Below are positions 1 through 34,936 of a DNA stretch of 34,936 nucleotides, piece after piece (positions within the stretch are counted from its first letter, which is position 1; each line of letters begins with the position of its first letter). The notes below the pieces were generated by a model. That model did not search any database. It was not told where the DNA came from and saw nothing but the letters and a program-made list of their open reading frames with translations. This DNA is from Candidatus Kaiserbacteria bacterium. Its GTDB lineage: Bacteria > Patescibacteriota > Minisyncoccia > Phycocordibacterales > UBA2100. Location of the stretch: assembly GCA_016432285.1 (NCBI GenBank), contig CP066682.1, forward strand, positions 81,026 through 115,961, written 5' to 3'. The translations under genes were made by a program, and so were the position numbers.

Positions 1-214
1 AGCGGTTCTCCAGAGGCTTGATCGCGATCGCGACTACATTTTCGCCGTTGCGGACTTTGACGAAGCAGTAATTTTCGAGCTGTGCGTTGGGCACGCACTC
101 GACCGTCGGGGCCGCTTCAACGGCTGCATCAACCGCCTCCTTGAGCGGGTCGGCCGATGCGGTGGACATTGAGAGCGCTGCAAAAACAACGCTCAACAGG
201 ATGATTTTCTTCAT
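1..214 (-). CDS. Small exported protein, N-terminal part (ORF runs off the left edge)
   Basis: The reverse strand from ATG (comp 212-214) reads MKKIILLSVVFAALSMSTASADPLKEAVDAAVEAAPTVECVPNAQLENYCFVKVRNGENVVAIAIKPLENR with no stop before the edge. The N-terminus looks like a signal peptide. AGGAGG (comp 221-226) lies 6 nt upstream of the ATG. Absent from the ORF track, presumably because it is edge-truncated. Confidence 0.5.
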   Translation of the reverse strand, partial: MKKIILLSVVFAALSMSTASADPLKEAVDAAVEAAPTVECVPNAQLENYCFVKVRNGENVVAIAIKPLENR

Positions 215-512
215 GATCTTCCTCCTGGAGAGGTTGCCCGCAACGCGCGGCGGGGTTCTCCTCGCAGAACGCAAACGTGTTCTATGAGGAGAACCTCGCA
301 AGTTTGAGGAGTATGAAAGAGCGGGGGCTTGTGGGCCCGGCCAAAAATCTTCTTACAGATTCTGGGCTGGAGCCGCAAGGGAGCGTGAATGGAGATGGAT
401 GTTCTTCTAATTATACCAAATATGGGGCATTTGTCAATACCCGCCTCGCCCTTCCTTATTGTACGCCCGAAAGGCTTGCTTTTCCGCTCCCGCGGGCCGG
501 CCCTGTCCGGGC

Positions 513-518
513 TATAAT
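513..518 (+). promoter_or_regulatory. -10-like TATAAT, 7 nt before ATG 526 (leaderless-type arrangement)
   Basis: TATAAT read directly at 513-518. There is no purine-rich SD between it and the ATG. Confidence 0.45.
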
Positions 519-525
519 TGAGGCG

Positions 526-885
526 ATGTTTCAGCACCTCGCCGACTTCGGCTACAAACGGACGCCCCTCGAAGCCGTCGGCTTTTATCTCGCCTACCTC
601 CTCCTCACGCTCGCGGGTGCGATGATCGTGGGAGTAACGCTCGCGCTCCTCTTTGGGAGCACGGTCGACCTCAACGGCTTCGCGATCGGCGCCGTCTTCT
701 CCGCCTTTGCGAGCGCGGTACTCTCATACCTCGTGCTCCGGGAGAAGCGGCTCCTGAAGCGCTTCTCGTCGTTCGTGTGGATTCTCGCCGCGGCCGGTTC
801 GGCGCTCCTCATCGGCGGCATCGTCGGGCTCCTCATCGTCGCGTACCTCACGACACTTCAACAAGCCGCGGGCGACGCAGTCTGA
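526..885 (+). CDS. Small integral membrane protein, function unknown
   Basis: The last 119 aa of track ORF 277..885 (MFQHLADFGYKRTPLEAVGFYLAYLLLTLAGAMIVGV...) are rich in hydrophobic helices. The preferred start, ATG 526, follows a -10-like box. The stop overlaps the ruvC start region (TGATATG). Confidence 0.5.
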   Translation: MFQHLADFGYKRTPLEAVGFYLAYLLLTLAGAMIVGVTLALLFGSTVDLNGFAIGAVFSAFASAVLSYLVLREKRLLKRFSSFVWILAAAGSALLIGGIVGLLIVAYLTTLQQAAGDAV

Positions 886-886
886 T

Positions 887-1360
887 ATGCGCGTACTCGC
901 GATCGATCCTGGATACGGCCGCTGCGGCGTCGCTGTTGTCGAAAAAATCGATGGAAAGGAAAAGTTGATTTACTCCGACTGCATCGAAACGTCCGCCGAC
1001 TCCGATTTTCCAGAGCGGCTCGCGCGCGTGGCGCGCGAGTGCGGCGAGCTTCTCACAAAGCACGGCGCGCAGTCGGTGGCGCTCGAAAAGCTGTATATGA
1101 CGAAAAACCAGAAGACAGCGATGCGCGTGGCAGAGGTGCGCGGCGCTCTCATCAACGTCGCGGCCACGCTCGGCGTGCCGGTCTTTGAGTACACGCCCGG
1201 GGAAGTGAAAAGCGCGGCCGCCGGGTGGGGCGCCGCCGACAAAGAGCAGGTGGCTCGCATGCTCCATGCGCTCATGAAGATCGAAAAGAAAATCAAATAC
1301 GACGATGAGTACGACGCGATCGCCATCGGCGTAACGCACTTGGCTCGCAACGGACGATAG
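887..1360 (+). CDS. ruvC: Crossover junction endodeoxyribonuclease RuvC
   Basis: N-terminus MRVLAIDPGYGRCGVAVVE (RNase H-fold catalytic Asp), size 157 aa, and C-terminal DDEYDAIAIGVTH acidic motif, all typical of RuvC. Confidence 0.85.
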   Translation: MRVLAIDPGYGRCGVAVVEKIDGKEKLIYSDCIETSADSDFPERLARVARECGELLTKHGAQSVALEKLYMTKNQKTAMRVAEVRGALINVAATLGVPVFEYTPGEVKSAAAGWGAADKEQVARMLHALMKIEKKIKYDDEYDAIAIGVTHLARNGR

Positions 1361-1380
1361 CCGCAAGCCTCGGAAAAAGC

Positions 1381-1386
1381 TACAAT
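1381..1386 (+). promoter_or_regulatory. -10-like TACAAT overlapping the track start ATG 1385; 7 nt before in-frame ATG 1394
   Basis: Read directly. This suggests the real PBP start is ATG 1394 (MWRKLKRLW...). Confidence 0.4.
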
Positions 1387-3784
1387 GGCGCAAATGTGGC
1401 GTAAGCTGAAACGGTTGTGGCGCAAGATGCCGCTGTGGGCGGAGATGTCGATCCTGACGCTCGCGGCGATCGTCTTTATCGGACTCGGAAGCGCGATCGT
1501 GTGGGCCACGGTGGTGCCGATCCCCTCGATCAACAACTTCGAGAACCGCAAGGTCGCCGAATCCACCAAGATCTACGACCGTACCGGCAACATCGTGCTC
1601 TACGATGTGCACGGCACGATGCGCCGCACTGCGGTGCCGCTCGACCAGATCTCCCCCTACGTACAGAAGGCGACGATCGCCATCGAAGACGCCACCTTCT
1701 ACGAGCACAAGGGCTTCCGCCCGCTCGCCTTCGTGCGCGCGGTGATCGCCAACCTCACGACCGGCTCCTTTAGCCAGGGCGGCTCGACGATCACGCAGCA
1801 GGTGGTGAAAAACGCGCTGCTCACCCAGGACAAAACGATCGTCCGCAAGCTGAAAGAGATCATTCTCGCGCTCCGCCTCGAGCGCGTGTACGACAAGGAT
1901 CAGATTTTGAATACCTACCTCAACGAAAACCCGTACGGCGGCACCGTGTACGGTGTCGAGGAAGCAAGCCAGTACTTTTTCGGCGTCAGCGCCAAAGACG
2001 TGGACCTCGCGCAAGCGGCATACCTTGCGGCGCTGCCGCAGGCTCCCACGTACTACTCGCCGTACGGCAACCATCGCGACGATCTCGACACACGGCAGAA
2101 GTACGTCTTGAAGAGAATGCTCGACCTTGGGATGATCACGCAGGAAGAGCACGACAATGCGGCAGCCGAAGCAATCACCTTCCGCGATCGAGCGGAAGCG
2201 GGCATCAAGGCACCGCACTTCGTTTTTTACATCCGCGAATACCTGGAGCAAAAGTATGGCGTCGACGCGGTCAACCAAGACGGCCTCAAGGTGGTAACGA
2301 CACTCGACTACGATCTTCAGAAAGAGGCGGAGCGCATTGTGGCGGAAGACGCGCCCGGCATGGAGGCGAACTTCAACGCCTCCAACATGGGCGTCGTGGC
2401 GATCGAGCCGAAGAGCGGCCAGGTGCTCACCATGGTGGGCTCGCGCGGCTATTTCGACGAGACGATCGACGGCAAGGTCAACGTGGCCACCTCGTACCAG
2501 CAGCCGGGCTCCTCTTTTAAGCCGATCGTGTACGCGACCGCGCTCGAGAAGGGGTACACGCCGGAGACGGTCGTCTTCGACACGCGCACGCAATTCTCCA
2601 CCGCGTGCCCGGTGCAGGATATCTTCAACAGCACGCCGCCGTGCTACAGCCCCGTGAGCTTCGACGACAAGTACCGCGGGCCTGTTACCTTCCGCTCGGC
2701 GCTCGCGCAATCCCTCAACATCCCGGCCGTGAAGGCGCTCTACCTCGTCGGGATCGACGCTGCGATCAACACGGCACAGCGGCTCGGCATCACCACACTC
2801 GGAGAAGCGGGGCGCTATGGGCTCTCGCTCGTCTTGGGTGGCGGCGACATCACACTCCTGGAGCTCACCGGCGCCTACGCGGTTTTCGCCAACGACGGCG
2901 TGCAGAGCCCGACGACCGCGATCCTCCGTGTGGAGGACAAGAATGGCAAAATACTCGAAAGCTACGAAGACCGGAGCAACCGCGTGCTCGACCAGCAAGT
3001 GGCGCGACAAATCAACGACATCCTCTCCGACAACGTCGCGCGCACTCCGGAGTTTGGCGCCAACTCGCCCCTCTACTTCCCCGGCTACAACGTGGCGGCC
3101 AAAACAGGCACCACCAACGACTACTGGGACGTGTGGATCCTCGGCTACACGCCGGGCGTCTCGGTGGGCGCATGGGCCGGTAACAACGACAACACGCCTA
3201 TGGTGAAGCAGATCGCGGCCTTCATCATCTCGCCCACGTGGCACAAGATCATGCAGTACGCACTCGAGCGCTATCCTTCGGAGGATTTCTCGCCGCCCGC
3301 ACCGGAAACGGACTCGCTGCCGCCGGTCCTGCGCGGAGAATCGAACACAGACCCTTCGCAGGGAATCCACGAGATCCTCTACTGGATCGACAAAGACAAC
3401 CCGCGCGGCGGACGACCCGCAAATCCGTACGCCGATTCGCAATTTACACGCTGGGATTACCCGGTCTCCTCGTGGGGTTTCGGATCGAGTACGGTTTCGG
3501 GCCTTCCACAACTCGGCGTATCGAATGGATTCATGATCACATCACCGCAAAACGGGTCGTTCGTTTCCGCGCTCGCTCCTCTTACGATCACCGCCGCGCA
3601 CCCGAATCCGGCGTCGGTTTCCCGCGTGGCGTACTACCTCAACGGCGTCTACCTCGGCGCTTCGGTATCGCCGCCCTACGCCATATCAGCATCATTGCAA
3701 GCCCGCGGGCCGGCGCAGCTCCGAGCCGTCGCCGACACAGCGGGAGGCCTTCAAGAAACGACTATTTCGATCACGGTTCAATAG
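1385..3784 (+). CDS. ponA: Class A penicillin-binding protein (glycosyltransferase GT51 + transpeptidase); the true start is possibly ATG 1394
   Basis: N-terminal TM anchor. GT51 motifs IAIEDATFYEHKGF and GGSTITQQVVKN. Transpeptidase motifs SSFKP (SxxK) and KTGTT. Confidence 0.9.
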   Translation: MAQMWRKLKRLWRKMPLWAEMSILTLAAIVFIGLGSAIVWATVVPIPSINNFENRKVAESTKIYDRTGNIVLYDVHGTMRRTAVPLDQISPYVQKATIAIEDATFYEHKGFRPLAFVRAVIANLTTGSFSQGGSTITQQVVKNALLTQDKTIVRKLKEIILALRLERVYDKDQILNTYLNENPYGGTVYGVEEASQYFFGVSAKDVDLAQAAYLAALPQAPTYYSPYGNHRDDLDTRQKYVLKRMLDLGMITQEEHDNAAAEAITFRDRAEAGIKAPHFVFYIREYLEQKYGVDAVNQDGLKVVTTLDYDLQKEAERIVAEDAPGMEANFNASNMGVVAIEPKSGQVLTMVGSRGYFDETIDGKVNVATSYQQPGSSFKPIVYATALEKGYTPETVVFDTRTQFSTACPVQDIFNSTPPCYSPVSFDDKYRGPVTFRSALAQSLNIPAVKALYLVGIDAAINTAQRLGITTLGEAGRYGLSLVLGGGDITLLELTGAYAVFANDGVQSPTTAILRVEDKNGKILESYEDRSNRVLDQQVARQINDILSDNVARTPEFGANSPLYFPGYNVAAKTGTTNDYWDVWILGYTPGVSVGAWAGNNDNTPMVKQIAAFIISPTWHKIMQYALERYPSEDFSPPAPETDSLPPVLRGESNTDPSQGIHEILYWIDKDNPRGGRPANPYADSQFTRWDYPVSSWGFGSSTVSGLPQLGVSNGFMITSPQNGSFVSALAPLTITAAHPNPASVSRVAYYLNGVYLGASVSPPYAISASLQARGPAQLRAVADTAGGLQETTISITVQ

Positions 3785-3786
3785 CG

Positions 3787-4878
3787 CTAACGATTGAGGG
3801 GCATCACGAGGTACGTAAACGAAGCATCCGAGACGCCGCGCAAGACGAGCGGTTTACCGGCACCGGAAAAGCCGAGGACGACGGAATCCGACTCGATGGA
3901 GGTGAGGCAATCCCCGAGATAGCCGATGTGAAAGTTGATATCGAGATCTTCACCCGAGAGCGCGGCGTCGATAGAATCGGACATCTCGCCCACATCCGCG
4001 CTTCGTGCGGTCGCGGTGAAAATCTTCCGCTTCGGATACACATGGAAGCCGACGTGCTGATCGTTGCCTGAAAAGACGCGTGCTTTTTTGAGCATTTCGG
4101 CCAGATCGTTTTTTAAAACGGTCGCTTCGCTCGAAAATTTCTTCGGAAGAATTTCTTTGTAGTTCGGGAACGTGCCGTCGACGACACGCGACACGAAGCG
4201 CACACCATCGGCGGTAACCGTGAGCTGCGAATCATCGGCCGCAAGCTCAATCTCCGCTGCGCCTACTTTCTCCAATACGTGCGAGAGCTCCTGCGCGTGC
4301 TTCAGAGGGATCAACACCTCCGGACCGCGAGACCCACGGAGGGGGATTTTCTTTTCCGCGAGACGGAAGGAATCTGTGGCCACCGAGAGGAGCGCATCCT
4401 CCTGAAGCGCCACGTACACGCTCCCCAATTCAGGCCGGATCATAGAAGGCGACGCAGCATACGAAACCGCCTCTATACCGCGCAATACCTTCTCCCGCTC
4501 GATGAGGATCCCTTTCACCTCACTTCCCGAGAGGACGGGAAACTCTTCATGGGGCACTGCCTTGATCAAGGTACGCGTACCGCGTGATTCGATCACCACA
4601 TTTCCCTCCTCTGTTTTCACAACCACCTTATCCCCACTCATCGATCGCAGTGTCTGCGAGAGCACCGACGCGGGAACGGCAGCAACACCCTTTTCCTCAA
4701 CCTCGCAGGGGACCCGCACCTCAATCCCCGCCTCAAGATTCGTCGCCCGCACCAAGAGATCCCTTCCCACATCGAGCAAGACACACGAAAGTACCGGAAG
4801 CGACTCTTTCTTGCCGGTGATACGCTCCGCGATCAGAATCGCTTCAAGAATTTTTTGCTTGGTGGTCGTGAGGCGCAT
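3787..4878 (-). CDS. dnaN: DNA polymerase III beta sliding clamp
   Basis: 363 aa, located directly downstream of dnaA. The N-terminus MRLTTTKQKILEAILIAERITGKKESLPVLSCVLL and three-domain length are typical of DnaN. Confidence 0.9.
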   Translation of the reverse strand: MRLTTTKQKILEAILIAERITGKKESLPVLSCVLLDVGRDLLVRATNLEAGIEVRVPCEVEEKGVAAVPASVLSQTLRSMSGDKVVVKTEEGNVVIESRGTRTLIKAVPHEEFPVLSGSEVKGILIEREKVLRGIEAVSYAASPSMIRPELGSVYVALQEDALLSVATDSFRLAEKKIPLRGSRGPEVLIPLKHAQELSHVLEKVGAAEIELAADDSQLTVTADGVRFVSRVVDGTFPNYKEILPKKFSSEATVLKNDLAEMLKKARVFSGNDQHVGFHVYPKRKIFTATARSADVGEMSDSIDAALSGEDLDINFHIGYLGDCLTSIESDSVVLGFSGAGKPLVLRGVSDASFTYLVMPLNR

Positions 4879-5097
4879 AGGAATACTTTTAGATATAAAA
4901 ACTATTATTACTACTAGTGGTGTGGAAAGTGGGTAGAGCCGGTTTTTTCCTTATTCTGCGCGACAGAAGCGGAATGGGACATGGTGAGATCTCGGGGATA
5001 AGCGACGAGAATCGCTGGGGATTTCGTCGCCGTGGAAAAAAATTCCGTACTCAACACCACTCTCCCCTCCACTGTCCCCATCGTTATCCGGCGGCTG
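4879..5097. other. Candidate oriC segment (dnaA-dnaN intergenic): AT-rich unwinding-type stretch plus degenerate DnaA-box-like 9-mers
   Basis: Positions 4882-4917 contain only about 5 G/C in 36 nt, in a genome of >60% GC. Box-like 9-mers: TGTGGAAAG 4921-4929, CGGGGATAA 4993-5001 and CGTGGAAAA 5031-5039 (each 7/9 to TGTGGATAA), and TTATCCGGC 5084-5092 (6/9). Confidence 0.35.
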
Positions 5098-6444
5098 TTA
5101 GGCATGGATGAGCGTGCGGATGTGATCGAGCTCTTGTTCGAGTGAGGTGTTGGTCTTGATCTCCTCTTTAATCTTCTCGCACGAGTGGATGACGGTTGTA
5201 TGGTCGCGCCCGCCGAGCTTTTCGCCAATCGACGGGTACGAAACATTGAACTCCTCACGGAGGATGTACATGATGATCTGGCGCGGCTTCACCACCTCCT
5301 TTTTGCGGGTCTTCTCGTAGATGCTCTTTTCTGCGATTTCGTAGTACTGGGCGATACGGCGCACCACTTCGTCGACCGAAACGCCCCTGTTTGGCTTCAC
5401 ATTGTGCTTGATGAGGGAGCGCACATCGGCGTGGGTGATACCCTTGCCCTTCAGCTGCGACTTGCAGACGATCATGTTGAGAATCCCCTCGAGCTCGCGG
5501 ATGTTGCCGCGCACATTTTCCGCGATGTACTGGATGATGTCTTCCGGGAGCGAGAAGCCGTGACTCTCAATCTTCGCTTTGATGATCGCGAGGCGCGATT
5601 CCACGTCCGGCTCCGGGATCTCGGCGATCACACCGCCCTGGAAGCGGCCCTTCAAGCGATCTTCAAAGCCCGGCAGGAGCGCCGGGTGCTTGTCCGAGGA
5701 AAACACGATCTGTTTGTTGTTGTCGCGAAGCGCATTGAAGAGGTGAAAGAGCTCCTCCTGCGTCTTTTCGGTATTCGCGATGAACTGCACGTCATCCATG
5801 ATCAAGACGTCGTACTGGCGGTACTGATCTTTGAAGTTGTTGGCGTGTCCCGCACGCACGGCGTTGATGTAATCGACGGCAAACCGCTCGCTCGTCACGT
5901 ACAGTATCTTTTTGTTGTTGTGCGTTTTTTTGAAATGGTTGCCGACCGCTTGGATGAGGTGTGTTTTCCCGCGTCCGGTCGAGCCGTAGATGAAAAGCGG
6001 ATTGTACGCGAGCCCCGGCCGGTCGAGCACGGCTTTCGCCGCGGCGTGCGCGAGCTGGTTGAAGGGGCCGACGACGAAGGTTTCGAAGGTGTAGCGGGGG
6101 TTCAGGTTGTCGCGTTTGTCGATGTACAGCGCGTCGAGATCGAGCGAGGCGTTCTCCTGGCGCTCGGGGCGTGCCGGCTTTCGCTCCGTGGTGGGTGCGG
6201 AGCGGTGCACGACGTACTCGACGGTACGGATCGAGGGGTCGAGGCCGCGGAGGGCCTTCAGGATGAGCTTGTGGTGCTTATCCATGAGCCACTCTTTGAC
6301 GATTTTTGAGGGTACGGCGAGCTGAACGGTGCCGCCGTCGCGGCTTGCGATGTCTGTGTGTCGGAACCACGTGCGGAACGACGCTTCGGACGTGCCGAGT
6401 TCGATCTGCACGAGCGCGTTTTGCCACATTTCGCGATTCGTCAT
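5098..6444 (-). CDS. dnaA: Chromosomal replication initiator DnaA
   Basis: Walker A GSTGRGKTHL and Walker B VLIMDDVQF. C-terminal DNA-binding helix motif GGRDHTTVIHSCEKI. Sits in dnaA-dnaN synteny, divergent from rpmH. Confidence 0.95.
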   Translation of the reverse strand: MTNREMWQNALVQIELGTSEASFRTWFRHTDIASRDGGTVQLAVPSKIVKEWLMDKHHKLILKALRGLDPSIRTVEYVVHRSAPTTERKPARPERQENASLDLDALYIDKRDNLNPRYTFETFVVGPFNQLAHAAAKAVLDRPGLAYNPLFIYGSTGRGKTHLIQAVGNHFKKTHNNKKILYVTSERFAVDYINAVRAGHANNFKDQYRQYDVLIMDDVQFIANTEKTQEELFHLFNALRDNNKQIVFSSDKHPALLPGFEDRLKGRFQGGVIAEIPEPDVESRLAIIKAKIESHGFSLPEDIIQYIAENVRGNIRELEGILNMIVCKSQLKGKGITHADVRSLIKHNVKPNRGVSVDEVVRRIAQYYEIAEKSIYEKTRKKEVVKPRQIIMYILREEFNVSYPSIGEKLGGRDHTTVIHSCEKIKEEIKTNTSLEQELDHIRTLIHA

Positions 6445-6633
6445 AGAGCGAAATGGCTTGCAGTCGAGAAAAGGAAACGAGAGATCAGCATGCGCACCAT
6501 AGCTCGGACATTATACGCGCCGCTTTTTGTATGCAAAGGCCGAGCTTCACGAAGGGCGGTGTTCACAACCTGTGGAGAGCATGGGGAAAAGCCGGCAGCG
6601 CGAGCAGGGGTTTGTTTTGGAGCGGGTTTCTAG

Positions 6634-6639
6634 TATAGT
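6634..6639 (+). promoter_or_regulatory. -10-like TATAGT, 6 nt before the rpmH ATG 6646
   Basis: Read directly; no SD in the spacer GCCGAG. Confidence 0.45.
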
Positions 6640-6645
6640 GCCGAG

Positions 6646-6780
6646 ATGAGACGGACCTACCAGCCCAAAAAGCGCAAACGCGCGCGGACGCATGGCTTTC
6701 GAAAGCGAAGTTCCACGACGAGCGGTCGTGCGCTTTTGGTGCGCCGACGCCGCAAGGGCCGCGCGCGGCTCTCGAGCTGA
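6646..6780 (+). CDS. rpmH: 50S ribosomal protein L34
   Basis: Hand translation gives [44 protein letters not shown], the classic L34 sequence. Below the ORF-track length cutoff. The TGA overlaps the rnpA ATG by 1 nt. Confidence 0.9.
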
Positions 6781-7106
6781 TGCCCCGAGCATTGAGTGTG
6801 CGGCGAAAAGACTTCCTCGCCCTCAAGGGCGCTCGCGGCCGGCGGGCGCACGGTCGTTACTTTTCGGTGCTCTCCTCTTCTCTTTCCGGGGAAACCCGCT
6901 ACGCATGTGTCGTTAGCAAGAAAATTGCTGCGCGGGCGGTGGATCGCAATCGCGTGCGCCGTATCTGGCGCGAAGCGCTGCGCGCTCACCAGAAAAGCCC
7001 ACCTGCGGGGCTGGCGCTCGTGTTCCATGCAAAGAAGGAAGCGATCGGCACGAGTCTGACGGAGATCTCACGCGACATCGCCGCGCTGATCGAGCGGGTC
7101 TCTTAA
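6780..7106 (+). CDS. rnpA: Ribonuclease P protein component
   Basis: 108 aa, basic, with motif VVSKKIAARAVDRNRVRRIWREAL. In conserved rpmH-rnpA coupling. Confidence 0.8.
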   Translation: MPRALSVRRKDFLALKGARGRRAHGRYFSVLSSSLSGETRYACVVSKKIAARAVDRNRVRRIWREALRAHQKSPPAGLALVFHAKKEAIGTSLTEISRDIAALIERVS

Positions 7107-7138
7107 GGCGCGCGGTATACGAAACCCCGCATACGGTA

Positions 7139-7144
7139 TACAAT
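7139..7144 (+). promoter_or_regulatory. -10-like TACAAT, 8 nt before the yidC ATG 7153
   Basis: Read directly. Confidence 0.4.
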
Positions 7145-7152
7145 CCCCCGAT

Positions 7153-7872
7153 ATGATTTCCGCCATCTTCCATGCGCTGATCTACGATCCTCTCTACAAC
7201 GCACTCATTTTTCTCGTCGACGTGATTCCGACGCACGACGTGGGACTCGCCGTCATCGCGCTCACCATCGTGGTCCGCATCGCGCTTGCGCCGCTTTCGA
7301 AACGCGCATCCGAAGCGCAGCGCAAAATGAAAGCGATCGCGCCGCAGATGGAGGCGGTCAAGCAGAAATACAAGGACAATCGCGAAGAGCAAGGCAAGGC
7401 GATCTTCGCGCTCTACCGAGAAAACGGCGTGCACCCCTTCGCGAGTGTGCTCCTTCTGCTCCTCCAGCTCCCCATTCTGATCGCGCTCTACTGGGTTTTT
7501 GCGCTCGGCGGGCTTCCGTCGGTCGACACGGGGCTGCTCTACTCCTTTGTGGGCTCGCCGACGATCGTGAGTATGCAATTTCTCGGCTTTCTCGACATGT
7601 CGGGGCACAGCATCGTGCTCGGCGCCCTCGCGGCCGCGACGCAATTTCTTTACACGCGCCTTTCCATGGGGCCGCGCGAGAAAGCACCTGCGGGGGCGCC
7701 CGCCTCCTTTTCGGCGGACCTCTCGCGCAGCTTCGACTTACAGGCACGCTACGTACTCCCCGCGACCTTTATTCTGATTTCGTTCGTCGTTCCCAACGCC
7801 GCGATGCTCTACCTCGTGACGAGCAATACGTTTATGGTTTTGCAGGAACTTGTGTCGGGCCGTCGCTTCTAG
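7153..7872 (+). CDS. yidC: Membrane protein insertase YidC/Oxa1 (short, monoderm-type)
   Basis: 239 aa and multi-TM. The amphipathic segment QRKMKAIAPQMEAVKQKYKDNREEQGKAIFALYRENGVHPF is typical of YidC. Synteny after rnpA. Confidence 0.85.
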   Translation: MISAIFHALIYDPLYNALIFLVDVIPTHDVGLAVIALTIVVRIALAPLSKRASEAQRKMKAIAPQMEAVKQKYKDNREEQGKAIFALYRENGVHPFASVLLLLLQLPILIALYWVFALGGLPSVDTGLLYSFVGSPTIVSMQFLGFLDMSGHSIVLGALAAATQFLYTRLSMGPREKAPAGAPASFSADLSRSFDLQARYVLPATFILISFVVPNAAMLYLVTSNTFMVLQELVSGRRF

Positions 7873-7902
7873 CGACGCTTTACGCGCAGGTGCACTACGG
7901 GG

Positions 7903-7908
7903 TATAGT
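7903..7908 (+). promoter_or_regulatory. -10-like TATAGT, 6 nt before the jag ATG 7915
   Basis: Read directly. Confidence 0.4.
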
Positions 7909-7914
7909 GCCCCG

Positions 7915-8388
7915 ATGGAATCCTCCGAGGTCGTTCTCAAAAAATTGCTTGATGCGGCGGGCCTCCCGCACACTGGCATTGAGGTGAGCGAGCTCGCGGG
8001 GCAGACCGTTCTCTCGATTAAGGCAGATGACGCCCGTGCGCTCATCGGCTCGCACGGCGATACGATTCACGCGATCGATCACCTCGTGAAGAAAATCGTC
8101 GAAAAACAGCTGCCCCCGGCAGCGGAAGGGAGCGAGGAGACGCAGTCACCCCACTTTCTTGTCGACGTCAACGATTACCGCTCCAAACAAATCAAGGATT
8201 TGCAGAACAAGGCGCTCATGATGGCCGAGCGCGCGCGTAGCTTTCAGTACGACGTCGAGCTCTCCCCCATGAGCGCGTATGAGCGCCTCATCGTGCACAC
8301 GACCCTGCAAGACGCCCCCAATGTAAAAACGGAATCCCAAGGAGAGGGCCGCAATCGCCGCGTCGTCATCAAGTATTCAGCGGAGTGA
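7915..8388 (+). CDS. jag: Jag/KhpB-type RNA-binding protein (KH + R3H), lacking the Jag_N domain
   Basis: R3H-like SAYERLIVHTTLQD with GEGRNRRVVIKY at the C-terminus. Position after yidC. Confidence 0.75.
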   Translation: MESSEVVLKKLLDAAGLPHTGIEVSELAGQTVLSIKADDARALIGSHGDTIHAIDHLVKKIVEKQLPPAAEGSEETQSPHFLVDVNDYRSKQIKDLQNKALMMAERARSFQYDVELSPMSAYERLIVHTTLQDAPNVKTESQGEGRNRRVVIKYSAE

Positions 8389-8409
8389 GAATCGCAACAT
8401 GCAGGCGTC

Positions 8410-8970
8410 TCAGTAGGTAATGCCGCTGTTGATGTCTTGACCCGGAGTCGTTTCTTCGAGCGGCCCGCCGAAGGAACTCTCCGTGGGAGGCGTGGACGCG
8501 CTCTGCTGTTGCGTGGAGCCGGGCGCGGGGCGCAGGACGTCGATCCGAAGCTTCAAGATGTCGGGATTGATCTGGTTAAGAATGATCCAGATGCCAAGGA
8601 GGAGGAAGAGGCCCAGAAACGTCTCCCTGATATCTTCCCTCGCCTTCTCCTTTTTGCTCCAGAGATCGCTCGACATGTACAGGAATCCCGCCCACGCGAG
8701 CCGGAGCACGGCGAGAATCGCACCCGCGGCGATGGCGGCAAAAAAGAGCCTGTTGAGGAAGGTGCCCAAGTCGGAGGTATTGTAGAGATCGTTGAGCCGC
8801 GTCGTGTCCTTAAATTCCGCGAGCGGCACGAATCCGTACGGAGTCGCTTGGCCATAGTAGGTGCTGTCCACATCCGGGCTCGCCGCCGCCGCGGGCGTGG
8901 CCGTAAGCAGCAGCGCAAACGCGAGGGTGAGTCCGCAAAACACGAGCGAAGTGTGGAGCGTTTTTTTCAT
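8410..8970 (-). CDS. T4SS pilin-like (TrbC/VirB2-type) exported protein; last gene of the T4SS-like operon
   Basis: Preferred start ATG 8970 (MKKTLHTSLVFCGLTLAFALLLTATPAAAASP, a signal peptide), 1 nt after the upstream stop. The C-terminal half has two hydrophobic helices joined by a charged loop (FFAAIAAGAILAVLRLAWAGFLY...KKEKAREDIRETFLGLFLLLGIWIIL), which is the VirB2/TrbC-like topology. Confidence 0.5.
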   Translation of the reverse strand: MKKTLHTSLVFCGLTLAFALLLTATPAAAASPDVDSTYYGQATPYGFVPLAEFKDTTRLNDLYNTSDLGTFLNRLFFAAIAAGAILAVLRLAWAGFLYMSSDLWSKKEKAREDIRETFLGLFLLLGIWIILNQINPDILKLRIDVLRPAPGSTQQQSASTPPTESSFGGPLEETTPGQDINSGITY

Positions 8971-8971
8971 A

Positions 8972-10174
8972 CTACTGCTCGGCGACGCGAAGCACCCAGA
9001 ACGATTTGTCGATGGCATTCATAAATGCAATGTATCTGCCCTGCTCGTCGATTTGTACATTCTCCACATCGAGCAGTATATCTCCCGGCCCGTACAAAAG
9101 TTCCGCGCTGCCGCCGCTCACATCAACCCGCCAGAAAGAATCCGCAGTGTGCGCCTGCCCGCGCGCACGAAGGTCGAGGTACAGGGCGCCAGTCGGCCGC
9201 TGCGGTACGCCGCAAAAGGCGATCAATTGTACGCTCGGCGACCAGACGCATTTATCGGCGGTGGTGCGCACGGGCAGCGTTACCTCCGAGGCGGAAGCAT
9301 CAACGCGTGCGGAAAGCGTGAGGCTCGTCTCCGACTCGCCGATGAGTATCGCTGCGGACGAGGCGCGCGGCAGCACCGTAAGCCCCACGCCGCGGGCGAG
9401 CGGCGTGAGCGAGCCTGTCTCGTCGAGCGTGTACGCATATCCTTCCACTCCGCTTCCTGGATTTTGTGCGAGCACGATGCGACCGTCGGAGAGGGAACGC
9501 ACCTGCCAGCCGCTTATGGCAGACGAAAAGACATTCTTCTCCCCTGTGCCGTCCCACTTGGCGCGCACGCCGACGGCACCCGACGCCGTTTCGGTGATGG
9601 CGAAAATTTCCGAACCTGCTGCGTTGAAGGTAATCGCGTGGACGTCGTCGGGGAGGCGGAACCCCACGAACTCCGACGAGCTTGCGGTGATCGTGGCGAC
9701 GCTTGTCTCCACGCGCTCGCCCACGGTCTTCTCTATTATTTTTCCGTCGCGTGAGACGCTCGCTTCGTACACGCGCGGAACGAGCGTATTGCTGACGCGC
9801 GCGAGCGCACCAGTTTCCGGCTCCACGTCAAACACGTATCCGGTGGAGCGCTCTACGAAACGGAGCTTCGTCGTACTCGCGAGAAAGCCGAAACCGGCAG
9901 TCGGCGATTTGTTGATCTGGTAGAGCCGCGGGGGCGTGGTCGTGCCTTTTTCCCGGTCGAACACCGAAGAAATCGTCGAGACGATGTTGTTGTATGTGCT
10001 CCCCACCGCATCTCCAAAGGAGGGCGCACCGACTCCCGCACCCCTTCCCTCAAGCGCAGTGTCGATCTCTTTTTGCTGCGCGCGCAGGAAGTAGAACCAC
10101 GAGGCGAACGCGAGGAGCGTGAGCGCGATCGCCGCGACTCCTATATATATGAACGTGCGTGTCGAGAACTTCAT
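8972..10174 (-). CDS. Membrane-anchored protein with a beta-rich repetitive ectodomain (TolB/beta-propeller-like is a guess), T4SS-like operon
   Basis: Preferred start ATG 10174 (MKFSTRTFIYIGVAAIALTLLAFASWFYFL, a TM anchor), 4 nt after the upstream stop. The remainder is rich in short beta-strand-like repeats. No family recognised. Confidence 0.55.
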   Translation of the reverse strand: MKFSTRTFIYIGVAAIALTLLAFASWFYFLRAQQKEIDTALEGRGAGVGAPSFGDAVGSTYNNIVSTISSVFDREKGTTTPPRLYQINKSPTAGFGFLASTTKLRFVERSTGYVFDVEPETGALARVSNTLVPRVYEASVSRDGKIIEKTVGERVETSVATITASSSEFVGFRLPDDVHAITFNAAGSEIFAITETASGAVGVRAKWDGTGEKNVFSSAISGWQVRSLSDGRIVLAQNPGSGVEGYAYTLDETGSLTPLARGVGLTVLPRASSAAILIGESETSLTLSARVDASASEVTLPVRTTADKCVWSPSVQLIAFCGVPQRPTGALYLDLRARGQAHTADSFWRVDVSGGSAELLYGPGDILLDVENVQIDEQGRYIAFMNAIDKSFWVLRVAEQ

Positions 10175-10178
10175 GGAT

Positions 10179-11207
10179 TTACTCTGAGCCGCCGAACGGA
10201 TCGTTGAAGGTGCCCGCTTCGCCACCCCGGAGCGACACACCCCAGAGGCCGGCAGCGCTCAGGAAGAGGTTTCTGAACGACGAGAGATCGAGATCGATGC
10301 GCGCAAGACCACTCGAATTGGATGCGTCGATCGTGATCTTGTTGCGGAGCTTCGGATCGACGGGGATCTGCTGCCCGTTGACCTTCCACGCATAGTCGAG
10401 CGAGCTTTCGCCCGCCGCAGCGGCATCGGCAAAATACGGCACGGCGACGAAGGTCGTTTGCGTCTCCGCGAGATTCGTCTGCGTACCGAGCGCCTCGTGA
10501 TACAGAACCCCAAAGAGCGGGTGCTCACGATAGAGCGCGAGTATCGGTTCGACTGACGGGAGGCGGAGCACTTTCCGGGCGATGAGCGTACCGTCAGTAC
10601 TGCGCGCCTCGACGGAAATCTGGTCGACGCCAAAGAGGGGCGGCGAGTCGATCACTGCGCGCGCCTTGCCGCGTCCCGACACTGATTTCAGCACGGTGTC
10701 GTTGCGCTTCCATGTGTAGATCGTATCGGCGCTCGGGACGAGCGAGCCGTCGGGACGCGCGAGGCGCGCGATCGCCTGGAGGCGCACCTGCGTCCCCGCA
10801 GAAGGAAGCGCGCGGCCGCGGAAGAAGGGTGGCACGTACGAATCCGATTCCCACAGAAGGTCGATTTCAGTCGGCCGCACGAATGCCATCGCGCTCGCCG
10901 ATGCGCCGCCGTCACTCGCAACGATCTCGATCTGCGTTTCCGATCCGAGCTTTCCTGCCTGTACCGTAATGCTCGTCGTATTGCGCGCGCGCTCGGCTCC
11001 GTCGACGTACCACACGACCTCCGCCGCATCGAGATCGAGCAGCGTCGAATAAGCGGTGATCCGCACACTCTCGCGCGGAGCAGGATACTGCGGGGAAAGC
11101 GAGAGCGAGAGATCGGCCACGTCAAACGCGTTCGGGAGGACGATCTGCGCGTGTGCAGAGCCGGCGTACAAAAAAACCGCGAACGCGAGGAGTGCGGTGC
11201 GTCTCAT
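10179..11207 (-). CDS. Exported protein, unknown family, T4SS-like operon
   Basis: Signal peptide MRRTALLAFAVFLYAGSAHAQ. The ATG overlaps the virB4 stop (ATGA at 11204-11207). Confidence 0.55.
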   Translation of the reverse strand: MRRTALLAFAVFLYAGSAHAQIVLPNAFDVADLSLSLSPQYPAPRESVRITAYSTLLDLDAAEVVWYVDGAERARNTTSITVQAGKLGSETQIEIVASDGGASASAMAFVRPTEIDLLWESDSYVPPFFRGRALPSAGTQVRLQAIARLARPDGSLVPSADTIYTWKRNDTVLKSVSGRGKARAVIDSPPLFGVDQISVEARSTDGTLIARKVLRLPSVEPILALYREHPLFGVLYHEALGTQTNLAETQTTFVAVPYFADAAAAGESSLDYAWKVNGQQIPVDPKLRNKITIDASNSSGLARIDLDLSSFRNLFLSAAGLWGVSLRGGEAGTFNDPFGGSE

Positions 11208-13186
11208 ACCTCCCGCAGCGCGCTGCTGTTGAGGGCGCTCGCACCCACCGGTGCCGTGTCTTCGCCCGGCTTGTGCGAAGCAGCGGTAATCGCAAGGCTC
11301 TCCGCGGTGCCCGGCATCATCGGGTTGGCGGAGGGCCGCGGGATGCCGGCCGGCGTATCTCCCGGAAGCTGGCTCTTATTTTCGAGATCTGCTTTCGCTT
11401 TCTTGATCGCGAGAATCTGCGAAGGGTCGGAGGTGATGATCTGGTCTTCGGTGTACGAGGCGATCACCTTGATCGCGACGTGCTTGAGGCCAGCGAAGAA
11501 GATGCCCTCCCCGACGTCGGATTCGAGCAGTAGATACTTTTCCTCATCGGAGAGCTTAAATGTTTGCTGAACGAGATCGACTGACGTAGGTGATTGCCGC
11601 AGGAGGATCTGGATTGAAGAGTTGGTGATCATCGGAATGCCATAGGGAGAGTTGAGGAAGTCGGAGACGTCCTGCGTGATCGTGGAGATGCCAAGAAAGT
11701 ATTTGCGGCCGCGCTTCGCGATGCCGAAGAGGAACGACGCCGTATCTTCCGAGCGCATCATCCACCACGCCTCGTCGATCACGAGCAGTCGCTTACGGAG
11801 CTCTTTGCGCACCGTGTTCCAGATGTGGTGCGTGATGATGTACATCGCGACCGGCTTCAGGTCGTCTTCCATGTCGCGCACCGAGAAGACCACAAGCTTT
11901 TTGTTCATGTCGACGTTGGTGGGGCGGTTCATGAAGCCCGACCACGTACCCTTGGTGTATTTGCTCAGTCTTTGCACGAGGGACTCTGATCCTTCCATGC
12001 CGGAGAGCACGAGCTCGAAGTCGGAAAGAAGCGGCGGCTCGACCGATGCGAAGTTGGCGTCGGAGGTGATGTCTTTGAGGGCGTAGGTTTCGGTGATCGC
12101 CTTGTCGATGATGGCGTCTTCTTCCGGGGTGAGTCCGCCGAGCATGATGCGGAAGAGCCCGACGAGCGTGATGATGTTGTTGCGGAGCACGTCGGAAGGA
12201 TTTTCGTCCTCGCGCGGAATGGGGAGATCGAACGGATTAATGTGGTGCTCGGAAGAAAGCGAGATGTTGAAGTAGCGTCCGCCCACAGTCTCCGCGAGAT
12301 ATTCGTATTCGCGCTCCGGGTCAATCACGATGACCTCGGTATCGAACATGAGCGAGCGCAGAATCTCCAGCTTGGTCGTGTACGACTTGCCAGCACCAGA
12401 TTTGGCGAAGGTGACGGAGTTGTAGTTTTCGAGAGAGAATCGATCGAAGAGGATCAGCGAGGAGTTGTGACGGTTGATGCCGTAGAGGATGCCGCGATCC
12501 GACGTGAGGTCGAAGGAGATGAAGGGGAAGATTGATGAGAGCGGCGCGGAGTTGAGCTTCGTGTGCACGTCGAGCTCGTCGGTCCCCAGCGGAAGCGTCG
12601 AGCGAAAGCCTTGTTCCTGCTGGAAGAGCGCCGGCCGGATATACACGAGGCGCGACTCGAGAATCGATCTCACCTCGCTCTCTACTTTGTCGATCTCCTC
12701 GCGCGTGTTGCCGTAGATCGTGAGGTAGAGGCCGACTTCGAAGATGCGCTCTTGCGCCTGCTGGAGCGAGTCGCGCAGCTTTTCGAGGTCGGAGTAGGCG
12801 GTGTCGAGCATCGGGTCGCGCACCATACCCTTTTGCTCGCGTGTCGAGATCTGGCTCTGCACCTCCGCCACTTTTTTCTGGAACTTGCGGAGCATCTCGT
12901 TGGTGTCCATGGGGTGCACGAAGATCGAGATGTCGAGCACTTTGTCCATGTTGATGATCGGCGCAAACCAGCCGGTCGTCAGAAAGCGCGGGTACGAGAT
13001 CACGAAGAAGGTGCGCGCGATGCGCTCACCGAGATCGAGCTCGCGCGAGTTGACCTTGAGAGCGTGCGGCGCGATCACATCTTGCAAATCCAGCACGCCG
13101 CCCTCGTAAATCTCTTCCGGGAGTACTGGCAGCACCTCGGCGACCGGCGCCTTCTTGCCAAACGGGAGTAAGTCTTTGAGCGCCAT
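11204..13186 (-). CDS. virB4: VirB4/TrbE/PrgJ-family type IV secretion ATPase
   Basis: 660 aa. Walker A AKSGAGKSYTTK, Walker B RLLVIDEAWWMM and RKYFLGISTITQDVSDF. The N-terminal CagE/TrbE/VirB-type region is FFVISYPRFLTTGWFAPII...DISIFVHPMD. Confidence 0.9.
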   Translation of the reverse strand: MALKDLLPFGKKAPVAEVLPVLPEEIYEGGVLDLQDVIAPHALKVNSRELDLGERIARTFFVISYPRFLTTGWFAPIINMDKVLDISIFVHPMDTNEMLRKFQKKVAEVQSQISTREQKGMVRDPMLDTAYSDLEKLRDSLQQAQERIFEVGLYLTIYGNTREEIDKVESEVRSILESRLVYIRPALFQQEQGFRSTLPLGTDELDVHTKLNSAPLSSIFPFISFDLTSDRGILYGINRHNSSLILFDRFSLENYNSVTFAKSGAGKSYTTKLEILRSLMFDTEVIVIDPEREYEYLAETVGGRYFNISLSSEHHINPFDLPIPREDENPSDVLRNNIITLVGLFRIMLGGLTPEEDAIIDKAITETYALKDITSDANFASVEPPLLSDFELVLSGMEGSESLVQRLSKYTKGTWSGFMNRPTNVDMNKKLVVFSVRDMEDDLKPVAMYIITHHIWNTVRKELRKRLLVIDEAWWMMRSEDTASFLFGIAKRGRKYFLGISTITQDVSDFLNSPYGIPMITNSSIQILLRQSPTSVDLVQQTFKLSDEEKYLLLESDVGEGIFFAGLKHVAIKVIASYTEDQIITSDPSQILAIKKAKADLENKSQLPGDTPAGIPRPSANPMMPGTAESLAITAASHKPGEDTAPVGASALNSSALREV

Positions 13187-13189
13187 ACG

Positions 13190-13864
13190 TTATTGCTGCG
13201 AAAGCGCTTCCACCGGCATGGGCTTCCCCTGCTCGCCGGGGTTGAACATCTTGTACATGAGCTCGATCGCTTCCTCGGTGCCGAGCTGTACGGTGCGCAC
13301 GCCGGTGCGGATGAGGCCCTGCTGCACGATCGAGATGCGCTGCTCGAGCTGGGAGACCTGCTCCTCGAATGTTTTGTTGGCCTCGGCCGCGGTCGCCTTC
13401 TTTCTGTTCCACGGGAGCATTGAAGCGGGGCCGCTTGCTGCGACGGGCGCGAGTGCAGCCGAATACGGAACGACGACGAAAAAGTTTTTAGTCATGATGT
13501 TGGCCGCTTCAGTGAAACTCTTGATGAACTCGATGTATTCGCGGATCTGGATCCGCATGAGGTCGTCGAGCTGCTCCTTATAGGCGGCTTCGAGCGTGGC
13601 GACGTAGGGGCGGATGTCGAGCATGCGTGACTGCACGAAGATTTGCACGGTGAAGTCGAGCGAGTTGAGAAAGTTTTGGAACTGCACGATAAACGCAGTT
13701 TGCTCGTCCTCGGATTTGAGGGCGAAGTTGATCGAGGAAGCGAGCAGGATCGCGCGCATGCTGCCGTCTTTCATGACGACAACACCGTCGCGCACCTCGC
13801 GGATCGGGACGAACTCCTGCGTCGACTTCTTGCGCGTGCGCGCGTTTTGGAGGCGGGGAGGCAT
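13190..13864 (-). CDS. Soluble protein resembling the N-terminal domain of monoderm VirB4 proteins; unknown family
   Basis: 224 aa, stop-start coupled to both neighbours. STQEFVPIREVRDGVVVMKDGSMRAILLASSINFALKSEDEQTAFIVQFQNFLNSLDFTVQIFVQS parallels the entry segment of the adjacent VirB4. No Walker motifs. Confidence 0.5.
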   Translation of the reverse strand: MPPRLQNARTRKKSTQEFVPIREVRDGVVVMKDGSMRAILLASSINFALKSEDEQTAFIVQFQNFLNSLDFTVQIFVQSRMLDIRPYVATLEAAYKEQLDDLMRIQIREYIEFIKSFTEAANIMTKNFFVVVPYSAALAPVAASGPASMLPWNRKKATAAEANKTFEEQVSQLEQRISIVQQGLIRTGVRTVQLGTEEAIELMYKMFNPGEQGKPMPVEALSQQ

Positions 13865-13865
13865 A

Positions 13866-14390
13866 TTAGCTGAAGCGCTGCTGCTGGAGCGAGCGGTGCA
13901 CGAGGGCCTCCTGCGCGGTGCGGATCGGCATGATCACTCCCGCTTCCGCGCGGCGCTCGTTCTCGCTCGCAACTCCCGCCGCGATGCGCTCCTTGATGTC
14001 GAGGCTCCATGCGAGCTCGTGGAGCTTGCTGTCGGAGAGTTTTGGCACGTACACCGAGGCATCGCTCCCCGGCTCGGCGTGCGCGGCCACCGCCTTCTTG
14101 ACGCTTCCCTTCTGCGCGTTGTTCCACAGGTAGAGCTTGGAGCGCAACATATAGAAAAAAGCGTTTTCGAGCGCGACGATAAAGGGCCTACCGTTCCACT
14201 GCATGAAAGCGAGCGCCGCCGCGAGGCCGCCGACGCCCGCGATGAGGGGGCCCGCAAGCACGAGCGGGAGCGCACGCCACAAAAGGTATGCCGCGCCGAC
14301 TCCGCCGATCACGTAGACGAACTGTTTGAAGGTCAGCGGACCGAAAATTTTGTCCTCAACCTCGATGAACTGAGGAACCTGAAACTGCAT
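13866..14390 (-). CDS. prgI: PrgI family (VirB3-like) small membrane protein
   Basis: Preferred start ATG 14390: MQFQVPQFIEVEDKIFGPLTFKQFVYVIGGVGAAYLLW, followed by a second TM. This N-terminal pattern is the PrgI-family signature. Located immediately upstream of the VirB4 module, as in Gram-positive T4SS. Confidence 0.65.
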   Translation of the reverse strand: MQFQVPQFIEVEDKIFGPLTFKQFVYVIGGVGAAYLLWRALPLVLAGPLIAGVGGLAAALAFMQWNGRPFIVALENAFFYMLRSKLYLWNNAQKGSVKKAVAAHAEPGSDASVYVPKLSDSKLHELAWSLDIKERIAAGVASENERRAEAGVIMPIRTAQEALVHRSLQQQRFS

Positions 14391-14397
14391 ACACAAA

Positions 14398-15126
14398 TTA
14401 TATCAGCGCGGGAGCGTCCTCCTTTGCGAAAATTAGCGACTGGCTGCGCATCGGCGTCTCTTGCTCGTTCTTCAGCCAATCAGTAACAAACGATTCGAAG
14501 GACGTATGCGATGACCAGTATCCAGGTAGTGCGTCCATCGATACGATCGCCTTCTCCGGGCGGTCGATACCGAGGTAGTCGGGATAGCTTGACCATCGGA
14601 ATGATTGCAAGAACTCTTTGGCTGCTCGGAGATCACCGATACCCTCGGTTTTCCATGTCGGACGGATGAGCTGCACCGGATTGAGGTGAACGTAGGCTAT
14701 CAGGTAGGCGAGGTAGGTATCGGAATCCGCATGGATCGCCTTGTACTTACCCTGGAAAAGAGCACCCGACCGCTCGTATCTTGTATTGAAGTACATGGTG
14801 TATCCGGTCGAGATTTTTTGCATAAATTTCGCGACATCGCCCTCCTCGCTGCTTCGCACAATAAGATGAAAATGATTCGGCATAAGGGCGTAGGCGCACA
14901 CGTCGACTTTCTTTTCAACTGCTTTTTTCTCCTTATTTAGAGCCAAAAACTGGTACAAGGTCGAACCTTGTAATTTGAGGTCGACTGGCTTGCTGCCGTT
15001 GCAAGCATAGAGCAGCGCAAGAAAGCGCTCGTAATCCTTGGTGGACATGAAAATCGTCCTCTTTTCCGTGCCGCGGTTGTAGATATGGTAGAACTCGCCG
15101 GGCGCGATCTGCTCTCTTCTTCCCAT
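14398..15126 (-). CDS. IS200-like HUH/Y1 transposase (REP-associated tyrosine transposase-like)
   Basis: GEFYHIYNRGTEKRTIF, HUH motif MPNHFHLIV, and catalytic-Tyr region IAYVHLNPVQ. GC is visibly lower (about 50%) than in the flanking operon genes. Confidence 0.8.
   Translation of the reverse strand: MGRREQIAPGEFYHIYNRGTEKRTIFMSTKDYERFLALLYACNGSKPVDLKLQGSTLYQFLALNKEKKAVEKKVDVCAYALMPNHFHLIVRSSEEGDVAKFMQKISTGYTMYFNTRYERSGALFQGKYKAIHADSDTYLAYLIAYVHLNPVQLIRPTWKTEGIGDLRAAKEFLQSFRWSSYPDYLGIDRPEKAIVSMDALPGYWSSHTSFESFVTDWLKNEQETPMRSQSLIFAKEDAPALI
14954..14972. repeat. REP-like hairpin copy 1 (TACAAGGT-CGA-ACCTTGTA), inside the transposase CDS
   Basis: Perfect 8-bp stem with a 3-nt loop. The 25-nt identity CTGGTACAAGGTCGAACCTTGTAAT (14950-14974) is shared with copy 3. 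Looser similarity extends over 14937-14974 vs 15190-15227. Confidence 0.85.
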
Positions 15127-15132
15127 CCACCC

Positions 15133-15138
15133 ATCTTA
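15133..15138 (-). promoter_or_regulatory. -10-like TAAGAT, 6 nt before the transposase ATG 15126, overlapping the foot of hairpin copy 2
   Basis: The reverse strand reads CCTTGTAAGATGGGTGGATG. The first two bases of TAAGAT are the last two of the hairpin. Confidence 0.4.
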
Positions 15139-15155
15139 CAAGGTCGAACCTTGTA
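15137..15155. repeat. REP-like hairpin copy 2
   Basis: The same 19-nt TACAAGGTCGAACCTTGTA, with different flanks (CT..GATTT). Confidence 0.85.
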
Positions 15156-15206
15156 GATTTTGGGAAAATGGCCGCCCTGTGGATAAGCTTTTAAGCCATA
15201 TCCTGG

Positions 15207-15225
15207 TACAAGGTCGAACCTTGTA
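15207..15225. repeat. REP-like hairpin copy 3
   Basis: The same 19-nt core. The 25-nt identity to copy 1 spans 15203-15227. It sits directly after the stop of the 222-aa gene. Confidence 0.85.
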
Positions 15226-15226
15226 A

Positions 15227-15895
15227 TCAGGCGGGGGGTTCGCGGTAAGGGTCGTCGTGAACGTCGGTGCGAGTGGTGGAGGGCTCGCCGTGCTTGTACG
15301 CGCCGGAAGACGGCAGCGGGCGGGCAGCTTTTTCTGTCGGCGCTGGCGCGGGCGGGGTGGCGGGAGCGACCGGGGGCGCAGCCGGAGCCGAATCGAGCTT
15401 CGGGGGCGTGGGCTCGGCTGGGGTTGCGGTGATCGGTGCGGGAGTCGCGGTTGCCGGGGGTGTTGCCGGGGGTGCGGCAGGTACCACGCTTTCTTCGGAG
15501 GCCGAAAGAATCTGCCGCCGCGCCGCCTCCTCGCCGCTTACCTCCTCCGCTTTTGCCTCCGGGTGTTCCAACTGCCGCTCAAGCTCCTCGCGGATTGGCT
15601 CAAATACCTCTTTCGAAATATCGCCAGCGAGCGCGGCAGCCGTTTTTTCGTCGACGCCCACTTCTCGTCCGATATTTGCTTGGAGTTCGTTGATTTCCGA
15701 GAAGCCCAGCAGCGTGAGCATTACCTCGTTTTCGAGTCGCTCCCACTGGTCGAGGTGCAGCTTGTGCGTGTCGGCCATCTTGCGGAGTAAGTTTTCAACG
15801 TCGGCGGACTCGATCGCGTCGCGAACGACTTTCGGAAGCTCCTTGAGTCGCTCCGCTATTTTCTTGTCGAGGTCCTCGTCAAAAATTGGAGTCAT
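15227..15895 (-). CDS. Acidic helical N-domain + Pro/Ala/Thr-rich tail protein, no TM, unknown family (T4SS-like operon)
   Basis: 222 aa, coupled to the upstream stop (15898). The C-terminal half, PAAPPATPPATATPAPITATPAEPTPP...APATPPAPAP, ends in DDPYREPPA. Confidence 0.55.
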   Translation of the reverse strand: MTPIFDEDLDKKIAERLKELPKVVRDAIESADVENLLRKMADTHKLHLDQWERLENEVMLTLLGFSEINELQANIGREVGVDEKTAAALAGDISKEVFEPIREELERQLEHPEAKAEEVSGEEAARRQILSASEESVVPAAPPATPPATATPAPITATPAEPTPPKLDSAPAAPPVAPATPPAPAPTEKAARPLPSSGAYKHGEPSTTRTDVHDDPYREPPA

Positions 15896-15897
15896 AT

Positions 15898-18393
15898 TTA
15901 ATGGTCGTCATCTACCTCTTCGTCGACTGCTCGTGGATTTTCTGAGCGCAGCTGGGTGAGCGCGGCTCGCAGGCGGCTTGTCCCAATCCTACCCCGCGCT
16001 TTGCCGCGCACTTCTCCCGCGATGTGTTTTCCCTCGCCGGTTACCGTGTAAAAGACGCCGGCCGATTTTTTTCCTATGTACTCTGCCGCACCCTCGATAC
16101 CGCGTTGCTTCGATGCGACTTTGTTCTTACCCGCTTCGTTCGCTAGATTTTCCGTCTCCTTGTCGAATGCGTTGAGATTGCTTGTGGCGCTGCTGAGTTT
16201 TTGCTCCGCTTCTGTGAGATTTTTTTTCAGGTAATCAACCGTTTTTTGCGCTGATTGCACTTTCCTGTCCTCAGCCGCCTCCTGCGTCTTGCCTTCCTGC
16301 ACATGTGTATCAATCTGGCGCAATATGTCCGTGCGCTCCTCCTCTGTCCGCGCTTGCGAGAGATTTGCTTGCAGCGGCAAAATTCTTTCCTGCGTCGTTC
16401 TCCGGAGGGCCTGCTTGGCCCTTTCGGCTTCTGTTTGCATCCTCATCAGTTCCCTGCGTGCGGATGCCATCTGTCCGCCTTCGTCACGTTCGGCGCGTGC
16501 TTTCTCGGCCTCGTGTTCCGCTTTTGCGGATTCGTACGCGCGGCGGCGTTGCTGGCCCTCCTCGCTTGCTGAGCGCTCGCGGTATGTTTGCTGGCGTGCC
16601 TCGTCTTCGGTTTTCCTTCTTTCTGAAGGAGAGACGTCGAGTGCCTTGGATCGCTCTTCGCCCAACTTGATCCGCTCTTCGATTCCGTGCATGTAACCAG
16701 CTGCGGTACCCTTCGGTCGCTGACCCGCCGCGAGAGCAGAGAGTCCGATCGTTTTGGCAACTGACTTCGCCGTGTCCGAGTCGGCGATGTTGAAGCCCGA
16801 TTCCGCAATGTTTTTGGCTCGGCCTGCCCACAGCGCGTAACTGCCGGCGCGTTTTTCAAATTCTGAAGCTTCCTTCCTTTTAGCTTCCGCCTGCTCGATT
16901 CGGCCCGCCTTCTCGTCTCTAAGCGCTAATGTTCGTAGCTCACCCGCACGGCTTCGCTGTGCTTTGCCATCACTCAGCAGGGATTCACGTATTCCGTACG
17001 CCGCTCTCCCCGCTGTCTGGCGCATGACAGGTGCCACCCCGAATCTCCATGCGAGGCCCGGTGCGGCGAAGGCACCGTACTTGGCAAGACCTCGCAGCGC
17101 GGTCGAAACACCGCCGAATCCACTGATTGATGTCGCGAGATTGTTGGCGGCGTAGAAGGAGCCGTAGAGGAGCCCGAGAATGACGACGTACGCGAGCAGC
17201 GCTTCAAGATTCAGCGGCTGGGTTGGATTTGAAATCAAGGAGCCGAGCGTACCGCTTTTCGTGTTGACGCTGACCGCATCGGCGATGACGAGCGTGGCCC
17301 AGAGGAGTCCCATGAGTATCGGAGCGAGAAATGCGCTCTTCAGGAGCGACTTCCACCACGTGGTCCAACCAATATCGATTGTGTGGTGCGGTATGAGCCA
17401 GCTCGCAAAGGCCAGCGCTGAAGTGAGCATGATAAATACGAGCAACACGGCGCGCGTAACGAGAATGTAACACCCGTACAGCAGGACAAGCGCCGCGGCG
17501 GTGAAGAGTGTAGCCGTCACGAGGCCGAAGAGGAGCGCTGTCCAACCGCTCGCTGTTGCGTAGTTGTCCTCGCGGATGCCGAAGGACGCCGTCTTGAGTG
17601 CTTCGTACGTTTTGCCAACACCCTCGAGGCCGGCGAATTTTATGAATTGGCCGGCGATCCCCTTTTGCGAAAAGTCCCCCGTGAATTCGACACCATTCTG
17701 CCCTGCCCCCGAGCTCGTCGAGTAGAGCTCGCTCGCCTTGTAGAACTGCATGGCAACGAAGTTCGACGTGTCGATGATCACCTTGCTGAAAAGGAGGCTG
17801 AAATTGAGGAGCACGGCCACGATGAGGATGCGCGCGATCATTTTCTTCTCGCCGAAATCCTTTACTCCGAGGATGATGTTGATCGCGATAAAGACGAACA
17901 TGCCGATGATCACGATGTTGGCGATGTCGCGTATCGCACTCCAACCGATGTCGATCCCCTCGCGCACACCGGGCGTGAAAAGCGCACCGAATTGTATGAT
18001 TGTATGGTCGACTAAAAAGTTGAAGAATAGAGCCGCCACGGCAAGAAGCCATGCCGACATCGCGATCAGGGCAGATCCGATAAGCACGCTCAGCGTCCGT
18101 CCCCAACAGACGACATCGAATAGGCTCCAATACGAATCACATGTGGACGGCTGCTTCGCGTAATCCTTTGCAGCGTATGAGCCAGGCGGCCGACACGAAC
18201 CGCTGCCGACGTTGCCCGTGTCACTCACATCCGCGGGTGTCCACTCACCACCGGCGCTGGTGCACGCTTCTTGTGTCGTGGCCGCCCCTATCGCTGCCGC
18301 GTCTGGGGTCTTCTGCGCATGTGTGGTGAGGGGCGTCGCAGAGGTCCCGAGGATCAGGAGCATGAGCGAGAGCGCGAGAGCGGTTCGTTTCAT
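15898..18393 (-). CDS. Polytopic membrane protein, VirB6/TrbL-like, with a long charged coiled-coil C-terminal tail
   Basis: Preferred start ATG 18393 (MKRTALALSLMLLILGTSATPLTTHAQ, a signal peptide). About 8 or more hydrophobic helices in the first ~470 aa. The last ~350 aa are K/E/R/A/Q-rich (AEAKRKEASEFEKRAG...AEHEAEKARAERDEGG...). Confidence 0.5.
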   Translation of the reverse strand: MKRTALALSLMLLILGTSATPLTTHAQKTPDAAAIGAATTQEACTSAGGEWTPADVSDTGNVGSGSCRPPGSYAAKDYAKQPSTCDSYWSLFDVVCWGRTLSVLIGSALIAMSAWLLAVAALFFNFLVDHTIIQFGALFTPGVREGIDIGWSAIRDIANIVIIGMFVFIAINIILGVKDFGEKKMIARILIVAVLLNFSLLFSKVIIDTSNFVAMQFYKASELYSTSSGAGQNGVEFTGDFSQKGIAGQFIKFAGLEGVGKTYEALKTASFGIREDNYATASGWTALLFGLVTATLFTAAALVLLYGCYILVTRAVLLVFIMLTSALAFASWLIPHHTIDIGWTTWWKSLLKSAFLAPILMGLLWATLVIADAVSVNTKSGTLGSLISNPTQPLNLEALLAYVVILGLLYGSFYAANNLATSISGFGGVSTALRGLAKYGAFAAPGLAWRFGVAPVMRQTAGRAAYGIRESLLSDGKAQRSRAGELRTLALRDEKAGRIEQAEAKRKEASEFEKRAGSYALWAGRAKNIAESGFNIADSDTAKSVAKTIGLSALAAGQRPKGTAAGYMHGIEERIKLGEERSKALDVSPSERRKTEDEARQQTYRERSASEEGQQRRRAYESAKAEHEAEKARAERDEGGQMASARRELMRMQTEAERAKQALRRTTQERILPLQANLSQARTEEERTDILRQIDTHVQEGKTQEAAEDRKVQSAQKTVDYLKKNLTEAEQKLSSATSNLNAFDKETENLANEAGKNKVASKQRGIEGAAEYIGKKSAGVFYTVTGEGKHIAGEVRGKARGRIGTSRLRAALTQLRSENPRAVDEEVDDDH

Positions 18394-18394
18394 A

Positions 18395-20086
18395 TTATTT
18401 CTTCCAGCGCTCCGCCCACTGGCGGATGACATCGGGGTTGTTGACGTTGCACCAGCCGACGTTCGGGTCCGAAGAGTCGCCCCACGCCTTTGCGGTGTCC
18501 GTCTTCAGCGTGTTCATCGCTTCGTCGACGTCTTTCTTTTGCTCGCCCGCGCGCTGCGCGTCGTACTGCGTGTGCAGCAGCTTTTGGGCGACGAGTGAGT
18601 CGAGCTGCTGGAGCGCGAGCCGCTGCGCGTTCAGCGAGGCGGTGTTGGTCACGCTTGCGATGAGCTGCTCCACGAGCTGCACCGCTTTCTGCGCGGTCTT
18701 CACGTTTTCCTCCGCAATCTCGGAGAGCGACTTGATCTGCGAGTCGATCACCTGCTGCGAAAAGGCGAGCGTGCTCGTGGACGTGCGGATTTTCGTCTCG
18801 CTCAACTGGAACGGCACGCAGGTTTCCAAGGGCGGATTCGTCGTGGTGTCGGTGGAGCACTCGCCTTTGGCGGCGTACGCGCGCGCTTTCGGCTCGATCA
18901 GGGCCCAACATGCTTTCTCGGTGTTCTTAAGATCTGTCCCAGTTTGCGTGAGCTTCGTGGCGATGCCGTTGGTCGAGGCGAGGTAACTACCTTCCACCTC
19001 ACGCGATTTGTTGAGGATCGAGAGCGCGGCATTGACCGCCGCACCCACGACTCCCTGCGAAGACTCTTTGGCCACCTGGTCGAGGTACGACGGCTGCCCG
19101 CCGATGCTCTGGCGGAAACCAGCGAGACCGCGCGTGTCGCTCAAGGCCTGCGTCGTTACGCCCGAAAAGAGCGCGCCGATCATCTGCCCGATGTCGTTGG
19201 CGCTTTCAAGCTGGCGCACCGACGAGCCCAGGATTTGCTGGAACGATTCTTGTACGACCGAAGCAGGTGTCAGCACGTCATCTGAGAGCGGATCCGCTTC
19301 GTTGTTGGTGACCGGGTAGAAACCACGTCCCCAGTCCCACATCATGCGTGCGTACTCCCGCGACTGCGCGTTGCGCGACTCCGCGAGGTTGTCGAATCCG
19401 GCGGCGGTGAACACAGGGTTGCATCCGAAGGGGTTGGTTTGTGCAAGGATCGCCCCGATCACGTCGTCGCTTTTATTTTCGAGCGATTTCTCGATGTCCT
19501 TGAACGCGCACGAAAGGATGGATTCGGGCTGGCGAGAGCGTGTCTGGTATGCGCGCGCTGCGTACTTCTGGATCTCTTTGCGGAACGCAGGGACGAGCGC
19601 ATCGAGCGTGCCGTCGGTAAGAATCGAGTATTCGGATTTGTCGGAAATCGTGCGGAGCTCTTCGAGCGGATCCACCACGTATCGCTTGTTACCGTCTCTC
19701 CCGGTCTCCACGCTCTCGACGTTGCGCTTCAAGAGCGCCGACGCGGCGTTCTCGCGAAGGCGCACCTGCAAGGGCCGGAGCACGCATTCCTTGTAGGTGA
19801 TGATGCCCGTGTTGAGCGTAATCGCCGCGTCGTTGACGGGCACGTACACGCCGCCGATCGCCGCCTGCGTGCCGGCACTCATGTTGACGCCGCCGATCGT
19901 GTTGCATCCGAAGATGCCTTCGTTTTGAAACTGATACTTTGCGGCCTCCGAGGGAGGCGTCTCTTCCGTATTCTCGGTAGTCTGCGTTTCGGCATTTTCT
20001 TCCTGCGCTGCGACGAACGAGAGAGATCCGAAAAGAATCGCCAGGAGCAGCGCGAGGATCGACAGGTTTTTTGCGACCGATGTCAT
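18395..20086 (-). CDS. Exported 563-aa protein, Cys-containing, helical C-terminus, unknown family (T4SS-like operon)
   Basis: Signal peptide MTSVAKNLSILALLLAILFGSLSFVAAQ. ATGA overlap with the upstream gene at 20083-20086. Confidence 0.55.
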   Translation of the reverse strand: MTSVAKNLSILALLLAILFGSLSFVAAQEENAETQTTENTEETPPSEAAKYQFQNEGIFGCNTIGGVNMSAGTQAAIGGVYVPVNDAAITLNTGIITYKECVLRPLQVRLRENAASALLKRNVESVETGRDGNKRYVVDPLEELRTISDKSEYSILTDGTLDALVPAFRKEIQKYAARAYQTRSRQPESILSCAFKDIEKSLENKSDDVIGAILAQTNPFGCNPVFTAAGFDNLAESRNAQSREYARMMWDWGRGFYPVTNNEADPLSDDVLTPASVVQESFQQILGSSVRQLESANDIGQMIGALFSGVTTQALSDTRGLAGFRQSIGGQPSYLDQVAKESSQGVVGAAVNAALSILNKSREVEGSYLASTNGIATKLTQTGTDLKNTEKACWALIEPKARAYAAKGECSTDTTTNPPLETCVPFQLSETKIRTSTSTLAFSQQVIDSQIKSLSEIAEENVKTAQKAVQLVEQLIASVTNTASLNAQRLALQQLDSLVAQKLLHTQYDAQRAGEQKKDVDEAMNTLKTDTAKAWGDSSDPNVGWCNVNNPDVIRQWAERWKK

Positions 20087-20892
20087 GGTTTCTTTTGCTG
20101 CTGGTATTTCACGAGCGCGTCGAAGGCACTAAAAAGGCGCGTCTCGGCTTCGGTGTATGCGGTGATCAAGGCGGCGTTGGCGTACGGGTCGTCGACGTGT
20201 TCAGTCATGCTACCCACCACCGCGCCAAACTCCGAAAGAGAATTGAGCATGCCGATCTGCACGCTGACCGCATCAGCGGGCACGACGATCTTGGCGGCGC
20301 TCTTCACCGCAGCCTCGTAGTTGGCGGCGCTCTTTTGGAGCGCGGTCGCGTATTCGCTCCCGCCCGAATCGATTAGATTCGCGAATACCTTCAGCTCGTA
20401 CCCCTGATTTTGCATCAAGGGCTCGAGCGCGATCCGGAGGTCGTCGCGGTATTTCAGCATCCGCTCAAACGAGAGGTCTGCGTCGGTCGTGAGGTCGCTC
20501 GCGCGGAAGGTTTGGTACGACACTTTCGCCTGGAGCGTTGATCCAATGTCGGCACCGATCTCCTCGCCCGCGTCGACGCTGTAGGACCCGCTCTCTTGGA
20601 GCACCGCATACGATCCGAGGAGGGCGGAGAGGACGTTTTCGCCGATGTTGGAGATGCCGTCAGGGTCCGCGGACGCTGCCTCAGCCCCGAGGGCCGCCTG
20701 CCAATCGATCGAGCTAAAGGGGCTCTTGGCGGCCGTCTCAATCTGAAGCGGATTCGAGGCGCTCACCGTGTTGCCTCTCCCGAAGAGCGAGGCCACTTGC
20801 CAGCCGACGATGCCAAGGAGAGCGATCACCGAAAGAGCAGCAACGAAGGCCATGTGCGAAAAGGCCACGCTCCCCTGCGCGCTGTCTTGCAT
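20083..20892 (-). CDS. Single-pass membrane-anchored protein, unknown family (paralog-like to the 292-aa neighbour)
   Basis: TM AFVAALSVIALLGIVGWQVASLF. Own -10-like box upstream. Confidence 0.55.
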   Translation of the reverse strand: MQDSAQGSVAFSHMAFVAALSVIALLGIVGWQVASLFGRGNTVSASNPLQIETAAKSPFSSIDWQAALGAEAASADPDGISNIGENVLSALLGSYAVLQESGSYSVDAGEEIGADIGSTLQAKVSYQTFRASDLTTDADLSFERMLKYRDDLRIALEPLMQNQGYELKVFANLIDSGGSEYATALQKSAANYEAAVKSAAKIVVPADAVSVQIGMLNSLSEFGAVVGSMTEHVDDPYANAALITAYTEAETRLFSAFDALVKYQQQKKP

Positions 20893-20899
20893 TGCTTAA

Positions 20900-20905
20900 A
20901 GTATA
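20900..20905 (-). promoter_or_regulatory. -10-like TATACT, 7 nt before ATG 20892 (internal operon promoter)
   Basis: The reverse strand reads GGTTATACTTTAAGCAATG. Confidence 0.4.
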
Positions 20906-20959
20906 ACCGCCAAAGTGGATAACGCGGGGAAAAACAGGGGGACAAGCGGTGGGTATCCG

Positions 20960-21838
20960 CTAGAACGACGGGCTCGAGGAGAAGAGAAACACGCTTCCCG
21001 GTTCGTCCGACCTGAAGGTGACTCCCGAGATAGAAAAGAGGGTCGCGAGCGCGACGTAATTCTTGATAAAGGTCTCCACGCCGGTGTTGTATGCGAGCAT
21101 CGCCTTGAGCAGCTCATCGTCATTGGCGGCATTCGGGATCTGCGAGAGCTTGAGGCCGATCTCGATGTAGCTTTCGGCGAGATTTTTGTTGGCGCTTGCG
21201 GCCTGTGAGGGCACGAACTCGATCGCCCGGAGCGCGCGGCCCACACCGGAGAGCGAGGAGGCGAGCTCGACGAGGCGTCCGCGCTTTTCTTCGTCGTCGC
21301 GATCCTCAAACTGATCCTTGAGGACCTGCGGCATGTTGCGGTGCGTGTCTTCGAAGCTCTGGATCAGGGATCCGGCTTCGTTGCCGTACTCATAGAGCGC
21401 GCTTTGAGAAGCGGTGCGCGGCTTTTGGCTTTCCGTTTCGATACTGATCAGCGCCTTCGGTATGAATTCGTACGCGTCGAGGAGCGCCTCGCTCCCTCCG
21501 CCCGTAACTGCGGCCTTGCCAGCCTGTGCGAGTTCCTCAAGGAACGACTCGAACGCCGCGTTGGTGACGTCTTCGGCTGAGGCGTCGTTGCTGGAAACCG
21601 GCTGCCAGTTGAAGGGCGCTCCCTGCCGTACGCTCGTGTAGATATTTTGCGTATCGCTGCTCGTCTGCGCCCCAGCGCCGGAGAGTGGATTGAGGAGCGA
21701 ACCTCCGCCGCCCCAGGCACGAAGTCCCGAATCTCCTGAAACCGCCGAGCGATTGACCACGATGAGGAATCCGACAGCCAAGAGCAGCACCGTCGCGATG
21801 ATCGCGACGACGTACGGGTGCGAGCGAATCCACTGCAT
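20960..21838 (-). CDS. Single-pass membrane-anchored protein, unknown family; first gene of the T4SS-like operon
   Basis: TM YVVAIIATVLLLAVGFLIVV. 292 aa. Confidence 0.55.
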   Translation of the reverse strand: MQWIRSHPYVVAIIATVLLLAVGFLIVVNRSAVSGDSGLRAWGGGGSLLNPLSGAGAQTSSDTQNIYTSVRQGAPFNWQPVSSNDASAEDVTNAAFESFLEELAQAGKAAVTGGGSEALLDAYEFIPKALISIETESQKPRTASQSALYEYGNEAGSLIQSFEDTHRNMPQVLKDQFEDRDDEEKRGRLVELASSLSGVGRALRAIEFVPSQAASANKNLAESYIEIGLKLSQIPNAANDDELLKAMLAYNTGVETFIKNYVALATLFSISGVTFRSDEPGSVFLFSSSPSF

Positions 21839-21844
21839 GCTTGA

Positions 21845-21850
21845 AGCGTA
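21845..21850 (-). promoter_or_regulatory. -10-like TACGCT, 6 nt before ATG 21838 (operon promoter)
   Basis: The reverse strand reads GGTACGCTTCAAGCATG. Confidence 0.35.
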
Positions 21851-21913
21851 CCGTCTCGCCTCTCGCTCAGCAATCGTGTGCGCTGCGCTTCAGGAGCGCG
21901 CCCGCACTCCTGC

Positions 21914-21919
21914 TACAAT
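21914..21919 (+). promoter_or_regulatory. -10-like TACAAT, 6 nt before GTG 21926
   Basis: Read directly. Divergent from the T4SS-operon promoter within an 87-bp intergenic region. Confidence 0.4.
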
Positions 21920-21925
21920 AGAATC

Positions 21926-22849
21926 GTGAAAAAGATGCTTGCTGCTCTTGGTGCGCTCCTCGCGCTACTCCCGCTCACCGCCTCCGCATTTCCCTTCGGC
22001 GGGCGCGCGTCGACCGTGCTCGACTGCGTGTACAACTCGACCATTTACGTCAACCTTGGACCTCCGCGCGGGGGCGAATACATTTGGACAACGGGAACGA
22101 AGACGTATCAGTTCGGTCCTCCCCGCTCCTCCGGCCAGTGGATCCTGGGGCTTGCGGCGCCACCATACTATTGCATCTACAAAATCAGCCCGCTCACGAT
22201 CTACACCGGCATCGCGATCACCATGATGGGCTCGAGCGGCTCGGCGGCGCCGCCCGCACCTCCCACGGCGACTGGTCAGCAAATCAAAACGGTCGCACTC
22301 CCCTCCGGCGGCTCGGCGGTACCCTCTTCGGGCACACAAAGTGGCTCTTCCGGCTCGACCTCGATCGGTCGCGTGGTGATCAGCGAGGTGTACTACAACG
22401 TGGATTTGGATCACGGCTCCAAGCCGCAAGGTGAATGGGTAGAGCTCTACAACGGCTCGTCCGCCACGGTGAATCTCTCGGGATGGACGATCCGCGACTC
22501 CGCACTTTTCGACGCGCTCCCTGGGGGCACCATGCTTGCGCCGGGGTCCTTCCTCGTCGTGGGCGCGATATCGGCGACGCGCGCCTCGTGGGAGGTCCCG
22601 AGCGCGCAGTTCGTCTCGATCGAAAGCCCGATCGGCGACGGCCTTTCGAATACGGGCGACTCGCTCACGCTCCGCAACGCGGATGGCGCGGCCGTCGACG
22701 CCGTGTCGTGGGGATCCAACTCTTCGGCCTTCAATCCTGCGGCCGCTTCGGTCCCGTATGGCTCCTCGCTCGCCCGGAGCACGCTCACGAAGGACACCAA
22801 CACCGCGAACGACTGGATCTCGCGCGGCACGCCGACTCCCGGCAAGTGA
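21926..22849 (+). CDS. Exported lamin-tail-domain (LTD) protein
   Basis: Preferred start GTG 21926 (VKKMLAALGALLALLPLTASA, a signal peptide); ATG 21935 is the alternative. The C-terminal LTD signature is VVISEVYYNV...GEWVELYNGSSATVNLSGWTIRD...GDSLTLRNADGAAVDAVSWG. Confidence 0.75.
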   Translation: MKKMLAALGALLALLPLTASAFPFGGRASTVLDCVYNSTIYVNLGPPRGGEYIWTTGTKTYQFGPPRSSGQWILGLAAPPYYCIYKISPLTIYTGIAITMMGSSGSAAPPAPPTATGQQIKTVALPSGGSAVPSSGTQSGSSGSTSIGRVVISEVYYNVDLDHGSKPQGEWVELYNGSSATVNLSGWTIRDSALFDALPGGTMLAPGSFLVVGAISATRASWEVPSAQFVSIESPIGDGLSNTGDSLTLRNADGAAVDAVSWGSNSSAFNPAAASVPYGSSLARSTLTKDTNTANDWISRGTPTPGK

Positions 22850-22850
22850 T

Positions 22851-23630
22851 CTAAACAGACAATTCTTTCAGTAGGCGCTTCCACTCGGAAAGCCGGAGCT
22901 CTTCGGCACGGATTTTTTCCGACAGTTTGCATGCACGGAGCGCGCTACTCACTCGTTCTTTGCCGACGAGAGATCCGAGATTGCTCGCGAGGAACTTTCG
23001 CTTGGAGGAAAAGCCGACACGCACGGCCTCGAAGAAGCGATCTTCGTCGAGATCGGCAAAAAAGTCGCGCGAAATATGCTCGATGCCGAGAATCGCCGAA
23101 TCCACGGACGGTGGCGGCGAAAAATTGCCGCGCGATACTTTTTTCAGAATCTTCGGCGTGCCGTACGCCTTTACCGAAAGCGACAGGATGCTCTCGGTGC
23201 CGCTCACGATGCGCTGCGCCACCTCCTTTTGAATCAGTAAAAACATCGCGGCCGGCTGCGAGGGCGCAGTGAGGAACTGTCGGATAATCTCGCCGGTGAT
23301 GTAGTACGGGATATTGGCAGCGACGACGTACTTCCCCAACCTCGCTTCCTCCGGCCGAAAGTCGCGCACGTCGCCCTCGATCAGAGAGAGCTGCTTCGAT
23401 GCGATTTCGTCTGCAAACGTCTCCCGCAGCGCTCGCACGAGCACTTCGTCTTTCTCGACTGCCACGACCTGCTTGCCGGTGGCGAGGAGCTCGCGCGTGA
23501 GCGCGCCCGTGCCGGGGCCGATTTCGAGAGTGGTGTCCGCATCTTCCTTCGCGGCGGCAGCCGCGAGCGCGCGCGCCGCCCAGATTCCCGTGAGAAAGTG
23601 CTGTCCCAGCCGCGCCCCCTTTCTTTTCAT
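22851..23630 (-). CDS. rsmA: 16S rRNA (adenine1518/1519-N6)-dimethyltransferase
   Basis: RLGQHFL, SAM-binding LEIGPGTGALT, and NIPYYITGEI. Confidence 0.9.
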   Translation of the reverse strand: MKRKGARLGQHFLTGIWAARALAAAAAKEDADTTLEIGPGTGALTRELLATGKQVVAVEKDEVLVRALRETFADEIASKQLSLIEGDVRDFRPEEARLGKYVVAANIPYYITGEIIRQFLTAPSQPAAMFLLIQKEVAQRIVSGTESILSLSVKAYGTPKILKKVSRGNFSPPPSVDSAILGIEHISRDFFADLDEDRFFEAVRVGFSSKRKFLASNLGSLVGKERVSSALRACKLSEKIRAEELRLSEWKRLLKELSV

Positions 23631-23631
23631 A

Positions 23632-25533
23632 TCAGTCGATGACGCGCTCCCCCCGCTGCGGCAGCGACGCGCTCGTCAGAAGGCGCGTGTCGATGTCTTC
23701 CAAGAATTCCGACGGGACGGTGTATTCGCGCGAACCGTATTTCATGCGCTCGCGCGCGTAGGAGAGGAAGAGCCGTTTCGCGGCGCGCGTGATCGCCACA
23801 TAAAAGAGCCTCCGCTCCTCCTCCTCGTCGCGCTCCGTTTCGCTCTCGCGCATCGAAGGAAAGAGGCCTTGCTCGAGCCCCGTCACGAAGACCGCGTCGA
23901 ATTCCAATCCTTTCGAGGCATGCACCGTGAGGAGCGAGACGGAGCCGCCGCTCTTCTCCTTTTCTTCGATAAGCGCGAGCTCATCCTGCTCGCTCTGGAG
24001 CGCGGCTTCTTCGAGGAGCCGCTCGATTCCTTCGGGAGGCGGCAGGTCGTCGTACTTCGTGGAGAGGTTGACGAGCTCACGCACGTTGCCAAGGCGCTCC
24101 GGCCCCTCTTCGGTGTCTTTTTTCAGCATGGCTTCGATGCCGCTCGCTTCGATCGCAAAGCGCACGGCCTCGGATGCGGGCGCAATCTGCGCCGCCTGTT
24201 TGATGGCAAGCAGTGTTTCGCGAAACGCGTTCACTTTCGAAAGTGCGGCCTGCGGAATGCCCGCATCCCCCGCAAACATCTTGTCGAGCGTTACTTTTCC
24301 GATGCCGCGCGGCGGCACGCTGACGATGCGGGTGATGTCGTTCTTACTTTGCGGATTCAAGGCGGCGCGAAGGTACGAGAGCACGTCTTTCACTTCTCTG
24401 CGCTCGAAGAATCTCGTGCCGAGCACTTTGTACGGCACGCCAAGATGGAGAAACGCTTCTTCGAGCGCCCGCGACTGAAAATTTTCCCGGTACAGCACGG
24501 CGATCTTGCCGGGATCGAAGCCGCTCTCGATCAGGGCGGCGGACATCTGCGCGACGTACCACGCCTCGTCGATCTCGTTCTGCGCGCCATAGAAATGAAT
24601 CGGCTCGCCCGTTTCCTTTTCGGAAAAGAGATTCTTCGGTTTGCGGCGGACGTTTTTGACAATGACCGCGTTTGCGGCGGCGAGAATCGTGCGGGTGGAG
24701 CGGTAATTCTGCTCAAGCGTGACGACCTTCGCGCCGGGAAACGCTTTTTCAAAACCGAGGAGGTGCTCGATGTCGGCACCGCGCCAGCTGTAGATGTTTT
24801 GGTCGGTATCGCCGACGACGCAGAGATTGCGACGCTCGCCGGTGAGGAGCCGCGCGATCTCATACTGCGATTTATTGGTGTCTTGATACTCGTCGATCGT
24901 GAGGTGCGTCCACCGATCTTGCAAAAGCTTCCGCACGCTCTCCGATGTGCGCAAAAGCGTCAGCGTGCGAAGCAGCAGGTCGTCGAAATCGAGCGCACCT
25001 TCTTCCCGGAGCGTTTGCTCGTAGAGATCCCACGCGCGCAGGATCGCCTGCTCGCGGAAGTTAAGCGAGCTACGCGCCCACTCCTCACCCGAAACCCCGT
25101 CGCCTTTTTTCTTTGAAATCGTCGAGAGCGCGCTTTTGGGAGCAATGTCGGATCCGATCTTCGTGAGGATGCCCTTCAGGGCCTTCATGCTGTCGTCGCG
25201 ATCCCAGATCGTGAAAGTCCGCGGCACGCCGACCTCGCGGTGAAATTCCCGCAGGATTCGCACACCGAGAGAGTGGAAGGTCGTGAGGAGGGGGGTGCCC
25301 GTCTTCCCGTCGAGCAGCTTCCGCACCCGCTCGCGCATCTCGCCGGCTGCTTTGTTGGTGAAAGTAACGGCGAGGATCTGGTGCGCGGGCACCCCCGAGG
25401 CGATCAGGTGGGCGATGCGGTGGGTGATGGTCTTGGTCTTCCCCGCCCCCGCCCCGGCGACGATGAGCAAAGGCCCTTCGGTGTGCAAAATAGCCTCTTT
25501 TTGAGCCGCATTGAGGCCATGTAGATAATCCAC
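23632..25533 (-). CDS. pcrA: UvrD/PcrA-family ATP-dependent DNA helicase
   Basis: GAGAGKTKT (motif I), FTNKAAGEMRER, IDEYQDTN, VGDTDQNIYSWRGA, LEQNYRS, TVHASKGLEFD and FYVAITRA. GTG start. Confidence 0.9.
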   Translation of the reverse strand: MDYLHGLNAAQKEAILHTEGPLLIVAGAGAGKTKTITHRIAHLIASGVPAHQILAVTFTNKAAGEMRERVRKLLDGKTGTPLLTTFHSLGVRILREFHREVGVPRTFTIWDRDDSMKALKGILTKIGSDIAPKSALSTISKKKGDGVSGEEWARSSLNFREQAILRAWDLYEQTLREEGALDFDDLLLRTLTLLRTSESVRKLLQDRWTHLTIDEYQDTNKSQYEIARLLTGERRNLCVVGDTDQNIYSWRGADIEHLLGFEKAFPGAKVVTLEQNYRSTRTILAAANAVIVKNVRRKPKNLFSEKETGEPIHFYGAQNEIDEAWYVAQMSAALIESGFDPGKIAVLYRENFQSRALEEAFLHLGVPYKVLGTRFFERREVKDVLSYLRAALNPQSKNDITRIVSVPPRGIGKVTLDKMFAGDAGIPQAALSKVNAFRETLLAIKQAAQIAPASEAVRFAIEASGIEAMLKKDTEEGPERLGNVRELVNLSTKYDDLPPPEGIERLLEEAALQSEQDELALIEEKEKSGGSVSLLTVHASKGLEFDAVFVTGLEQGLFPSMRESETERDEEEERRLFYVAITRAAKRLFLSYARERMKYGSREYTVPSEFLEDIDTRLLTSASLPQRGERVID

Positions 25534-25539
25534 CGGGGA

Positions 25540-25545
25540 ACTATA
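25540..25545 (-). promoter_or_regulatory. -10-like TATAGT, 6 nt before GTG 25533
   Basis: The reverse strand reads GTTATAGTTCCCCGGTG. Confidence 0.4.
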
Positions 25546-25865
25546 ACACGGAGGTTTTTGGCCGATTCCGGGCCCGTTTCCCCGGGCTGCTGCTGGTTGA
25601 CAGAGGCGTTATCCCCCCTTCAAATCTAAAACACGTTGACGCTGAAGACCCCATGAAGGTACAGTAGACGGGACGGTGACGTGTCCGTTTCTTCCGACCC
25701 TGGCCTATCTCTCCGTGGATAAAGGGATATAAAGCCAGACCTCCCGTACTCCGAAGTCACAGTCAAAAAACGGCTTATTGTCTAGCGAAGTGAGAGAAGA
25801 GCAGAGGGTAGCCCCTTTGCTATTCCGAGCGAGCGACGACAAAAAGCCTGTGAAAAAGGCTTATT

Positions 25866-26960
25866 GTGAGCAAAAAAAGTGATTCCCCGGTGGGTCCGGC
25901 AAACCCGCTCGCGGGCGGACATATTCGATCAAAAACCGCACGACCGGTGGTTTCCGCCATCTCCCTCCTTCTCACCGTCGGTACCCTCCTACCCGCCTCT
26001 GCCGAGGCGGGTATTTTGAAGGATTTCCTCGCCTCTTTGCAGGGCGTCGCGAAAGCCGAGACGATCACTACTTCAGGCAATCTCCAGACCATGCAGTTTC
26101 TGCGTCCGGCCCAGAACATCGACCCCAGTGCCGCGCGCGGCGGCGGCGACATCACGATCGTGGACGACTCGGCGCTCCAGCCGCAGGAAGGGCCCTCCGG
26201 CACCATCGCGGATATCGAAAAGCCGAAAAATGCGACCATCAGCGTCTACGTAGTGCGGGAGGGCGATACGCTCTCCGGCATCGCCAAGATGTTCGGCGTC
26301 TCCCCCAGCACGATTCTCTGGGCCAACGACCTCACCTCACGCTCGACGCTCCGGGTGGGGCAGGTGCTGACGATTCTCCCGGTGACCGGACTCAAATACA
26401 CGGTCAAGAAGGGCGATACGCTCGCCTCAATCGCCAAAAAGTACGGCGGCGATGCAGAGGAGATCGCGAGCTTCAACGGCGTCGACGGCCCGCTCGCGGT
26501 GGGAGACGAAATCATCATCCCCGACGGCGAGGTGCCTGCGCTTGCTCCTGCCTCCTCAAAAACCACGACCTCGGTGGCGCGCAACGTCGGCCCCTCGGGC
26601 ACCGCCACGCAGATTGGGTACTACCTCCGACCGCTCGTCGGCGGCACACGCACGCAGGGAATCCACGGCTACAACGGTGTCGACCTCGCGGCGCCGACAG
26701 GCACCCCAGTGCTCGCCTCCGCCGCGGGCGAAGTGATCGTCGCGAAGCAGGGCGGCTGGAACGGTGGCTACGGCAACTACGTGGTGATCCAGCACGACAA
26801 CGGCAGCCAGACGCTCTACTCGCACGAATCGAGCGTCATCGTGTCGGTCGGGCAGCGTGTGCAGCAGGGTCAGGTGATCGGCTACGTCGGCGCGTCCGGC
26901 AAGGCGACCGGGCCCCACGTCCACTTCGAGATCCGCAACGGCATCCGCAATCCCTTCTAG
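25866..26960 (+). CDS. Peptidoglycan endopeptidase, 2x LysM + M23 domain
   Basis: TM or signal anchor. LysM repeats YVVREGDTLSGIAKMFGVSPSTILWAN and YTVKKGDTLASIAKKYGGDAEEIASFN. M23 motifs GVDLAAPTGTPV and GPHVHFEIRNG. Confidence 0.9.
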   Translation: MSKKSDSPVGPANPLAGGHIRSKTARPVVSAISLLLTVGTLLPASAEAGILKDFLASLQGVAKAETITTSGNLQTMQFLRPAQNIDPSAARGGGDITIVDDSALQPQEGPSGTIADIEKPKNATISVYVVREGDTLSGIAKMFGVSPSTILWANDLTSRSTLRVGQVLTILPVTGLKYTVKKGDTLASIAKKYGGDAEEIASFNGVDGPLAVGDEIIIPDGEVPALAPASSKTTTSVARNVGPSGTATQIGYYLRPLVGGTRTQGIHGYNGVDLAAPTGTPVLASAAGEVIVAKQGGWNGGYGNYVVIQHDNGSQTLYSHESSVIVSVGQRVQQGQVIGYVGASGKATGPHVHFEIRNGIRNPF

Positions 26961-27042
26961 CGTATGACGCCGAATCTCATCCAGAATCTGATTCTCTTGG
27001 CGCGCATTTTTTTCTAAATTTGCGACGGAGCCAAAAAAATGC

Positions 27043-27048
27043 TACACT
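27043..27048 (+). promoter_or_regulatory. -10-like TACACT, 9 nt before GTG 27058
   Basis: Read directly. The spacing is slightly longer than at the other sites. Confidence 0.3.
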
Positions 27049-27057
27049 CGGCCAGTT

Positions 27058-28062
27058 GTGCTTGCTGCCGATGTCATAGTCGATCTCCAGTACGGAGATT
27101 GCGGGAAAGGCAAGGTCGCCCACTTTTTGTGTAAGACGAAAAAATACACCCATGTGCTCCGCTACAACGGCGGAGCCAATGCCGGACACACGATTTTTCA
27201 TAACGGAAAGAAATTTGTTACCCACCAGATCCCCGCAGGCGTCTTTTTCGGCATCAAGAGCGTCGTGGGCTCCGGCTGCGTCTTAGACCCCGAGCAGTTT
27301 TTTGCGGAACTAAAGATGCTCGAAGAGGGCGGCGTCGACACGAAGAACAAAATCTTCGTGGCGACGAACACGCACATCATCACCGACGCGCACAAGGCGG
27401 AAGACCGGGAAGTGGGCGGCAAAATCGGCACGACGGGGCGCGGCAATGGCCCGGCGTACCGCGAAAAGTACGGCCGCACGGGGAAGCGCGCCACCGAAGT
27501 GGAGGCCCTGAAGCCCTACCTCCTTGATCTCTACCAAGAGTGGTACGGCGGCAAGAGCGTGAAGGTGCTCGCCGAAGGCGCGCAGGGTTTCGGGCTCGAT
27601 ATCGACTGGGGTGATTATCCGTACGTCACCTCCTCGCACTGCACGACCGCGGGCGCACTCTTGAACGGCCTGCCGCCTTCTTCCATCAACCACGTCTGGG
27701 GCGTCGCGAAAGTGTACGAAACGTACGTCGGCAGCAAAAAGTTCCAGCCCGAGGGTGAGATTTTCAATAAAATCGCCGACATCGGCGAGGAATACGGCGC
27801 CACCACCGGCCGCCGCCGTCAGACCAACTGGATGAATATGCAAACCCTTGAGCGCGCGATCCGTCTCAACGGCGTAACGCACATCGTCTTCAACAAAGTC
27901 GACGTGCTGCGTACGGTGGGGGCGTGGGCTGTGTACGATCAGGATAAAAAAGTGGAGTTCAAAACCGAGAAAGCGTTCAAAGATTTCGTGTCGAAGCGTC
28001 TCAAGAAGCTCGGCATCCTCCCGAAAAATGTTTTCTTCTCCGAGAGCAAGGATCGTATCTGA
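27058..28062 (+). CDS. purA: Adenylosuccinate synthetase, short (334 aa) form
   Basis: QYGDCGKGKV (P-loop), GGANAGHT, TTGRGNGPAY, EGAQGFGLDIDWGDYPYVTSS and GATTGRRRQTNW. Confidence 0.9.
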   Translation: MLAADVIVDLQYGDCGKGKVAHFLCKTKKYTHVLRYNGGANAGHTIFHNGKKFVTHQIPAGVFFGIKSVVGSGCVLDPEQFFAELKMLEEGGVDTKNKIFVATNTHIITDAHKAEDREVGGKIGTTGRGNGPAYREKYGRTGKRATEVEALKPYLLDLYQEWYGGKSVKVLAEGAQGFGLDIDWGDYPYVTSSHCTTAGALLNGLPPSSINHVWGVAKVYETYVGSKKFQPEGEIFNKIADIGEEYGATTGRRRQTNWMNMQTLERAIRLNGVTHIVFNKVDVLRTVGAWAVYDQDKKVEFKTEKAFKDFVSKRLKKLGILPKNVFFSESKDRI

Positions 28063-28069
28063 TCCGCGT

Positions 28070-28627
28070 CTAGCGCTCGCTCGGGATAAGGGTCGTCGTG
28101 GCGTTGTTGAGGTAGAGCTGCACGCGCTGCACGGTAGAAAACTGGAGCGCGGTCTCCTCGATCTGGCTCGCCGCGCGCGGATCGTCACAGACGCCGGAGA
28201 GGCCGGTGAGAGAGCCGGTAAGGTACACATTCGCCGTGCCGTCCACGACCGTGGCGCGGTCGAACTTCAGTGTTTCGTTGGTACGGTCGATAAAGTTGAA
28301 CCAGCTCCCAAGCGTCGTCGTATTGAGGGCAAAGAGCGCCTGCAAAGCTCCCGTGAGCGGCATGGTAGTGGTCGCGATTTTCCACGGCACCATGATCACC
28401 TTGTCGCACCCGCGCGATTTCCCATTTGAATTGCCCTCGAGATCGAGCACAGCGAGCATGACCGACGAAGTGGCGGCCGGATTTTGCGCGCCGCTTTGCG
28501 TGCTCGTAGATGTGGAGGTAGCGTTGTTGCCCGAGCCCGTACCGCCGAGGAAGAACCAGAGACCCCAGAGTACGGCAACGAGAAGCACGATGCCGCCAAG
28601 AATCCAAAGCGCGTTGCGCGTATCCAT
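28070..28627 (-). CDS. Membrane-anchored GerMN-like domain protein
   Basis: Preferred start ATG 28627 (MDTRNALWILGGIVLLVAVLWGLWFFL). The track start GTG 28636 lies inside the -10-like box. The C-terminal domain (LTGALQALFALN...ANVYLTGSLTGLSGVCDDPRAASQIEETALQFSTVQRVQLYLNN) resembles GerMN. Confidence 0.45.
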   Translation of the reverse strand: MDTRNALWILGGIVLLVAVLWGLWFFLGGTGSGNNATSTSTSTQSGAQNPAATSSVMLAVLDLEGNSNGKSRGCDKVIMVPWKIATTTMPLTGALQALFALNTTTLGSWFNFIDRTNETLKFDRATVVDGTANVYLTGSLTGLSGVCDDPRAASQIEETALQFSTVQRVQLYLNNATTTLIPSER

Positions 28628-28634
28628 GAGCGCC

Positions 28635-28640
28635 ACTGTA
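28635..28640 (-). promoter_or_regulatory. -10-like TACAGT, 7 nt before ATG 28627
   Basis: The reverse strand reads GCTACAGTGGCGCTCATG. Confidence 0.4.
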
Positions 28641-28669
28641 GCGGCCTTCTGTGAAGATACAAGGAAGGT

Positions 28670-28942
28670 CTACTTGCCTCCCGTCTCTTGCAGCAGCTTT
28701 TTCACAATCTCCAGCGACTGGTAGAGTTCGAGCCCCTCCTCTTGTACCTGCTGTACGACTTGCAGATGCTCCACTTTTTTATTCAGCGCGTTGATATAAA
28801 AGTGCGTAAGCAGCTCGCCTTGCAACTCCTTCGGGAACTCGTGGAAATGCGCCGCGAGGTACTTGCCCGCGCCGATTTCGTCGTTGCGCTCTTGGTACTC
28901 AACCAATCTGCTGTAGAGATATGCGAGCTGCTTGGAGTCCAT
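28670..28942 (-). CDS. Hypothetical 90-aa helical protein
   Basis: ORF with host-like GC. Its start lies 3 nt after the stop of the 470-aa gene. No family recognised. Confidence 0.45.
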   Translation of the reverse strand: MDSKQLAYLYSRLVEYQERNDEIGAGKYLAAHFHEFPKELQGELLTHFYINALNKKVEHLQVVQQVQEEGLELYQSLEIVKKLLQETGGK

Positions 28943-28945
28943 ACG

Positions 28946-30358
28946 TTAGGTGAGCTTTGTCCTCAGCGCATTTTTGTCGACGACACTCCAGAATGCGCGG
29001 AACACGGCGCCAAGGAGCGTCCCAAAAAGCCCCTGCGGCTTCTCAGCCCCGCCTCCCCCGCGGCTACTCAACGTGTTCATAAAATCGTCGCGGACCGTAT
29101 TCTTGTCGGCGTCAGCCAGGTCGGCAAAGCTGTTGCCGAATTTCCTCACCGCTTCCTTGTCGCGGTACTTTGGCCAGTCTTTCCTGGCGATCGAGCTTAT
29201 GTCGAGGCTGTTTTTCTCCTTCTCAAACTCGGCGAACGTTTTCGGACCACGCGTCGGAATCGCTTCCGCACTTTCGCCAGTCATCGCTTGGGTAAGAAAC
29301 GCGCGCATGAGGTCTTTTTCTTTTGAGAGTGAGGTCGCCATGAGTCCGCCAAGGCGTTTTTGCTCATTTTCGAGAGCCTGGACCGCCCCGGATTCTTCTA
29401 TTTTTTTGACCAAACGGCGAGTCCCGTGTACAGCGCGGTTTGCCTTGTAGTTGATAAAAAGTCGGCCGAGAGGTCCTTGCAGCGCCGATTGAGATCGGAT
29501 GTGCTCACGGACAAAATCTGCCGCCTTTCTTTCCTCATCTGCTATCTCGGGGTGCTCATGGAAGACTCCGCCGATCAGGGCAAATGTATGTGCCACTGCT
29601 CGGGCGAGCTGATCAAATCCTTTTTCTGGGATACGGTGTGCGTTTTGGGGTGGCGGAGCCAAATATGGATACCATCGTGCAAATATCTCACTGCGCACTT
29701 GTTGTAATTCGGCGCGCCGTTCGGCAGGCGTCCAGTTGAGTCGTTCGATGATTGAGAAGTGTTCAGGTTTATATCCAAAATCCTTTACAAGCTGCTCAGT
29801 TGCCGCTTTTGCTTTTGCAAATCCGCGCGAGCTCTCGACCATGCGCACTTTCTCTTGCGCCTTTGTCACTTCGAGGATCAGGTCATCCTTCTGCGCCGCG
29901 CGGAGCGTCAGGAATTCGCGCATGAACTTCGCGCCCTCTTCGTTGTTTTTGAAAGTCGCCCAGATCGCGCCGAAGCCCTCGTCGTGGAGCGCCAGATCCT
30001 CAAACTCCTCGTCTTTGATCGCTTCGAGCGCATGCTGCCCCCATGCGCCGCGATGCTCCGCGGTGAGGCGGGTTTTGTCGGCGGTTTTGAGGTGCTCGAG
30101 CGTTACCTCCTTCGTCTCATCCGCCGCCACCTCTTTGAGCGCGTCAACATTCGGCTTCTCGCTCGGGTCGAGCGTGTCGAGCGTGGCCGAAAGGAGCGCC
30201 GCTTTTTTCGGGTCTGCGATGCGCTCCGGCAGTTTCTCTTCCTTCTTCTCCGCCTCGCCGTGCTCGAACTGCGCGAGGTCGACGCCCGCCGCTTTCTCGC
30301 GGACATTTCTGCGGTTCTTGTCTCTCAAAAAGTCCCGGAGGCCTCCGTCCAATCCCAT
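28946..30358 (-). CDS. Hypothetical 470-aa protein with a C-terminal amphipathic/hydrophobic helix
   Basis: Long ORF with coding-like composition. Ends in GLFGTLLGAVFRAFWSVV. No family or catalytic motif recognised. Confidence 0.55.
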   Translation of the reverse strand: MGLDGGLRDFLRDKNRRNVREKAAGVDLAQFEHGEAEKKEEKLPERIADPKKAALLSATLDTLDPSEKPNVDALKEVAADETKEVTLEHLKTADKTRLTAEHRGAWGQHALEAIKDEEFEDLALHDEGFGAIWATFKNNEEGAKFMREFLTLRAAQKDDLILEVTKAQEKVRMVESSRGFAKAKAATEQLVKDFGYKPEHFSIIERLNWTPAERRAELQQVRSEIFARWYPYLAPPPQNAHRIPEKGFDQLARAVAHTFALIGGVFHEHPEIADEERKAADFVREHIRSQSALQGPLGRLFINYKANRAVHGTRRLVKKIEESGAVQALENEQKRLGGLMATSLSKEKDLMRAFLTQAMTGESAEAIPTRGPKTFAEFEKEKNSLDISSIARKDWPKYRDKEAVRKFGNSFADLADADKNTVRDDFMNTLSSRGGGGAEKPQGLFGTLLGAVFRAFWSVVDKNALRTKLT

Positions 30359-30364
30359 ACGTAA

Positions 30365-30370
30365 ATCTTA
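30365..30370 (-). promoter_or_regulatory. -10-like TAAGAT, 6 nt before ATG 30358
   Basis: The reverse strand reads GCTAAGATTTACGTATG. Lies in the 21-nt gap after the comM remnant stop. Confidence 0.4.
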
Positions 30371-30379
30371 GCACTACCG

Positions 30380-30997
30380 CTAGAGCTCGCGGGAGCGGTA
30401 TTGCAGTGCTTCCAGCATGTGCGGCGACTCCACGGAGGCGCTGCCGCCAAGGTCTGCGATCGTGCGCGCGAGCTTGATCGTGCGATGGTAGCCGCGGGGC
30501 GAGAGCTTCAGCGAGCGAGCGGCGCCTTGCAGCTCGCGCTCCGCCTTTTCGGATACGTTGGCCGACTTCTCGATGTGTTTCGGCTTCATGTCGGCATTCA
30601 CGAGAATGCCGCTGCCGCGAAAGCGCTCGCGCTGTATCTCGCGCGCCGCGCTCACCTCCTCGCGCGCCGCGCGCGTCTCACCCGTAGCCTTCTTCGCGCG
30701 CGTCGAGAGCGACTCGGGCGGCATCGCTCCCACATGCACCCAGAGATCGATGCGGTCGGCGATCGGGCCCGAGATCTTGCGGCGGTATTTCTCGATCGCG
30801 TGCGGCATGCACACGCAGCGCGTGGATCCCCAGAAGCCGCAGGGGCACGGATTCAGCGCCGCGATCAGCATGAACGAGGCGGGAAAAATTGCCGAGCCTC
30901 GCGCGCGAGAGATGCTCACGGTCCGGTCCTCGAGCGGTTCGCGGAGCGCCTGGATCACATCGCGGTGAAACTCGGGAAACTCGTCGGCAACTAGAAG
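30380..30997 (-). pseudogene. comM: comM/yifB (Mg-chelatase-like AAA+ competence protein), 3-prime fragment only, truncated by element insertion
   Basis: The frame reads (LL)VADEFPEFHRDVIQALREPLEDRTVSISRARGSAIFPASFMLIAALNPCPCG..., i.e. it begins at the Walker B (xxDExPEF) of a roughly 500-aa family. The N-terminal ~300 aa are absent. An in-frame TAA at comp 30998-31000 and a GC drop occur exactly here. Confidence 0.75.
30985..30997. other. Predicted host/element junction (attL or attR) inside comM
   Basis: ComM homology and high GC end here, and low-GC sequence begins. The stop codon of the element's 70-aa ORF is at comp 30991-30993. Confidence 0.5.
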
Positions 30998-31203
30998 TTA
31001 AGTTCGTTGTTCTCGAACATCCGAACGAACTCTTTGAGATTCTTTTCTTCAATGTAGTATCGGCTACCAGACCGCTTCCCTGTTTTAATCGGCTTGAGAA
31101 TATGCTGGTAGTAATCAACGTACTTGCGAATCGTCTTGTAGCTCGTGTGCCAGTAAATAAGATTCTGCTTTTGGATTTGTGCCAATGAGTAAAGCTTTTT
31201 CAT
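30991..31203 (-). CDS. Small HTH DNA-binding protein (excisionase/RDF-like guess)
   Basis: 70 aa. YSLAQIQKQNLIYWHTSYKTIRKYV...GSRYYIEEKNLKEFV resembles the excisionase-family HTH layout. Located at the extreme end of the element. Confidence 0.4.
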   Translation of the reverse strand: MKKLYSLAQIQKQNLIYWHTSYKTIRKYVDYYQHILKPIKTGKRSGSRYYIEEKNLKEFVRMFENNELNF

Positions 31204-31279
31204 AGTGTTGAAGTGAGACGAGCGAATCCACGATCCTTTCTCGTCCTAGTAATCGGGTAAGTAATGGTATCTATTATCT

Positions 31280-34936: not shown

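Follow-up and report, generated by a model that had tools for sequence, protein, structure and literature searches.

Layout of the operon and its core proteins

The window, by which we mean the whole 34,936-nt stretch of DNA that was analyzed, holds 12 codirectional minus-strand open reading frames (ORFs) running from position 21838 down to 8410 (Table 1). ORF coordinates and translations bear out this arrangement, which was first described in a first-pass annotation, as well as the 4-nt ATGA overlaps that it gave at 20083-20086 and 11204-11207. Gaps of 1 to 7 nt had been reported elsewhere. These are recovered only with internal ATG starts for the VirB6-like gene (18393), the 400-aa gene (10174), the pilin gene (8970), and prgI (14390), and the starts of the pilin and 400-aa genes match independent gene calls; two junctions are wider, as 67 nt separate the 292-aa gene from the 269-aa gene and 100 nt separate the 222-aa gene from the 242-aa gene. 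The operon is flanked by ksgA/uvrD on one side and by jag-yidC-rnpA-rpmH-dnaA-dnaN on the other. A distance of about 2 kb from rpmH-rnpA-yidC-jag had been claimed, which suits rpmH and dnaA (~1.6 to 2 kb from the operon end) but not jag, which is only 21 nt away. The GC content of the operon (0.54 to 0.63) is that of its flanks, as the annotation had stated for the flanking core genes. A LysM-M23 peptidase gene lies 4 kb upstream of the operon.

Table 1. Predicted features of the operon, from its high-coordinate end to its low-coordinate end
Feature	Position	Strand	Basis
g01, bitopic membrane protein, N-terminal TM segment and helical ectodomain, 292 aa	20960..21838	-	TM heuristic
g02, N-terminal TM anchor and extracytoplasmic four-helix-bundle domain, 269 aa	20083..20892	-	AF2 model
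g03, secreted (signal peptide), Cys-containing, elongated all-alpha protein, 563 aa	18395..20086	-	AF2 model
g04, extended VirB6/TrbL-like polytopic membrane protein, ~831 aa	15898..18393	-	signal peptide, TM segments, ortholog matches
g05, cytoplasmic protein, 222 aa	15227..15895	-	no TM segment; alignment A5
Y1 (IS200-like/RAYT-like) HUH transposase, 242 aa	14398..15126	-	Pfam Y1_Tnp, NCBIfam REP_Tyr_transpos
Hairpin ACAAGGT-TCG-ACCTTGT, three perfect copies	14955-14971 (within Y1 ORF), 15138-15154, 15208-15224	-	
PrgI/VirB3-like two-TM protein, 174 aa from ATG at 14390 (ORF 176 aa)	13866..14390	-	Pfam PrgI PF12666
TrsD-like protein, VirB4 N-terminal domain as separate ORF, 224 aa	13190..13864	-	NCBIfam TrsD 1.8e-7
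VirB4-family ATPase, central and C-terminal ATPase domains, 660 aa	11204..13186	-	NCBIfam CD1110, Pfam P-loop_TraG, AAA_10, DUF87
g10, secreted, three internal Ig-like beta-sandwich repeats (weak assignment), 342 aa	10179..11207	-	signal peptide, motif
g11, N-terminal TM anchor and TolB/PD40-like beta-propeller ectodomain (weak assignment), 400 aa	8972..10174	-	
VirB2-type T4SS pilin, 186 aa from ATG at 8970 (ORF 202 aa)	8410..8970	-	Pfam T4SS_pilin PF18895

The first-pass annotation had recognized four T4SS components, and the profile HMM searches it proposed agree with it, placing VirB4, the TrsD-like protein, PrgI, and the pilin directly and the VirB6-like protein through its orthologs. The translations contain the motifs it cited (KSGAGKS, LLVIDEAWWMM, and MQFQVPQFIEVEDKIFGPLTFKQF). 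The 660-aa product matched the NCBIfam CD1110 family over model positions 185 to 733 (1.8e-109; 367 bits against a cutoff of 325), which places it inside VirB4, and also matched Pfam P-loop_TraG (1.3e-24). More than 8,000 VirB4 homologs were found; the best 120 of these were 86 to 96% identical and came from many different assemblies, and among the matches listed, all that bear a source name are Kaiserbacteria, Paceibacterota, or Patescibacteria. With VirB4 as the query, phmmer found no second VirB4-like ATPase among all six-frame ORFs of the window. The 224-aa product aligns to the N-terminal ~120 to 230 positions of the VirB4_plasma and CD1110 VirB4 models, and VirB4 here is split into a TrsD-like N-terminal domain and the 660-aa ATPase.

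PrgI matched PF12666 at 2.7e-9 (37.9 bits; cutoff, 27) and has two TM segments. The ORF of g04 reaches 18432 (844 aa), and its product has a signal peptide, ~6 to 7 TM segments by TM heuristic, and a long, charged coiled-coil C-terminal tail. The window protein itself had no direct Pfam match; its placement as a putative VirB6/TrbL-like protein is transitive, through the 9 of 37 orthologs that match Pfam TrbL PF04610 (TrbL/VirB6; best, 6.5e-7). The pilin, with the signal peptide and two hydrophobic helices that the annotation had called pilin-like, matched PF18895 at 9.3e-7 (29.3 bits, above the gathering cutoff of 26.6); it is the sole copy in the window, and an independent gene call also gave 186 aa.

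Partner proteins and a transposase insertion

Seven products had been listed as unplaceable and the partner set as uncharacterized. The 224-aa product leaves that list as the TrsD/VirB4 N-terminal domain, and the other six are envelope or cytoplasmic partners conserved throughout the class. Most of them had no family or fold match in Pfam, NCBIfam, PDB, and structure searches, and none of the partners modeled showed a VirB8-like or VirB1-like fold. g01, which occurs as a distinct gene in only ~18 close relatives and had no Pfam or NCBIfam match, is a distant paralog of g02: hhalign of their alignments (A6 versus A7) matched the C-terminal ~92 residues with 86.6% probability (E 4.5e-6). The AF2 model of g02 has a pLDDT of 67 overall and 80 to 95 across residues 130 to 265, and Foldseek, the check that had been suggested, returned only generic four-helix-bundle sensor domains (TMt 0.6 to 0.69, E > 0.1). 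For g03 (pLDDT 78; helices 333 to 406, 440 to 480, and 506 to 536), no significant PDB or BFVD structure match (best E, 0.29 and 0.049) and no Pfam match to the core were found. Its family comprises 3,034 clusters at 50% identity (E ≤ 1e-3), and a few orthologs bear additional fn3, Ig, or cupredoxin domains.

g05, which had no PDB or Pfam match, has a helical N-terminal domain that is conserved and a linker rich in Pro and Ala; its C-terminal motif, DPYRE, is invariant, with D214, P215, Y216, and E218 unchanged throughout the alignment. The assignments of g10 and g11 (E 1e-2 to 1e-4) are weak. The g10 consensus (A1) has the motif W..NG....G.G three times, its orthologs gave weak matches to BiPBP_C (11/35) and Ig_3 (6/35), and its profile matched Ig domains in the PDB at E 0.013, which suggests Ig-like repeats. 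The g11 profile (A2) matched 12 TolB chains at E 1e-3 to 1e-2, and 5 of 36 orthologs had a weak PD40 match, pointing to a possible propeller.

The 242-aa ORF was rejected as a T4SS component. Its product matched Pfam Y1_Tnp (1e-9) and, under the cutoff of that model, NCBIfam REP_Tyr_transpos (1.3e-10). Of 80 related loci, just 3 have this gene, and there too it occupies the slot between the 222-aa gene and prgI. The three exact hairpin copies compare with 0.01 expected. Analogous palindromes of other sequence lie upstream of the Y1 genes in the three loci (L005, L014, and L018) and also within them in L005 and L018. The ORF is a RAYT-like Y1 transposase insertion, specific to the lineage and with hairpins on its flanks.

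Conservation of the locus and its relation to known systems

We compared the locus with 80 Paceibacteria species-level loci, counting HMM matches only over loci with enough flank. The annotation had suggested a survey of homologous loci, and nearly all 80 have the same slot and gene order: uvrD-ksgA-(LTD)-g01-g02-g03-B6 (the VirB6-like gene)-g05-PrgI-TrsD-VirB4-g10-g11-pilin-jag-yidC-dnaA-dnaN. Profile HMMs found g02 in 55/56, g03 in 56/56, g04 in 59/59, g05 in 67/68, g11 in 65/65, and g10 in 78/78 loci, while tblastn matched the TrsD-like protein (median identity, 61%) in 78 and PrgI in 77 of the 80. The closest homologs are all from Patescibacteria (Ca. Kaiserbacteria/Paceibacterota), and the contig of origin measures 859 kb. 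Such near-universal synteny across the 80 loci marks the operon as part of the vertically inherited core rather than as an ICE.

Pfam scans of selected large ORFs detected no relaxase, T4CP, or VirB11 in the 35-kb window, in agreement with the annotation. Neither a relaxase or T4CP just outside, which it had advised looking for, nor VirB11 was found in ~5 kb to the left and ~10 kb to the right of the window in this 859-kb genome. We can assert the lack of a coupling protein for the neighborhood but not for the genome, because distal VirD4-like T4CPs are common in Patescibacteria: 5,713 homologs were reported in 2,918 of 3,035 genomes, just 148 of them near virB4 (PMC12102498). Together with the synteny, the Patescibacteria homologs, the contig size, and the scarcity of family or fold matches among the partners, the lack of a nearby relaxase or T4CP supports the earlier view of a domesticated, nonconjugative envelope machine with an uncharacterized partner set in a reduced-genome organism.

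The locus is almost certainly a class-typical Paceibacteria copy of the Patescibacteria-clade T4SS (Quinonero-Coronel et al. 2025, Microb Genom, PMC12102498), from which it differs in nothing essential. Both have VirB4 with a separate TrsD, PrgI/VirB3, VirB6, and a VirB2-like pilin, lack an adjacent relaxase or T4CP, and share the dnaA, dnaN, rnpA, rpmH, and ksgA neighborhood. The present copy adds the RAYT-like Y1 insertion between the 222-aa gene and prgI and has one pilin gene rather than an array, with no VirB1 homolog in the operon. The system was published in 2023 to 2025 and is not new; it is real and biologically important. Its MPF-FATA origin, its TrsD, PrgI, and VirB6 components, and its origin proximity, missing relaxase, and VirB2-like pilins were already stated in PMC12102498, which describes the clade components and the Paceibacteria locus, and in PMC10633639. 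The former's synteny figure shows interspersed unannotated genes in gray, and what we add is the description of the 224-aa protein, the Y1 insertion, and the partners, several of which are conserved and still uncharacterized.

The SEML1_0006-0019 cluster of Southlakia epibionticum ML1 (Wang et al. 2023, Cell, PMC10633639) is likewise origin proximal, chromosomal, and similar to Gram-positive conjugative systems, with pilins and without a recognizable relaxase or coupling protein. It belongs to the class Saccharimonadia and differs in its array of six divergent pilins and in the peptidase and lysozyme genes downstream of virB4. Among MPF-FATA systems (CTn2 CD1110, pCF10 PrgH-PrgI-PrgJ, and pGO1 TrsC-TrsD-TrsE), the window VirB4 is above the CD1110 cutoff, the order VirB6-like, PrgI, (TrsD), VirB4 is that of prgH-prgI-prgJ and trsC-trsD-trsE, and the monoderm architecture without VirB7, VirB9, and VirB10 is shared. 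Unlike them, the window locus has no relaxase, T4CP, VirB1-type hydrolase, VirB8/PrgL-like protein, or PrgB-type adhesin, encodes a VirB2-type pilin that is absent from Gram-positive systems, and is fixed in the core chromosome rather than on a mobile element. Bordetella Ptl, Brucella VirB, Helicobacter ComB, and archaeal Ced are also relaxase-less T4SS cores, repurposed for protein export or DNA import, and Ptl and Brucella VirB likewise lack an adjacent coupling protein. However, the first three are diderm MPF-T-type systems and Ced is archaeal, and in sequence they are related to the window system by VirB4 alone.

Possible functions

An ordinary or decaying MPF-FATA ICE, with its relaxase, T4CP, and integrase outside the operon, could account for the best VirB4 model being the CTn2 CD1110 conjugal-transfer family, for an HUH (Y1) nuclease gene within the operon, and for a serine-recombinase element with a GC shift 9 kb away. 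The annotation had reported no integrase or GC shift bounding the operon; none does, but both occur inside the window, where GC falls from 60% to 42% at ~31000 alongside two serine recombinases. They belong to a separate phage-like insertion of low GC in comM, which also encodes methyltransferases, an amidase, and a cI/cro-like HTH pair, has neither a relaxase nor a T4CP, and is unrelated to the operon. The Y1 gene is in only 4 of 81 loci, and operon GC equals core-gene GC. The shared synteny across the 80 loci excludes an ICE or plasmid origin of the present copy, and it largely refutes the ICE reading, which we regard as extremely improbable.

Export of effectors such as toxins or host-manipulating factors into or onto a host, with no dedicated T4CP as in Ptl and Brucella VirB, is a rather unlikely function but has precedents: T4CP-less protein-secreting T4SSs exist (PMC12102498, PMC12857230), Wang et al. 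suggest that the S. epibionticum T4SS "may instead export proteins" (PMC10633639), and the signal peptides of g03 and g10 fit secretion first by Sec and then by the T4SS, as with pertussis toxin. Against it, the locus revealed no candidate effector or immunity genes, and the operon members look structural and are conserved in every relative, not variable cargo. A machine whose VirB4/VirB6/PrgI core only assembles a VirB2-like attachment pilus, without translocation, would explain the pilin, the surface-type partners with Ig-like, propeller, or helical domains, and the role of VirB4 as the pilus-biogenesis ATPase of known systems (PMC12102498). We consider this unlikely as well: type IV pili already serve adhesion in Patescibacteria, and a role beyond adhesion is suggested because the S. 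epibionticum T4SS is essential and VirB4 is extremely conserved (86 to 96% identity in the best 120). Competence-like DNA uptake, as by archaeal Ced or Helicobacter ComB, is improbable. Import of DNA or other macromolecules has been proposed (PMC12102498), and VirB4 has a weak match to CedB, but that match reaches 34.8 bits against a cutoff of 700 and lies in the P-loop region only; profile scans found no ComEC or DprA genes in the locus; and S. epibionticum competence needs comEC, which is dispensable, whereas the T4SS is essential.

The best overall explanation is, very probably, a chromosomally fixed, vertically inherited T4SS derived from monoderm MPF-FATA conjugation machinery and serving episymbiosis, with ultrasmall Patescibacteria using an origin-adjacent chromosomal operon in place of conjugation. 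We postulate that VirB4/TrsD would dock on PrgI and the VirB6-like protein at the cytoplasmic membrane and power the extraction of the VirB2-like pilin and its polymerization into a pilus or tube. g10 (Ig-like), g11 (propeller-like), helical g01 and g02, and all-alpha g03 would form the wall-spanning and host-contact part, replacing the VirB8, VirB1, and adhesins of conjugative monoderm systems, and the machine may thereby serve host attachment and contact-dependent exchange. That the system builds a pilus used in host contact is somewhat probable. The direction of substrate flow is more doubtful, and we suggest only tentatively that nucleic acid of the host or other macromolecules are imported; among the functions, we think uptake of host macromolecules the most likely and plasmid or ICE transfer the least. 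Epibiotic growth requires the homologous SEML1_0006-0019 cluster of Saccharibacteria, its pilins among them (PMC10633639), and a pilus conduit has been proposed (PMC12857230). For one cultivated member of the Microgenomatia, uptake of host RNA is reported along with tubular structures that may be T4SS pili where parasite and host meet (bioRxiv 10.64898/2026.06.21.733656).

Layout and core components of the operon

The window belongs to a contig of 859 kb, has a GC content of about 60%, and carries no tRNA genes. Twelve co-directional minus-strand ORFs run from 21838 down to 8410, as the first-pass annotation had described, and are placed between jag and a gene for a secreted lamin-tail-domain (LTD) protein. 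Both of the ATGA overlaps that it reported within the operon are real. Its claim that the other junctions measure 1 to 7 nt holds for most of them, given internal ATG starts; for two genes, the pilin gene and the 400-aa gene, these starts are backed by the gene calls of an identical public contig. Two gaps are wider, at 67 nt and 100 nt. The operon is chromosomal and lies near dnaA, dnaN, rnpA, rpmH, and ksgA, which is the Paceibacteria pattern.

Features of the window, with positions, strand, and basis of assignment
Feature	Position	Strand	Basis
ORF, 202 aa	277-885	+	no Pfam match at E ≤ 0.001
ruvC	887-1360	+	Pfam
class A PBP	1385-3784	+	Pfam
dnaN	3787-4878	-	Pfam
dnaA	5098-6444	-	Pfam
rpmH	6647-6780		read directly from sequence
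rnpA	6780-7106	+	Pfam
yidC	7153-7872	+	Pfam
jag	7915-8388	+	Pfam
TrsD-like ORF	13190-13864	-	NCBIfam
Y1 transposase region	14398-15227		Pfam, NCBIfam
perfect DnaA box	15178-15186	-	consensus TTATCCACA
secreted LTD protein	21878-22849	+	Pfam (PF00932, 1.7e-19)
ksgA	22851-23630	-	Pfam
uvrD	23632-25533	-	Pfam
secreted LysM-M23 protein	25866-26960	+	
ORF, 470 aa	28946-30358	-	no Pfam match at E ≤ 0.001
low-GC phage-like element	30380-34936		
truncated comM (Mg-chelatase/ComM), C-terminal half only	30380-30958		
large serine recombinase, 587 aa	31280-33043		
second resolvase	33051-33497		
Rep_O/HTH-like protein	33807-34520		

The 660-aa product had been read as a VirB4-family ATPase, and database searches bear this out: the NCBIfam CD1110 family model gives it 367 bits (cutoff, 325; model positions 185 to 733), and it also matches Pfam P-loop_TraG, AAA_10, and DUF87. 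More than 8000 homologues were retrieved; the best 120 were 86 to 96% identical, and all named sequences among these 120 were from Kaiserbacteria, Paceibacterota, or Patescibacteria. Judged by sequence, this VirB4 appears to belong to the MPF-FATA lineage, with near relatives in Patescibacteria only. Directly upstream of virB4, across a gap of 3 nt, a 224-aa ORF matches TrsD (NCBIfam, 1.8e-7) and the N-terminal parts of several VirB4 models. This ORF corresponds to the VirB4 N-domain, and VirB4 is therefore split over two ORFs. Its product had been counted among seven unassignable partners; the other six did remain without a match when all 12 products were searched against Pfam and NCBIfam.

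The remaining core assignments were upheld. The 176-aa product, encoded near virB4, is a PrgI/VirB3 protein (PF12666, 37.9 bits; cutoff, 27). With its long, charged coiled-coil tail, the 844-aa polytopic protein can be described as an “extended VirB6”; its VirB6/TrbL-like identity is supported transitively, through the 9 of 37 syntenic orthologues that match TrbL (PF04610; best, 6.5e-7), the window protein itself giving no direct match. Profile searches of this protein against PDB sequences returned compositional or coiled-coil matches only. The final gene of the operon encodes a T4SS_pilin (PF18895, 29.3 bits; gathering threshold, 26.6), and the signal peptide and two hydrophobic helices noticed earlier are those of a VirB2-like pilin encoded near virB4.

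Conservation of the locus and its partner proteins

We scanned one genome per GTDB species and confirmed 579 loci, 80 of which were kept; their record names include Kaiser-, Nomura-, Taylor-, Campbell-, Adler-, Wolfe-, and Zambryskii-bacteria. By tblastn, almost all 80 loci, where the contig reaches, share the order uvrD-ksgA-(LTD)-g01-g02-g03-VirB6-g05-PrgI-TrsD-VirB4-g10-g11-pilin-jag-yidC-dnaA-dnaN, in which g01 to g03, g05, g10, and g11 are the partner genes. Profile HMMs built from orthologue alignments, counted over loci with enough flank, recovered g02 in 55/56 loci, g03 in 56/56, the VirB6-like gene in 59/59, g05 in 67/68, g10 in 78/78, and g11 in 65/65. Partner genes without annotation are as strictly position conserved as the recognizable core, at 55/56 to 78/78 species loci. 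The g01 gene is separate in about 18 close relatives only, and its profile rematches the g02 orthologue in 22/40 loci. Because slot and order are shared and the accessory genes are kept across loci, the operon is a core locus passed on by vertical inheritance, not an integrative conjugative element (ICE).

No relaxase was found by Pfam scans in the 35-kb window or, on overlapping public contigs, in the ~5 to 10 kb past either end, and the same holds for a coupling protein (T4CP; VirD4/TcpA). Neither VirB11 nor a second VirB4-like or FtsK-like ATPase is encoded in the window. The first-pass annotation had noted that relaxase, coupling protein, and VirB11 were missing, which is correct for the window and, for the first two, for these flanks. 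A T4CP may be encoded elsewhere in the genome. The flanking sequence on the public contigs encodes ruvB, yebC, and ruvC on the left and a phage-like block on the right. The ICE hypothesis was rejected on synteny across the 80 species loci and on flank content; in addition, operon GC equals that of the flanks, and a search for long direct repeats on either side of the operon gave none. Of the items that would have marked an ICE (relaxase, T4CP, integrase, and direct repeats), only recombinases were found, and these lie in a separate element. The earlier statement that no integrase or GC shift bounding the operon was seen in the window needs amending: both are present at ~31000, 9 kb from the operon, in that element. 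The locus is a T4SS operon in a non-mobile, non-conjugative context.

Neither a VirB8-like (PrgL/TcpC, NTF2-like) protein nor a VirB1-like hydrolase was matched in the cluster by Pfam or NCBIfam, and the modeled g02 and g03 products are helical, not NTF2-like. For g01, g02, g03, and g05, profile searches against PDB sequences gave compositional or coiled-coil matches only. The structure prediction and Foldseek comparison proposed for the unplaced products were carried out for g02 and g03, and no family was recognized. By hhalign (86.6%; E 4.5e-6), the g01 (292 aa) and g02 (269 aa) products are remote paralogues of each other. In its AF2 model, g02 consists of a transmembrane helix and an extracytoplasmic four-helix bundle (pLDDT 67 overall, 80 to 95 over the C-terminal bundle); the MSA contained 9 sequences only, because the word-indexed search turned up few relatives. 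Foldseek returned generic four-helix-bundle matches for this model and none that were VirB5- or VirB8-like. A VirB5-like identity for g01/g02 is unsupported.

The g03 product (563 aa) has a signal peptide and conserved cysteines and is modeled as an elongated all-alpha protein (pLDDT 78), for which Foldseek against PDB and BFVD found nothing at E ≤ 0.001, the best matches being generic coiled coils and tape-measure proteins. Its family has no Pfam or NCBIfam model and comprises 3034 clusters (50% identity) at E ≤ 1e-3, 1792 of them at ≤ 1e-10. In some orthologues, fn3, Ig, or cupredoxin domains are added, as would fit a surface-exposed protein. It would be reasonable to define these proteins as a new family and to determine a structure. 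The g05 product (222 aa) is cytoplasmic; its N-terminal domain is conserved, a Pro/Ala-rich linker follows, and a DPYRE motif at the C terminus is invariant. The g10 product (342 aa) has a signal peptide, three internal repeats, and weak Ig-like signals (BiPBP_C in 11/35 orthologues, Ig_3 in 6/35, and PDB Ig domains at E 0.013). In g11 (400 aa, N-terminal transmembrane segment), TolB/PD40 beta-propeller signals are weak yet consistent.

Relation to published systems and possible function

A survey of 3,035 Patescibacteria genomes reported VirB4 in 2,417 of them, most forming a monophyletic clade nested in MPF-FATA, with TrsD, PrgI/VirB3, VirB6, and VirB2-like pilins encoded near virB4 (Quinonero-Coronel et al. 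2025, PMC12102498). In that survey, relaxases were nearly absent (109 homologues in 103 genomes, 15 near virB4), T4CPs were seldom adjacent to virB4 (148/5,713), with distal copies common in the phylum, and the Paceibacteria neighbors were dnaA, dnaN, rnpA, rpmH, and ksgA; its authors concluded that the system had been put to a new use, possibly the import of macromolecules. The Saccharibacteria cluster SEML1_0006-0019, pilins included, is essential for epibiotic growth and has no recognizable relaxase or coupling protein (Wang et al. 2023, PMC10633639). A 2025 review counts the Patescibacteria systems as a distinct newcomer, one that might assemble a pilus conduit (PMC12857230), and a 2026 preprint on a cultivated Microgenomatia describes tubular structures, possibly T4SS pili, together with host RNA uptake (bioRxiv 10.64898/2026.06.21.733656).

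The features of the Patescibacteria-clade T4SS are all found here: VirB4, a separate TrsD, PrgI/VirB3, a VirB6/TrbL-like protein (transitively), a VirB2-like pilin, relaxase and T4CP not adjacent, and an origin-gene neighborhood. The first-pass reading of a domesticated, non-conjugative T4SS-derived machine was correct but already known, the picture having been published in PMC12102498 and PMC10633639. The feature is real, its kind is known, and the window brings no new system type; it offers a clean, complete Paceibacteria example.

By analogy with VirB-type systems, PrgI and the VirB6-like protein would tether the TrsD/VirB4 ATPase, which would power the extraction of pilin and the assembly of the pilus. 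Partners that are secreted or anchored would supply the parts that cross the wall and contact the host, and the machine would mediate contact-dependent exchange with the host. Among the possible functions, we tentatively prefer import of host macromolecules. Export of effectors is a more doubtful reading, and a role in adhesion or as a pilus only seems unlikely. DNA uptake is improbable; of the components of a Ced/ComB-type DNA-import T4SS (a CedB-type ATPase with CedA/CedA1/CedA2, or the ComB2-10 set), only CedB gave a match, at 34.8 bits (cutoff, 700). Genuine conjugation is scarcely credible.

Within the import reading, we speculate that g01/g02, g03, g05, g10, and g11 could make up an extracellular and wall-spanning module, specific to Paceibacteria and unmatched in any characterized T4SS, which with the VirB2-like pilus would make the VirB4/VirB6 core an import conduit for host cytoplasmic macromolecules such as RNA; in this full form the proposal is unlikely to be right. 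Patescibacteria, which rely on host cells, account for a large part of bacterial diversity. Their origin-proximal T4SS, shown in Saccharibacteria to be essential for epibiotic life as few other machines have been, is a leading candidate for the means by which they gain host material. What still merits experiments and structural study is the partner set.

Insertions and neighboring features

The 242-aa ORF, on which the first-pass annotation did not comment, encodes a Y1/IS200-like, RAYT-like (HUH) transposase, and its gene is inserted within the T4SS operon. The region holds three perfect copies of a hairpin, ACAAGGT-TCG-ACCTTGT (8-bp stem), two upstream of the Y1 gene and one inside it, in frame and ~55 codons in. 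A Y1 gene occurs in only 3/80 related loci (L005, L014, and L018), in the identical slot. Each of these loci carries, upstream of Y1, a palindrome with a sequence of its own; in L005 and L018, one lies inside the ORF as well. This pattern suggests a conserved structure with covarying sequence. The exact window hairpin was not found in related loci, nor were Y1 remnants detected in the 400- to 500-nt spacers of other loci at that slot. A variant of the conduit proposal, in which this nuclease and its hairpins act as a relaxase surrogate in a few carrier lineages, is far less likely. The only perfect DnaA-box consensus of the window sits between the two hairpins upstream of Y1, and its presence inside the operon is probably due to chance; DnaA-box clustering was uninformative (8 matches with ≤1 mismatch versus 2.7 expected, scattered over the window), as was a promoter and terminator consensus scan in this high-GC, non-model organism.

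The LTD gene is transcribed divergently from the first T4SS gene. tblastn matched it in 21/80 loci, mostly between ksgA and g01 and mainly in the closest relatives, and it may encode a coregulated surface protein. The secreted LysM-M23 protein, encoded outside the operon and 4 kb upstream of it, combines a pair of LysM domains with Peptidase_M23; it is a candidate wall-remodeling partner that might fill the place of the VirB1-type cell wall hydrolase missing here.

Near the right end, a low-GC (42% versus 60%) phage-like element is integrated in comM and extends past the end of the window (also in L081); at ~31000, the GC content drops from 63% to 43% in the space of 100 nt. A tie between this serine-recombinase element and the T4SS was rejected: it is an independent insertion 9 kb off. 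On the overlapping public contig, the element continues with Amidase_3, a cI/cro-like HTH pair, two DNA methyltransferases, and a Cap15-like protein, and we regard it as a candidate prophage of a Patescibacteria host.

What the first reader, a model, noticed from the sequence alone, without database searches (positions are those of the whole stretch)
14398..15227. IS200-like Y1 transposase with three perfect REP-like hairpins, inserted cleanly inside the T4SS-like operon
Seen: an HUH/Y1 transposase gene (MPNHFHLIV; YVHLNPV) of visibly lower GC lies between the 222-aa gene and the prgI-like gene. It has the same orientation as the operon.

The 19-nt sequence TACAAGGTCGAACCTTGTA (8-bp stem, CGA loop) occurs three times: at 14954-14972, 15137-15155 and 15207-15225. 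Copy 3 begins right after the upstream gene's stop. Copy 2 contributes the first two bases of the transposase -10-like TAAGAT. The transposase stop is only 7 nt from the prgI-like start.

Established: IS200/IS605 and RAYT-type Y1 transposases act on single-stranded DNA hairpins (REP/subterminal palindromes).

Inference: this is a RAYT-like gene with its cognate REP cluster, sitting in a position where operon read-through must pass two hairpins. The insertion may therefore modulate expression of the downstream PrgI-VirB4-pilin half of the machine.
Basis: partly seen in the sequence, partly recalled or inferred. Interest (0 to 1): 0.7.

Follow-up and report, generated by a model that had tools for sequence, protein, structure and literature searches.

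The report
Old hairpin-nuclease gene inside secretion operon
A gene for a DNA-hairpin-cutting enzyme (a relative of REP-associated transposases) sits with three perfect copies of its 19-base hairpin, one of them inside its own coding sequence, at a fixed place in a secretion-system gene cluster of an ultra-small (CPR) bacterium; it is an old, conserved resident rather than a fresh insertion, and it belongs to a phylum-wide family in which gene and hairpins co-evolve.

Summary
TACAAGGTCGAACCTTGTA occurs three times exactly (0 expected), next to and inside a 242-aa HUH/Y1 gene (Pfam Y1_Tnp; best fold match the E. coli RAYT-REP complex 4ER8). Across 85 homologues from Patescibacteria, a 5' hairpin, an in-frame internal hairpin and a 3' hairpin recur. 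They share one stem within a locus and differ between loci. Codons at the motif are frozen (TTG 94% versus 13% elsewhere). The same 19-mer is dispersed in about 45 CPR assemblies, including as in-frame 21-nt insertions in LigA, TyrRS, TopA and UvrD. The "clean insertion" reading is only partly supported. Five diverged orthologues (60-69% identity, synonymous sites saturated, dN/dS 0.09 for the closest pair) occupy the identical slot between the p222 gene and prgI. All lack the 3' hairpin. Closely related operons have the slot empty or filled by a bAvd-like gene. prgI keeps its own TGnTATAAT promoter, so read-through control is unnecessary. Best explanation: an anciently captured, immobilised RAYT-like nuclease with its cognate hairpins, probably self-regulated. 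It is a new variant of a known kind.

The parts
14398..15126 (-). Y1/HUH (RAYT-like) nuclease gene, 242 aa. HUH motif H85-F86-H87, catalytic Tyr145. The C-terminal tail (aa 221-242) is predicted disordered and runs into the prgI promoter.
   Evidence: invariant H85, H87, Y145; AF2 model, pLDDT 76.9; tail below 40; best PDB match 4ER8, E 4.7e-5.
14954..14972 (-). Hairpin copy 1, inside the Y1 coding sequence. It is read in frame as L52-Q-G-S-T-L-Y58 (TTA CAA GGT TCG ACC TTG TAC); the loop is the Ser codon.
   Evidence: The motif codons are frozen family-wide, and the internal stem equals the 5' stem in 40 of 54 loci (permutation mean 15.7).
15137..15155 (-). Hairpin copy 2, the proximal 5' hairpin. 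It ends 10 nt before the Y1 ATG, and its last two bases are the first two of the -10-like hexamer.
   Evidence: invariant block in 5 orthologues.
15207..15225 (-). Hairpin copy 3, the distal 5' hairpin. It starts 1 nt after the stop codon of the 222-aa gene and marks the left edge of the inserted segment relative to empty-site operons.
15178..15186 (-). TTATCCACA (the DnaA-box consensus) between the two 5' hairpins, 60 nt before the Y1 ATG. It is the only perfect match in the window.
   Evidence: It lies at -60/-61 with 0-1 mismatch in all 5 T4SS-embedded orthologues, and at -60 in distant members L083, L106 and L146.
15133..15138 (-). -10-like hexamer TAAGAT, 6 nt upstream of the Y1 ATG. Probable promoter for a leaderless Y1 mRNA.
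14397..14405 (-). TGATATAAT, an extended -10 of prgI, 6 nt before the prgI ATG. It overlaps the last Y1 codons and the Y1 stop (CTG ATA TAA T).
   Evidence: It is present in all 5 Y1-bearing operons and in the empty-site operons L163 (TGATATAAT) and L161 (TGCTATACT).
14410..15226 (-). Approximate extent of the segment present here but absent from the closest Y1-less operon (L161). It runs from 1 nt after the p222 stop to just before GCGCTGATATAAT.
   Evidence: comparison of filled and empty sites.
13866..14390 (-). PrgI/VirB3-like gene, the immediate downstream neighbour.
15227..15895 (-). 222-aa gene with no family assignment, the immediate upstream neighbour. It is conserved in all related operons.

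Best explanation
The locus is an anciently acquired and now immobilised member of a Patescibacteria-wide family of RAYT-like Y1 (HUH) single-strand DNA nucleases, together with its cognate 19-21-nt perfect hairpins.

Shown:
- The enzyme has the RAYT/IS200 fold and an intact HUH + Tyr active site.
- Family members typically carry the same hairpin three times: just upstream of the promoter/start, in frame at codons ~52-58, and at the stop codon.
- The three copies keep the same stem within a locus while stems differ between loci.
- The same hairpin is scattered through CPR genomes, between genes and as 21-nt in-frame insertions in essential genes.
- The window's gene belongs to a subclade that has sat between the p222 gene and prgI of an origin-proximal T4SS-like cluster since before five lineages diverged. 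The subclade has lost the 3' hairpin, reads into the prgI promoter, and is under purifying selection.

Inferred:
- The protein binds these hairpins when they form in single-stranded DNA. It nicks and rejoins beside them, which spreads, flips and homogenises hairpin copies.
- Without a 3' hairpin, the gene itself can no longer move as a unit.
- The proximal 5' hairpin abuts the -10 of a leaderless promoter, and the internal hairpin lies in the transcript and in the gene body. Binding of the protein to its own gene therefore most likely limits its own expression or activity.
- Its position in the T4SS cluster reflects a permissive intergenic slot rather than a role in secretion. prgI-virB4 is transcribed from its own promoter.
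For: Identity:
- Pfam Y1_Tnp, 39 bits against a cutoff of 23.
- H85, H87 and Y145 are invariant in 15 homologues.
- AF2 model pTM 0.78. The best and only significant PDB match is 4ER8, the RAYT bound to a REP hairpin. IS608, ISDra2 and IS200 TnpA follow.

Cognate hairpins:
- 5' hairpin in 80/84 genes, internal in 56/85, 3' in 70/79.
- Internal stem equals 5' stem in 40/54 loci (permutation mean 15.7, max 23). Internal equals 3' in 33/48 (mean 10.6). 5' equals 3' in 53/67 (mean 11.0).
- Independent stem types are each repeated in one locus: CCCGAGGT, TACAGAGGT, GCGAAGGA, CCAAGGG, AGCAAGGA.
- Codons at QGxTL: CAA 100% versus 69% elsewhere, GGT 84 versus 27, ACC 90 versus 22, TTG 94 versus 13. 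Fisher p ranges from 1e-7 to 2e-35.
- Distant solo hairpins match the local Y1 stem type in 7 of 44 cases, against 1.0 expected.

Dispersal:
- 82 exact copies in 73 loci of about 45 assemblies. All but about 5 are named Patescibacteria.
- In-frame copies in UvrD, LigA, TyrRS, TGT, TopA and PheT.
- An exact 7-residue insertion in LigA relative to solved structures.

Old resident:
- Identical synteny in L074/L154-157, L158, L159 and L160.
- The five genes form a clade. dN/dS is 0.09 for L074 versus L158. Other pairs have pS 0.80-0.90 and pN 0.21-0.28.
- GC tracks each host.
- No 3' hairpin in any of the five.

Promoters.
Against: - No biochemical evidence exists for binding or cleavage.
- The hairpin lacks the 5' GTAG tag and the imperfect stem that E. 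coli RAYT requires (PMC3479197). The NCBIfam RAYT model is below its cutoff, 41 against 80 bits.
- Copy number of the exact 19-mer is low, 1-12 per assembly. None occurs elsewhere in this 35-kb window, so genome-wide activity in the source organism is unproven.
- The permutation tests do not correct for shared ancestry.
- In the L074/L158 lineage the internal hairpin has decayed to 6 bp, with a mismatch in L158. It is therefore not indispensable.
- About a third of family members lack an internal hairpin.
- Autoregulation is inferred only from position.
- Y1 presence is patchy on the operon tree. This needs either several losses or transfer by homologous recombination.
Confidence: 0.6

Rival explanations
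1. The internal hairpin has no function of its own. It is one more in-frame insertion of the mobile hairpin, like those in LigA or TyrRS. It happened to land in the nuclease gene and is kept similar to its neighbours by short-patch gene conversion or enzyme-driven replacement. The rest of the best explanation (an immobilised RAYT-like gene) stands.
For: - The same hairpin sits in frame in many unrelated essential genes.
- It lies in a family-specific insertion between helix 29-42 and strand 74-81, outside the Pfam core.
- About a third of members lack it, and it has decayed in L074/L158.
- Loop flips are common: 21 flipped against 54 same. This fits copy replacement.
Against: - It is retained at the same codon position in most of a family whose members share only 45-69% identity.
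- Independent stem types are matched in all three positions.
- A perfect 8-bp stem persists in WIN, L159 and L160 although synonymous sites are saturated.
Confidence: 0.22
2. The hairpins act mainly as RNA or transcription signals (terminator, attenuator, RNA-stability or processing sites) that tune expression across the T4SS cluster. The Y1 gene is incidental.
For: - Copy 3 directly follows the p222 stop.
- Copy 1 followed by CCAGTTTTTG was flagged as terminator-like.
- In the general family the 3' hairpin overlaps the stop codon.
Against: - No U-run follows copies 2 and 3. The T-run after copy 1 is not conserved in orthologues.
- The scan found 4 terminator-like sites against 2.7 expected.
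- prgI has its own conserved promoter, with or without Y1.
- Loop orientation relative to the gene flips in about a quarter of copies.
- Stems covary with the Y1 lineage, not with the host operon.
- There is no Rfam match.
Confidence: 0.08
3. It is an active IS200/IS605-type insertion sequence that recently transposed into the operon.
For: - Y1_Tnp domain.
- Lower GC than the neighbours.
- The slot is empty in the closest operon relative, L161.
Against: - No right-end hairpin.
- Five orthologues occupy the same site, with saturated synonymous divergence and a congruent L074+L158 pairing.
- The GC offset is the same in all hosts and tracks host GC.
- The ORF is fused into the prgI promoter.
- The protein is 242 aa with a RAYT-like extension and best matches 4ER8.
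Confidence: 0.05
4. The Y1 enzyme is an unconventional relaxase for the CPR T4SS and the hairpins are its oriT. It nicks at the hairpin and pilots single-stranded DNA through the channel.
For: - Relaxases are HUH enzymes that nick beside an inverted repeat (established knowledge).
- The gene is conserved inside the cluster in five lineages.
Against: - The gene is absent from four closely related, otherwise intact operons.
- None of about 80 general-family loci had T4SS genes nearby.
- The hairpins are scattered genome-wide and lie inside essential genes.
- No coupling protein was identified in the window.
Confidence: 0.04

Closest known systems
RAYT (REP-associated tyrosine transposase, TnpA-REP) with REP/REPIN sequences of Proteobacteria (Nunvar 2010, PMC2817692; Messing 2012, PMC3479197; PDB 4ER8)
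   Same: - HUH + Tyr single-strand nuclease fold. The best structural match is 4ER8.
- The gene is accompanied by short palindromic hairpins that coevolve with it.
- Hairpins are also dispersed in the genome, sometimes as inverted pairs.
- The gene is chromosomal, syntenic and under purifying selection, like a domesticated gene.
   Different: - The hairpin is a perfect 8-9-bp palindrome with a 3-nt loop. It has no 5' GTAG/CGTC tag and no mismatch.
- Copy number is low, 1-12 exact copies per assembly, against more than 100 for REPs.
- Copies occur in frame inside essential genes, so they are not extragenic.
- A cognate copy lies inside the nuclease's own coding sequence.
- The same 19-mer is shared across classes of a phylum instead of being species-specific.
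- The window's gene has hairpins only upstream and inside, all in one orientation.
- The NCBIfam RAYT model is below its cutoff.
IS200/IS605 insertion sequences (IS200, IS608, ISDra2 TnpA)
   Same: - Y1_Tnp Pfam domain and fold.
- Subterminal hairpins at both ends of the gene in the general family. The promoter lies in the left end.
   Different: - The two ends carry the same perfect hairpin rather than distinct imperfect ones.
- The protein is 220-240 aa with an extra helical C-terminal domain.
- The window's copy lacks a right end and is fixed in place.
Rickettsia palindromic elements (RPEs) inserted in frame in protein-coding genes (own knowledge; mentioned in PMC1779305 and PMC10969869)
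   Same: A palindromic repeat that is tolerated in frame within essential protein-coding genes and translated as an extra peptide.
   Different: - RPEs are roughly 100-150 bp (own knowledge) and have no known cognate enzyme.
- Here the unit is 21 nt (7 codons), and a cognate Y1 gene carries one itself.
Patescibacteria T4SS homologous to monoderm conjugation machinery (PMC12102498)
   Same: The host cluster matches that description: PrgI/VirB3, split TraC-like + VirB4 ATPase, and T4SS pilin. It is chromosomal, lies near dnaA, and has no known relaxase.
   Different: That study does not mention any transposase (0 occurrences). The Y1 gene is an occasional passenger of one Kaiserbacteria-like subgroup, not a component of the system.

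Membership tests
HUH Y1 transposase superfamily (Pfam PF01797) | HUH metal-binding motif and catalytic tyrosine on the following helix | tested here: met
   H85-F86-H87 and Y145 are present and invariant in 15 homologues. Pfam scores 39 bits against a cutoff of 23.
HUH Y1 transposase superfamily (Pfam PF01797) | The fold of IS200/IS605 TnpA and RAYT | tested here: met
   AF2 model pLDDT 76.9, pTM 0.78. Foldseek: 4ER8 at E 4.7e-5, prob 1.0. Chains from 2A6M, 2VIC, 2VJV, 2XM3, 2XQC and 2F4F score prob 0.92-1.0. A sequence profile search against PDB found nothing at E <= 0.01.
RAYT/REP system | [quoted passage not shown] | tested here: not met
   The window has two copies upstream, one inside the CDS and none downstream, all in the same orientation. 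The general family is flanked on both sides (the 5' stem equals the 3' stem in 53/67 loci), but orientation is mixed.
RAYT/REP system | RAYT and its REPs coevolve | tested here: met
   The stem type is shared within loci and differs between loci. Rare-type solo hairpins match the Y1 on the same contig in 7 of 44 cases, against 1.0 expected.
RAYT/REP system | The REP carries a conserved 5' GTAG (or CGTC) tetranucleotide and an imperfect stem (PMC3479197, PMC3733652) | tested here: not met
   Stems are perfect. Flanks of 81 copies show only a ninth base pair (T at -1 in 58%, A at +19 in 56%) and no GTAG.
RAYT/REP system | Cognate REPs are abundant (>100 per genome) and extragenic | tested here: not met
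   The exact 19-mer occurs 1-12 times per assembly. About 14 copies are in frame in long ORFs. The source genome beyond the window could not be examined.
RAYT/REP system | NCBIfam NF047646 REP_Tyr_transpos equivalog score | tested here: not met
   41.4 bits against a cutoff of 80.
IS200/IS605 insertion sequence | Left-end and right-end subterminal hairpins bracket tnpA | tested here: not met
   No hairpin lies at or after the stop in the window or in the four orthologues. One is present in 70/79 general-family members.
IS200/IS605 insertion sequence | Several identical copies per genome at unrelated sites | not testable with these tools
   Only 35 kb of the source genome is available. The five orthologues are all at one site.
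Conjugative relaxase / oriT | Consistent association with the T4SS it serves | tested here: not met
   It is absent from L161-L164 operons, and no T4SS genes lie near about 80 general-family loci.
Conjugative relaxase / oriT | Match to a MOB relaxase family | not tested
   No MOB profile library was on hand. Pfam reports only Y1_Tnp.

The most novel reading that the evidence does not exclude
Patescibacteria harbour a phylum-wide mobile-hairpin system that has not been described. A RAYT-like Y1 nuclease family spreads, flips and homogenises a 21-nt perfect hairpin. The hairpin is written in frame into essential genes (LigA, TyrRS, TopA, UvrD and others) and into the nuclease's own coding sequence. 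There the in-gene copy serves as a self-recognition site that limits the enzyme. The T4SS-embedded copy in this window is the immobilised keeper gene of such a system. A more radical variant, that it doubles as the missing relaxase of the CPR T4SS, is not excluded but is unlikely (about 0.04).
Probability: 0.3. Interest if true: 0.8.

Novelty: new variant of a known kind. Interest (0 to 1): 0.62.

Why it matters
RAYT/REP systems are known almost only from Proteobacteria, and how RAYTs act on REPs in vivo is still unresolved. This family offers a minimal version: a 19-21-nt perfect hairpin, present in few copies, in very small genomes. It also has two unusual properties that make the question testable.

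- **A cognate hairpin inside the nuclease gene.** It covaries with the flanking copies, which gives a built-in genetic handle on recognition and self-regulation.
- **Hairpin copies inserted in frame into essential genes.** Loop flips between orthologous sites record hairpin turnover.

For CPR biology, the result shows that streamlined genomes tolerate and maintain a selfish or domesticated DNA-hairpin system. It also clarifies that the Y1 gene seen in some T4SS clusters is a passenger, not evidence of recent mobility or of a regulatory switch. If the analysis is wrong and the gene is an ordinary IS, the finding is routine.

Tried and rejected
1. **C-terminal domain as a DnaA-domain-IV-like HTH**, which would bind the conserved TTATCCACA. 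Pfam at E <= 10 finds nothing in aa 143-242. hhalign against the window's own DnaA C-terminus gives probability 0.13%. Rejected.
2. **Rfam** at E <= 1 over 13500-16000: no match.
3. **PADLOC and PHROGs** for Y1, p222 and p844: no match. A defence-system or phage origin is not supported.
4. **Exact 19-mer in IMG/VR viral contigs:** 0 hits.
5. **Sequence-profile search of PDB:** no hit. Only the fold comparison worked.
6. **GC skew to place the origin** and decide which strand is the lagging-strand template: uninformative at this scale. No strand-exposure argument is made.
7. **Sigma-70 -35/-10 consensus scan:** 0 sites. The promoters proposed here are extended -10 or -10-only and rest on conservation, not on that scan.
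9. **Literature searches for RAYT/REPIN in CPR** returned only noise or one unrelated mention. Absence from the held library is not proof that the system is undescribed.
10. **The T-run after the internal hairpin as an attenuator:** not conserved in orthologues.
Full report
**1. Observation**

The 19-mer TACAAGGTCGAACCTTGTA occurs at 14954, 15137 and 15207 on the + strand. Each copy is exact, and none of 100 shuffles contains a match. No further copy of the core AAGGTNNNACCTT, at up to 1 mismatch, exists in the 34.9-kb window. As single-stranded DNA it forms an 8-bp stem with a 3-nt loop (dG -5.9 kcal/mol, z about -5).

The ORF 14398..15126 (minus strand, 242 aa) hits Pfam Y1_Tnp at 39 bits against a cutoff of 23. 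Only residues 66-147 are covered. The NCBIfam RAYT equivalog model scores 41 bits, below its cutoff of 80.

Upstream is a 222-aa gene with no family. Downstream are a PrgI-family gene, a TraC-like 224-aa protein and a 660-aa VirB4-type ATPase. All the spacing statements hold: 1 nt after the upstream stop, TA shared with TAAGAT, and 7 nt to the prgI ATG. GC is 51.0% in the gene against 57.6% in the window.

Copy 1 is inside the coding sequence, and there is no copy downstream of the gene.

**2. The internal copy is a conserved nucleic-acid element**

On the coding strand, copy 1 reads TTA CAA GGT TCG ACC TTG TAC, which is L52-Q-G-S-T-L-Y58. In 15 homologues Q53 is nearly invariant and G54, T56 and L57 are invariant. 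The one variable residue (S/R) is the loop codon.

In 50 homologues that have QGxTL, codon choice at the motif is far more fixed than for the same amino acids elsewhere in the same genes:

| Residue | Codon | At the motif | Elsewhere in the same genes |
|---|---|---|---|
| Q | CAA | 100% | 69% |
| G | GGT | 84% | 27% |
| T | ACC | 90% | 22% |
| L | TTG | 94% | 13% |

Fisher p values range from 1e-7 to 2e-35. Homologues whose peptide differs (RGSTS, RGLTS, EGGSF) have compensating stems such as CCCGAGGT/ACCTCGGG. Selection therefore acts on the hairpin, not on the peptide.

**3. Family architecture**

The protein search found 2902 relatives, annotated where named as Patescibacteria transposases. 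I obtained DNA for 85 distinct genes: 80 metagenome loci, 6 loci from the genome scan, and the orthologue loci. Hairpin positions are as follows:

| Position | Genes with a perfect hairpin |
|---|---|
| Ending about 7-30 nt before the start codon | 80/84 |
| Codons 41-70 | 56/85 |
| Overlapping the last codons or just after the stop | 70/79 |

Stems match within a locus far more often than after permuting loci:

| Comparison | Observed | Permutation mean | Maximum in 2000 permutations |
|---|---|---|---|
| Internal = 5' | 40/54 | 15.7 | 23 |
| Internal = 3' | 33/48 | 10.6 | 19 |
| 5' = 3' | 53/67 | 11.0 | 19 |

The permutation does not correct for relatedness. However, at least eight distinct stem types are each repeated two to four times within their own locus.

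Loop orientation of the flanking copies relative to the internal copy is the same in 54, flipped in 21 and different in 6.

A TAnnnT hexamer, very often TATAAT or TATACT and often preceded by TGn, starts 10-16 nt before the start codon in 76/85 genes. The family therefore appears to be transcribed with no leader or a very short one, from a promoter that begins where the 5' hairpin ends.

**4. The hairpin outside the gene**

The exact 19-mer occurs 82 times in 73 loci of about 45 species-representative assemblies. These are named Paceibacterota, Kaiser-, Nomura-, Taylor-, Harrison-, Lloyd- and Saccharibacteria. There are only about five other or unnamed hits, and roughly four hits are expected by chance in 596 Gb (the chance figure is my arithmetic). 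Counts per assembly are 1-12.

Only 6 of these loci have a Y1 gene within the fetched stretch, and there the hairpin abuts the gene. The flanks show no conservation beyond a ninth base pair and no GTAG tag. Several copies form inverted pairs 20-50 nt apart.

About 14 copies lie deep inside long ORFs. They are always in frame, read as x-T-R-S-N-L-V, T-R-F-D-L-V (loop flipped) or Q-G-S-T-L-Y. The hosts I tested are UvrD, NAD-dependent DNA ligase, TyrRS, TGT, topoisomerase I and PheT. Orthologous pairs from different MAGs carry the hairpin at the same site.

Against solved LigA structures, the CPR protein has exactly seven extra residues at that point. This is a 21-nt insertion. TyrRS shows a five-residue gap.

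On contigs that carry a Y1 gene with a rare stem type, distant solo hairpins share that type in 7 of 44 cases. The permuted mean is 1.0 and the maximum is 5.

**5. Not a recent insertion**

The four closest homologues for which context is available are P0002 (= L074, L154-157), P0008, P0009 and P0013. They share 61-69% identity with the window's gene by BLASTP and 61-65% over the pairwise alignment, and they come from different samples. All lie between the p222 homologue and prgI in the same gene order, with the Y1 stop 7-8 nt before the prgI start.

The five genes form a clade apart from the ~219-aa general family. L074 and L158 are sisters both in the Y1 tree and in all the operon-protein trees. 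For that pair dN/dS is 0.09. Every other pair has pS 0.80-0.90 (saturated) with pN 0.21-0.28.

In all five hosts Y1 is 5-9 GC points below its locus while tracking the host: 51 to 43% as the locus goes from 58 to 48%. The offset therefore reflects composition, not recent arrival.

All five share derived features:

- two 5' hairpins;
- TTATCCACA (0-1 mismatch) at -60/-61;
- a TAnnAT hexamer 6 nt before the ATG;
- no 3' hairpin;
- a C-terminal tail that ends in CTG-[GA]TA-TAA-T.

The tail is predicted disordered, with pLDDT below 40.

**6. Some relatives lack it**

Four operons found through PrgI homologues have no Y1. L161 has a 73-nt gap between the called genes and L163 a 42-nt gap. L162 and L164 carry a 116-126-aa 23S_rRNA_IVP/bAvd-like gene, flanked by inverted repeats, in the same slot.

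L161 is the window's closest operon relative: p563 77%, PrgI 75%, VirB4N 82% and VirB4C 95.5% identity. It pairs with the window in three of the five trees. Y1-bearing and Y1-less operons are thus interleaved. The simplest reading is one old gain followed by several losses. Exchange by homologous recombination within the conserved cluster is the alternative.

Relative to L161, the extra segment runs from 1 nt after the p222 stop (15226) to just before GCGCTGATATAAT (about 14410).

**7. prgI has its own promoter**

TGATATAAT lies 6 nt before the prgI ATG (14397-14405, minus strand). The same arrangement is found in all five Y1-bearing operons and in both empty-site operons: TGATATAAT in L163 and TGCTATACT in L161. 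It is absent from the two bAvd-occupied operons. The Y1 ORF simply terminates on the TAA of that TATAAT. Expression of prgI-virB4 therefore need not depend on read-through across the hairpins.

**8. Fold and context**

The AF2 model (pLDDT 76.9, pTM 0.78) places the hairpin-encoded residues in a loop and at the start of a helix. They lie within an insertion between helix 29-42 and strand 74-81. The only significant PDB match is 4ER8, the E. coli RAYT bound to a REP hairpin (E 4.7e-5). IS608, ISDra2 and IS200 TnpA follow.

The window also holds dnaN, dnaA, rpmH and a T4SS pilin. The cluster is therefore origin-proximal, as described for Patescibacteria T4SS in PMC12102498. That paper also reports that most such clusters lack a relaxase.

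**9. Mechanism**

Shown: a RAYT-fold HUH/Tyr enzyme; cognate hairpins that covary with it; hairpins that behave as 21-nt insertable units; and a fixed, selected gene copy without a right end.

Inferred from the biochemistry of RAYT and IS200/IS605 enzymes (PMC3479197): the protein recognises the hairpin in single-stranded DNA and nicks and rejoins next to it. This would account for the dispersal, the loop flips and the concerted change of copies.

The proximal 5' hairpin touches the -10 of the gene's own promoter, and a third copy lies within the gene. The most likely role of these copies is self-limitation of the enzyme. This step is not tested.

**10. Comparison and novelty**

The system works like a RAYT/REP pair but fails several defining features of that family:

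- no flanking by inverted REPs in this window;
- no GTAG tag and no imperfect stem;
- low copy number;
- copies that are not extragenic;
- a score below the NCBIfam cutoff.

It also fails the IS200/IS605 criteria in this window, because there is no right end. I found no description of it in the searchable literature. That is not proof of novelty. I classify it as a new variant of a known kind.

Noticed in passing
L027/L066 (LigA), L028/L047 (TyrRS), L029/L052 (TGT), L001 and L038 (UvrD-like), L039 (TopA), L063 (PheT), L010 (aminotransferase-like): The exact 19-mer lies in frame inside essential housekeeping genes of CPR genomes. It is read as x-TRSNLV, TRFDLV (loop flipped) or QGSTLY. Orthologous genes from different MAGs carry it at the same site, sometimes with the loop flipped. 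In LigA it is an exact 7-residue (21-nt) insertion relative to solved structures.
   Followed up: partly
window 15178-15186 (minus strand); L074, L158, L159, L160 at -60/-61; L083, L106, L146 at -60: TTATCCACA, the DnaA-box consensus, sits at a fixed distance of 60-61 nt from the Y1 start in all five T4SS-embedded orthologues and in a few distant family members. In L106 it is part of an extended hairpin stem. It is the only perfect DnaA box in the window, about 8.7 kb from dnaA. The Y1 C-terminal domain is not recognisably DnaA-like.
   Followed up: partly
window 14388-14405 (minus strand); same position in L074, L158-L161, L163: prgI is preceded by TGnTATAAT (TGCTATACT in L161), then 6-7 nt, then ATG, with no Shine-Dalgarno sequence. 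This implies a leaderless prgI-virB4 transcript. The motif is conserved whether or not Y1 occupies the slot.
   Followed up: partly
L162 3595-3945 and 5285-5638; L164 3585-3965: In related operons, the slot between the p222 gene and prgI holds a small 23S_rRNA_IVP/bAvd-like four-helix-bundle gene flanked by inverted repeats. In L162 a second slot, between the TraC-like and VirB4 genes, holds another. The T4SS cluster's intergenic gaps seem to be landing sites for small selfish genes.
   Followed up: no
window 3787-6780 and 8410-20086: dnaN, dnaA and a divergent rpmH lie 2-4 kb from the end of the T4SS-like cluster. The cluster is on the strand opposite to rpmH. GC skew in the window does not reveal the origin.
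   Followed up: partly
window ~31000-34936: A block with much lower GC (0.42-0.43 against 0.58-0.62) encodes a 587-aa large serine recombinase (31280..33043) and a protein with weak Phage_rep_O/HTH matches (33807..34520). It looks like an integrated mobile element and is a better candidate for recent acquisition than the Y1 gene.
   Followed up: no
window 11204-13864; all related operons: VirB4 is split into a 224-aa TraC-like N-terminal protein and a 660-aa ATPase in the window and in every related operon examined. The split is conserved, not a frameshift artefact.
   Followed up: no
L003, L013, L020, L044, L059 (inverted pairs); L053, L056 (direct pairs): Some dispersed hairpins occur as pairs 20-50 nt apart, in inverted or direct orientation. 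The inverted pairs are reminiscent of REPIN doublets.
   Followed up: no
L119/L120 at +208 to +298 after the Y1 stop; L114, L146: Hairpins of other stem types, such as CCCGAGGT-taa and GCGGCAAGGT-taa, occur near a Y1 gene that has a different cognate stem. Several hairpin families may coexist in one genome.
   Followed up: no
window 14954-14982 (minus strand): The internal hairpin followed by CCAGTTTTTG was flagged as terminator-like inside the Y1 coding sequence. The T-run is not conserved in the orthologues.
   Followed up: yes
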